From Squalus acanthias (taxonomy: Eukaryota), in assembly GCA_030390025.1 (NCBI GenBank), contig JASTWF010000033.1, forward strand, positions 1,614,001 to 1,678,000: a DNA stretch of 64,000 nucleotides, written 5' to 3'. Positions 1 to 64,000 of the stretch are shown here, piece after piece; positions within the stretch are counted from its first letter, which is position 1, and each line of letters begins with the position of its first letter. Position numbers and translations under genes: made by a program. Below the pieces are notes generated by a model that was not told where the DNA came from, searched no databases, and saw nothing but the letters and a program-made list of their open reading frames with translations.

Positions 1-3000
1 TCACGCTCACTCTCGCACACTGTCTCTCTCAGACTCACTCTCTCGCACATTGTCTCTCTCAGACACTCTCTCACACACTGTCTCTCACACTCTCTCACTG
101 ACACTCTCTCACACACTCGCTTACACTTACTCTCACACTCACTCTCACACTCACTCTCACACTCACTCTCACACTCTCTCTCACACTCTCTCTCACACTC
201 TCTCCCACACTCCTTCTCACACTCTCTCTCACACTCTCTCTCACACTCTCTCTCACACTCTCTCTCACACTCTCTCTCACTCTCTCTCACACACTCTCTC
301 TCACACTCTCTCTCACGCACTCTCTCACACTCACTATCTCACACTCACACTCTCTCACACACTCTCTCACACTCACTCTCAAACTCACTCTCACACTCAC
401 TCTCTCACACTCACTCTCACACTCACTCTCACACTCTCTCTCACACTCTCTCTCACACGCTCTCTCACACTCTCTCTCACACTCTCTCTCACACTCCCTC
501 TCACACTCTCTCTCACACTCTCTCTCACACTCCCTTTCACTCTCTCTCACACACTGTCTCTCACACTCTCTCTCACACACTCTCTCACACTCACTCTCTC
601 ACAGTCACTCTCTCACACATACACTCTCACCCTCACTCTCTCACACTCACACTCTCACACACTGTCTCTCTCAGACTCACTCTCTCACACACACTCTCTC
701 TCAGAATCACTCTCTGAAACACACTCTCTCTCTTTAACTCACTCTCTCATACACTGTCTCTCTCAGACTCTCTCTCACACATTCTCACACATTCACTCTC
801 TCACACACTGTCTGTCAGACTCACTTCCTCACACACTCTCTCTCAGACTCACTCTCTCACACACTGTCTCTCACACTCACTCTCTCACACTCACTCTCGC
901 ACACTGTCTCTCTCAGACTCGCTCTCTCACACTGTCTCTCTCAGACTCACTCTCTCACACACTGTATCTGACTCACTCGCTCATACACGGTCTCTCTCAG
1001 ACCATCTCTCTCAGATTCACTATCTCACTCACTGTCTCTCTCAGACTATCTCTCACACACTCTCTCAGTTTCAATCTCTCACACACTCTCTCTCTCAGAC
1101 ACACTCTCTCATACACTCTCTCTCTCAGACTCACTCTCTCATACACTGTCTCTCTCAGACTCACTCTCTCCTACATTGCCTCTCTCTCAGACTCACTTTC
1201 TCACACACTGTCTCTCTCAGTCTCACTCTCTCACACACTTTCTGTCAGACTCACTCTCTCACACACTGTCTCTCTCAGACTCTCTCTCAAATACTGTCTC
1301 TCAGTCTCACTCTCACACACACCGTCTCTCTCAGACTCTCTCTCACACACACTGTCTCTCTCAGACTCACTCTCTCTCTCACTGTCTCTCTCAGACTCAC
1401 TCTCTCAAACACTGTCTCTCTCAGACTCTCTCTCACTGTCTCTCTCAGGCTCACGCTCTAAAAAAACACTGTCTCTGTCAGACTCACTTTCTCACACACT
1501 CTCTCTCTCAGGCTCACTCTCTCACCCACTGTCTCTCTCAGACTCACTCTCTCAGACACCGTCTCTCTCAGACTCACTCTCTCACACACTGCGTCTCTCA
1601 GACTCACACTCTCACACTGTCTCTCTCAGACTCTCTCTCACACACTGTCTCATTCAGACTCACTCTCTCACACACCGTCTCTCACAAACTCACTCTCACA
1701 CGCTGTCTCTCAGAATCAGTCTCACAAACAGTCTCTTTCAGACTCACTCTCGCACACACTGTCTCTCTCAAACTCACTCTCTCAAACACCAGCTCTCTCA
1801 GACTCACTCTCTCACACACTGTCTCTCTCTCAGACTCACTCTCTCACACACTGTCTCTCTCAGACTCTCTCTCAAACACTGTCTCTCAGTCTCACTCTCA
1901 CACACACCGTCTCTCTCAGACTCTCTCTCACACACACTGTCTCTCTCAGACTCACTCTCTCTCACTGTCTCTCTCAGACTCACTCTCTCACACACTGTCT
2001 CTCTCAGACTCTCTCTCTCTCTTACTGTCTCTCTCAGACTCACTCTCTCAAACACTGTCTCTCTCAGACTATCTCTCGCTGTCTCTCTCAGGCTCACGCT
2101 CTAAAAAAACACTGTCTCTGTCAGTCTGACTTTCTCACACACACTCTCTCTCAGGCTAACTCTCTCAACCACTGTCTTCTCAGATTCGCTCTCTCACACA
2201 CTGTCTCTCTCAGACTCACTCTCTCACACTGTCTATCTCAGACTCTCTCTCACACACTCTCTCTCAGACTCACTCTCTCACACACTTTCTCTCTCAGACT
2301 CACTCTCTCAGACACCGTCTCTCTCAGACTCACTCTCTCACACACTGCGTCTCTCAGACTCACTCTCTCACACAGCGTCTCTCACAAACTCACTCTCACA
2401 CGCTGTCTCTCAGACTCAGTCTCACAAACTGTCTCTTTCAGACTCACTCCCACACACACTGTCTCTCTCAAACTCACTCTCTCAAACACCAGCTCTCTCA
2501 GACTCACTCTCTCACACACTGTCTCGCTCAGCCTCTCTCACACTCTCTCTCTCAGACTCACTCTCTCACACACACTATCAGACTCACTGTCTCACACACT
2601 GTCTCTCTGTCTCACCCTCTCACACACTGTCTGTCAGTCTCACTCTCTCACACACTGTCTCTCAGATTCCCTCTCTCACACACCGGCTCTCTCATACTCA
2701 CTCTCACAGACACTGTCTCTCTCAGACTCACTCTCTCTCACACTCTCTCTCTCAGACTCTCTCTCACTCTCTCTCACACACTTTCTCTCACACTCTCTCT
2801 CACACACTCTCACACACTCACTCTCTCACACTCACACTCTCTCACACACTCTCTCACATTCACTCTCACACTCACTCTCACACTCACTCTCACAATCTCT
2901 CTCACACTCTCTCTAACACTCTCTCTCACAATCTCTCTCACTCTCTCTCTCGCACTCTCTCACTCTCTCTCACAAAACTCTCTAACACACTCTCTCACAC

Positions 3001-6000
3001 ACTCTCTCACACTCCCTCTCTCACACTCACTCTCTCATACTCAATCTCTCTCACACACCGTCTCTCTCAGACTCACTCTCTCACTCACACTCTCTCTCAG
3101 AATCACTCTCTCACACACACTGTCTCTCTTAAACTCACTCTCTCATACACTGTCTCTCTCAGACTCTCTCTCTCTCACACATTCTCACACATTCACTCTC
3201 TCACACACTGTCTGTCAGACTCCCTTCCTCACACACTCTCTCTCAGCCTCACTCTCTCACATACTGTCTATCTGGCTCACTCTCTCACACAACGTCTCTC
3301 ACACTCACTCTTTCATACTCACTCTCTCTCACACACCGTCTCTCTCAGACTCACTCTCTCACTCACACTCTCTCTCAGAGTCACACTCTCACACACACTC
3401 TCTCTCTTAAACTCACTCGCTCATACATGCTCTCTCTCAGACCATCTCTCTCAGACTCACTCTCTCATGCACTGTCTCTCTCAGACTATCTTTCACACAC
3501 TCTCTCAGATTCAATCTCTCACACACACTCTCTCTCTCAGACTCACTCTCTCATACACCCTCTCTCTCAGACTAACTCTCTCATACACTGTCTCTCTCAG
3601 ACTCAATCTCTCATACATTGCCTCTCTCTCAGACTCACTTTCTCACACACTGTCTCTCTCAGTCTCACTCTCTCACACACTTTCTGTCAGACTCACTCTC
3701 TCACACACTGTCTCCCTCAGACTGCCTCTCAAACACTGTCTCTCAGTCTCACTCTCTCACACACCGTTTCTCTCACACTCTCTCTCACACACACTGTCTC
3801 TCTCAGACTCTCTCTCTCACACACTGTCTCTCTCAGACTCACTCTCTCTGTTACTGTCTCTCTCAGACTCACTCTCTCAAACACTGTCTCTCTCAGACTC
3901 TCTCTCACAGTCTCTCTCAGGCTCACGCTCTAAAATAACACTGTCTCTGTCAGACTCACTTTCTCACACACTCTTTCTCTCTCAGGCTCACTCTCTCACC
4001 CAATGTCTCTCTCAGATTCACTCTCTCACACACCGTCTCTCTCAGACTCACTCTCTCACACTGTCTCTCTCAGACTCTCTCACACACTCTCTCTCAGACT
4101 CACTCTCTCACTCACTTTCTCTCTCAGACTCACTCTCTCACACACCGTCTCTCTCAGCCACACACTCTCACACACTCTCTCAGACTCTCTCACACACTCT
4201 AACACTCACTGTCTCACACACTGTCTCTCTCAGACACCGTCTCTCTCAGACTCACTCTCTCACACGCTGCGTCTCTCAGACACATTCTCTCACACTGTCT
4301 CTCTCAGACTCTCTCTCACACACTGTCTCTCTCAGACTCACTCTCTCACACTCCGTTTCTCTCAGACTCACTCTCACACACTATCTTTCAGACTCAGTCT
4401 CACACAATTTCTCTTTCAGACTCACTCTCGCACACACTGTCTCTCTCAAACTCACTCTCTCAAACACCAGCTCTCTCAGACTCAGTCTCTCTCACACCCT
4501 CTCAGACTCACTCTCTCACACACTGTCTCTCTCTCAGACTCACTCTGTCACACACTCTCTCGCTCAGACTCTCTCACACTCTCTCTCTCAGACTCACTCT
4601 CTCACACACACTTTCAGACTCACTCTCTCACACACTGTCTCTCTGTCTCACTCTCTCACACACTGTCTGTCAGTCTCACTCTCTCACACACTGTCTCTCA
4701 GACTCCCTCACTCACAAACCGTCTCTCTCAGACTCTCTCTCACACACTGTCTCTCTCAGACTCACTCTCTTTCACACTCTCTCTCTCACACTCTCTCTCA
4801 CACACTGTCTCTCTCAGACTCACTCTCTCTCACACTCTCTCTCACACTCTCTTTCACACACTGTCTCTCTCACACTCACACTCTCTTAGACACTCTCTCA
4901 CACTCACTCTCACACTCACTCTCTCACTCACTCTCACACTCTATCACACTCACTCTCACACTCACTCTCACACTCTCTCACACACACTATCACACACTCA
5001 CTCTCTCACACTCACACTCTCTCACACACTCTCTCACACTCACTCTCACACTCACTCTCTCACTCACTCTCACACTCTCTCACACTCACTCTCACACTCA
5101 CTCTCACAATCACTCTCACAATCTCTCTCACACTCTCTCTCACACTCTATCTCACACTCTCTCTCACACTCTCTCTAACACTCTCTCTCACAATCTCTCT
5201 CACTCTCTCTCTCGCACTCTCTCACTCTCTCTCACAAAACTCTCTCACACACTCTCTCTCACACACTCTCTCACACTCACTCTCTCACACTCACTCTCAC
5301 ACACTCACTCTCTCATACTCACTCTCTCTCACACACCGTCTCTCTCAGACTCACTCTCTCACTCACACTCTCTCTCAGAAACACTCTCTCACACACACTC
5401 TCTCTCTTAAACTCACTCTCTCATACACTGTCTCTCTCAGACTCTCCCTCTCTCACACATTCTCACACATTCACTCTCTCACACACTGTCTGTCAGACTC
5501 ACTCCCTCACACACTCTCTCTCAGCCTCACTCTCTCACATACTGTCTATCTGGCTCACTCTCTCACACAACGTCTCTCACACTCACTCTCTCACACTCAC
5601 TCTCGCACACTGTCTCTCTCAGACTCTCTCTCACACACTTTCTCTCTCAGACTCACTCTCTCACACTCTGTATCTGACTCACTCTCTCATTTTCGGACTC
5701 TCTAAGACCATCTCTCTCAGACTCACTCTCTCATGCACTGTCTCTCTCAGACTCACTCTCTCACACACTGTCTCTCTCAGACTCACTCTCTCGCACACTG
5801 TCTCTCTCAGACACTCTCTTTCACTCTCTCTCACACACTCTCTCTCACTCACTCTCTCGCACTCACACTCTCTCACACACTCTCTCACACTCACTCTCAC
5901 ACTCACTCTCACACTCACTCTCACACTCTCACACTCACTCTCACACTCACTCTCACACTCACTCTCACACTCTCTCACACTCACTCTCACACTCACTCTC

Positions 6001-9000
6001 ACACTCTCTCTCACACTCTCTCTCACACACTCTCTCACACTCTCTCTCACACTCTCTCTCACACTCCCTCATGCTCTCTCTCACACTCTCTCTCACACTC
6101 TCTCTCACACTCTCTCCCTCACTCTCTTTCACTCTCTCTCACACACTCTCACACTCTCTCTCACACACTCTCTCACACTCACTCTCTCACACTCACTATC
6201 TTACACTTACTCTCTCACCCGCACTCTCTCACACTCACACTCTCACACACCGTCACTCTCAGACTCACTCTCTCACACACACTCTCTCTCTTAAACTCAG
6301 TCTCTCATACACTGTCTCTCTCAGACTCTCTCTCTCTCACACATTCTCACACATTCACTCTCTCACGCACTGTCTGTCAGACTCACTCCCTCACACACTC
6401 TCTCTCAGACTCTCTCTCACACACTGTCTCTCTGACTCACACTCTCATACACTGTATCTGACTCGCTCGCTCATACACGGTCTATCTCAGACCATCTCTC
6501 TTAGACTCACTCTCTCACGCACTGTCTCTCTCAGACTATCTCTCACACACTCTCTCAGATTCAATCTCTCACACACACTCTCTCTCAAACTCACTCTCTC
6601 ATACACTCTCTCTCTCAGACTCACTCTCTCATAAACTGTCTCTCTCAGACTCACTCTCTCAAACATTGCCTCTCTCTCAGACTCACTTTCTCACACACTG
6701 TCTCTCTCAGTCTCACTCTCTCACACACATTCTGTCAGACTCACTCTCTCACACACTGTCTCCCTCAGACTCTCTCTCAAACACTGTCTCTCAGTCTCAC
6801 TCTCTGACACACTGTCTCTCTCAGACTCTCTCTCACACACACTGTCACTCTCAGACTCACTCTCTCTGTTACTGTCTCTCTCAGACTCACTCTCTCAAAC
6901 ACTGTCTCTCTCAAACTCTATCACACTGTCTCTCTCAGGCTCACGCTCTAAAATAACACTGTCTCTGTCAGACTCACTTTCTCACACACTCTCTCTCTCT
7001 CAGGCTCACTCTCTCACCCACTGTCTCTCTCAGATTCACTCTCTCACACACTGTCTCTCTCAGACTCACTCTCTCACACTGTCTCTCTCAGACTCACTCT
7101 CTCACTCACTTTCTCTCTCAGACTCACTCTCTCACACACCGTCTCTCTCAGCCACACACTCTCACACACTCTCTCAGACTCTCTCACACACTCTAACACT
7201 CACTGTCTCACACACTGTCTCTCTCAGACACCGTCTCTCTCAGACTCACTCTCTCACACGCTGCGTCTCTCAGAGTCACTCTCTCACACTGTCTCTCTCA
7301 GACTCTCTCTCACACACTGTCTCTCTCAGACTCACTCTCTCACACACCGTTTCTCTCAGACTCACAATCACACACTGTCTTTCAGACTCATTCTCACACA
7401 ATGTCTCTTTCAGACTCACTCTCGCACACACTGTCTCTCTCAAACTCACTCTCTCAAACACCAGCTCTCTCAGACTCAGTCTCTCACACACACTCTCAGA
7501 CTCACTCTCTCACACACTGTCTCTCTCTCAGACTCACTCTCTCACACACTGTCTCGCTCAGACTCTCTCACACTCTCTCTCTCAGACTCACTCTCTCACA
7601 CACACTTTCAGACTCACTCTCTCACACACTGTCTCTCTGTCTCACTCTCTCACACACTGTCTGTCAGTCTCACTCTCTCACACACTGTCTCTCAGACTCC
7701 CTCACTCACACACCGTCTCTCTCATACTCACTCTCACACACACTGTCTCTCTCAGACTCACTCTCTCTCACACTCTCTCTCTCAGAATCTCTCTCACAAT
7801 CTGTCTCTCTCAGAGTCACTCTCTTTCACACTCTCTCTCTCACACTCTCTCTCACACACTGTCTCTCTCAGACTCACTCTCTCTCACACTCTCTCTCACA
7901 CTCTCTTTCACACACTGTCTCTCTCAGACTCACTCTCTCACACTGTCTCTCAGTCTCACTTTCTCACTCACTCACTCTCTCACACTGTCTCTCTCTGACT
8001 CACTCTCACACTTTCTCTCTCAGACTCACTCTCTCACACTGTCTCTCTGAGACTCTCTCACACACTGTCTCTCTGACTCACTCTCACACACTGTCTCTCT
8101 CAGACCCACTCTCTTTCACGCTCTCTCTCTCACACTCTCTCTCACACACTGTCTCTCTCAGACTCACTCTCTCTCACACTCTCTCTCACACTCTCTTTCA
8201 CACACTGCCTCTCTCAGGCTCACTCTCTCTCACACTCTCTCAGACTCTGTCTCACACACCATCTCTCTCAGACTCACACTCTCACACTGTCTCTCAGTCT
8301 CACTTTCTCACTCACTCACTCTCTCACACTGTCTCTCTCTGACTCACTCTCACACTTTCTCTCTCAGACTCACTCTCTCACACTGTCTCTCTCAGACTCT
8401 CTCACACACTGTCTCTCTGACTCACTCTCACACACTGTCTCTCTCAGACTCACTCTCTTTCACGCTCTCTCTCTCACACTCTCTCTCACACACTGTCTCT
8501 CTCAGACTCACTCTCTCTCACACTCTCTCTCACACTCTCTTTCACACACTGCCTCTCTCAGGCTCACTCTCTCTCACACTCTCTCAGACTCTGTCTCACA
8601 CACCATCTCTCTCAGACTCACACTCTCACACTGTCTCTCAGTCTCACTTTCTCACTCACTCACTCTCTCACACTGTCTCTCTCTGACTCACTCTCACACT
8701 TTCTCTCTCAGACTCACTCTCTCACACTGTCTCTCTCAGACTCTCTCACACACTGTCTCTCTGACTCACTCTCACACACTGTCTCTCTCAGACTCACTCT
8801 CTTTCACGCTCTCTCTCTCACACTCTCTTTCACACACTGCCTCTCTCAGGCTCACTCTCTCTCACACTCTCTCAGACTCTGTCTCACACACCATCTCTCT
8901 CAGACTCACACTCTCACACTGTCTCTCCGTCTCACTTTCTCACTCACTCACTCTCTCACACTGTCTCTCTCTGACTCACTCTCACACTGTCTCTCTCAGA

Positions 9001-9410
9001 CTCACTCTCTCACACTGTCTCTCTCAGACTCTCTCTCACACTGTCTCTCTGACTCACTCTCACACACCGTCTCTCTCAAGTTCTCTCTCACACCCTGTCT
9101 CTCAGACTCACTTTCTCACACAGTCTCTCTCAGATTATCTCTCTCTCACACTGTCTCTCTCAGACACACTCTCTCACACACTGTCTCTCTCAGACTCACT
9201 CTCTCTCACACTGTCACTCTCAGACTCACTCTCTCACACACTGTCTCTCTCTCTCAGACTCTCTCACACTGTCTCTCTCAGACTCACTCTCATACAAACT
9301 GTCTCTCTCAGACTCTCTCTCTCACACGCTCACTCTCTCTCACACTGTCTCTCTCAGACTCATTCTCTCACACACTCTCTCTCGCTCACCCTCTCTCTCT
9401 CACACAGACT
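1..9410. repeat. Complex CT/CA-rich satellite built from ctct/caca/ctcagactca/cactgtct motifs, with higher-order structure
   Basis: The + strand is almost entirely C/T/A with short recurrent motifs. Rare landmark words recur (ggctcacgctctaaaa at ~1448, 2091, 3920, 6938). The long S/L/H/T ORFs result from low complexity. The array runs off the left edge of the window. Confidence 0.95.
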
Positions 9411-9753
9411 ACCTATGTATCTCTCACTATCAGGACCTCCATCCCCTCTTTTAGACACAGATTATCTCTCCCATCTCTTGTACAGTCACTGATTCTCCAC
9501 CTCCCCTCTCAGACATCCTGACTTGTTCTCCCTTTGCTCTGACACACAGGCTCTCTGTCCCTTCTTGTCCCCTCCTCCCCTCTCAAATATTGTCTTCCCA
9601 TTTCTCTCTCACACAAACTCTCTGCCTTTTCTGTTGTACACACCGACTCTTAAGACATGTAATTGTTTGAATGTAACAAGTATTGCCGCAGTCGTCAATT
9701 AATGTTGGATTTATTGAGGATATTTCAGATATCCCTATTGTCCTTAAGTTGAG

Positions 9754-10197
9754 GTGTCAGCTGTGGCTCTGTGGGTAGCACAGTCGCCTGTGAGTCAGAA
9801 GGTTGTGGGTTCAAGTCCCACTCCATGGGACTTGAGCACATAAAGCTAGGCTGACACTCCAGTGCAGTGCTGAGGGAGTGCTGCACCATTGGAGGTGCCG
9901 TCTTTCAGATGAGATGTTAAACCGAGGTCCCGTATGCTCTCTCAGGTGGATGTAAAAGATCCCATGGCACTATTTTGAAGAAGAGCAGGGGAGTTATCCC
10001 CGGTGTCCTGGCCAATATTTATCCGTCAACCAACATAACAAAAACAGATTATCTAGTCATTATCACATTGCTGCTTGTGGGAGCTTGCTGTGTGCAAATT
10101 GGCTGCCGCGTTTCCCACATTACAACAGTGACTCCACTTCAAAAGTACCTCATTGGTCGTGAAAGGCGCTATAGAAATGCAAGTCTTTTTTATTTTA
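9754..10197 (+). mobile_element. tRNA-derived SINE with Deu domain (SacSINE1/AmnSINE-like DeuSINE)
   Basis: tRNA-like head with A box (tggctctgtgggtag) and B box (ggttcaagtccc). The central segment gtgcagtgctgagggagtgctgcac...ggaggtgccgtctttcagatgagatgttaaaccgagg...aaagatcccatggcac matches the Deu domain as I recall it. The tail is ggcgctatagaaatgcaagtc plus a T-rich end. Confidence 0.8.
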
Positions 10198-10234
10198 GCT
10201 ATTGTCATATATTCCTATCGCACTTTTACACTGA

Positions 10235-11520
10235 ATTACATTGAATTTACAGCACAGAAACAGGCCATTGGGTCCCTCTGGTCTATAGTGGTGTTTGTGA
10301 TTGTCACAAGCCTCCTCCCAGCCCTCTTCACGTGACCTTTCAGCATCTCCTTCTATTCCTTTCACCCTCAGGTGCTTATCAAGCTTCCCCTCAAACGCGC
10401 CTGTGCTGTTCGCCTCAACTACTCCTTGTGGTAGCGAGTTCCAATTCTAACCACTCTCTGGGCAAAGAAGTTTCTCCTGAATTCCCTGTGGGATTTATTA
10501 ATGGACAGCTTGTATTTCTGGAGCCTAGTTTTGGTCTCTCCCCACAAGTGGAAGAATCTCTCCACGTCGACCCGATCAAACCCTTTCATAATCTCACAGA
10601 ACTCTGAGCTCACCCCTCAGCCTTCTCTTTTCTAGAGGCCTGGTAAGCCTTTCCTGATAATTATAACCTCACAGCTTTGGTATCACCTTTGAAAATCTTT
10701 TTTGCCCCTTCTTCAGTGTCTCTCCATCCTTTATATAATATGGAGACCAGAACTGTGAAAATTAAAGTTAAATGTGGTCTAATCAACGTTCAATACAAGT
10801 TTAACATACCTTGTCTGCTTTTCAATTCTATCCCTTTAGAAACGAACTCAAGGGCTTGGTTTGCTTTTTTATGGCCTTATTAACCTGCGTCGCTACTTTT
10901 AGTGATTTGAGTATCTGTACCCCCAGATCCCTTTGCTCATCTGCTCGAGTAAGACAATTAATTTCCAAGCACTATGTGGCCTCCTTATTCTTCCTACCAA
11001 AATGTGAAATCTCTCGCTTATCGATATTGAAATTAATTTGCCAATTACAGACCCATTCTGCGAGTTTATTAATGTTCTCTTGTATTTTGTCGCAGTCTTT
11101 CTCAGTATTAACTCGACTCCCCCAATTTGGTGTCATCCGCAAATTTTGAAAGTGTATTTCCGATTCCCGAGTCCAAATCATTGATGTTAATTGTGAACAG
11201 TGGTCCCAGCACCGATCCTTGTGGAAAACCACTTCCCAACATTTTCCAGTCTGGGGAGCTCCCCTTAACCCCGACTCTCTGTTTTCTGTTCTGCAGCCAG
11301 CGCGCTATCCATTCTGCTACCGGTCCACTGACTGCACATGCTCTAACCATTGTCATGAGTCTACGATGCGGTACCTTATCGAAGGCCTTTTGAAAATTCA
11401 AATCTATTATATCTACTGTATTGTCCTTGTCTTCTCTTTGTTACTACTTCACAGAATTGAATAAGGTTGGTCACGCATGACCTTCCCTTTTGAAATCCCT
11501 CCTGACTATCCTTTATCACG
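10235..11520 (-). mobile_element. CR1-type LINE, 5'-truncated decayed RT and 3' end
   Basis: Minus-strand peptides [27 protein letters not shown] and RRNFFAQRVV, interrupted by frameshifts and stops. Confidence 0.9.
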
Positions 11521-11664
11521 TTTTCTGTTGTCACATTTTTTTTCTACTGTGGGGATATTGCAGGATATTTTCATACATCCTTACTGGCCGTATGTGGGGG
11601 TATCATAGATATTGTCATATCGCTTTTCCTGTACTGTGAGTGTATTGTAGGATATGGGCTACAC

Positions 11665-12256
11665 CTCAATCATCCATTGCGTTTATTACCTCTAGACTTG
11701 ACTATTCCAACGCTCTCCTGGCCAGCGTCCCACCTTCTCCCCTCCATAAACTTGAGGTCATCCAAAACTCTGCTGCCCGTGTCCAACTCGCACCATTCCC
11801 GTTCACCCATCACCCCTGTACTCGCTGAGCTACATTGACTCCTGGTTAGGCAACGTCTCAATTTAAAATTCTCATCCTTGTTTTCAAATCCCTCCAGGGC
11901 CTCGCCCCTCCCTATCTTTGTAATCTCCTCCAGCCCCACACAAATCCCTCCGAGGTATCTGCGCTCCTCTAATTCTGGCCTCTTGAGCATCCCTGATTTT
12001 AATCACTCCTCCATTAGTGGCCGTGGCTTCAGCTGCCTCGGCCCTGAGCTCTGAGTTTCTGCTCTGAATTTCCTCTCTAAGCCTCTCTACCTCTGTTTCC
12101 TCCTTTAAACCTCCTGAAAACGTTTGAACAACATTTTGTTCATCTGCCCTAATGTGGCTCGGTGTCAAATTTTGTCAGAAATGCTCCTGTGAATCGTCTT
12201 GGGACTTTTTACCATTTTTACTACGTTAAAGACGCTATATAAATACAAGTTGTTGT
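11665..12256 (+). mobile_element. L2-clade LINE 3' fragment
   Basis: Peptide AFITSRLDYSNALL...LEVIQNSAAR, typical of the L2 ORF2 C-terminus. The tail is ttaaagacgctatataaatacaagttgttgt. Confidence 0.8.
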
Positions 12257-13270
12257 ATTGCCCTCATGTCGAAGCTTTGAAGGATATTGTCATATATCCC
12301 TATTGCCCTTATTGAGGTATTGGAGGATATTGTCATATATCCCTATTGCCCTTATTGACGTATTGGAGGATATTGTCATATATCCCTATTGCCCTTATTG
12401 AGGTATTGTAGGATATTGTCATATATCCCTATTGCCCTTATTGACGTATTGGAGGATATTGTCATATATCCCTATTGACCTTATTGAGGTATTGGAGGAT
12501 ATTGTCATATATCCCTATTGCCCTTTTTGAGGTATTGGAGGATATTGTCATATATCCCTATTGCCCTTATTGACGTATTGGAGGATATTGTCATATATCC
12601 CTGTTGACCTTATTGAGGTATTGGAGGATATTGTCATATACCCCTATTGTCCTTATTGAGGTATTGTAGGATATTGTCATATATCCCTATTGTCCTTATT
12701 GAGGTATTGTAGAATATTGTCATATATCCCTATTGACCTTATTGAGGTATTGAAGGATATTGTCATATATCCCTATTGACCTTATTGAGGTATTGAAGGA
12801 TATTGTCATATATCCCTATTGACCTTATTGAGGTATTGGAGGATATTGTCTTATATCCCTATTGACCTTATTGAGGTATTGAAGGATATTGTCATATATC
12901 CCTATTGACCTTATTGAGGAATTGGAGGATATTGTCATATATCCCTATTGCCCTTATGGAGGTATTGGAGGATATTGTCATATATCTCTATTGACCTTAT
13001 TGAGGTATTGTAGGATATTGTCATATATCCCTATTGCTCTTATTGAGGTATTGGAGAATATTGTCATATATCCCTATTGCCCTTATTGAGATATTGGAGG
13101 ATATTGTCATATATCCCTATTGCCCTTATTGAGGTATTGGAGGATATTGTCATATATCCCTATTGACCTTATTGAGATATTGGAGGATATTGTCATATAT
13201 CACTATTGGCCTTATTGAGGTATTGGAAGATAGTGTCATATATCCCTATTGCCCTGAGGTGGAGGTATTA
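12257..13270 (+). repeat. 43-bp tandem minisatellite (~23 copies)
   Basis: Unit tattgcccttattgaggtattggaggatattgtcatatatccc repeated head to tail with point variants. Confidence 0.95.
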
Positions 13271-14575
13271 GAAACACAGGACACAGAAACAGGAGTCGGC
13301 CCTTCAGCCCATCGAGCCTGTCCCTCCATTCAATGAGATCGTGGTTGATCTGTGTCCTAACTCCATCCACCCGACTTAGCTCCAAATCCCTTAATACTCT
13401 TGGTGATAAAATCTATCGCCCTCAGATATGAAATTATTATTTGAGCTGACATCTACTGCTTTTTGTGGGAGAGGGTTCCACACTTCTACCAACATTTGTG
13501 TGAAGAAGTGTTTCCTAAATTCTCTCCTGAATGGCCTGGCTCTGATTTTAATGTTATGCCCCCTTGTCCGAGACTCCTTCACCTGCGAAAAAAGTTTTTC
13601 TCTATCTATCCTATCAATTCCGTTCAAAATCCCGCTAACCTCAATCATCACACCCCTTGACCTTCTATATTCCAGGAATAGAAGCCAGGTTTCTGTAATT
13701 TGTCCACATAATGTAACCCTTGGGCGCTGGTAACATTCTCCAAGGCCAATATGTCCTTTCCAAGGTGCGCTGCCCAGAACTGTACACAGTGCTCCAGATG
13801 TGATCTAACCATGGCTTTGTATAGCTCTAGCAATTACCCTTTTATTCTGGCCCTCTAGATATAAAGGCTAACATTCCTTTAGCTTTGTTGATTATTTTTT
13901 GCACCTGATCACTATATTTTAGTGATCTCTTTACACAAACCCCTAAATGTCTTTGGAGCTTCACTGTTCCCAGCTTTCCACCATTTAAAAAATACTCACA
14001 TCTTCTTTCTTTGGTCCAGAATGGATGACCTCACACTTCACTGCGTTGAAATCCAGCTACAACAGTTTTGCCCACTCAGTTAATCTATCAATGTCTCTTT
14101 GTAATTTTATGCTCCCCCCTACACTATTTACTGTGCCATCTAGCTATGTGTCATCGGTAAACCTTGATATATGGCTCTCTATTATGTTATTCCTGTCATT
14201 AATAAATATAGTGAATAGTTGACCCCCCAGCACAGATTCTTGTGGGACACCACAAGTCACTTCCTTCCAATTTGAGTACATTCCCATTATCCCTAATCTC
14301 TGTCTTCTACCGCCTAACCAATCTCCTAACCAGGTCAATAATTTGACTTCAATTCCATGACCTTTAATTTTAGCTGACAGTCTCTTGTACAGAACCTCAT
14401 TGAATGCCTTCTGGAAGTCCATATACAACACATCCGTAGACATTCCCCTGTCTATTACTTCAGCTAATTCCTCAAAATTCAATGAGGTTCGTTAGACATG
14501 ACCTGCCCTTTACAAATCCATATTGCCTCTCTCTAATCAACGCAAATTTCTCTGTGTTCAGTCACTTTGTCCTTA
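13271..14575 (-). mobile_element. CR1-type LINE, decayed RT and 3' tail
   Basis: Peptides YMDFQKAFNEV, GVPQESVLG, LYKAMVRSHLEHCVQFW and RKHFFTQ. The CR1 3' stem-loop tail lies at ~13275-13350. Confidence 0.9.
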
Positions 14576-14744
14576 GCTGTAGGATGTAGTCATATTTTCC
14601 TATTGCCCTTGTGGATGTATTATAGGATAATGTCATACATCCTTTATCGCTAATAAAAGTTTGAGGTGTAGGGAAACACTGTAAAAACTTTTGATTATAA
14701 TTTTATTGAATCAAGTCAATCAGATACTAAAATATAACAATGCC

Positions 14745-14842
14745 AAAATACTGCGGATGCTGGAAATCTGAAATAACAACAGAAAATGCTGGAAACACTC
14801 AGCAGGCCAGGCAGCATCCGTGTAGAACAAAACAGATTTAAT
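14745..14842 (-). mobile_element. Short Penelope-type (pLTR-like) interspersed repeat fragment
   Basis: agaaaatgctggaaacactcagcaggccaggcagcatc is the reverse complement of the element at 62560-62660; related copies lie at ~48780 and ~50470. Confidence 0.55.
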
Positions 14843-15062
14843 CATGAAACATCACACCGTCCCTGAGTGTATACTGTTGATACAGTGGTTCTCATTTGTT
14901 CGGGAAGCCTTTGATGTTTTATGGCTTCCAATCTTTACTGCAAAGGCAACATTTTTCTCTTATCAACACGAGCAGTCGAAATTCCTGCTTCACACTCAGC
15001 CCTGCTGTGATAAAAACTTGTTTCTTTCTGTGTGTGTGTCTTTCTCTCGTGTGTTTTACGTA

Positions 15063-16608
15063 AGAGCATAAGAAATAGGAGCAGGAGTAGGGCAATCGGC
15101 CCCTCGAGCCTGTTCCGCCATTCAATAAGATCATGGCTGATCTGATCCTAATCTCAAATGTAAAGAACACAAGAAGTAGGAGCAGGACCCGGCCACTCAG
15201 CCCCTGGGCCCGCTCTGCCACCCACAGGGCCTTGACCGATCCGAACTCAGCCTCATGTCCAATTTCCTGCCCGCTCCCCGTAACCCCTAATTCCCTTCAC
15301 ATCTAGGAAACTATCTATTTCTGTTTTAAATTTATTTAATGATGTAGCTTCCTGGGGCAGCAAATTCCACAGACCTACTACCCTCTGAGTGAAGAAGTTT
15401 CTCCTCATCTCAGTTTTGAAAGAGCAGCCCCTTATTCTAAGATTATGCCCCCTAGTTCTAATTTCACCCATCCTTGGCAACATCCTTACCACATCCACCC
15501 GATCAAGCCCCTTCACAATCTTATATGTTTCAATAAGAATGCCTCTCATTCTTCTGAACTCCAATGAGTAGAGTCCCAATCTACTCAACCTCTCCTCATA
15601 TGTCCACCCCCTCATCCCCGGAATTAACCGAGTGAACCTTCTTTGTACTGCCTCGAGAGCAAGTATGTATTTTCTTCAGTATGGACATCAAAACTGTATG
15701 CAGTATTCCAGGTGCGGTCTCACCAATACCTTATATAACTGCAGCAATACCTCCCTGTTTTTATAATCTGTCCCCCTAGCAATAAAAGCCAACATTCCGT
15801 TGGCCTTCTTGATCACCTGCTGCACCTATATGCTAACTTTTTGATTTGCTTGCACTAGGACCCCCAGATCCCTTTGTACTGCAGTACTTTCCAGTTTCTC
15901 GCCATTAAGATAACAGCTTGCTCTCTGATTTTTCCTGCCAAAGTGTATAACCTCACATTTTCCAATATTGTATTGCATCTGCCCAATCTCCGCCCACTCA
16001 CCCAGCCTGTCTATATCCCCTTGTAGGTTTTTTATGTCCTCCTCACTTTCGACTTTCCCCCACATATTTGTATCATCTGCAAACTTTGATATGTTACACT
16101 CGGTCCCCTCCTCCAAATCGTTAATATATATATAATTGTAAAGAGTTGGGGACCCAGCACCGACCCCGGCGGAACACCACTGGCAACTGGTTGCCAGTCC
16201 GAGAATGAACCATTTATCCCAACTCTCTGCTTCCTGTTAGGTAACCAATCCTCCACCCGTGCCAGAATATGACCCCCAATCCAGTGATTTTTTATCTTGA
16301 GCAATAATATTTTATGTGGCACCTTGTCGAATGCCTTCTGGGAGTCTAAATACACTACGTCCACTGGTTCCCCTTTATCCACCCTGTACGTTATGTCCTC
16401 AAAGAACTCAAGCAAATTTGTCAGACATGACTTCCCCTTCATAAAGCTATGCTGACTTTGTCCTATTAAATTATGTTTATCTAAATGTTCCGTTACTGTG
16501 TCCTTAATAATAGACTCCAAATTTTTACCCACCACAGATGTTAGGCTAACTGGTCTATAATTTCCAGCCTTCTGCCTACTACCCTATTTAAATAAGGGTG
16601 TTACATTC
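15063..16608 (-). mobile_element. CR1-type LINE RT fragment with a duplicated 3' tail
   Basis: Peptides [29 protein letters not shown] and EMRRNFFTQRVV, plus two successive 3'-tail motifs at ~15063-15160 and ~15165-15255. Confidence 0.92.
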
Positions 16609-16614
16609 ATCTTA

Positions 16615-17885
16615 AATTTGCTCAATCCGGATGGACCACCCAGCATCGACGTCGGCACCAGCTACGGACACTGCAATGACACACCCAGCCCCGACGACCC
16701 TGCAAAGTCCTCCTCACCAACATCTGTGGAATTGTGCCATAATGTGGAGTGCTGTCCCACAGAATGGTTAAGCTACAGCCTGACATCGTCATACTCACAG
16801 TATCATACCTTTCAGCCAATGGCTCAAAATCCTCCATCACCATCCCTCTGTATATCCTGTCCCACCAGCAGGACAGACCCACCAGTGGTGGCGGCACTTT
16901 GGTATACAGTCGGGAGGGAATGACCTTGACTGTCCTCAACATTGACTCCGGACCCCATAAAAGTCTTGTTGCTTCAGGTCAAGCATGGTCAAGGAAACCG
17001 CCTGCTGTTTACCACCGACCGCCCTCCCTCAGCTGATGAATCAGTAATCCTCCATGTTTTAAAACCACTTGGAAGAAGCACTGAGAGTAGCAAGGGCACA
17101 GACTGTACTCTGGGTGGGGGACTTCAATGTGTATCACCAAGAGTGGCTCGGCAACACCACTACTGACCGAACTGGCCGAGGCCTGAAAGACATATCTGCC
17201 AGACTGGGCCTGCGGCAGGTGGTGAGAGAACCAACACGAGGGAAAAACATACACGATCTCATCCTCACCAATCTACCTGTCGCAGATGCAACTTTCCATG
17301 ACAGCATTGGTATCAGTGACCAACCCACAGTCATTGGGGAGACGAAGTCCCGTCTTCACACTGAGGACACCCTTCATCATGTTGTGTGGCGCTACCACCG
17401 TGCTAAATGGGACAGATTCAGAGCAGATCTAGCAGCTCAAAACTGGGCATCCATGAGGCACTGTGGGCCATCAGCAGCAGCAAAATTGTATTCAACCACA
17501 ATCTGTAACCTCATGGCCTGGCATATCCCTCAGTCTACCATTACCATCAAGCCAGGGGACCAACCTTGGTTCAATAAGGAGTGTAGAAGAGCATGCCAGG
17601 AGCAGCACCATGCGTAACTAAAAATGAGGTGCCAACCTGGCGAAACTGCAACACAGGACTACATTCATGCTGAAAAGCAGGAGCAGCATGCTATAGATAG
17701 GGCTAAGCGACCCCACAATCAACGATCAGATCAAAGCTCTGCAGTCCTGTCACATCCAGTCGTGAATTGTGGTGGACTATTAAACAACTAACTAGAGGAG
17801 GAGGCTCCATGAATATCCCCATCCTCAATGATGGCAGAGCACATCACATGAGTGGAAAAGACAAGGCTGATGCATTTACAAACAC
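16615..17885 (+). mobile_element. Non-LTR retrotransposon of a family distinct from the neighbouring CR1s: apurinic endonuclease (EEP) region, 3'-truncated
   Basis: Peptides GGGTLVY, WVGDFNVYHQEWLG, VREPTRGKNIHDLILTN, DSIGISDQ and QPWFN are APE-endonuclease motifs. Stops and frameshifts are present. Confidence 0.8.
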
Positions 17886-18392
17886 GTCTCCCCCTCTCTC
17901 CGCTCTCCCCTCTTCTCTCGCTCTTCCCCTCTTCTCTTTCCCCTCTCTCACTCCCCTCTCTCTCTACTCTCTCTCTTTCTCGACCCTCTCCCCACGCTCT
18001 CCCATCTCTCTCTCTCCCCTCTCTCTCTCTCCCCACGCTCTCTCTCTCTCCCCACGCTCTTTCTCTCTCCACGCTCTCTCTCTCCCCACGCACTCTCTCT
18101 CTCCCCACGCTCTCTCTCTCCCCACGCTCTCTCTCTCTCCCCACGCTCTCTCTCTCTCCCCACGCTCTCTCTCTCCCCACACTCTCTCTCTCCCCCCACA
18201 CTTTCTCTCCCCCCACGCTCTCTCTCTCCCCCCACGCTCTCTCTCTCTCCCCACACTATCTCTCTCTCACCACGCTCTCTCTCTCTCCCCACGCGCTCTC
18301 TCTCTCCCCACGCGCTCTCTCTCTCCCCACGCGCTCTCTCTCTCCCCACGCGCTCTCTCTCTCTCCCTCCCCCCTCTCTCTCCCTCCCCCCT
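17886..18392. repeat. Polypyrimidine compound microsatellite, (ct)n-ccccacg units
   Basis: Direct inspection: ctctctctccccacg repeated with variable CT length. Confidence 0.95.
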
Positions 18393-20068
18393 TTGTATCA
18401 GTCTCCACATTAGAAGACACTAACACCATCCCAATAATATATAATCAGTGGCTATATGGAGGGGGGAACTAAAAACAATCTCAATCACTAAACAAAAAGC
18501 ACTCGGTAAAATAATGGGCTTAAAGGTGGACAAGTCCCAGGGAACTGATGGTCTGCATCCGAGGGTTTTAAAAGTAGTGGCAGCAGAGATAGTGGATGCA
18601 CTGGTTGTAATCTACCAAAATTCCTTTGATTCTGGAGAGGTTCCAGTGGATTGGAAAACCGCAAATGTAACGCCCCTATTTAAGAAGGGAGGGAGACAGA
18701 TAGCAGGCAAATATATATCAGTTAGTCCAACAACTATCATTGGGAAAATGCTTTTGTCCATCAATAAGAATGCAGTAGCAGGACATTTAGAAAATCATAA
18801 TACAGTCAAGCAGAGTCAGCATGGTTTTATGAAAGGGAAATCATGTTTGACAAATTTGCAGGACGTCTTTGAGGATGTAACGAGCAGGGTGGATAAAGGG
18901 GAAACAGTGGATGTTGTGTATTTGGATTTCCAGAAGGCATTCGATAAGTTGCCATATAAAAGGTTACTGCACAAGATAAGAGCTCACGGGGTTGGGTCTT
19001 ATATATTAGCATGGATAGAGGACTGGCTGACGGTAACTAGTGGGAGGCAACAGGGATCAATGCTTGGGCCTCAACTATTTACAATCTATATTAATGACTT
19101 GAATAAAGGGACCGTGTGTAATGTAGACTAATTTGCTGATGATGCAAAGATAGCTGGGAAAGCAAGTTGTGAAGAGGACACAATTAATTTGAAAAGGGAT
19201 ATAGACAGGCTACGTGAGTGGGCAAACATTTGGCAGATGGAGTATAAGAAGGGTAAGTTTGAGGTTATCCACTTTGATAAGAAAAAAATAAAAAATATTG
19301 TTATTCAAATGGAGAGAGATTACAAAATTCTGCAGTACAGAGGGACCTGGAGGACCTTGTGCATGAAACACAAAAAGTTAGCATGCAGGTACAGCAAGTA
19401 ATCAGGAACGCAAGTGGAATGTTGTCCTTTAGTGCAAGGGGGTTGGAGTATAAAAGCAGGGAAGCCCTGCTACATCTGTACAGGGTATTGGTGAAACCAC
19501 ACCTGGAGTACTGTGTACAGTTGTGGTCTCCTTATTTAAGGAGGGATATACTTGCATTGGCGGCAGTTCAGAGAATGTTCACGAGGTTGATTCCTGAGAT
19601 GAAGGGATTGACTTATGAAGAAAGTTTGAGCAGGTTGGGCCTATACTCATTGGAGTTTTGAAGAATGATATGTGATCATATTGAAATATATAAGATTCTG
19701 AGGGGGCTCGACAAGGTAGATGCAGAGAAGATGTTTCCCCTCACGTGGGAATCTAGAACTAGCGGCCATAGTTTCAGAATTAGGGGTCGCCCATTTAAAA
19801 CTGAGATGAGGAGGAATTTCTTCTCTGAGGGTCATAAGTCAGTGGAATTCTCTGCCCTAGAGAGCCGTGGAGGCTGGGTCATTGAATATATTTAAGGTGG
19901 AGATAGACAGATTTTTGAACAATAAGGGAGTGATGGGTTGTGGGGAGCGGGCTGGGAAATGGAGCTGAGCCCAAGATCAGATCAGCCATGATCTCATTAA
20001 ATGGCGGAGCAGGCTCGAGGGGCCAAATGACCTGCTCCTGCTCCTATTTCGTATGTTCTTATGTTCTT
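18393..20068 (+). mobile_element. CR1-type LINE RT fragment with 3' tail
   Basis: Peptides DWKTANVTPLFKKG, QHGFMKGKSCLTNL and LDFQKAFDK. Tail ggctcgaggggcc...ctcctgctcctatttcgtatgttcttatg. Contains premature stops. Confidence 0.92.
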
Positions 20069-20229
20069 TAAACCACATCTTATCTCTGATTTCCAGAAGG
20101 TTTTTTTAATTAATTAATCAAAGGCCCAAGCTCTTGGCAGCAGCAATTCATCAGATAAGGTGGCCCTTTCACTCAATCAGCCATGCTTTGTGCATTTGCT
20201 GGACAGAAGTTCTCATATTGAAAGTACAC

Positions 20230-21260
20230 TTTGATGGTTTGCCATGGTTTCTCTTAATGCAGTGAACAGAAAAGGCACCGCAGAAAATCTCCAGATTCAC
20301 CAGTGTAATATTCGAATCAAAATGGCTATCGATGTGTAGCTATTTGTTCTTGGTGTATGAATGGCCTCCACTAGTGGCAACAGATTATTTTCTCTTCTGT
20401 AATTTTGAAATAAAAATACCTTTGCATTTTCTGTTGCATCTACACCACTTCTGGTTTTAACTTTTTCAATTATACATAGCTTTTATTTAATTTTTGGTTC
20501 CTGGGTTGGGGGCGATGCTGACAAATTTCAATTTATTGTCACTCCCTTGGTGCCTCGAGGGCTTTAATATTCAAAGCTAATGGCGGCTGGAATACAAATG
20601 AAAGGAAGCGATGGTTGAGTTTTACAAAACCTTGGCCAGACCCCATTTGGGGAACTGCATTTAATTTTGTGCATCGACCCTCAGGAAATGTATATATGGC
20701 CCTGGAGGAGGAACAGCCCAGATTCACCAGAATGATACAAGGGCTTATAGGGTTAAGTTATGATGACAGGTTGCATAAACCCTATGCATTTGCTTTACGG
20801 AGGTTCTCATGTTAAAGAAGCCACGATGATAGTTGTCCAAGTATTCTAGTAAAACTGTAATTAGAAAAGGCAAAGCAGAAAATTACGAGACATACGTGGT
20901 GTAAGATTGAAATCAAAATGCTCATCCATGTATATTAGTTGTCGTTGATGTTTGAACTGCCTCTACTATTTTCCCGATAATGTGATGTATTTGGTAATAA
21001 TTAAATAAAAAAATCTTAACTTCTTATGTTTCATCTGCACCACGTCATGTTCACTTTTCAATTATTAATTCAGTTTGTTCAATTGTTGCTCCTTGGTTTG
21101 TGGGCAGCTCTGACAAGGCATAATTGTTTTCCCAATCCCAAGGTGTCCTGAGGGGATTCTACATAAAATCTGAAGAGAGCTCAAATATGAACAGGAGGAA
21201 ATAAGGCTTCAGTTATACAGAGCCTTGCTCAGACCCCGTATGGAGCACCGTGTTGAATTG
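20230..21260 (+). repeat. Old diverged tandem duplication, period ~600 bp
   Basis: gaaaaggca..gcagaaaat..aatcaaaatg at ~20269 recurs at ~20866 with colinear downstream similarity. Confidence 0.6.
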
Positions 21261-22524
21261 AAAAGAAAGTCCAGGGCTCGACAAAAAGGCTGCCGATTCA
21301 CTATCGCCCGTTTTACTGTCCCGCCCAGGAACAATTTCATCCTTACGTGTTTATTCTATCTCCTTTTTTTTTGGCTTTAGCATCAACTAATTATATTTGT
21401 TAATGACGCTGATTTATTAATTTATAGTCTGTGCAGCACAATGCAGAATTGTCACAGGAAGCAGGACGCGAAGAAGTTGCGTTTATGCAGACTATTTAAA
21501 ATGTTATAGAGAGAAAATCAAGGATTGGGGCTCTCACATGGGGAAAAGATAAACCTGAAATAAACATGAACTAAGTTCAAAATAACATCATTTTGTTTAA
21601 ATTTTATAATAAACTTCATTTTATCACAATGGAGAAATTTGACACTCCACAAAATTAAAAATATTTATTCAGGGCCTTAACGCTTGTTTAGCAGTCAATT
21701 TGCTGTTAAAACCCCAGTTACACCGAATCCATTTAACGGGGTATTTAACAGCGATATTGCCGGGAAAAGCCCGAGTTTGGTCAGTTTCACTGATTTCCCT
21801 GATTCCACTGATTGCCGGCTATGGGGGTGGGGGCGGGGGCACAGCGCAGCCAGAGTCGGAACAGTGAATGACTGACCGCAACTTCAGGATTTCCGTGTTT
21901 CGATGCCCATGCGCTACTTCCTAAAGTTGCGGTCAGCTTCAGAGGGGTAATAACAGCGAATGTTGTTTGTTCGCCGTCATTAACCACCGCAAATTCCAGG
22001 CTTTAAAAAAGTTAACATTGTAATGCGCGCAGTATCCATCAGCCGAGTGGTAAGTTACTCCTCATATACACCTCATAAAGAAGGTTACACTAAGAATAAC
22101 TTGTATTTCAGCAGTAGGACTGCAGGAATCAGTAAACTACCCGGAGATGGTCTCTGTAAAGGGGAACTCGCGGTATTGCCGACTGGTGTTGTATCTTTTC
22201 CCAATTACAGTCCATTACATAGAATCACAGTCCGTCCGGCCGAAATCCATGAACACAGACAGCAATAAAACCCAATAAACGGTTGTCACGGGGGTTGTTC
22301 AATGTCAGTTTAATTTGATTTAAATGTGTGATTACAGTAAAGGATTTTCCACACACGGCAGCTGCTCCAAGTTTACAAACACACCTTGCATCAAATTCAA
22401 TCTCAATCAAATCAGCTCGGTTTGCCTTAAAAACAACAGGATTACAGAGACTGGGTGGTGAGGGGCTGGGATACCGTGTGAAACAACATTGTAGCCTACG
22501 GGTGAAAATCTCCCGTTTTCCTCG

Positions 22525-23426
22525 TTATTTTATAATCTTAGAAAGTACAGTGAAGGGAAATTTCACCCCATTCTTCAGCTCCTCTCTGAACTGACTCTGG
22601 GTCACGGCATAAATAAAAGTGTTTGTGCAGCAACTCAGGAGCTGGAGCATAAACCCAATTTCTCGTACAATATTGGGGAGCTCAGCAATAGGGAACTCGC
22701 TCACCAGAACAATTCTAGTATACATCGTATTGAGCAGGAGCACAGCCCATAGAAGGATAAAATTCCCCGAGATCACAAAAAGTACAGTAATTGATTTTCT
22801 TCTGTTTTTTGTCTCTGGATCGCTGGGACTCTCCCCACTGACCCGGTCCCGAAGTCTCTTCCGAATTCTGATGGCCACTAAAATGTGTTTGACAGTTAAA
22901 ACATTGAGCATCAGAATTAGAATAAATGGTACACACGGGGTGAAAATATAATGTAGAAATTCAATTGCTGTCCATACTGGTGAAAACATAACACTGTAGG
23001 TCATAGCGCAGAACCAGGGAACTCTCATTAGCATATAGTTGCCTGTAACCATAAAGTACCAGAAAATGTTCTTCACACAGAACAACACAGTCATTGTTCC
23101 AATAACCACCGCCGCCGTTTTCTCGGTGCAATATTTGTTTTTTAGCTTCTGGCAACAAATGGCCACAAATCGATCAAAGGTGAAAGAGACGGTGAACCAG
23201 ACAGAACAGTCTGTGGCTGCATAAAGTAGGACGGCGTGAATGTTACACACGGGAATGTCGAACAGAAAGTAAAACCTCGTATAATAAACAATGGGGATGC
23301 GCCTCATTATGAGATCGATGATAACGACCAGTAGATCCGCCGCTGCCATGGCCACCAGGTACCGAGTGACACATTTGGAGAGACCACACTTTCCCCGAGA
23401 CAGGATCACAATCGTCATTAAGTTAA
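22525..23426 (-). CDS. Rhodopsin-class GPCR, GPR139/GPR142-like; exon 2 (end of TM1 to C-terminus)
   Basis: Acceptor ccccttccttacag|TT at 23427/23426 with an open frame to the stop at 22525. Motifs NLMTIVILSRGKCGLS, MAAADLL (TM2), FTFDRFVAIC (DRY variant), ILLW (TM6) and CCTNTFIY (NPxxY variant). Confidence 0.9.
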
Positions 23427-23794
23427 CTGTAAGGAAGGGGGGCAAGGGAAATTACACATCAGGATGGGAGCAGAAATATCAGTGTCGTGGATCAATGGAT
23501 GTAATTTACTGAGAGCTCACAACATCCCGTTTTGGAATCCGATGTCACAGAACTTCATGTTAGAGCTAAGACTTCAACTTAACTGTCAGTAATGATTTGT
23601 GAAGTCAAGGTCTGAGCAAATTGGATAAATAAACATGAAAATAACACGGTTATATTTATTCAGAAATGTCCAACAATAGAATGTGGTTTGCACTAATGAA
23701 CAAAGAGTAAGCACACTGACTGGTGCCAACAAAACCTGATGGTGCTGACAAAACGTCCCACGGTCGAATCCTGGCCTAGTCAGTTACAATTGGA

Positions 23795-24135
23795 ATCAAT
23801 GACCCTGTGATATGGTGGGGTTGATCCCTCTGGTTCCAGCTCCTAAGCAGTGACTCTGGGATGTGTTGAGGGTATAACCACTTTGGCCCTGCTCCTGACC
23901 AGTGACTATGGGATGTGCTGAGGGTGTAACCCCCTTGGCCCTGCTCCTGAACAGTGATACTGAGATGTGCTGAGTGTGTAAACCCCTTGGCCCTGCTCCT
24001 GATCAGTGACTCTGGGATGTACTGAGGTTGAAACTCCCATTGGTCCTGCTCCTGATCACTGCCCCTGAGATATGCTGCGTATGTAATCCCCTTACTCCTG
24101 ATGCTGATCAGAGACCCTGGGTATTGTTGGGATGT
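23795..24135. repeat. Intronic minisatellite, ~52-bp degenerate units (~6)
   Basis: cctgctcctga..cagtgac..tgggatgt recurs at ~52-bp spacing (23887, 23939, 23991, 24044). Confidence 0.85.
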
Positions 24136-24139
24136 CACA

Positions 24140-24790
24140 TATGAACTTAGGAGCAGGAGTGTGCCATTCAGCCCATCGAGCCTGTTCCGCCATTTAATGA
24201 GATCTGGGCTATCTGTATCCAAACTCCATTCATCTGCTTCGTGTCTGTATAACTTAATACCCAACAAATGCTCAGTTTAGCTGAATCACTTCCCAAAACA
24301 GATGTTAGACTATCTAATCTTTAATTTCCTGGTATCTCTCTCTCACCTTTCCTAAATAACAATTGCATTTGTAATTTTGCAACCTAATGGGAAATATTAA
24401 TGACTCGAGAGAGCTTCGGAAGATTACGGCTAAACCATCTGCAATTTCCTCACTACTTTCTTTATAACCCTGGGGTGGAAACCAGCTGGTTCTCGGGATT
24501 ATCAGTCTTCAGTGCAATTATATTTGCTGATACTGTTTTCTTGCTTACGTTACCCCGACTACTTTTTCTCTTATATAATTGTAAAAAACCTTTTGCGTTG
24601 CTCTTGAAATCCATCGCAATTTTCTTTTCGTATTCCCTCTTTCCAGCTCTTAATATCTGTGTTGTCTTCCTTTGCTGTTCTGTCTATCTCTGGCAGCCCT
24701 CTCGATCTACACTATTATTTTCACTTTTGTATGTTCTTTCCATTAGCTTTATGTTATCTCTCACCTCTTCTGTTGACCATTGTTCACATG
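24140..24790 (-). mobile_element. Decayed CR1-type fragments inside the GPCR intron
   Basis: CR1 3' tail motif (aggagcaggagtgtgccattcagcccatcgagcctgttccgcc) at ~24148-24200 followed by degenerate LINE-like sequence. Confidence 0.6.
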
Positions 24791-24792
24791 AG

Positions 24793-25048
24793 ACCTGCTC
24801 CTAATCAGTGACTCTGGGATATGGTGGGGTATGCGCCTTGGTCCTGCTCCTGATCAGTGACCCTGGGATATGGTGGGGTAATCGCCTTGGTCCTGCTCCT
24901 GATCAGTGACCCTGTGATATGGTGGGTTATACGCCTTGGTCCTGCTCCTGATCAGTGACCCTGTGATATGGTGGGTTATACGCCTTGGTCGTGCTCCTGA
25001 TCAGTGACCCTGTGATATGGCGGGGTATACGCCTTGGTCCTGCTCCTG
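24793..25048. repeat. Intronic minisatellite, 49-bp units (~5), related to the 52-bp array
   Basis: Unit gtcctgctcctgatcagtgaccctgtgatatggtgggttatacgccttg. Confidence 0.9.
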
Positions 25049-26124
25049 TACATTGTGTAATGACTTCTGCTGGAAAGTGTCTGTTTGAATGTTTGACGAG
25101 TAAAAGGATTGTTCAGCCACGTTATGTGCCATGGCAGAATTATATTTTACACCTGCTGCCTCGCCTCAAACTTAATGAACGGTAATTTCAGAGTGGTCCC
25201 TGGTACCGAAACCTAGCAAGGGCCTGTATAAACCCGGAGTTTAAACTAACCCGACCAGCGGGAATGGGGTGTATTCAAGTCGGACACCTGTTTTACTCAC
25301 CGTCCAATGGTCCGCAACATTGAAGTCAATGCATAGCGAAATCGGGCGGGCTGTAAAACGGGTGTCCGGCCCGAACTCGCCTGGTTCCCGCCGGGCGGGA
25401 TAGCTTCAAATGATAGCTGAAATTAGATACAGAGGCAGAGAACAAGAGTGACCTAAAATCATCAATGAGATATTTCAAAATTATCATCAGCCGTGAGATG
25501 GGTCTGAACTCGAGACAGCGTAAATCACTCTTAGAGGATATACTTCTAACTGAAGAGGAGAACAGTACAAGGAGCAGAGGAAGACACCGGGTCATGAGGA
25601 GAGAGTGGGTCTGGGGAGTCGTTTTTGAAATACTGCAGCAAACAGCTGAGACTGAGAGAAGGCTGAACCGTCTCCTTCTGGGCAGGAAACATCTGGCGTG
25701 TGAAAGGGCAGTTGAAAAATAGACCAAAGGAGAATCATCTGTAATCATGTGTGGCACATGAGATAGCTGTCTTGTGAAAACTCATCAAGGTCACAATACC
25801 TTCTGGAGAGGAAGAGAGAGAAACTTTGAAAAAAATCAGTATTGGCAATAACAACGGAATATTCTCTTTTGCTCCCGGATAAAAATGGTCAATAGCGGAT
25901 TGGCTGAGTATTGCACACTGCCCGATATCAATCATTGATTACTGGCGCAACTTTTAAATTTCAGCAAAGAAGTAAACGAGACAATATCGAATGGGCCAAT
26001 GTTTCTAAAACCCCACTCGGTTTCGCTATCCATTAAAATCAATGTAAAGGAAATTCGTGAGAGGTGTATAATGGGAGGCCAGTGTTACATCAGCGATCTT
26101 ACACTATTACCAATACAAAATGTA

Positions 26125-26169
26125 CTACCTGTCTGTCTATCTGTCAGTATATCTATCCACTGTCTGTCC

Positions 26170-26254
<85 letters not shown>

Positions 26255-26283
26255 CCTATCTATCTATCTATCTGTCTGTCTGT

Positions 26284-26316
<33 letters not shown>

Positions 26317-26395
26317 CATCTGTCTGTCTATCTGTCTGTCTGTCTATCTATCAATCTATCTATCTATCTGGCTATCTATCTATCAATCTATCTAA
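26125..26395. repeat. (TCTA)n/(TCTG)n (GATA/GACA) microsatellite
   Basis: Direct inspection; it explains the IYLS-repeat ORFs. Confidence 0.97.
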
Positions 26396-27298
26396 TTATT
26401 TTGTGATGGGAGAATTCCCATTCGTATTTCAAAGCTATTCGGATGGGCAGCCACTATAAAGGGGCTGATGATGTAACTAACGATTCGATCTGCCACCTTG
26501 AGTTTGAGAAAGAATCTGAATGGAAGTGAAACAATGCTAACCTGGCGCTGTCCACATGTGAGTGAGAACTGAATAAGTTTCAAATTGATAGAGGGAATAC
26601 AAAACGATAAAATGAAAAAGGAATCTACAATGCACCTTACTCCATTTACAATCAATTGGAATTAAAATCAGTTGGAATTATTTATCGCCAATTGCAACTC
26701 TGTATCATTAATTTTACCCAACAGATATAAAAAATATCCTTGAAGCCATGAACATATTCCTGATTGGATTTGATTCGATCTTCACTGTTTAACAATCAAT
26801 CACCGCCTGTCCGGAGCACACACAGATAATCGGGGCGGGGAACAGAACCCTCACCAATAATAGAACCCGCCAGATTCACCTTCCTTTAAAATCAATGGAA
26901 CGACTGTGGCTGGTGTTGTGAATCCTTCTCGCCCACTTCTTGTTCCACCGGCCTCCTCAGTCGCTGTTTAACGCCCAGAGGGTAAAGTGTAAAATCTACT
27001 CCCAGACTCAGACCGGACTGCAGATTGTAAGATATTCATTCAATAAATCACCCAGTGACACTGTCGGGGAACAAGTTACTTTCAGACACAAAGCAAGAGG
27101 AATAAACTGAATACAATGAATTTTTGGATATGCAGATTTGCATAATGAACACAGTGTTTACAGTTAAATATCGTTTACAGTATGAAATAGGGATATGGTC
27201 ACTTACAAGGAACACCGGCAGCATCTGGGATTTGACAGTTACAGGCAGGAATACAATTAAAATGGTTACAGGATTAACTGCTGGAGATAGAGACTTAC

Positions 27299-27368
27299 CA
27301 GGAACAACAAAAACAGCGAGGGTGGGATAATAAATCTTCTGTACACTATAAATTGCACGCAATGCCAT
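27299..27368 (-). CDS. GPR139/GPR142-like GPCR exon 1 (MALRAIYSVQKIYYPTLAVFVVP + 1 nt)
   Basis: ATG at 27368 with an in-frame TGA three codons upstream. Donor CCTG|gtaagt at 27299/27298. The phase-1 join gives ...YYPTLAVFVVP-V-NLMTIVIL, a continuous TM1. The spliced product is 323 aa and the intron is 3872 bp. Confidence 0.85.
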
Positions 27369-27469
27369 ATTTTCTCATGGAGGACTCCGATCCGTTTTTC
27401 CAACTTCTGCTGAACGCTGACCCCGGGTTGTTCTGCAGACCAAGCTCCGTGAGACACTCTGGGTTAACA

Positions 27470-27580
27470 CACTGAGCGAAGGCCCTTATGTAAGGCGAGA
27501 GAAATCTCCACTGACATAATTAGGGCGCAAGGAGACTGGCATTATTTACAGTGACTGAATAAACAAATTCAGTTAATCTC
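27470..27580 (-). promoter_or_regulatory. Candidate proximal promoter of the GPCR
   Basis: On the minus strand: TATA-like TACATAA (~27486-27492), TAATTA (~27517-27522) and forkhead-like TGTTTATT (~27558-27565), 120-200 bp upstream of the ATG. Motif inspection only. Confidence 0.3.
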
Positions 27581-28364
27581 TTTTACACAACGTGTTGCAA
27601 TATCATAAACTATATTTAGCCCGATATTGCACAGATGTAAAGTGAATCTCCCCAAAGCTCAGGGTTAATCAGATTATGTGGAATCGTCAGTATGACCGCA
27701 TTGGGTGAAGCGAGAACAGGTTTAGTTACAGGTTTCTGATGATCTCTGTGATAATGAGGTTCTGTAATTTCAGAGAATTTCTATCCAATTCTCAGTGTGG
27801 ACTTTAACCTCAGTCAGTGAAAGCAAACCATCTGTTTGAACCCCCGGGAATATCCTTTGCTCATTTCTGAAGATCCATGGCAAACATTGTCCTATTTCCA
27901 TTGCCCTTAAAATGCAGACACACTCCTGGCGACCGCAAAGAATGTGTGCACATGACCCGTGAATCTTTCCCAGAAATACACAACCATTGACGCTGTACAT
28001 AGTCAGATATGGCCATGTACCTGCTCTAAACATTGAAACATTCCTGAGGACTCCCCACTAATATTGATACACCTCCAGGAACCGGTATAACAAGATCCCA
28101 AGAGCCCCAACCCTGTAGATGGTGATGTAATCATTGGTACCTGAATAAACATGTACAATTGCATGGAACTTACTGGAGTTATGGCATAATTCCTGGGAAC
28201 CCATTCGCAAATACTAACTATTCCACAGAACCCCTGCAAAGAACTCACTGTCAGGAGTCCTTACACTTATTTTCTCACTTCCAGTTGCATAGTGCAAATA
28301 AATCACATTTCCAGGGATCGCCATCAGACAAAGAGCTAATCCCTAAATTGTTACCGGAGACTTC

Positions 28365-28605
28365 AGTTATGTGGAGAGACTAGATAATCTGGGATTGTTC
28401 TTCTTAGAGCAGAGAGGGTTAAATGGAGATTTAAATGAGGCGATCAAAATCATGAAGTGTTTGATAGAGTATATAGGGAGAAACTGTTTCCACTGGCAGG
28501 AGGGTCGGTAACCAAAGGACACAGATTTAGGATAATTTGCAAGAAAAATCCAGGCGGAATATCAGGATCATTGCTGTAATGCGGCAATTTGTTCTGATCT
28601 GGAAT
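28365..28605 (+). mobile_element. CR1 3'-region fragment
   Basis: ttagagcagagagggttaaatggagattt...gagaaactgtttccactggcaggagggtcggtaacc..ggacacagattta, typical of the CR1 ORF2 end. Confidence 0.7.
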
Positions 28606-31050
28606 ATAGCTCTAGAAATTGTACAAGGCCTGAAAACAGGCGCAGGCAGCGCAAAGCTCGATCTGCCCCAGTCCTTTCTAAGTGTTGCAGGCAGCACACA
28701 CAATTTGTGCTGCCTGCTTATTGTAATGATTGCAGTGCTGATCTCAGCGCTAAATCCGCTGCTGATTGGCTTAGTGCTGAGCAGGAGGGACAATATCCAG
28801 TGCATTCTACTGGCCAATAAAGTTTGGCCTAGGTTCGCTGCACTATTAAAGAGGAAATGCCTTGTTGCAGAAGCACCTCATTGTCATTGTGGAGAAAACC
28901 ATGTTCCAACAGCTAAGAGAAAGGACGAGGTGATTTTCAGATGCAGCAATGGAGGCCTTGGTGCTCGAGTTTCAAAGACGCTGTCAGGCCGTCTATGTAA
29001 GAGTGGCAAGAGGCTGTCAGGGAAGGACAACAGAAGGCTGCGGGAGGTGATCGCTGAAGCCGTCAGTGCGACAAGTGTTAGCCCCAAGACCTGGATGCAA
29101 TCCCGCAAAAAGTTTAATGACCTCAGACGAGTGGTCAAGGTGGGTGAATGCATCATCAAATGCCATATCGCACCATCTGCACCACAAGCCTCACACATTG
29201 CTCCAATGCAACACACTGATGGTGTAGGCATGGATATCTTGCTATCCCCCATCCTTCACCACATCTCGACCCTTGTGCCTTTCTCCTTTCAGATACACAC
29301 GAATTCCAACTACGCCAACCTGTCCCCGAATCTTTGGAGGAGAGCAGTGCAGGAGCACCGTCAATGCATCTGATATTCACAGGCTCCAGCTCAGAAAATG
29401 GCACTGCGAAGATTTTAGAGTGTAGTATAGAGGCAGGCTATGCAGGAGGTGAGTTACTGGACACCAGTGGGCTGCAGCCAGGTCAGGGGGAAAGGATAGA
29501 TGGGTGTCAGCTTTCCAGTGGGTGAGGTCATGCACGAGTTATGATGCACAGGAATCAGATCAGTACCTCAATGGGACGTCCATCAGAAGAAGGGTGATGA
29601 GTATGCACACTGAAATACTAGGTGCAATGGCAAGCCTGCCAGAGGGCCTCTTGTCAGTGCCAAGGAGCATGGAGATGTCCAGCAACAACATTGCACAGGA
29701 ATTTGCACGGAGCTTGGAGCCCGTGATTTCCAGGATGGAAATGATGGGCAACTTCATGAGAGACCTAGTAGACCCAGCCATGATGCTGTGTGTGATGGGT
29801 GATGTCACAGCTTCCATTGCAGCACAGGCGGAAGCGACCCAACGTCTCAGTACTGCAGTGGAAGCTCACATTGCTGCCATCGTGGCTGGATTTACGAGTA
29901 TGAAGTGCGGGGTCTCACAGCACTCCGGCAATCTTTCACCAAATAGAAGGCTAGAATTGCTGAGGCGCCGCCCTGGGAAGTGGCAGTGCCTCCACAGAGC
30001 AAGAACCTGCAGTCCTCTCTCAGGATGACAGCATTCATACTCCCACCACTGCAACTCTGGCAGTGCCCTTGCTGCTGCCTGTCATCCAGCCAACTCAGGC
30101 TGCTGCCGTCCATGCCGAGGTGGTGCGGTCTACAGCCGTGCATTCTAGGCCCAGAGCTGCTCGAGGTCCTCCTGCAAGGCCATCTGCAGTCTCCCCATTG
30201 AAAGTCAGCAGCCTTCCATCAGCCATTCTGTACTCACTGGGGGAGCACTTCGTACGAGCACGTGAGTAGGAGAAGCAACACGAAAGAAAGACAGACACTG
30301 AGGGAAAGCACAAGAGTGATTAGAGTTGACTTTGTTATTCTGATTATGATTTGATAACTTTATAAATTATGTTTGGAATGTTTGTTTTGTGGTGGCTCTC
30401 ATTTCAGCTTTTTGACCAGGAAGACGCTGTGATGTTCTGTGACAGAGGGATGGTAAGATGGGGAACTGGTGAGCAGCAGGCATGTGGAGTTTCATTCACT
30501 GGAACTGGAATCTGATGAGGCGCTCACGGACAGCCTGTCCAGAACAATGATCTACTGCCTGATCCTCCCTTCTCCCTCCTCCTCTTCTTCGTTCTCCTGC
30601 TCTTCCATTTCTACCTATTCCGTCTCCTGCTCTTCCTCCTCCTGCCCTTCCTCCTCTTCCTCCTCCTCCTGAGGTGGTCCCAGAACCCGTGGTGGCAATC
30701 ACTTCTCCCTCAAGATGCCCACGTTGTGGCGCATGCAGCAGATCACCACTAAATGGGACTCCAGTGTTTACTGGAGAGCTCCTCATGAGCCGTCAAGGCT
30801 GAGGGACCGTTGCTTTAACACCCCGATAGTCTGCGCGATGAGGTACCTCGTGGCAGCATGGCTCTCATTATATGATTGCTGGCCCCGAGTGGTGGGGTAT
30901 TGGTGAGGTGTCACCAGCCAGGTGCATAGCGAAAAGCCCTTGTCTCCGAGCAGCCACCCTTTGGTTTGACATGGTGGCTGGAAGATTGCTGGCACACCAG
31001 ACTGGTGCAGGATGAAGGCATCATGACTGCTGCCAGGATAACAGGCAATC
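28606..31050. mobile_element. Decayed PIF/Harbinger DNA transposon with two convergent genes
   Basis: + strand Myb/SANT-like peptide AEAVSATSVSPKTWMQSRKKFNDLRRVVK (~29050-29140). Minus-strand Harbinger transposase C-terminal half, followed by an acidic tail. TIRs and TSD not confidently identified. Confidence 0.85.
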
Positions 31051-31052
31051 AC
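30495..31052 (-). pseudogene. Harbinger (HARBI1-like) DDE transposase remnant
   Basis: Peptide YPGSSHDAFIL...WLLGDKGFSLCTWLVTP...YNESHAATRYLIAQTIGVLKQR, followed by frameshifts and a Glu-rich tail. The N-terminal half is missing. Confidence 0.85.
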
Positions 31053-31124
31053 CCCAATGTGGGGCTCGACCGAACCTCCCTGTAAGTTAAGAGTCTCAGA
31101 GTGTACCGGGTAAACCAGCCAGAA
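31051..31124 (-). pseudogene. Degenerate tRNA-Lys(CTT)
   Basis: The + strand cccaatgtggggctcga...ccctg..ttaagagtctca...taccg...agcc aligns with the reverse complement of vertebrate tRNA-Lys-CTT, with many substitutions. Confidence 0.65.
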
Positions 31125-32059
31125 CTATTGCTGGCTTACCCTTATCTGTTGTTACAGGGAGGGAGCTGTCGGCTCAGCATGTTCTACAAATAATGAAGCA
31201 GGTTCTCCAGAATTCCAAGGTGTAGAAATAAATCGGCCAACATCAATAAACAATCATATAATTTAGATCGTTGGTGGGAAGGGCTGAGGCTCCATCCCCG
31301 TCCTGAGGTATATTAATTTATTCACTCTGCTCTGTATTGAACTGTAATATCATTTTAGCTGCTCAATTTCTGATTTGATGCTGATAAATAAATTGACATA
31401 TAAGTGGAAAAAGTATATTTGTTTCATGCAGCCACAGACACAGTTTATTTCTCAGTCACTTTCCCCTTTGATCGATTAGTGGCCAATTATTCCCAGAAGC
31501 TCAAAACTAAATATTGCACTGAGAAAAAAAAACAGCAGCAAACAAGAGGATAAGCCCAGTGACTCAGGGAGTGTGTACGGGATTGCGCTGCCTGAAAGGG
31601 CGGTGGAAGCAGATTCAATAGGAACTTTCAAAAGGGAATTGGATAAATTATTGAACAGGAAAAATTTGCAGGGCTGATATCTGAGACCTACATACACAAA
31701 GAGAGCACACTCACATGTCTGTGTGTGTGTTTAAATCTTTGCCTCAAGTACTGCATAACTACTCTACCAGGTCCTTGATAGTAAAGTGATCAGTATTCAA
31801 TTTCCCGACAGCTTCCCTCTGTCTGTGTGTCTCTGTGTTTCTTTCTGTCTCTGAGAAAAGCTACGGCCCGGATTCGATTAACGGTAAGGAAACATTGGGT
31901 TTTCTGACTGTTTGAACTGCCACCAATCAAAGCAGCCTGATGAAGCTTTCAACTTGCTGCACCGCTGATACTGCCGCAACAGTCAGCAGCGCATCATTCG
32001 TTACAGCAATCCAAAATACACTTCCTTGCGCTCCAGCCCCGGCCTGTGATCTCTTCTCT

Positions 32060-32405
32060 CCTCACTCAGTGGGCTACTGAGCAATGCAGGAAGGGCTCAG
32101 GCCTAATGAATATCTTCATGCTCAGGTTAAGTTATCACTGCCCAGGCACTCTCTGATTCCAGTCTTGCACACGTTGCTAAGTTTCGAATGCTGCATTTTT
32201 CACACTGGCAACGAATTGATTGATAGCCATGCCTGTGATAAGCTAAGTGTGTTAGGGAAATGCAGTGGGCAAAAAGATACACGGAAGACTGATAATAACC
32301 GTGACTGTCCTGACACTGTGAGCTGCAGTTAAATGTTGGCAACATTTCAAGTCTCAATCAGCAAGTCTAATAGTTGACAGAAAGGGCTAATCATTTCCTG
32401 CCTTC
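32060..32405 (-). repeat. Inverted copy of part of the 2.03-kb unit, capping the left end of the array
   Basis: Reverse complement of the unit segment at ~34190-34507. Confidence 0.9.
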
Positions 32406-32896
32406 AGTCTGAGCATGAAGATACACATTAGGCCTGAGCCCTTCCTGTATTGCCCACTGAGTGAGGAACGAAGAGACCACAGGCCGGGGATGCAGCCTGG
32501 AAATTTTCAGTTCTGTGTGGGAGCACCATACCTGCGGCTGAAGATTGAACTTGGCATCATTTCAGCTTGGCTCGTGATCAGTGCGGCTCAGCGAGACTTC
32601 GGCCCGTCTCACCCTTCACAACCCATCAGTGCGGAGAAAAGAACATTGAATTTCACACATGTGTTGTGTTCTGTAACTGTATTGGTGCATTCCACGCTGT
32701 GTCCAACACGGTGAGGTCTCCCCGGCTGTGTCAGCTTTGTATCTTTATCCACAAGCCAGCTTTACATTAACACAACCTGAGCTCCGAGATCTGGTCGGGT
32801 CACATTGCCCGAAGTGAGGAATGAGCCGGATGAGCAATGCCACCCGGGGTTAGAAAATCCTCCAAAAGAATGACACAAGATGGAATTTGCTGTGAG

Positions 32897-32969
32897 GCCG
32901 AAATAGCTCAGTTGGAAGAGCGTTAGACTAAAGATCCAACGGTCCCTGGTTCGATCCAGGGTTCCGGCA
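32897..32969 (+). pseudogene. tRNA-Phe-derived copy, anticodon mutated to AAA (unit 1)
   Basis: GCCGAAATAGCTCAG...GGTTCGATCC, with changes in the D-loop, anticodon stem and acceptor stem. Confidence 0.8.
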
Positions 32970-33034
32970 GGTTTTAGTTACTTTTTGTCTGCTTCACTAT
33001 AAGAGGAACGATTCAGGAGAGATTTTTCACTTCT

Positions 33035-33137
33035 GAGCCAGCGTCTACCAAAGAAATGGGCCCGAACCACGTTAGATCCGGCTCCAGCCGCCCGCTGCTG
33101 GTTCGAATCCAGTCGGGGTCCCGCCGGCTCTCTTTTT
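33035..33137 (+). ncRNA. Candidate tRNA-Trp-like Pol III small RNA (unit 1)
   Basis: B box GGTTCGAATCC at 33100-33110 inside the T-arm GCTGG/CCAGT; terminal stem GAGCCAGCG/CGCCGGCTC; TTTTT terminator. Confidence 0.5.
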
Positions 33138-33389
33138 ACCGGGACAGTGTTGGAGGGAGGGGCTGTTCAGCGGTGGTGCGATAATAAATTTTAGAATGAG
33201 TTTTGTTAGATTAAAGAGCTCTTTCTCTGTAACTTTCGATTGACACTCTGCCCAGTTGTATACAGGAACAGTTGACAATGTTTAAGCGATGTGGTGTGTT
33301 CAATGTTTGTGCAGTAACTCGGTCACCGAGTATGAGCCTGAAAAACAATTTCCCAGCCTGGGTTTGTGCCTATCTACTGAGCGCTTTGC

Positions 33390-33464
33390 GGCCGGTTAGC
33401 TCAGTTGGTGAGAGCGTGGTCCGAATAACGCTCAAGGTCGCGGGTTCGATCCCCGTACGGGCCA
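33390..33464 (+). pseudogene. tRNA-Ile(AAT), damaged anticodon arm (unit 1)
   Basis: GGCCGGTTAGCTCAG...CCCCGTACGGGCCA, with CCGAAT in place of GCTAAT and a 1-nt insertion. Confidence 0.8.
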
Positions 33465-33979
33465 TCAGAATGTTTTCATAATTTTACGCTTTTCTCGCAC
33501 ATTTCAAATAGAAACTTTATAATGAAACCAATCCACGCAGACTCTCACGGGGGATTTATTTGGAATAACATCCATTGCACCTTTGCCACCGAGGCGGAGA
33601 GACGTTTATTTGTGTTTGTAGGTTTGCTGATGAACGTTCAACTGGCGGCCTGTTCCCGTTAATGGTCACAAGCGGGTAAGAGACAGACAGAGCGGCTCTG
33701 ACCCCGCGAGATGGGCAAAAGGCTCAGGAGTAACTGCATCAATGAAATGTAGGCCCGCCCCCGAGAGAGGCAACATCCAGAGCACAGAAGGAAATCGATT
33801 TCAAGTGCATGCCTACCCGCACTTGCTGCCGTGGTTTCGCGAACACGTCTTTTGTGTTCTCAACTAAAACATGTCATTTTGTACGAACAGTTTGCCTGGC
33901 GCGAAAGTATCTGAATTTCAAAGGAGCACGCAGGAAAGACTGCCTTGCTGTGCTTTCTGGCAGGTAGCTTGCTGGAGCT

Positions 33980-34051
33980 TCCCTGGTGGTGTAGTGGTTA
34001 GGATTCGGCGCTTTCACCACCGCGGCCCGGGTTCGATTCCCGGTCAGGGAA
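33980..34051 (+). tRNA. tRNA-Glu(TTC) (unit 1), with D-stem and anticodon-stem mismatches
   Basis: TCCCTGGTGG...CGGCG-CT-TTC-AC-CACCG...GGTTCGATTCCCGGTCAGGGAA. Confidence 0.75.
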
Positions 34052-34926
34052 CAGTGCGTTTTGGGGCTGTTTGAATTGCCACCATTCAACGCACGTTCGT
34101 GAAATAATGCTTGCCCTTGATCGAACAAAACAGTGATGCAAAATGCACTGCCTTGATTTCTGCAACATGCATGCTGTTTCAAAGTCAGCAGGAAATGATT
34201 AGCCCTTTCTGTCAACTTTTAGACTTGCTGATTGACACTTGAAATGTTGCCAACTTTTTACTGCAGCTCACAGTGTCAGGACAGTCACGGTTATTATCAG
34301 TCTTCCGTGTATCTTCTTGCCCACTGCATCTCCCTAACAAACTTAGCTTATCAATCAATTCGTTGCCAGTGTGAAAAATGCAGCATTCGAAACTTAGCAA
34401 CGTGTGCAAGACTGGAATCAGAGAGTGCCTGGTCAGTGATAACTTAACCTGAGCATGAAGATATTCATTAGGCCTGAGCCCTTCCTGTATTGCCCACTGA
34501 ATGAGGAACGAAGAGCCCACAGACCGGGGATGGAGCCTGGGCATTTTCAGTTCTGTGTGGGAGCACCATACCTGCGGCTGAAGATTGAACTTGACATCAT
34601 TTCAGCTTGGCTCGTGCTCAGTGAGACTTCGGCCCGTCTCTCCCTTCACAACCCATCAGTGCGGAGAAAAGAACATTGAATTTTACACATGTGTTGTGTT
34701 CTGTAACTGTATCGGTGCATTCCACGCTGTGTCCAACACGGTGAGGTCCCCCCGGCTGTGTCAGCTTTGTATCTTTATCCACAACCCAGCTTTACATGAA
34801 CACAACCTGAGCTCCGAGATCTGGTCGGGTCACATTGCCCGAAGTGAGGAATGAGCCGGAGGAGTAATGCCACCCGGGGTTAGAAAATCCTCCAAAAGAA
34901 TGACACAAGATGGAATTTGCTTTGAG

Positions 34927-34999
34927 GCCGAAATAGCTCAGTTGGGAGAGCGTTAGACTGAAGATCTAAAGGTCTCTGGTTCGATCCCGGGTTTGGGCA
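34927..34999 (+). tRNA. tRNA-Phe(GAA) (unit 2)
   Basis: Near-canonical 73-mer with a G:G acceptor mismatch (TTTGGGC), followed by T-runs. Confidence 0.85.
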
Positions 35000-35064
35000 G
35001 GTTTTAGTTACTTTTTGTCTCCTTCACTATAAGAGGAACGATTCAGGAGAGATTTTCCACTTCT

Positions 35065-35167
35065 GAGCTCGCGTCTACCAAAGAAATGGGCCCGAACCAC
35101 GTTAGATCCGGCTCCAGCCGCCCGCTGCTGGTTCGAATCCAGTCGGGGTCCCGCCGGCTCTCTTTTT
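35065..35167 (+). ncRNA. Candidate tRNA-Trp-like Pol III small RNA (unit 2)
   Basis: Same architecture as 33035-33137. Confidence 0.5.
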
Positions 35168-35418
35168 ACCGGGACAGTGTTGGAGGGAGGGGCTGTTCAG
35201 CGGTGGTGCGATAATAAATTTTAGAATGAGTTTTGTTAGATTAAAGAGCTCTTTCTCTGTAACTTTCGATTGACACTCTGCCCAGTTGTATACAGGAACA
35301 GTTGACAATGTTTAAGCGATGTGGTGTGTTCAATGTTTGTGCAGTAACTCGGTCACCCAGTATGAGCCTGAAAACAATTTCCCAGCCTGGGTTTGTGACT
35401 ATGTAGTGGGCGCTTTGC

Positions 35419-35493
35419 GGCCGGTTAGCTCAGTTGGCGAGAGCGTGTTGCTAATAACGCTCAAGGTCGCGGGTTCGATCCCCGTACGGGCCA
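35419..35493 (+). tRNA. tRNA-Ile(AAT) (unit 2), with a 1-nt insertion and a stem mismatch
   Basis: Matches the vertebrate Ile-AAT body; anticodon loop CT-AAT-AA. Confidence 0.75.
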
Positions 35494-36008
35494 TCAGAAT
35501 GTTTTCATAATTTTACGCTTTTCTCGCACATTTCAAATAGAAACTTTATAATGAAACCAATCCACGCAGACTCTCACGGGGGATTTATTTGGAATAACAT
35601 CCATTGCACCTTTGCCACCGAGGCGGAGAGACGTTTATTTGTGTTTCTGGGTTTGCTGATGAACGTTGAACTGGCGGCCTGTTCCCGTTAATGGTCACAA
35701 GCGGGTAAGAGACAGGCAGAGCGGCTCTGACCCCGCGAGATGGGCAAAAGGCTCAGGAGTAACTGCATCAATGAAATGTAGGCCCGGCCCCGAGAGAGGC
35801 AACATCCAGAGCACAGAAGGAAATCGATTTCAAGTGCATGCCTACCCGCACTTGCTGCCGTGGTTTCGCGAACACGTCTTTTGTGTTCTCAACTAAAACA
35901 TGTCATTTTGTACGAACAGTTTCCCTGGCGCGAAAGTATCTGAATTTCAAAGGAGCACGCAGGAAAGACTGCCTTGCTGTGCTTTCTGGCAGGTAGTTTG
36001 CTGGAGCT

Positions 36009-36080
36009 TCCCTGGTGGTCTAGTGGTTAGGATTCGGCGCTTTTACCACCGCGGCCCGGGTTCGATTCCCGGTCAGAAAC
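36009..36080 (+). pseudogene. tRNA-Glu body with TTT anticodon (unit 2)
   Basis: Loop CT-TTT-AC; acceptor 3' strand TCAGAAA instead of TCAGGGA. Confidence 0.75.
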
Positions 36081-36958
36081 CAGTGTGTTTTGGGGCTGTT
36101 TGAATTGCCACCATTCAACGCACGTTCGTGAAATAATGCTTGCCCTTGATCGAACAAAACAGTGATGCAAAATGCACTGCCTTGATTTCTGCAACATGCA
36201 TGCTGTTTCAAAGTCAGCAGGAAATGATTAGCCTTTTCTGTCAACTTTTAGACTTGCTGATTGACACTTGAAATGTTGCCAACTTTTTACTGCAGTGTCA
36301 GGACAGTCACGGTTATTATCAGTCTTCCGTGTATCTTCTTGCCCACTGCATCTCCCTAACAAACTTAGCTTATCAATCAATTCGCTGCCAGTGTGAATAA
36401 TGCAGCATTCGAAACTTAGCAACGTGTGCAAGACTGGAATCAGAGAGTGCCTGGTCAGTGATAACTTAACCTGAGCATGAAGATATTCATTAGGCCTGAG
36501 CCCTTCCTGTATTGCCCACTGAGTGAGGAACGAAGAGCCCACAGACCGGGGATGGAGCCTGGGCATTTTCAGTTCTGTGTGGGAGCACCATACCTGCGGC
36601 TGAAGATTAAACTTGACATCATTTCAGCTTGGTTCGTGATCAGTGCGGCTCAGTGAGACTTCGGCCCGTCTCTCCCTTCACAACCCATCAGTGCGGAGAA
36701 AAGAACATTGAATTTTACACATGTGTTGTGTTCTGTAACTGTATCGGTGCATTCCACGCTGTGTCCAACACGGTGAGGTCCCCCCGGCTGTGTCAGCTTT
36801 GTATCTTTATCCACAACCCAGCTTTACATGAACACAACCTGAGCTCCAAGATCTGGTCGGGTCACATTGCCCGAAGTGAGGAATGAGCCGGAGGAGTAAT
36901 GCCACCCGGGGTTAGAAAATCCTCCAAAAGAATGACACAAGATGGAATTTGCTTTGAG

Positions 36959-37031
36959 GCCGAAATAGCTCAGTTGGGAGAGCGTTAGACTGAAGATCTA
37001 AAGGTCTCTGGTTCGATCCCGGGTTTGGGCA
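36959..37031 (+). tRNA. tRNA-Phe(GAA) (unit 3)
   Basis: Same sequence as the unit 2 copy. Confidence 0.85.
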
Positions 37032-37096
37032 GGTTTTAGTTACTTTTTGTCTCCTTCACGAAAAGAGGAACGATTCAGGAGAGATTTTCCACTTCT

Positions 37097-37199
37097 GAGC
37101 TCGCGTCGACCAAAGAAATGGGCCCGAAACACGTTAGATCCGGCTCCAACCGCCCGCTCCTGGTTCGAATCCAGTCGGGGTCCCGCCGGCTCTCTTTTT
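37097..37199 (+). ncRNA. Candidate tRNA-Trp-like Pol III small RNA (unit 3, several private substitutions)
   Basis: B box and terminator intact; the CGGC/GCCG hairpin and the first T-stem base are altered. Confidence 0.4.
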
Positions 37200-37451
37200 A
37201 CCTGGACAGTGTTGGAGGGAGGGGCTGTTCAGCGGTGGTGCGATAATAAATTTTAGAATGAGTTTTGTTAGATTAAAGAGCTCTTTCTCTGTAACTTTCG
37301 ATTGACACTCTGCTCAGTTGTATACAGGAACAGTTGACAATGTTTAAGCGATGTGGTGTGTTCAATGTTTGTGCAGTAACTCGGTCACCCAGTATGAGCC
37401 TGAAAAACAATTTCCCAGCCTGGGTTTGTGACTATGTAGTGGGCGCTTTGC

Positions 37452-37525
37452 GGCCGGTTAGCTCAGTTGGTGAGAGCGTGTTGCTAATAACGCCAAGGTC
37501 GCGGGTTCGATCCCCGTACGGGCCA
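37452..37525 (+). tRNA. tRNA-Ile(AAT) (unit 3)
   Basis: 74-mer with one anticodon-stem mismatch (TGTTG/CGCCA). Confidence 0.85.
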
Positions 37526-38040
37526 TCAGAATGTTTTCATAATTTTACGCTTTTCTCGCACATTTCAAATAGAAACTTTATAATGAAACCAATCCACGCA
37601 GACTCTCACGGGGGATTTATTTGGAATAACATCCATTGCACCTTTGCCACCGAGGCGGAGAGACGTTTATTTGTGTTTCTGGGTTTGCTGATGAACGTTG
37701 AACTGGCGGCCTGTTCCCGTTAATGGTCACAAGCGGGTAAGAGACAGACAGAGCGGCTCTGACCCCGCGAGATGGGCAAAAGGCTCAGGAGTAACTGAAT
37801 CAATGAAATGTAGGCCCGGCCCCGAGAGAGGCAACATCCAGAGCACAGAAGGAAATCGATTTCAAGTGCATGCCTACCCGCACTTGCTGCCGTGGTTTCG
37901 CGAACACGTCTTTTGTGTTCTCAACTAAAACATGTCATTTTGTACGAACAGTTTCCCTGGCGCGAAAGTATCTGAATTTCAAAGGAGCACGCAGGAAAGA
38001 CTGCCTTGCTGTGCTTTCTGGCAGGTAGTTTGCTGGAGCT

Positions 38041-38112
38041 TCCCTGGTGGTCTAGTGGTTAGGATTCGGCGCTTTTACCACCGCGGCCCGGGTTCGATTC
38101 CCGGTCAGAGAA
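38041..38112 (+). tRNA. tRNA-Glu body with TTT anticodon (unit 3), possibly a pseudogene
   Basis: Loop CT-TTT-AC; acceptor 3' strand TCAGAGA; A and B boxes intact. Confidence 0.7.
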
Positions 38113-38990
38113 CAGTGTGTTTTGGGGCTGTTTGAATTGCCACCATTCAACGCACGTTCGTGAAATAATGCTTGCCCTTGATCGAACAAAACAGTGATGC
38201 AAAATGCACTGCCTTGATTTCTGCAACATGCATGCTGTTTCAAAGTCAGCAGGAAATGATTAGCCTTTTCTGTCAACTTTTAGACTTGCTGATTGACACT
38301 TGAAATGTTGTCAACTTTTTACTGCAGTGTCAGGACAGTCACGGTTATTATCAGTCTTCCGTGTATCTTCTTGCCCACTGCATCTCCCCAACAAACTTAG
38401 CTTATCAATCAATTCGTTGCCAGTGTGAAAAATGCAGCATTCGAAACTTAGCAACGTGTGCAAGACTGGAATCAGAGAGTGCCTGGTCAGTGATAACTTA
38501 ACCTGAGCATGAAGATATTCATTAGGCCTGAGCCCTTCCTGTATTGCCCACTGAGTGAGGAACGAAGAGCCCACAGACCGGGGATGGAGCCTGGGCATTT
38601 TCAGTTCTGTGTGGGAGCACCATACCTGCGGCTGAAGATTAAACTTGACATCATTTCAGCTTGGTTCGTGATCAGTGCGGCTCAGTGAGACTTCGGCCCG
38701 TCTCTCCCTTCACAACCCATCAGTGCGGAGAAAAGAACATTGAATTTTACACATGTGTTGTGTTCTGTAACTGTATCGGTGCATTCCACGCTGTGTCCAA
38801 CACGGTGAGGTCCCCCCGGCTGTGTCAGCTTTGTATCTTTATCCACAACCCAGCTTTACATGAACACAACCTGAGCTCCGAGATCTGGTCGGGTCACATT
38901 GCCCGAAGTGAGGAATGAGCCGGAGGAGTAATGCCACCCGGGGTTAGAAAATCCTCCAAAAGAATGACACAAGATGGAATTTGCTTTGAG

Positions 38991-39063
38991 GCCGAAATAG
39001 CTCAGTTGGGAGAGCGTTAGACTGAAGATCTAAAGGTCTCTGGTTCGATCCCGGGTTTGGGCA
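38991..39063 (+). tRNA. tRNA-Phe(GAA) (unit 4)
   Basis: Same sequence as the unit 2 copy. Confidence 0.85.
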
Positions 39064-39128
39064 GGTTTTAGTTACTTTTTGTCTCCTTCACTATAAGAGG
39101 AACGATTCAGGAGAGATTTTCCACTTCT

Positions 39129-39231
39129 GAGCTCGCGTCTACCAAAGAAATGGGCCCGAACCACGTTAGATCCGGCTCCAGCCGCCCGCTGCTGGTTCGA
39201 ATCCAGTCGGGGTCCCGCCGGCTCTCTTTTT
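39129..39231 (+). ncRNA. Candidate tRNA-Trp-like Pol III small RNA (unit 4)
   Basis: Same architecture as 33035-33137. Confidence 0.5.
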
Positions 39232-39483
39232 ACCGGGACAGTGTTGGAGGGAGGGGCTGTTCAGCGGTGGTGCGATAATAAATTTTAGAATGAGTTTTGT
39301 TAGATTAAAGAGCTCTTTCTCTGTAACTTTCGATTGACACTCTGCTCAGTTGTATACAGGAACAGTTGACAATGTTTAAGCGATGTGGTGTGTTCAATGT
39401 TTGTGCAGTAACTCGGTCACCCAGTATGAGCCTGAAAAACAATTTCCCAGCCTGGGTTTGTGACTATGTAGTGGGCGCTTTGC

Positions 39484-39557
39484 GGCCGGTTAGCTCAGTT
39501 GGCGAGAGCGTGTTGCTAATAACGCCAAGGTCGCGGGTTCGATCCCCGTACGGGCCA
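39484..39557 (+). tRNA. tRNA-Ile(AAT) (unit 4)
   Basis: 74-mer with the same anticodon-stem mismatch. Confidence 0.85.
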
Positions 39558-40072
39558 TCAGAATGTTTTCATAATTTTACGCTTTTCTCGCACATTTCAA
39601 ATAGAAACTTTATAATGAAACCAATCCACGCAGACTCTCACGGGGGATTTATTTGGAATAACATCCATTGCACCTTTGCCACCGAGGCGGAGAGACGTTT
39701 ATTTGTGTTTCTGGGTTTGCTGATGAACGTTGAACTGGCGGCCTGTTCCCGTTAATGGTCACAAGCGGGTAAGAGACAGGCAGAGCGGCTCTGACCCCGC
39801 GAGATGGGCAAAAGGCTCAGGAGTAACTGCATCAATGAAATGTAGGCCCGGCCCCGAGAGAGGCAACATCCAGAGCACAGAAGGAAATCGATTTCAAGTG
39901 CATGCCTACCCGCACTTGCTGCCGTGGTTTCGCGAACACGTCTTTTGTGTTCTCAACTAAAACATGTCATTTTGTACGAACAGTTTCCCTGGCGCGAAAG
40001 TATCTGAATTTCAAAGGAGCACGCAGGAAAGACTGCCTTGCTGTGCTTTCTGGCAGGTAGTTTGCTGGAGCT

Positions 40073-40144
40073 TCCCTGGTGGTCTAGTGGTTAGGATTCG
40101 GCGCTTTTACCACCGCGGCCCGGGTTCGATTCCCGGTCAGAGAA
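40073..40144 (+). tRNA. tRNA-Glu body with TTT anticodon (unit 4), possibly a pseudogene
   Basis: Same sequence as the unit 3 copy. Confidence 0.7.
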
Positions 40145-41022
40145 CAGTGTGTTTTGGGGCTGTTTGAATTGCCACCATTCAACGCACGTTCGTGAAATAA
40201 TGCTTGCCCTCGATCGAACAAAACAGTGATGCAAAATGCACTGCCTTGATTTCTGCAACATGCATGCTGTTTCAAAGTCAGCAGGAAATGGTTAGCCTTT
40301 TCTGTCAACTTTTAGACTTGCTGATTGACACTTGAAATGTTGCCAACTTTTTACTGCAGTGTCAGGACAGTCACGGTTATTATCAGTCTTCCGTGTATCT
40401 TCTTGCCCACTGCATCTCCCTAACAAACTTAGCTTATCAATCAATTCGCTGCCAGTGTGAAAAATGCAGCATTCGAAACTTAGCAACGTGTGCAAGACTG
40501 GAATCAGAGAGTGCCTGGTCAGTGATAACTTAACCTGAGCATGAAGATATTCATTAGGCCTGAGCCCTTCCTGTATTGCCCACTGAGTGAGGAACGAAGA
40601 GCCCACAGACCGGGGATGGAGCCTGGGCATTTTCAGTTCTGTGTGGGAGCACCATACCTGCGGCTGAAGATTAAACTTGACATCATTTCAGCTTGGTTCG
40701 TGATCAGTGCGGCTCAGTGAGACTTCGGCCCGTCTCTCCCTTCACAACCCATCAGTGCGGAGAAAAGAACATTGAATTTTACACATGTGTTGTGTTCTGT
40801 AACTGTATCGGTGCATTCCACGCTGTGTCCAACACGGTGAGGTCCCCCCGGCTGTGTCAGCTTTGTATCTTTATCCACAACCCAGCTTTACATGAACACA
40901 ACCTGAGCTCCAAGATCTGGTCGGGTCACATTGCCCGAAGTGAGGAATGAGCCGGAGGAGTAATGCCACCCGGGGTTAGAAAATCCTCCAAAAGAATGAC
41001 ACAAGATGGAATTTGCTTTGAG

Positions 41023-41095
41023 GCCGAAATAGCTCATTTGGGAGAGCGTTAGACTGAAGATCTAAAGGTCTCTGGTTCGATCCCGGGTTTGTGCA
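41023..41095 (+). pseudogene. tRNA-Phe(GAA) (unit 5), with further A-box and acceptor changes
   Basis: AGCTCATTTGG and TTTGTGCA variants. Confidence 0.75.
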
Positions 41096-41160
41096 GGTTT
41101 TAGTTACTTTTTGTCTCCTTCACTATAAGAGGAACGATTCAGGAGAGATTTTCCACTTCT

Positions 41161-41263
41161 GAGCCAGCGTCTACCAAAGAAATGGGCCCGAACCACGTTA
41201 GATCCGGCTCCAGCCGCCCGCTGCTGGTTCGAATCCAGTCGGGGTCCCGCCGGCTCTCTTTTT
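41161..41263 (+). ncRNA. Candidate tRNA-Trp-like Pol III small RNA (unit 5)
   Basis: Same sequence as the unit 1 copy. Confidence 0.5.
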
Positions 41264-41515
41264 ACCGGGACAGTGTTGGAGGGAGGGGCTGTTCAGCGGT
41301 GGTGCGATAATAAATTTTAGAATGAGTTTTGTTAAATTAAAGAGCTCTTTCTCTGTAACTTTCGATTGACACTCTGCCCAGTTGTATACAGGAACAGTTG
41401 ACAATGTTTAAGCGATGTGGTGTGTTCAATGTTTGTGCAGTAACTCGGTCACCCAGTATGAGCCTGAAAAACAATTTCCCAGCCTGGGTTTGTGCCTATC
41501 TAGTGGGCGCTTTGC

Positions 41516-41589
41516 GGCCGGTTAGCTCAGTTGGTGAGAGCGTGTTGCTAATAACGCCAAGGTCGCGGGTTCGATCCCCGTACGGGCCA
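41516..41589 (+). tRNA. tRNA-Ile(AAT) (unit 5)
   Basis: 74-mer with the same anticodon-stem mismatch. Confidence 0.85.
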
Positions 41590-42104
41590 TCAGAATGTTT
41601 TCATAATTTTACGCTTTTCTCGCACATTTCAAATAGAAACTTTATAATGAAACCAATCCACGCAGACTCTCACGGGGGATTTATTTGGAATAACATCCAT
41701 TGCACCTTTGCCACCGAGGCGGAGAGACGTTTATTTGTGTTTCTGGGTTTGCTGATGAACGTTGAACTGGCGGCCTGTTCCCGTTAATGGTCACAAGCGG
41801 GTAAGAGACAGACAGAGCGGCTCTGACACCGCGAGATGGGCAAAAGGCTCAGGAGTAACTGCATCAATGAAATGTAGGCCCGGCCCCGAGAGAGGCAACA
41901 TCCAGAGCACAGAAGGAAATCGATTTCAAGTGCATGCCTACCCGCACTTGCTGCCGTGGTTTCGCGAACACGTCTTTTGTGTTCTCAACTAAAACATGTC
42001 ATTTTGTACGAACAGTTTGCCTGCCGCGAAAGTATCTGAATTTCAAAGGAGCACGCAGGAAAGACTGCCTTGCTGTGCTTTCTGGCAGGTAGTTTGCTGG
42101 AGCT

Positions 42105-42176
42105 TCCCTGGTGGTCTAGTGGTTGGGTTTCGGCGCTTTCACCACCGCGGCCCGGGTTCGATTCCTGGTCAGGGAA
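42105..42176 (+). pseudogene. tRNA-Glu(TTC) (unit 5), D-arm damaged
   Basis: GGTTGGGTTT in place of GGTTAGGATT; anticodon TTC; acceptor stem intact. Confidence 0.75.
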
Positions 42177-43050
42177 CAGTGTGTTTTGGGGCTGTTTGAA
42201 TTGCCACCATTCAACGCACGTTCGTGAAATAATGCTTGCCCTTGATCGAACAAAACAGTGATGCAAAATGCACTGCCTTGATTTCTGCAACATGCATGCT
42301 GTTTCAAAGTCAGCAGGAAATGATTAGCACTTTCTGTCAACTTTTGGACTTGCTGATTGACACTTGAAATGTTGCCAACATTTAACTGCAGCTCACAGTG
42401 TCAGGACAGTCACGGTTATTATCAGTCTTCCGTGTATCTTCTTGCCCACTGCATCTCCCTAACAAACTTAGCTTATCAATCAATTCGTTGCCAGTGTGAA
42501 AAATGCAGCATTCGAAACTTAGCAACGTGTGCAAGACTGGAATCAGAGAGTGCCTGGTCAGTGATAACTTAACCTGAGCATGAAGATATTCATTAGGCCT
42601 GAGCCCTTCCTGTATTGCCCACTGAGTGAGGAACGAAGAGACCACAGGCCGGGGATGCAGCCTGGGCATTTTCAGTTCTGTGTGGGAGCACCATACCTGC
42701 GGCTGAAGATTGAACTTGACATCATTTCAGCTTGGCTCGTGCTCAGTGAGACTTCGGCCCGTCTCTCCCTTCACAACCCATCAGTGCGGTGAAAAGAACA
42801 TTGAATTTTACACATGTATTGTGTTCTGTAACTGTATTGGTTCATTCCACGCTGTTTCCAACACTGTGAGGTCCCCCCGGCTGTGTCAGCTTTGTATCTT
42901 AATCCACAACCCAGCTTTACATGAACACAACCTGAGCTCCGAGATCTAGTCGGGTCACATTGCCCGAAGTGAGGAATCTGCCGGAGGAGTCATGCCACCC
43001 GGGGTTAGAAAATCCTCCAAAAGAATGACACAAGATGGAATTTGCTGTGA

Positions 43051-43123
43051 GCTCGAATAGCTCAGTTGGGAGAGCGTTAGACTGAAGATCTAAAGGTCAC
43101 TGGTTCGATCCCGGGTTTTGGCA
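43051..43123 (+). pseudogene. tRNA-Phe(GAA) (unit 6), acceptor stem damaged
   Basis: GCTCGAATAGCTCAG...TTTTGGCA. Confidence 0.75.
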
Positions 43124-43187
43124 GGTTTTAGTTACTTTTTGTCTCCTTTATTATAGAGGAACAATTCAGGAGAAATTTTTCATTTCT

Positions 43188-43290
43188 GAGCCCGCGTCTA
43201 CCAAAGAAATGGGCCCGAACCACATTCGATCCGGCTCCAGCCGCCCGCTGCGGGTTCGAATCCAGTCGGGGTCCCGCCGGCTCTCTTTTT
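43188..43290 (+). ncRNA. Candidate tRNA-Trp-like Pol III small RNA (unit 6, diverged)
   Basis: B box, terminal stem and T5 retained; the T-stem has one mismatch (GCGGG/CCAGT). Confidence 0.4.
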
Positions 43291-43542
43291 ACCGGGACAG
43301 TGTCGGAGGGAGGGGCTGTTCAGCGGTGGTGCGATAATAAATTTTAGAATGAGTTTTGTTAGATTAAAGAGCTATTTTTCTGTAACTTTCGATTGACACT
43401 CTGCCCAGTTGTATACACGAACAGTTGACAATGTTTAAGCGATGTGGGGTGTTCAATGTTTGTGCAGTAACTCGGTAACCCAGTGTGAGCCTGAAAGACA
43501 ATCCCCCAGGCTGGGTTTATGCCTATCCAGAGGACGCTTTGT

Positions 43543-43601
43543 GGCCGGTTAGCTCAGTTTTTGAGAGCGTTGTGCTACTAACGCTGAGCTCGCGGGTTCG
43601 A
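43543..43601 (+). pseudogene. Truncated tRNA-Ile; right breakpoint of the array
   Basis: GGCCGGTTAGCTCAG...CGCGGGTTCGA followed by unrelated sequence. Confidence 0.75.
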
Positions 43602-44150
43602 GTTATCTTGCAGCCCAGGGATGAACAATAATCCTCTGACCTCTGGAGCTGGAGAAGAGCGAGTAAATAATGGATTTTTATCCGCGTCTGAAATGCGGCT
43701 TCGATCTGCTGGTATTAACCGAGGCCGGGGCTGCGAGAAGTTGCATTTAGTTCACGGTTAATCAGAGGAATATCCGCAGTCAGGGGCTGAAACGTACCAA
43801 GAGCTGAAAAAACACATGGAAAAAGATAAGAAATTTCAGCAATTGTGATGAACTCTTCAAAGTGTTTTCGGGTAGTTTAGTTTTTTTAATTCTTTTAATC
43901 ACCATGTATTAACCGATAGCGTTGTTCTGCAGAATGAAAGAACTGCTCACACTGAGGGACAGTCGAAACTTGAATAATTTAACTCAAATTGTTTGAAAAA
44001 CTTTATTCTTTGATGATGTTTTATCCCCTATCTGGTTTTACAAACTGTGTATTTTAGGATCTGTTATAAATTGTTAATTGCTTCTGAACAAAGGAACCTG
44101 GGGCTACTTTTGTTAAATGTATTTCACAGTAAAAATACCATGGAACATAA

Positions 44151-44224
44151 TGTTTCCACCCGGGATCGAACCGGGGACTATTTCGCGTGTGGAGCGAACG
44201 TGATAATTGGTACAATGCGGAATC
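44151..44224 (-). pseudogene. Degenerate tRNA-Val(CAC)
   Basis: Minus strand TTATCACGTTCGCTCCACACGCGAAA...CCCCGGTTCGATCCCGGGTGGAAACA; D-arm decayed. Confidence 0.75.
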
Positions 44225-44307
44225 GCGGCTTAAATGATGATCCAGAAAGACGTGTTCAGCGAGATCATGAAATACTGAATCGCTCTTTCTGCAATAATAT
44301 CCTTTCA

Positions 44308-47300
44308 CGAACATATAGATACATAGAACAGTACAGCACAGTACAGGCCCTTCGCCAAATTTCCCTCTATCCCACAACTCCTTACTTTCTTCATGAGACG
44401 ACCATGGGGAACCTTATCAAACGCCTTACTAAAATCCATGTATACGACATCAACTGCTCTACCTTCATCTACACACTTAGTTACCTCCTCAAAGAATTCA
44501 ATCAAATTTGTTAGGCAAGACTTACCCTTCACTAATCCATGTTGACTATCCCTGATTAAGTTGGCCCTTTCCAAATGGTCATAAATCCTATCCCTCAGGA
44601 CCTTTTCCATTATCTTACCAAACACCGAAGTAAGACTAACCGGCCTATAGTTACCAGGGTCATTCCTATTTCCTTTCTTGAAGAGAGGAACAACATTCGC
44701 CACTCTCCAGTCCTCTGGCACCATTCCCGAGGACAGTGAGGACCCAAAGATCAAAGCCAGAGGCTCTGCAATCTCCTCCCTTGCCTCCCAAAGAATCATA
44801 GGATATATCCCATCTGGCCCAGGGGACTTATCGACCCTCAGGTTCTTCAAAATTGCTAAAACATCTTCCCTCAGAACATCTACCACCTCCAGCCTATCCA
44901 CCTTTATCACACTCTCATCCTCAAGAACATGGCCCCTCTCCTCGGTGAACACTGACGAAAAGTATTCATTCATCACCTCTCCGATCTCTTCTGACTCCAT
45001 GCACAAGTTCCCACTACTGTCCTTGACCGGCCCTACCCTCACCCTGGTCATTCTTTTATTTCTCACATAAGAGTAAAAAGCCTTGGTGTTTTTCTTGATC
45101 CGACCCGCCAAGGACTTCTCATGCCCCCTCCTAGCTCTCCTAAGCTCTTTTTTTTAACTCATTCCTTGCTACCTTGTACCCCTCAATCGATCCAACTGAA
45201 CCTTGTTTTCTCACCCTTACATACGCTTCCTTTTTCCTCTTGACTAGACATTCAACCTCTTTTGTGAACCATGGTTCTCTCACTCGGCCATTTCCTCCCT
45301 GCCTGACAGGGACATACCTATCAAGGACACGCAGTAATTGCTCCATGAAAAAGCTCCACTTTTCGTTTGTGCCTTTCCCTGATAGTTTCTGTTCCCATCT
45401 TATACTCCCTAATTCTTGCCTAATCGCATCATAATTACCCCTCCCCCAATTATAAACCCTGCCCTGCCGTATGGCCCTATCCCTCTCCATTGCAATAGTG
45501 AAAGTTACCGAATTGGGGTCACTATCTCCAAAGTGCTCTCCCACATACAAATCAAACACTTGGCCCGGTTCATTACCCAGTACCAAATCCAACGTGGCCC
45601 CACCTCTTGTCGGCCTATCCACATATTGTGTCAGGAAACCCTCCTGCACACACTGTGCAAAAACTATCCCATCCGAACTGTTTGACCAAAAAAGGTTCCA
45701 ATCAATATTTGGAAAGTTGAAGTCACCCATGACAACTACTCTGTGACCTCCACACCTATTCATAATCTGCTTTGCAATTTCTTCCTCCACATCTTTATTA
45801 CTATTTGGGGGCCTGTAGAAAACTCCTAACAACGTGACCGCTCCTTTCCTATTTCTAACTTCAGCCCATATTACCTCAGACGGCAGATCCCCCTCGAACT
45901 GCCTTTCTGCCGCTGTTAAACTATCCTTGATTAACAATGCTACTCCTCCACCTTTCTTACCAACTTCCCTACTCTTACTGAAACATCTATACCCCGGAAC
46001 TTCCAACAACCATTCCTGTCCCTGTTCTAACCATGTCTCCGTAATGGCCACCACATCGTAGTCCCAAGTACCAATCCACGCTCCAAGTTCTCCTACCTTA
46101 TTCCGGATGCTCCTTGCATTGAAGTAGACACACTTCAAGCCATCTTCCTGTCTGCCGGTACATTCCTGTGACCTTGATACCCTCCTCAGTACCTCCCTAC
46201 ACTCACCAGTGGCTCGTGGACTACAGCCCTTTTTCCCATCCCCCTGACAAATTAGTTCAAACCCCCCCGAAGAGCCGTAGCAAATTTCCCTCCCAGGATA
46301 TTGGTGCCCCTCTGGTTCAGGTGCAACCCGTCCTGTTTGTTCAGGTCCCACCTTCCCCAGAATGTGCTCCAATTATCCACATAACTGAAACCCTCCCCCC
46401 TACACCATCCCTGCAGCCACGTGTTTATCTGCACTCTCTCCCTGTTCCTCAACTCGCTAGCACGTGGCACCGGCAACAAACCAGAAATTACAACATGGTT
46501 TGTACTAGCTCTCAGCTTCCAACCTAGCTCCCAAAATTCCTGTTTTAAATCCCCGTCCCTTCTCCTACCTATGTCGTTGGTACCGATGTGTACCACGACT
46601 TGTGATTGTTCCCCTTCCCCTTTGAGGATTCTGAAAACACGGTCCGAGACGTCACGGACCCTGGCACCCAGGAGGCAACATACCATCCGTGAGTCTCTTT
46701 TGCTGCCACAGAACCTCCTATCTGTCCCTCTGACTATTGAGTCCCCAATAACTATTGCTCTCCTGCTCTCCCCCCTTCCCTTCTGAGCCACAGGGACGGA
46801 CCCAGCGCCAGAGATCCGGTCACCGTGGCTTACCACTGGTAAGTCGTCCCCCTCAACAGTATTCAAAGCGGTATACCTGTTACTGAGGGGAGCGACCACA
46901 GAGGATCCCTGCACTGACTGCTTCCTCCTAGCCCCTCTCACCGTCACCCATCTATCTTCATGCTTTGGAGTAATTACATCCCTGAAGCTTCTATCTATGA
47001 CCTCCTCTGCCTCCCGAATGATCCGAAGTTCATCCAGCTCCAGCTCCAGTTCCCTAACACGGTTTTCGAGGAGCTGGAGATGGGTGCACTTCCCACAGGT
47101 GTAATCAGCAGGGAAACCTACGGCGTCCCTCACCTCAAACATTCTGCAGGAGGAACATTTCACTGCCTCCCCTGCCATCCCCTCTAGCTAACTTGCAGAT
47201 TAAACTAAAACAAAAAAGAGCTTACCTGATAGTCACTCACCTCCTTTAGGTTAGAGGAGGAGGAAGGTTGGGGGACACTACAAGCGTAGTATCTCGGGTT

Positions 47301-47340
47301 TAGGAACCGCCCAACTTATATATAGGTAAAAATTAATCAC
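44308..47340 (-). mobile_element. CR1 LINE with 5'UTR, ORF1, endonuclease and N-terminal RT, internally deleted and joined to its 3' tail
   Basis: ORF1 at 46252-47178; ORF2 pieces at 45140-46372 (FNARSIRNK, ITETW, GDFNFP, DLVL) and 44305-45111 (up to [11 protein letters not shown]); tail ctgtgctgtactgttctatg. Confidence 0.93.
46252..47178 (-). CDS. CR1 ORF1: N-terminal Cys knuckle, coiled coil and SGNH/GDSL esterase domain
   Basis: CSSC..CGKC; LELELDELR coiled coil; IVIGDSIVR (GDS), HIGTND and DGLHLN. The 308-aa frame is uninterrupted. Confidence 0.88.
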   Translation of the reverse strand: MAGEAVKCSSCRMFEVRDAVGFPADYTCGKCTHLQLLENRVRELELELDELRIIREAEEVIDRSFRDVITPKHEDRWVTVRGARRKQSVQGSSVVAPLSNRYTALNTVEGDDLPVVSHGDRISGAGSVPVAQKGRGESRRAIVIGDSIVRGTDRRFCGSKRDSRMVCCLLGARVRDVSDRVFRILKGEGEQSQVVVHIGTNDIGRRRDGDLKQEFWELGWKLRASTNHVVISGLLPVPRASELRNRERVQINTWLQGWCRGEGFSYVDNWSTFWGRWDLNKQDGLHLNQRGTNILGGKFATALRGGLN

Positions 47341-47374
47341 CTACCCAGCAACCACTGCGTCCCGCACTTTTAAA

Positions 47375-47534
47375 GCCTCTGTGGGCCTACCTGGTCGCCG
47401 CCGCCTCTTGAGTCCTCCGCCTCGCTGCAGCCGCTCCACCCAGGTCCGCCGCCTCTGTGGGCCTACCTGGTCGCCGCCGCCTCTTGAGTCCTCCGCCACG
47501 CTGCAGCCGCTCCACCCAGGTCCGCCGCCTCTGA
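47375..47534. repeat. GC-rich 76-bp direct tandem duplication upstream of the CR1 5'UTR
   Basis: gcctctgtgggcctacctggtcgccgcc... begins at 47375 and again at 47451. Confidence 0.9.
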
Positions 47535-47554
47535 CTGAAACTACACAACTCAAA

Positions 47555-48045
47555 AATGTTCATTCAGCCTCGGATCTGCGGGTTAGCGTTCTCCAAGGCG
47601 GCCTTCGGGATCCACGACAACGCAAAATCATCGAGCAGAAACTGATAGCCAAGTTCCGTACTCATGAGGACGGCCACAATCGGGATGTCGGGTTCATGTC
47701 ACGATACAGAACGTGACTTGACATCGTTGCCGGTCTTTCCAGCTTTTTAAAAAAACAAACACAAGAAACAAACACAAGAAACAAACCCAAATGGAGAGGA
47801 TATGCAGCCAGCAGGTGTTTTGACACGTTGGACCCCCTGGGACACATCTCATTGTCTTGGCTGTGCTCTTAGTGTGTCTTTGATGTAGGGAAATATTGAA
47901 TGCATTTTCTCTGTGTTTATATTCTGTGAATTCTGGTAGATTGTCTCATAGTAACTCTACCTGAGGAAGGGGCGACAGCTCCGAAAGCTTGTAATTTTAA
48001 ATAAATCTGTTGGACTATAACCTGGTGTTGTGCGACTTCTCAGAA
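47555..48045 (+). mobile_element. Penelope-like element 3' end (GIY-YIG C-terminus plus pLTR)
   Basis: Peptide HSASDLRVSVLQGGL...RKIIEQKLIAKFRTHEDGHNRD. Downstream: ctgaggaagg..ccgaaagctt, then aataaa and tgttggactataacctggtgttgtg. Confidence 0.8.
47961..47993 (+). ncRNA. Minimal hammerhead-ribozyme-like core (Penelope pLTR)
   Basis: CTGAGGA-A-GGGGC-GACA-GCTCC-GAAA-GCTT. Confidence 0.55.
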
Positions 48046-48264
48046 TTATAATGGCAACTCTCTATGTCACCACTTGGTGCCGCTGCAGCACCGATTTACC
48101 TGCCCCAGGTTCTCAATGTGCACCATTCTCTGGTTCAACCCACTATAGCTACCTTGCATATTACTCTAAGCTTTGTTGTAAACCACAATATGTGGGGACT
48201 TTCAAATGGGGACCCAATCACGTCTAGAAGCCCGATACCAATTAACCCCAACTCCCTAACCTAA

Positions 48265-48578
48265 GAATCAGGAGCAGGAATTGACCATTAAAATATAAGA
48301 ACATAAGACATAAAAGCAGGAATAGGCCATTCGACGCTTCGAGCCTGCTCTGCCATTCAATGAGATCATGGCTTATCTTCTGCCTCAAATCCATTCACCG
48401 GCCTTATCTCCTGATTCCTTGATGCCCTTACGAGTCAGAAATCCTTCGACTTCTGTTTTGAATATACCCAATGACTGAGCCGCCACTTCCCTCCGGGGTA
48501 GAGAATTCCAAAGATTCACCTCCCTCAATGTGAAGTATTTTCTTCTCCTCTCAGTCCTGAATGGCCTAACCTTTATGG
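48265..48578 (-). mobile_element. CR1 3'-end fragment
   Basis: Peptide RPFRTERRRKYFTLREVNLWNSLP plus the tail motif. Confidence 0.85.
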
Positions 48579-48621
48579 AGTTCAATGGTCAGTTCCCCTC
48601 TGTTGAAACCATGCACACAGC

Positions 48622-48694
48622 GTTTCCCATAGTGTAGTGGTTATCACGTTCACTTTACACGCGGAAAATACCCGGTTCGAGGCCGGTGAGGACG
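48622..48694 (+). pseudogene. Degenerate tRNA-Val(TAC)
   Basis: TAGTGTAGTGGTTATCACGTTCACTT-TAC-AC...GGTTCGAGG; acceptor stem decayed. Confidence 0.75.
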
Positions 48695-48919
48695 CTGTTT
48701 AATATATGCAGTGGATGAACAACCAGCGGGTTTATTCCGAATAACTAACAGAAAATTGCTGTAAATGTGAAATGAAAACGGAAAATGCTGGAATTCCACA
48801 GAGATCAAGCAGAATCTGTGGATAAAGCAAAAGAGTTAACGTTTCAAGTCGATTGCCCGTTGTTAGAACTGAAAAACGTCAGAGATGTATGGCTAGTGTA
48901 TTCTCCTGTCAATAGGGCT

Positions 48920-49950
48920 ACGCAGTTTTGTTTGCGGTACTGTAAGTAGGATATGGGGAAAGTTGGGGCTGATTTAGGGAATCTCCCCTCGCGTGTCGCT
49001 AACATAAGAGGTTGGCGTTATTTTATTTCAAAATTGAGGCTGGGAACTTTCTCATTGAGAATGTGGAAGCAGAACAACACAGATTAATAGGAAAACACAA
49101 GGTTAGCGACAGGATTCAAATTGCAGTTTCAATCGGTCCGTCTGGGTGTCCTTTCAATAAGTAATAAAAAAGCGCGTCTCTAAAAAATGTCCCAAACATG
49201 TTATGATTCAGGAAACTGAGACGGGGGTAGAAATAGTGAAATAAAAGCACAGGGATATAGAGAAGAGGAAGAGAGAAGGGGAAAAATACTGTTTCCACGC
49301 AGAACTAATGAAGAGACGCCTCTGCTGCGCCTGGTGTAGCCTCCTGCAGCCTGGATGCATTGACGTCCTAAGAGCTCATTAATTGTAGGAGTGGGACCGG
49401 GCGGCGCTTCAGAAGAAAGGTCGAAAGGGCAAAGACAATGTCTTGGTCTCAAGTGCTCTGATCATCAAGAATAGCCACACAAACAAAATGGTTTTCCAAT
49501 TATTAGCTACTCACTCGGCTAGTTTTGAACCGGCGTTCTCGGGGTTGAATTTTCGCTTCGGTGTTTGTTTAAATTTTCGAGAAGTCCGCGGTTCAAATCC
49601 CAAAAAAGCGTTGGTTTTGCCGGCCACTATTCAACTTGCAGTTGAATCTTTGCAATTACCATTAAATAACCGATTACCATAATTGACAGAATGAAATAAA
49701 GGAGAAACACACTTCAATAACGCATTTGGCACTTTGTAAGTAATGAACTGTTAACCATATCTCATGTTACACATTGTATTTTGTGAATCTCGTTTAAAAT
49801 GTTCATTACTTATGAAAGCATAAACCTGGGGCAACTTTTGTTAAAATTAACAGAATTAGTCACTGCACAGAATGAAATCCTCGCAAATACAAAGCTGCTG
49901 CCCGGACTCGAACCCGGGACCTTTCGCGTGTGAGGCGAACGTGATAACCG
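48920..49950 (+). repeat. ~1-kb segmental duplication, copy 1 (copy 2 at ~51265-52287)
   Basis: Colinear high identity from gcggtactgtaagtaggat through the tRNA-Val 3' half. Confidence 0.9.
49530..49611 (+). pseudogene. Degenerate tRNA-Pro(CGG)-like sequence with a 13-nt insertion 3' of the anticodon
   Basis: GGGGT..ATT-TTCGC-TT-CGG-[tgtttgtttaaattt]-TCGAG-AAGTC-CGCGG-TTCAAAT-CCC aligns with vertebrate tRNA-Pro. Confidence 0.55.
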
Positions 49951-49965
49951 CTACACTACGGAAAC
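49893..49965 (-). pseudogene. tRNA-Val(CAC), 3' acceptor strand decayed
   Basis: GTTTCCGTAGTGTAGCGGTTATCACGTTCGCCT-CAC-ACGCGAAAGGTCC. Confidence 0.8.
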
Positions 49966-50311
49966 CGCTCCGTCGTTGCTCACAGAGAATAGAATCAGTC
50001 GTGAACAAAATATCCCTCAGTTCTCATCTTCAGATTCAAGGCAGTCAAATTTTACATCAAGTGAAATCATTTTTCAGTGAAACGATTTGGAAGTATGTGT
50101 TACTGGTATTTTTGCCTTTAATTAAAGGGTGTGGCGTCTGACTCCCGTTCATGTCTCTTCTTCCTCTGTTGAATAAGAAAGGAGGGGTTGACATTGACCA
50201 GACTGCACTGCGCCTGATATATGTGAGCTCATCCTTATATTGAGTGATGCTGTTTAAGGTAAACCAATCAGCACTGGTCAGTTCCCCTCTGTTGACGTGA
50301 TGACTATAGCG

Positions 50312-50384
50312 GTTCCCGTCGTGTAATGGTTGTCATGTTCGCTTTACACGCGAAAGGTCCCCGGTTCGAGGCCGGGCGGGAGCA
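50312..50384 (+). tRNA. tRNA-Val(TAC), divergent; possibly a pseudogene
   Basis: GTTCCCG/CGGGAGC acceptor; TTCGC-TT-TAC-AC-GCGAA anticodon arm intact; D-arm altered. Confidence 0.7.
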
Positions 50385-51030
50385 TTATGTTTAAACTTGC
50401 TGTGGATGAACAACCAGCGGTGTTATTCCAAATGACAAGAGATAATTACTGCAAATCTGAAATAGAAACGGAAAATGCTGGAAATTCTCAAGAGGTCAGG
50501 CAGTACATGTGGATAAAGAATCAGGGTGAACGTTTCAAGTCGGTTACCCTTCGGTAGACCTGAGAAACGTCAGAGATGTATGGCTAGTGTATTCTCCTGT
50601 CAATAGGGCTACAGCGTCTTCTCCCTTATTCTTTGATTATTCTTTATTTCACTTCACAAATCAGATACATTTGAGTGAGAGAAAACTGATCCACAGTGAG
50701 GCCCATTTCATCTTTTGTTCCATTTTAAACCCTGGAATCTTTGAAGCCCTAAAGTTCAGAAATGTAATTCATTAATCTGCAGGGTGGCCGTCAGTACGAA
50801 GCCTTTTCTGTCTGGATCCGGGAGTGCAGCTGGTTTAAGGCTCAAGGTTGCCGCTACTGCCGATAGATTTTTGTTGGGTAAGGATATTAAGGGTTACGGA
50901 AACAAAGCAGGTAGATGGAGCGAAGACACAGATCAACCTTGATCTAATTGAATGGCGCAACAGGCTCGAGGGGCTGAATAACCTGCACCTGTTCCTATGG
51001 AGTCGCTGCAATGCACCCGAGTGCTGGAGG

Positions 51031-51103
51031 GTTTCTGGTGTGTAGTGGTTATCGCATTCCGCTAACACACGAAAGCTTAACGGTTCGAATGTGGGTAGAC
51101 ACA
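51031..51103 (+). pseudogene. Degenerate tRNA-Val(AAC)
   Basis: GTTTCTG..GTGTAGTGGTTATC..CT-AAC-AC..GGTTCGAA; stems broken. Confidence 0.65.
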
Positions 51104-51877
51104 ATTTAATGACTTTTCTGCATTCAAGTTTACTAAATATGAAAACTGGAATAATTTGAATGTTTGGTTCAGTATAAATAAAATACGCATTGACAGGTGA
51201 ATTAAGCCATTCAAATGGCAGCGGTACAGTGAGTGAAGTAATTCTCAATGATATTTCCCATATAGGGCACAGTTTCGCTTGCGGTACTGTAAGTAGGATT
51301 TGGGGAAAGTTGGGGCTGGTTTAGGGAATCTCCCCTCGCGTGTCGCTAACATAAGAGGTGGGCCTTATTTTATTTCAATATTGAGGCTGGGAACTTTCTC
51401 ATTGAGAATGTGGAAGCAGAACAACACAGATTAACAGTAAAACACAAGGTTAGCGACATGATTCAAATTGCAGTTTCAATCGGTCCGTCTGGGTGTCCTT
51501 TTCAATAAGTAATAAAAAAGCGCGTCTCTAAAAATGTCCCCACCATGTTATGATTCCGGAAACTGAGACGGGGGTAGAAATAGAGAAAGAAAAGCACAGG
51601 GATATAGCGAAGAGGAAGAGAGAAGGGGAAAAATACTTTTTCCACGCAGAACTAATGCAGAGACTCCTCTGCTGCGCCTGGTGTAGCCTCCTGCAGCCTG
51701 GGTTCATTAACGTCCTAACAGTTCATTAACTGTAGGAGTGGGACCGGACGGCGCTTCAGAAGAAAGGTCGAAAGGGCAAAGACACTGTCTCTGTCTCAAG
51801 TGCTCTGATCATCAAGAATAGCCACACAAACAAAATGGTTTTCCAATTATTATCTAGTCACTCGGCGAGGTTTGAAC

Positions 51878-51958
51878 CGGCGTTCTCGGGGTCCGATTTT
51901 CGCTTCGGTGTTTGTTTAAATTTCCGAGAAGTCCGCGGTTCAAATCCCAAAAGAACGT
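51878..51958 (+). pseudogene. Second copy of the tRNA-Pro(CGG)-like sequence with the 13-nt insertion
   Basis: As 49530-49611; lies within the 1-kb duplication. Confidence 0.55.
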
Positions 51959-52239
51959 TCGTTTTGCCGGCCACTATTCAACTTGCAGTTGAATCTTTGC
52001 AATCACCATTAAATAACCGATTACCATAATTCACAGAATGAAAGAAAGGAGAAACACACTTCAATAACGCATTTGGCCCTTTGTAAGTAATGAACTGTTA
52101 GCCATATCTCATTTTTCACAGTGTATTTTCGCAATCTCGTTTAAAATGCTCATTGCTTATGAAAGCATAAATCTGGGGCAAATTTTGCTAAAATTAACAG
52201 AACTGGTCACTGCACAGAATGAAATCCTGGCAAATGTAA

Positions 52240-52287
52240 TGTTTCTCCCCGGGCTCGAACCGGGGAGCTTTCGCGTGTGAGGCGAAC
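52240..52287 (-). pseudogene. 3' two-thirds of tRNA-Val(CAC), truncated by a CR1 3' tail
   Basis: tgtttctccccgggctcgaaccgggg..tttcgcgtgtgaggcgaac, then a CR1 tail at ~52288-52387. Confidence 0.75.
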
Positions 52288-52667
52288 CTGAGTTTGGATG
52301 ATCAGCCATGATCTCATCGAATGGCGGAGCAGGCTGGAGGGACAGAATGGCCTACTCCTGCTCCTATCTTCTATGTTTCTATGTTTCTGGACTTCAGATA
52401 ATATCGGCCCAATCTACTGAATTTCTCCTCATAGGACAAACCTACCATTACAGGAATGAATCAGGTTTGATTCCCACTCAGGGACTTCAGTTTTGACCAA
52501 GACAATTGAAATCTGTGAGACACTTAATAATTGTTTTAATCAACCCACCAAAATTGTTGTTGCACACTGAAGGAAATGCTAACATATTTGCCGGGTGACA
52601 GTCAAACTTTGCTAACTTTTTTTATACAATCATAGATTCAGCGCAGAAGCCAGCAATCTTGCACAGG

Positions 52668-52740
52668 GTTTCTGTAGTGTAGTGCTTATCACGTTCACCT
52701 AACGAGCGGAAAGTCCCCGGTTCGAAACCGGGCGGGCACA
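52668..52740 (+). pseudogene. Degenerate tRNA-Val(AAC)
   Basis: GTTTCTGTAGTGTAGTG..TATCACGTTCACCT-AAC...CCCCGGTTCGAAACCGGGCGG, followed by TTTT. Confidence 0.75.
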
Positions 52741-53556
52741 TTTTGAAAACATGTTCAATTAAATTGCAGAAAAATTGAATAATTCGCATTTGTGATTCAA
52801 TGTCGCAAAGTCCTCTTAATTTTGTTGTTTCTCGGTACAGTTCTGTACACACTCAAAACGCTACAGTGTCGCTCGCTCACTGCCGTTTCCAGCCCTGACG
52901 GTGCAGAAAGCCCCTCTCAAAGCTGCACATTCCGGCTGCTTTCAGTTGAATAGTGACAGATTATTAAAGGATCCTGCAGCGCTTCCTCGGTTTAGAACAG
53001 CAGATCTAATCCGCGTTTCTGCAAACTACTTGCAATTCCTGCAGTGTGCAACAAAATGTTGTGGGTTGATTAATGAAAATAGAAACAATTATGAAGTGTC
53101 TCACAGAAATCAATTATGCCTTAATACCTTTGGTTAACTAAACTCTACCAGTCGCAGATTAAAATGAGCAATTGATGTAGCATCTTTGAAAGAGGTATAC
53201 AATTAGTCCCACTCCAGTGTACTAACCCCATAGCCCTGCTGACACTCCTGTTAGTGGAAACTGATTCCGCCATAATTTTGAGCACCTCTATCAAATCTCC
53301 CCTGAACTGTGATTAATGGAGTTCAATGCGGGCAAGTGTCAGATCATCCACTTGGGGGCCTAACAAAGATCCGTCAATGTATGGTCTGAAAACATCTAGT
53401 CAGAGAATATTCTCATTTTTTTCATTCTGCAAAAGAAAGTTATGGGTTAATTAATGGTGATGAAAGCAGTTCTTATTTTATCACATTAGATGCATGTTAT
53501 TCATGTAATAAAATTACTTCGCATTCATGAATTAAAAACGGTGATATCAAAATTAC

Positions 53557-53590
53557 TTCCCTAACCGGGAATCGAACCCGGTTAACGGCG
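53557..53590 (-). pseudogene. tRNA-Glu 3' fragment (T-arm and acceptor strand)
   Basis: ttccctaaccgggaatcgaacccgg is the reverse complement of the Glu 3' end seen in the array. Confidence 0.6.
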
Positions 53591-54341
53591 CTGCTTGGAA
53601 TAGGTTATTGAATCATTTAAAGGTGCCCTCGAAAAATTTCACACTGCTAAATTAAAATCACTGCGACAATTTGTTTTGGTGTTGCAGAAGGGGATTGAAA
53701 ATGTTAATAAAAACGCCAGGCAACGCCCGTGGTGAGACAGGGTTCGAACTTACAAAGAAGTAACCGCTGCGAAGTAACCGCTGAGCTCAAGCTGACGCCG
53801 ATGAAATGGCGAGGAACCGCTCAATATAAAGGATGAGCTCACAAACATCAGGCGCAGTGCAGTCTGGTCACCATCAAGACCCTCCTTTCTTATTCAGAGA
53901 CATGAACGGGAGTCAGACGCCACAAACTTTACTTAAAAGCACAAATACGAGTAACGCTTATTTCCAAATTTTCACTGTTAAAATTATATCACTTTATTCC
54001 AAATCTGACTGCGTTGAATCTGAAAGGTAACACCATGGTGATTTGATGTTCAACTGCTGATTCTATTGTCTGTGCACGGTAGAAATAACCGGTCCTGTTC
54101 AATATGACAAAAGTTGCCCCAGATTCCTGGTGTCTTCAGCAATTAACATTTTAAACCAGACTCCTAACGTACATTGTGTAAAATGAGAAATGGGTAACAG
54201 TCAACATACAACGCACAAAATAAATGATTGAAGTATCGACTCTCGCTCAGTTACCATTTCTTTCATTGTGCAAAAGAAAATTATCGGTTAATTAATGATG
54301 CTTTTCCGCGAATGCAATATAAAAGTTGAACAAAAAGCACT

Positions 54342-54414
54342 CGCCCAACGTGCGGCTCGAACCCACCACCCTGAAACTAAGAGTCACATGCTCTACAAAC
54401 TGAGCTAGCCGGGC
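54342..54414 (-). pseudogene. tRNA-Lys(CTT), degenerate
   Basis: GCCCGGCTAGCTCAG...CT-CTT-AG...GGTTCGAGCC..GTTGGGCG, followed by a T-run on the minus strand. Confidence 0.8.
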
Positions 54415-55391
54415 CTCGCAAGTTTATACGTCTTTATCGCTGGTTGCAGCCAGGCGCCTGGTGGCTCAGCCCCAGGGGTGTAACTTGTTCTGCAAACCAC
54501 AAACCAGGTTCTCCAGAAACCCAAGGTGTCTAAGGAAATCAAGCATCAAAAGCCCTTTCATTAACCACAGGGATTCAGGCAATTTTCTGATCGCAAAGCG
54601 CTTTCAGTCCTTGTCAATATCTCTTGTCCATTTTCCGGTGTTTCCCGATTCTGTCTGTCCCTCTGGCTCTGTTTATTCTGTGTGTGGCCACCTGCATGTT
54701 GATTTTGAAGGAATAGCTGTGCTTGTGTCTGCTTGTTACTTTAAACAAATGAGGGCATGAGGCGCTTCTTTGCATGACACTGAGAAATCAGGAGCAGGCA
54801 GGAGAAATGAAACAGTGTTTGTGGAACGTGCCTATATACAAACATCTCCGTTTACACTGTGGACCTCGAGGCGCAACGTTAGCGCGTCTGACTCCAAATC
54901 AGAGGGCTGCGTGTTCCAATCACGTCGGGGACACTGTTCTACAGGATAATCCCGGAGTTAATGTTTTCTTTGCTGTTTCACAATAACCAGACTCATGCTC
55001 CAAAGTCTGTCTCACTAATTCCCCAGTGTCAGGGAGAGAAGCGCCTCAATTCCTCATTTATTTAATGTGGCAAGACACAAGCACAGGTATTCGTTCAAAA
55101 TCAACCTACAGGTGACCACACACTGAATAAACAGAGCCAGAGAGACAGACAGAATCGGGAAACACAGGGATATTGACAAGGAATGAAAGCGCTTTGCGAT
55201 CAGAAAATTGCCTGAATCCCTGTGGTTAATGAAAGGGCTTTTGATGCTTGATTTCCTCAGACACCTTGGGTTTCTGGAGAACCTGGCTCGTGGTTTGCAG
55301 AACAAGTTAAACCCCTGGGGCGGAGCCACCAGGCACCTGGCTGCAATCAGCGACAAGGACGTGTAAGTTTGTCAGGCCCGGCTAGCTCAGT
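54399..55391. repeat. ~360-bp inverted repeat (54399-54768 / 55037-55391) with a ~270-bp spacer
   Basis: The arms are reverse complements; the ORF track shows the same peptide on opposite strands. Confidence 0.92.
54862..54933 (+). pseudogene. tRNA-Trp(CCA), with A-box and B-box substitutions
   Basis: GACCTCG..GCGCAACG.TAGCGCG-TCTGA-CT-CCA-AA-TCAGA..GCGTG-TTCCAAT-CACGT-CGGGGACA. Confidence 0.8.
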
Positions 55392-55835
55392 ATATATACT
55401 GTGTAATCGATTCCCTCACTGTACCTGTACCTGAAGAAGGAGCGGAGCTCCGAAAGCTCGTGATTTTAAATAAAACTGTTGGACTATAACCTGGTGTTGT
55501 GCGACTTCTCATTTTTGTCCACCCCAGTCCAACACCGGCATCTCCGCATCATGACCAGAATTATAATAATGGCTAACCTGATTGTTTCTCTGCCGAGGTG
55601 TGACGAAAGGCAGTCAGGAGGATTAAATGTAGTTGTCTGACATTGTACGCTACACATGCATTGTTCTCTGTCGATATATGCTTTGTCGATTCGTATTCCT
55701 TTACTTCACCTGACGAAGGGGCAGCAGCTCCGAAAGCTTGTTTTTTCAAATAAAACTGTTGGACTGAACCTGGTGTTGTGAGACTTCTCACTTTTGTCCA
55801 CCCCAGTCCAACACCGGCATCACCGCATCACAGAA
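55392..55835 (+). mobile_element. Two tandem Penelope pLTR-like ends with hammerhead-like cores (55431, 55710)
   Basis: CTGAAGA-A-GGAGC-GGA-GCTCC-GAAA and CTGACGA-A-GGGGC-AGCA-GCTCC-GAAA, each followed by aataaaactgttggact..cctggtgttgtg..caccccagtccaacaccggcatc. Confidence 0.7.
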
Positions 55836-56054
55836 TTATAAATGCAGCTCTCTATGTCACCACTTGGTGCTGCGGCAGGACAGATTTACCTGCCCCAGCT
55901 TCTCACTGTACACCATTCTCTGGTTCAACCCACTGTAGCTACCTTGCATATTACGCTAAGCTTTGTTGTAAACTACAATGTGGGGACTTTAAAATAGGAA
56001 CCCAATGACGTCAGGAACACCAACTCCCTAACCCTGTTACGTAAGTTACATAAG

Positions 56055-56280
56055 AATCAGGAGCAGGAATAGGCCATTAAAACATAAGAACATAAGTAAT
56101 AGGAGCAGGAGTAGGCCATTCGCCCCTTCGAGCCTGCCCTGCCATTCAATGAAATTATGGCTTATCTTCTGCCTCAATTCCATTCACCGGCCTTATCGCC
56201 ATATCCCTTGATGCCCTTACTAGTCAGAAATCTATCGACTTCTGTTTTGAACATACCCAATGACTGAGCCTCCACTGCCA
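56055..56280 (-). mobile_element. CR1 3' tail, part of a duplication of ~48045-48490
   Basis: 55833-56280 is colinear with 48042-48488. Confidence 0.8.
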
Positions 56281-56289
56281 ACTCATTGT

Positions 56290-58865
56290 CATAGAGTCTT
56301 AGAGTTATACAGCACAGAAAGAGGCCCTTCGGCCCATCGTGTCCGCGCCGGCCATCAAGCCCTGTCTATTCTAATCCCATTTTCCAGCACTTGCTCCGTA
56401 GCCTTGTATGCTATGGCGTTCCAAGTGCTCATCTAAATGCTTCTTGAATGTTGTGAGGGTTCCTGCATCTACGACCCTTTCAGGCAGTGAGATCCAGATT
56501 CCAACCACTCACTGGGTGAAAACGTTTTTCCTCAAATCCCCTCTAAACCTCCTGCCCCTTACCTTGAAACTATGCCCCCTGGTTATTGACCCCTCTACTA
56601 AGGGGAAACGTTCCTTTCTATCTACCCTATCCATGCCCCTCATAATTTTGAACACCTCAATCAGGTCCCCCCTCAGCCTTCTCTGCTCTAAGGAAAACAA
56701 CCCCAGCCTGTCCAGTCTCTCTTCATAGCTGAAGCACTCCAGCCCAGGTAACATCCTGGTGAATCTCCTCTGCACCCTCTCCAATACAATCACATCCTTC
56801 CTATAGTGTGGCGACCAGAACTGCACACAGTATTCCAGCTGTGGCCTAACTAGTGTTTTGTACAGCTCCATCATAACATCCCTGCTCTTATATTCTATGC
56901 CTCGGCTAATGAAGGCAAGTATCCCATATGCCTTTTTAACCACCTTATCTGCCTGTCCTGCTACCTTCACGGATCTGTGTACATGCACACCAAGGTCCCT
57001 CTGATCCTTTGTCCTTCCTAGGGTCCTACCATTCATTGTGTATTCCCTTGCCTTGTTAGTCCTCCCAAATTGCATCACCTCACACTTTTCAGGGTTAAAT
57101 TCCATTTGCCACTGTTCTGCCCATCTAACCAACCCGTCTATATCGTCCTGTAGCCTGAGGCTTCCCTCCTCGCTATTTACCACTCCACCAATTTTCGTGT
57201 CATCAGCGAACTTACTGATCATACCTCCTACATTCATATCTAAATCATTAATGTACACATCAAACAGCAAAGGACCCAGCACCAATCCCTGCAGTACACC
57301 ACTGGACACAGGCTTCCAGTCACAAAAACAACCTTCGACCATCACCCTCTGCCTCCTGCCACTCAGCCAATTTTGGATCCAATGTGCCTAATTGCCCTGG
57401 ATCCCATGGGCTCTTACCTTCTTGACCAGTCTCCCATGCGGGACTTTGTCAAAAGCCTTACTGAAGTCCATGTAGACTACATCAACTGCACTACCCTCAT
57501 CCACGCACCTAGTCACCCCCTCGAAAAATTCAATCAAATTGGTTAGACATGATCTCCCCCTGACAAAGCCATGCTGACTATTCTTGATTAATCCTTGCCT
57601 CTCCAAGTGGAGACTAATTCTGTCCCTCAGAACTTTTTCCAATAATTTCCCTACCACTGATGTTAGCCTCACTGGCCTGTAATTAACTGGTTTATCCCTA
57701 CTACCCTTCTTGAATAATGATACTACGTTAGCTTTTCTCCAGACCTCTGCAACCTCCCCTGTGGCCAGAGACGTTCTGAAAATTTGTGTCAGAGCCCCTG
57801 CAATCTCCTCCCTTGCCTCACACAGCAGCCTGGGATAAATCTCGTCAGGGCCTGGGGATTTATCCACTTTTAAGCCCGCTAAAACCGCTAGTACCTCCTC
57901 CCTCGCATTGCTAATTTGTTCAAGTATATCACAATCCCCCTGCCTGATTTCGATGCCTTCATCGTCCTTCTCGATAGTGAACACAGATGCAAAATATTCA
58001 ATTAAAACCTCACCCACATCTTCCGGCTCTACACACAGATTGCCACTTTGGTCCCTAATGGGCCCTACTCTTTCCCTGGTTATCCTCTTGCCCTTAATAT
58101 ACTTATAAAACACCTTGGGATTTTCCTTTATTTTGCCCGCCAATGTTTTTTCTTGCCCCCTCTTCGCTCTCCTGATTTTTTTTTATACTCCTCTCGGGCT
58201 TCCATTGTTTTTAGTCCTTTGTATCTGCCAAAATCCCCCCTTTTTTCCCGAATCCATTCTTGTATATCTCTTGACATCCAACCTGGGCTTGTTGGTCCCA
58301 CCCTTGACCTTTACGGAAACATGTTGGCGTTGTACTCTCTCTATTTCCTTTCTGAAAGACTCCCACTGCTCTGATGTGGATTTTCCTACAAGTAGCTGAT
58401 CCCAGTCCACTTTGGCCAGATCCTGCCTTATCATATTAAAATCGGCCTTCCCCCAATTTAGAACCTTTATTTCCGGTCCATCTTTGTCCTTATCCATGAC
58501 TACCTTAAATCTCACCGAATTATGGTCACTGTCACCAAAATACTCTCCTACTGACACTTCTACCACTTGCCCGGCTACATTCCCTAGAATTAGGTCCAGT
58601 ACCGCCCCCTCTCTTGTAGGGCTTTCTACATGCTGGCTCAAAAAGCTCTCCTGGATGCACTTTAAGAATTCTGCACCCTCTGAGCCTTTCACATTCTGAC
58701 TATCCCAGTTAATATTGGGGAAGTTGAAATCCCCTACTATTATTACCCTATTATTTCTACACTTCTCTGAGATTTGCCTACATATCTGTTCCTCTATCTC
58801 CCCCTGACTGTTTAGGGGCCTATAGTACACTCCCAGCAAAGTGCTTGTCCCCTTTTTGTTTTTAG
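56290..58865 (-). mobile_element. CR1 LINE ORF2 (endonuclease, RT, 3' tail), 5'-truncated and disrupted
   Basis: ORFs 58183-58839 (YYRP, GDFNFP, SDHN), 57388-58143 and 56509-57345 ([17 protein letters not shown]). Confidence 0.95.
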
Positions 58866-59203
58866 ATGGAAGCCATTTGGCCCATCCTGGGGGAATCTAG
58901 AACTAAGGGGCACAGTCTCAGAATAAAGGGTCGCCCATTTAAAACTGAGATGAGGAGGAATTTCTTCTCTCAGATGGTCGTGAATCTGTGGAATTCTCTA
59001 CCCCAGCGAGCTGTGGAGGCTGGGTCATTGAATATATTTGAGGTTGAGATCGACTGATTTCTGAATGGTAAGGGAGTCGAGGGTTATGGGGAGCGGGCAG
59101 GGAAATGGATTTGAGGCCAAGATCAGATCAGACATGATCTTATTGAATGGTGGAGCAGGCTCGAGGGGCCGAATGGCCGACTCCAGCTCCTACGTCTTAT
59201 GTT
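58866..59203 (+). mobile_element. CR1 3'-end fragment
   Basis: Peptide RPFKTEMRRNFFSQ..NLWNSLP plus tail. Confidence 0.88.
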
Positions 59204-59248
59204 CAACCAACGTCCAGTCTGTGAGACTAGTGCACCCACCTGAATCAA

Positions 59249-60074
59249 CAGTGTAAATGTTGGGACTGTGGGAATGGATTCAGTTGCCCATCTGAGGTAG
59301 AAACTCATGGATACAGTCACACCGGGGACAGGCCATTCACTGGCTGTGTGTGGAAAGAGATGCACTCACTCATAAGAACAGCAGGGAGGTTGTGCTTAAA
59401 CTATATTAAACACTAGTTAGGCCTCAGCTAGAATACTGCGTGCAGTTCTGGTCACCACATTACAGGAAGGATGTGATTGCACTAGAGGATACAGAGGAGA
59501 TTGACGAGGATGTTGCCTGGGCTGGGGAATTTTAGCTCTGAGGAAAGATTGGATAGGCTGAGGAGAGACCTTATTGAGGTGTATAAAATTATGAGGGGCC
59601 CAGATAGAGTGGCTAGAAAGGACTTATTTCCCTCAGCAGAGGGGTCAACATCCAGGGGGCACAGATTTAAAGTAATTGGTAGGAGGCTTAGAGGAGATTT
59701 GAGGGAAATTTCTTCACCCAGAGGGTGGTGGGGGTCTGGAACTCACTGCCTGAAAGGGTGGTAGAGGCAGAGACCCTCACCACATTTAAAAAGTACTTGG
59801 ATGTACACTTGAAGAGCCGTAACCCACAGGGCTACGGACCAAGAGCTGGGAAGTGGGACTAGGCCGGATGGCTCTTTGTCGGCCGGCGCGGACACGATGG
59901 GCCGAAATGGCCTTCCGTGCCGTGAATGTCTCTGATTCTATGATCAGGATCAGGAGCAGGAGTCGGCCATATGGCCCCTCGAGCCTGCCCCATCTCACCT
60001 ACTGACACACCAGCATGTTCGTAATGGGGAGAATCCGTTCACTGCTCTGTATGTGGAAAGGGATTCGATTGATC
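59249..60074 (+). pseudogene. C2H2 zinc-finger gene relic split by a CR1 insertion (ZF pieces at 59249-59372 and ~59990-60074)
   Basis: Translates as [34 protein letters not shown]. After the insert it reads SHLLTHQHVRNGENPF/CSVCGKGF. Linkers are HTGERPF-like and the relic is frameshifted. Confidence 0.75.
59373..59989 (+). mobile_element. CR1 3' fragment plus a short inverted tail piece
   Basis: Peptides LEYCVQFWSPHY and RDLIEVYKIMRG; tail at ~59890-59942. Confidence 0.85.
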
Positions 60075-61848
60075 AGAGGCTGAGACAGGAGAAATTATTC
60101 TGGGGAATAAGGAAATGGCAGAAACGTAAAACAAATATTTTGTATCTCTTCACAGTAGAAGACACAAAAAGCACCAAAAATTGTGGGAAACCAAGGGGCT
60201 AATGAGGGGGAGGAACTTAACGTCATTAATATCAGTAGAGAAAAAGTACTAGAGAAACTAATGGGACTATAAGCTGACAAATCCCCTGGACCTGACGGCC
60301 TACATCCTAGGGTTCCTAAAAGAGGTGGCTGAAGAGATAGTGGATGCATTGGTTTTGATCTTCCAAAATTCCCCAGATTCTAGAACGGTCCCAGCAGATT
60401 GGAAGGTTGCAAATGTCAAGAAAGGAGGGAGAGAGAAAACAGGGAACTACAGGCCAGTTAGCCTGACATCAGTCGTCGGGAAAATGCTGGAATCCACTGT
60501 TAAGTAAGTGGTATCAAGTCACTTAGAAAATAATAACATCATTAGGCAGTGTCAACATGGTTTTATGAAAGGGAAATCGTGTTTGACAAATTTATTAGAG
60601 CTTTTTGAGGATGTAACTAGCAGGATAGATAAAGGAGAACCAGTGGATGTAGTATATTTGGATTTCCAAAAGGCATTCGATAAGGTGCCACATAAAAGGT
60701 TATTACACAAGATTAGGGCTCATGGGGTTGGGGGTAATATAGCAGCATGGATAGAGGATTGGTTAACGGACAGAAAACAGAGAGTAGGAATAAACGGATC
60801 TTTTTCAGGTTGGCAGGCTGGAACTAGTGGGGTACCGCAAGGATCAGTGCTTGGGCCTCAGCTATTTACAATCTATATTAATGACCTAGATGAAGGGACC
60901 GAGTGTAATGTATCCAAGTTTGCTGATGATACAAAGCTAGTTGGGACAGTAAGCTGTGAGGAGAACACAAAGAGTATGCAAAGGGATATAGATAGACTAA
61001 ATGAGTGGTCAGTAAGGTGGCAGATGGAGTATAATGTAGGGAAATGTGAGGTTATTCACTTTGGTAGGAAGAATAGAAAAACAGAATATTTTTTAAATGA
61101 TGAGAAACTTTTAAATGTTGGTGTTCAGAGAGATTTGGATGTCCTCGTGCAAGAAACACAGAAAGCTAGCATGCAGGTACAGCAAGCAATAAGGAAGGCA
61201 AATGGCATGTTGGCCTTTATCGCAAGGGGTTGGAGTATAAGAGTAAGGAAGTCTTGCTACAATTGTACAGGGCCTTGGTGAGACCACACCTGAAGTACTG
61301 TGCACAGTTTTGGTCTCTTTATCTAAGGAAGGATATACATGCCTTGGAGGCGGTGCAACGAAGGTTCACGAGATTGATTCCTGGGATGAGAGGGCTGTCC
61401 TATGATGAGAGATTGTGTAGAATGGGCCTATACTCTCTGGAGTTTAGAAGAATGAGAGGTGATCTCATTGAAACATACAAGATTCTGAAGGGGATTGACA
61501 GGGTAGATGCTGAGAGGTTGTTTCCCCTGGCTGGAAGGTCTAGAACTAGGGGTCACAGTCTCAGGATAAGGGGTCGCCCATTTAAGACTGAGATGAGGAG
61601 GAATTTCTTCACTCAGAGTGTTGTGAATCTTTGGAATTCTCTGCCCCAGAGGGCTGTGAATGTTCAGTCTTTGAGTATATTCCAGGCTGAGATAGATAGA
61701 TTTTTGGACTCTGGGGGAATCAAGGGATATGGAGATCGGGCGGGAAAGTGGAGTTGAGGTGGATGATCAGCCATGATCTTATTGAATGGTTGAGCAGACT
61801 CGAGGGGCCGTGTGACCTACTCCTGCTCTTATTTCCTATGTTCTTATG
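60075..61848 (+). mobile_element. CR1 LINE RT domain and 3' tail
   Basis: Peptides [31 protein letters not shown] and KFADDTK, with frameshifts. Confidence 0.95.
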
Positions 61849-61936
61849 ATCTTCTCTGCTGGGTTTTGGCAGGAATCGAGGAAAAAACAGCTGGAAATTC
61901 CCTGATCTGTGATTTACAAGGACACTTTCCCTGGTG

Positions 61937-62512
61937 CATAAGAAATAGGAGCTGGAGTCGGCCATTCGGCCCCTTGAGCCTGCTCCGCCATTCAATAAGA
62001 TCATGGCTGATCTGATCTATGCCTCAACTCCACTTTCCTGCCCGCTCCCCATAACCCTCGACTCCCCTGTTTTTCAAAAATCTGTCCATCTCCACCTTGA
62101 ATATATTCAATGACTCAGCCTCCACAGCTCTCTGGGGTAGAGAATTCCACAGATTCACGACCCTCTGAGAAGAAATTCATCCTCATCTCCGTTTTAAATG
62201 GGTGACCCCTTATTCTGAAACTATGCCCCCTCGTTCTAGATTCCCCCATGAGGGGAAACATCCTCTCTGCATCGACCCTGTCAAGCCCCCTCAGAATCTT
62301 ATGTTTCAATAAGATCACCTCATTCTTCTAAACTCCAATGAGTATCGGCCCAACCTGCTCAACCTTTCCTCATAAGACAACCCCTTCAACTGAAGAATCA
62401 ACCTCGTGAAGCTTCTCTGAACTGCCTCCAATGCAAGTGTATCCCTCCTTCAATAAGGAGAGTGAAACTGTCCGCAGTACTCCAGGTGTGGTCTCACTAA
62501 CGCCCTGTGCAG
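61937..62512 (-). mobile_element. CR1 3' fragment
   Basis: Peptide KILRGLDRVDAERMFPL..FKTEMR plus tail. Confidence 0.9.
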
Positions 62513-62557
62513 TGGTTCCCAGCAGTTACTTTTCTTCAGTAATGTTCTCGATCACAA

Positions 62558-62660
62558 TGTTCTGACGAAAGGTCATCGACCTGAAACGTTAACTCTGTTT
62601 CTCTCTTCACAGATGCTGCCTGACCTGCTGAGTCTCTCCAGCATTTTTTGTTTTTATTTC
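62558..62660 (+). mobile_element. Short Penelope-type repeat with a hammerhead-like core
   Basis: CTGACGA-A-AGGTC-ATC-GACCT-GAAA-CGTT, then ctctgtttctctc..cagatgctgcctgacctgctgag. Confidence 0.6.
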
Positions 62661-63244
62661 TCTATCACTAAACGGCCCCCTGCTGTTAATGATGTTATTT
62701 CTTATAGTTTCACAATTACACGTATAAGCATCACACATTATAATGTAATCTATTCTGTTACTCACTGTGGTTTAAGCTGACATTGTGGTTAGTAACAGAC
62801 AGAACCTGTTCTTTCCCCTGATCTGATTACAGACTCCAACATGTCGATTCAGTGAATGGAATGTCTTACCAGTGTTGCCATGATGACCTGTCTGCAGTGA
62901 AAGGCCTGTTTGAGTTTCTAACTGAGATTAAACTTCTCTCTCCCACAATACACATTATATCAGACATTTAATGTCAATGTATTTTAGCCATGTTATGTTA
63001 ATATCTTTAAAATCTGCCGGGAGATCAGATACACAAATCTTTAAAAGTTGGAGGACAAGTTTATAAAGTGGTTTAAAAATGTTACCCGAGGTTTTTTATA
63101 AATGGGGCGCAGAAAACAAAACCATCGGTTCGGCTGCAGTTAGAACAAGTTTTGAGCATCTTCCACTAGGAAGGATGTCGGGGCCACAGAGAGGCTGCAG
63201 AATCAATTCACTGAGGTTATACCACGGATGAGAGGCTTTAGTTA

Positions 63245-64000
63245 TCAGAGAATCAGAGAAGATAGGAGCAGGAGTTGGCCATTCGACCCCTCGAGCCTGC
63301 TCCGCCATTTAATGAGATCATGGCTGATCATCCAAATTCAGTACCCTGTCCCTGCTTTCTCCCCATATCCCTTTAGCCTTTGGAAATATATCTAACTCCT
63401 TCTTGAATATATTTAATGAATTGGCCTCGACTGCCTTCTGTGGTAGAGAATTCCACAGGTTCACCACTCTCTGGGTGAAGAAATTCCTCCTCATCTCTGT
63501 CCTAAATGGTTTAGCCCTTATCCTTAGACTGTGACCTCTGGTTCTGGACTCCCCCGCCATCGGGAACAGCCTTCCTGCATCTAGTCTGTCTAGTCCTGTT
63601 AGAATTTTATAAGTTTCAATGAAATCCCCTCTCATTCTTCTAAACTCTAGCGAATTTAAGCCTAATCGACCCAATCTCTCTTCATACGTCATTCCTGCCA
63701 TCCCAGGTATCAGTCTGGTGAATCTTCGCTGCACTCCCTCCATGGCAAGAACATCCTTCCTCAGATAAGGCGACCAAAACTGCACACAATGCTCAAGGTG
63801 TGATCTCACCAAGGCCCTGTACAACTGCAGCAAGACATCCTTGTTCCTGTACTCGAATTATCTCGCTATGAAGGCCAACATATCATTTGCCTTCTTAACC
63901 GCCTGCTGCACCTGCATGCTTACCTTCAGCGACTGGTGCACAAGGACACCCAGGTCTCGTTGCACTTCCCCTTTTCCCAATCTATTGCTGTTCAGTTAAT
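63245..64000 (-). mobile_element. CR1 3' fragment, runs off the right edge of the window
   Basis: Peptide LYRALVRSHLEHCVQFWSP...EMRRNFFTQRVVNLWNSLP plus tail. Confidence 0.93.

Follow-up and report, generated by a model that had tools for sequence, protein, structure and literature searches.

A tandem tRNA gene array of Squalus acanthias raises the question of what the fourth element of its repeat units is, the other three being the genes for tRNA-Phe, tRNA-Ile and tRNA-Glu. In a first-pass annotation of the window—the whole stretch of 64,000 nucleotides analysed here—this element, designated below as element X, was proposed to be a tRNA-Trp-like Pol III RNA without a D-stem, selected for its structure rather than being a decaying pseudogene.

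Element X and the repeat units that carry it

The array (Table 1) comprises six Phe genes, six copies of element X, five Ile genes and five Glu-body genes, with the anticodons Phe(GAA) and Ile(AAT). The six positions of element X and its distance of 65 nt from the preceding tRNA-Phe, constant in all six units, agree with the annotation, the positions being borne out by a 24-mer covering the T-arm and the acceptor 3' strand, for which there are exactly six matches in the window at ≤3 mismatches, with 0.00 expected from 100 shuffles.

Table 1 Coordinates of the array, the copies of element X, the parts of copy 1 and the variant tRNA-Trp in the window
Feature	Positions	Strand	Remark
Tandem array	32897..43290	+	units of ~2032 bp, tRNA-Phe - X - tRNA-Ile - tRNA-Glu
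Element X, copy 1	33035..33137	+	103 nt
Element X, copy 2	35065..35167	+	24-mer match and copy alignment
Element X, copy 3	37097..37199	+	T-stem CCTGG, hairpin ACCG, TATA lost
Element X, copy 4	39129..39231	+	24-mer match and copy alignment
Element X, copy 5	41161..41263	+	24-mer match and copy alignment
Element X, copy 6	43188..43290	+	final array unit; older states: GCGGG T-stem with G.A mismatch, CATTCG
TATAAG	32998..33003	+	32-37 nt 5' of the proposed 5' end of copy 1
Outer stem, 5' arm GAGCCAGCG	33035..33043	+	
Acceptor-like 5' strand GGGCCCG	33058..33064	+	
D-region remnant	33065..33078	+	without D stem, without A box
CGGC-UCCA-GCCG hairpin	33079..33090	+	remnant of the Trp anticodon loop CTCCAG
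T-arm GCTGG-TTCGAAT-CCAGT	33097..33113	+	B box at 33100-33110
Acceptor-like 3' strand CGGGGTC	33114..33120	+	identical to the tRNA-Trp of this genome
Outer stem, 3' arm CGCCGGCTC	33122..33130	+	
T5 run	33133..33137	+	Pol III terminator-like
Variant tRNA-Trp	54862..54934	+	comparison copy of the first-pass annotation; 92% identical to canonical Trp

Most of the parts described in the annotation recur in all six copies of the window, i.e. the perfect B box GGTTCGAATCC, the acceptor-like helix GGGCCCG/CGGGGTC with 6/7 pairs (one of them G.U, and one G.G mismatch), the outer stem with 8/9 pairs (G.U counted) and the T5 run, and TATAAG is found upstream of four of the six. The CGGC-UCCA-GCCG hairpin, ascribed to every unit, is present in five copies and missing from one. 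The paired T-stem GCTGG/CCAGT, with five pairs including one G.U, holds for four of the six, copies 3 and 6 having CCTGG and GCGGG, respectively. It should be pointed out that the six copies are 98% alike and that their flanks are equally so, which makes the conservation of element X within the window uninformative. Concerning the outer stem, 8/9 Watson-Crick pairs were reached in 66 of 5000 flank shuffles and, within the window, at 23 of 1122 positions taken as controls (p about 0.013-0.02), a nominally unusual value for a stem that was, however, chosen post hoc.

Outside element X, the left edge of the array carries an inverted copy, about 320 nt long, of the Glu-Phe spacer (32078-32401 vs 34188-34496, 96-98% complementary), so that the junction is palindromic. 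Damaged anticodon loops are common among the array tRNAs (at 32897, 33390, 35419, 36009, 38041 and 40073 in the window, and in the loci L033, L034, L038 and L042), the damage consisting of Phe genes with AAA, Ile genes with 8-nt loops and Glu-body genes with TTT. Other Glu-body genes, located elsewhere, have CGC, CTG or TCA at this place, and ARAGORN mislabels them as Lys, Ala, Gln or SeC. The window also contains a CT/CA-rich low-complexity tract of 9.4 kb (1-9403) and a 43-bp tandem repeat in 22.8 copies with 94% matches (12277-13255).

In the genome, which amounts to 3.7 Gb in 3882 contigs, a 31-mer from the 3' part of element X has 410 matches at ≤3 mismatches, its reversed control having none; hence, element X has homologues beyond the array of the window and is not private to it. 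These matches are spread over numerous arrays, whose periods are about 2032, 2043 and 2055 bp, as well as over scattered single copies, and they are always located inside Phe-X-Ile-Glu units or their fragments, in line with the co-amplification with tRNA genes assumed in the annotation. Scans of metagenomes with a 24-mer and a 29-mer of element X gave 0 matches.

The copies fall into three subfamilies. The A-type makes up the large homogeneous arrays, including that of the window; the B-type, 87-93% identical to the window copy over element X and its immediate flanks, occupies contig C21 and other scattered or short arrays; and the C-type, represented by 12 of 14 further dispersed copies, has a 23-mer with 77 matches in the genome at ≤2 mismatches. 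In the C-type, element X is longer by 11 nt, its 5' strand GGGAGTG forms 4/7 pairs with a 3' strand that has stayed the same, 5/9 pairs make up the outer stem and the T run is T4. Some copies of the C-type recur at a period of ~6.25 kb (C1901:593512-620877, C2561:420894-439625 and C3839:2838-9113) and thus belong to a second, longer repeat unit holding the decayed Phe-X-Ile block. Between the C-type and the window copy, the segment ~33075-33360, i.e. the 3' half of element X and ~230 nt of spacer, is 93-97% alike, the remainder of the unit including the tRNA relics being ~70-76% alike; gene conversion or constraint could account for the conserved block.

Promoter elements, known RNA families and selection

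Were element X a working Pol III gene, a hybrid promoter made of TATAAG and the B box would drive the synthesis of a tRNA-like RNA of ~100 nt ending with oligo-U, and RNase P and RNase Z might trim this RNA to a minihelix of ~64 nt consisting of the acceptor and T-arm. Such a gene is unlikely, and the evidence bearing on it comes from the promoter elements, from the comparison with known families and from the tests for selection.

Among 72 copies of the family, the B box is kept in 68—a count inflated by the baits, which overlap the B box and with which the copies were found—and a run of at least T4 in 71, the T5 run having been retained despite two substitutions that shift it. TATAAG is situated 32-37 nt before the proposed (not mapped) 5' end, and either TATAAG or TATAAA is kept in 58 of the 72 copies; furthermore, the TATAAG block is identical in the consensuses of the A-type and C-type, with the surrounding spacer being ~72% alike. 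All these signals, together with the upstream TATA box seen in four of four sampled genuine tRNA-Trp genes, speak for a Pol III gene. In hybrid or type 3 Pol III genes (in the style of vault RNA, tRNA-Sec and U6), TATA is positioned ~25-30 nt upstream of the start and is accompanied by PSE and DSE. In genes of type 2, the B box is preceded by an A box at a distance of about 30-60 nt. Of the type 2 elements, the B box GGTTCGANNCC and oligo-T are present in element X, but the A box is lacking, which argues against a gene: the best match to TRGCNNAGTGG has four mismatches at nine specified positions and is no better than background windows, whereas the Phe, Ile and Glu genes of the array show one mismatch each in the same scan. 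The absence of a clear A box had already been stated in the annotation.

With regard to sequencing runs, a Logan contig of the run X8 lies over element X (33041-33181, 8 differing letters) and has the same states as the B-type copies, and the contig of the run X6 is near-identical over the stretch 32970-33389, to which the run X2 contributed no contig. In the run X1, the kind of which was guessed as RNA, only the spacer 33245-33336 is covered out of 32970-33389, with a word depth of up to 327; this cover could come from a fragment of a high-copy repeat or from a transcript.

No known family was hit by element X, a further point against a Pol III gene. ARAGORN, run for tRNA calling, yielded 22 tRNAs in the window and none at element X, and Rfam at the gathering score, applied to 30-58 kb, yielded 20 tRNAs and one vault RNA and nothing at element X. 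In a permissive Rfam search with element X alone, the best match was tRNA-Sec with 14.2 bits vs a threshold of 47 (E=2.6), mascRNA followed below its threshold (11.7 bits vs 42.5, E=9.7) and vault RNA (RF00006) gave no match at E≤10; at E≤5, there was no Rfam match for element X in a 2-kb context and no family for its C-type form. Membership of element X in the vault RNA or mascRNA family was rejected on these Rfam scores.

Element X is nevertheless comparable with these two families. It resembles vault RNA (RF00006) in having an internal B box, a terminal stem and a U tail, and differs from it in remaining without a vault match where the vault gene of the window reaches 53.8 bits. That gene (53709-53798, minus strand; Rfam gathering score 34) is likely a genuine vault RNA gene and is surrounded by clustered Val, Lys and Trp tRNA genes at a distance of ~10 kb from the array. 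mascRNA and menRNA (RF01684) arise through cleavage of long Pol II transcripts near the 3' end by RNase P and RNase Z; their reduced tRNA-like shape, with an acceptor helix and a T arm and with poor D and anticodon regions, is common to element X, which lies, instead, within a tRNA array and has its own T run. Consensus B boxes were also seen outside the called tRNAs at 44162-44172, 52251-52261 and 53568-53578, all on the minus strand, and may represent further tRNA relics.

As for the structure drawn in the annotation, 85.8% of its cells are paired in 43 distinct copies vs 85.7% in shuffles, its covariation score is 0.054 vs 0.055 in shuffles, and a double change was seen at one pair only, 401 of 500 shuffles of these 43 copies being as good or better. 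RNAalifold, applied to element X, gave a covariation term of -0.11 with 0/17 compensated pairs and preferred another fold, the partner of the 3' arm being there an internal stretch of element X, GATCCGGC. It should be noted, that the covariation test is a weak one, the real tRNA-Phe copies of the same arrays decaying freely too. The minimum free energy fold of element X has a z of -2.23 vs shuffles, a value in favour of a Pol III gene, and takes the shape of a rod, not that of the cloverleaf-like fold proposed previously.

The four substitutions in the T-stem were regarded in the annotation as jointly preserving the pairing; they were, however, not concurrent. The GCGGG/CCAGT version, with a G.A mismatch, is found in the B-type and C-type, in copy 6 of the window and in units at the edges of five or more arrays, and persists in 43 exact copies. 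The paired GCTGG version (T65) has 203 exact copies, nearly all of them inside long arrays. Because the G.A version occurs in the B-type and C-type and in edge copies, the pair was restored late and by a single change. A B-type copy and the majority array type are separated by six differences, with 22/25 pairs both before and after: G65T gains a pair, G53A loses one in the hairpin, C5T turns a C-G pair into U.G and three changes lie outside the stems. In a neutral model, where a pair is gained by 9 of 309 single changes, at least one gain among six has a probability of 0.16.

The variant of element X that swept the arrays has the best acceptor-plus-T minihelix (6/7 pairs in the acceptor, 5/5 in the T-stem), as would suit a working gene. 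Variants that break stems have, however, been homogenised as well: C94A, which disrupts the pair 3-94 of the outer stem, is present in 54 exact copies with long runs in four arrays, and the majority array type itself has the hairpin weakened by A53. The older C-type subfamily lacks the acceptor helix as well as the outer stem. The near-perfect acceptor helix, like the outer stem, is most likely a lineage-specific accident in a GC-rich and CCGG-rich sequence.

The comparison of subfamily consensuses—A built from 39 copies and B from 16, with three rows dropped—is the only rate comparison having some power. The two consensuses differ at 7/103 sites in element X, 0/73 in tRNA-Phe, 2/75 in tRNA-Ile and 0/65 plus 18/252 (18/317 together) in the spacers. 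Element X thus does not depart from the spacer (7/103 vs 18/317, p=0.64) and exceeds the tRNAs (2/148, p=0.035), the latter being distinguishable from the spacer (p=0.046); a conservation of element X beyond that of the spacer, which had been set beforehand as a condition for the structure-selected RNA, was therefore not observed. In 12 dispersed C-type copies, departures from the consensus amount to 0.072 per site in the part of element X not covered by the bait vs 0.018-0.044 in spacers.

At the level of individual copies, a parsimony tree of 43 complete units (15 incomplete ones were dropped) gave 0.71 changes per site for Phe, 0.58 for the Phe-X spacer, 0.77 for element X (0.99 outside the bait), 0.66 for the X-Ile spacer and 1.11 for Ile, and the variants common to at least two copies showed no difference between site classes. 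Departures at stem sites amount to 0.046 per site in tRNA-Phe vs 0.048 in element X of the same units, where tRNA-Phe has 30 broken pairs vs 9 kept. Since the real tRNAs behave like the spacer too, the copy-level tests of rates and of stem breakage are uninformative. Irrespective of what is encoded, no selection can be seen at the level of single copies here, and the copy-level decay of element X, equalled by that of the real tRNAs in the same units, says nothing against a gene.

Based on the above results, a structure-selected RNA is not sustained: covariation is lacking, stem-breaking variants have been homogenised, the helices are absent in the C-type and the divergence of the consensuses is spacer-like and above that of the tRNAs. 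The same points weigh against a working Pol III gene. A fuller version of the latter, according to which element X would be an expressed and hitherto undescribed hybrid-promoter gene in ~500 copies, releasing its minihelix as a mascRNA-like tRNA mimic and perhaps co-transcribed with the array tRNAs in oocytes, has to be taken as quite unlikely; if it were true, the T65 repair of the T-stem before the expansion of the big arrays would be a trace of selection.

Binding of TFIIIC to the intact B box is probable even now, the affinities given in PMC11724288 being nanomolar for the B box and micromolar for the A box. Element X could be maintained as a DNA site of the ETC kind, i.e. a B-box site for TFIIIC without recruitment of Pol III, adding to each unit TFIIIC density, a chromatin boundary or a clustering function; this is improbable. 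ETC sites are described as bound by TFIIIC without TFIIIB or Pol III (PMC11724288; PMC3395662), and element X shares their sequence layout, a consensus B box without a usable A box; the nanomolar affinity given above for B boxes also speaks for such a site. These sites are, however, defined by occupancy, and element X is known from its sequence layout and keeps a terminator and a TATA-like box. Moreover, each unit already contains three tRNA B boxes, making an extra one not obviously needed, and mutations of the B box occur in 4 of 72 copies although the sampling favoured its retention.

Relation to tRNA-Trp and mode of spread

Four loci (L051-L054) supplied the canonical tRNA-Trp sequence of this genome. 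The 64-nt core of element X aligns to it with a score of 36, the next of 18 tRNA classes reaching 29 and the shuffle null 11.6 +/- 3.9 with a maximum of 28 in 2000, which means that the similarity is to a specific tRNA. Element X and tRNA-Trp share CTCCAG, GCTGC and the whole 3' strand GTCGGGGTC, and to our knowledge, no other vertebrate isoacceptor has this acceptor strand of Trp. Both the derivation from a tRNA closest to tRNA-Trp and the loss of the D-stem, with just a stemless remnant left of the D region (Table 1), are thus in accordance with the annotation. By origin, element X is likely a relic of tRNA-Trp, as far as sequence comparison goes; it is likely rather than proven because the comparison set is incomplete, the 18 classes being those present in the sampled DNA.

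A relic of a tRNA other than Trp is very doubtful. In its favour are the moderate margin of the scores in a comparison of 18 classes and the flanks: those of the Trp genes and element X have only TTTTATA in common, which 108-172 of 2000 shuffles equal (for the B-type and C-type), and neither the A-type flanks nor the 5' flanks show any homology to the flanks of tRNA-Trp genes. The exact agreement with Trp in both the CTCCAG remnant and the 3' strand contradicts it. Flank homology to tRNA-Trp genes was accordingly discarded as not significant against shuffles.

The canonical tRNA-Trp genes themselves have a conserved GTATATATACAAACAT box ~24-38 nt upstream in all four sampled loci (L051-L054), and the variant tRNA-Trp of the window carries CCTATATACAAAC upstream (54825-54840). 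These boxes suggest that the tRNA-Trp isotype uses TATA-assisted Pol III promoters here.

Concerning the mode of spread, all 58 BLAST hits to element X (in 20 loci and the window) sit in unit spacers, usually with Phe before and Ile after. Two of them are truncated at the 5' end by rearrangement; in one of these, an inversion has placed the hit against the T loop of an inverted tRNA-Glu. In 14 of 14 further dispersed loci, too, the flanks of element X are unit spacer. Element X therefore never moves alone, so that its interpretation as a SINE head derived from a tRNA, or as some other mobile element inserted into the unit—suggested by the tRNA derivation, the B box and tens of single copies dispersed over many contigs—was rejected as having a negligible probability: unit spacers are found on both sides in 12 of 12 C-type copies and in the single copies of contig C21 (with the downstream match in L033 and L038 ending ~10 nt past element X), a Pol III T run follows directly in place of a body or tail, and some C-type copies reside in ~6.25-kb-period arrays of their own. 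With SINE heads, element X has in common the derivation from a tRNA, the B box and hundreds of copies; unlike them, it multiplies only within the 2-kb unit, without independent flanks, body and tail.

It appears, on balance, that element X is a hitch-hiking tRNA relic, most likely of tRNA-Trp(CCA), that is passively carried in the arrays, its RNA not being under selection; this is the probable, although by no means certain, explanation. A tRNA-Trp gene would have lost its D arm and A box and its anticodon arm would have shrunk before the Phe-X-Ile-Glu unit was amplified, and the relic would then have been carried along passively by unequal crossing-over and homogenisation of the arrays. The B box with the T arm, the 3' acceptor strand, the CTCCAG remnant and the oligo-T ~12 nt behind the acceptor end would be what remains of the original gene. 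From some copies, Pol III may produce transcripts at a low level, terminating at the T run.

Related gene clusters and meaning for the array family

By analogy, the nearest known counterparts of element X are degenerate tRNA copies inside amplified tRNA gene clusters of vertebrates. Xenopus reportedly has a 3.18-kb multi-tRNA repeat. In zebrafish, a tRNA-rich block lies on the long arm of chromosome 4 (PMC11075544). Clusters of this kind and the present array have in common a kilobase-sized multi-tRNA unit repeated hundreds of times, concerted evolution with the edge copies keeping older states, and many damaged anticodons and stems, a non-functional tRNA-like member being carried along. The array of S. 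acanthias differs from them in the composition of its unit—Phe, relic, Ile and Glu—and its relic is old enough to have formed three subfamilies, yet it has a perfect B box and a terminator. No publication describing a Phe-X-Ile-Glu unit turned up in a literature search that did not extend to subscription journals or to early work on Xenopus.

Since genuine tRNA genes are without copy-level constraint in such arrays, conservation within a single genome cannot decide there for or against a function. If expressed, element X would be a new tRNA-like Pol III RNA of very high copy number in a vertebrate. If, on the other hand, element X is the passively carried relic favoured here, the several hundred B-box relics would have to be annotated as tRNA-Trp-derived pseudogenes and should not be labelled as tRNAs, SINEs or new RNA genes. 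Concerted evolution is cleanly exemplified by this array family, in which variants that make pairs and variants that break them both sweep the arrays.
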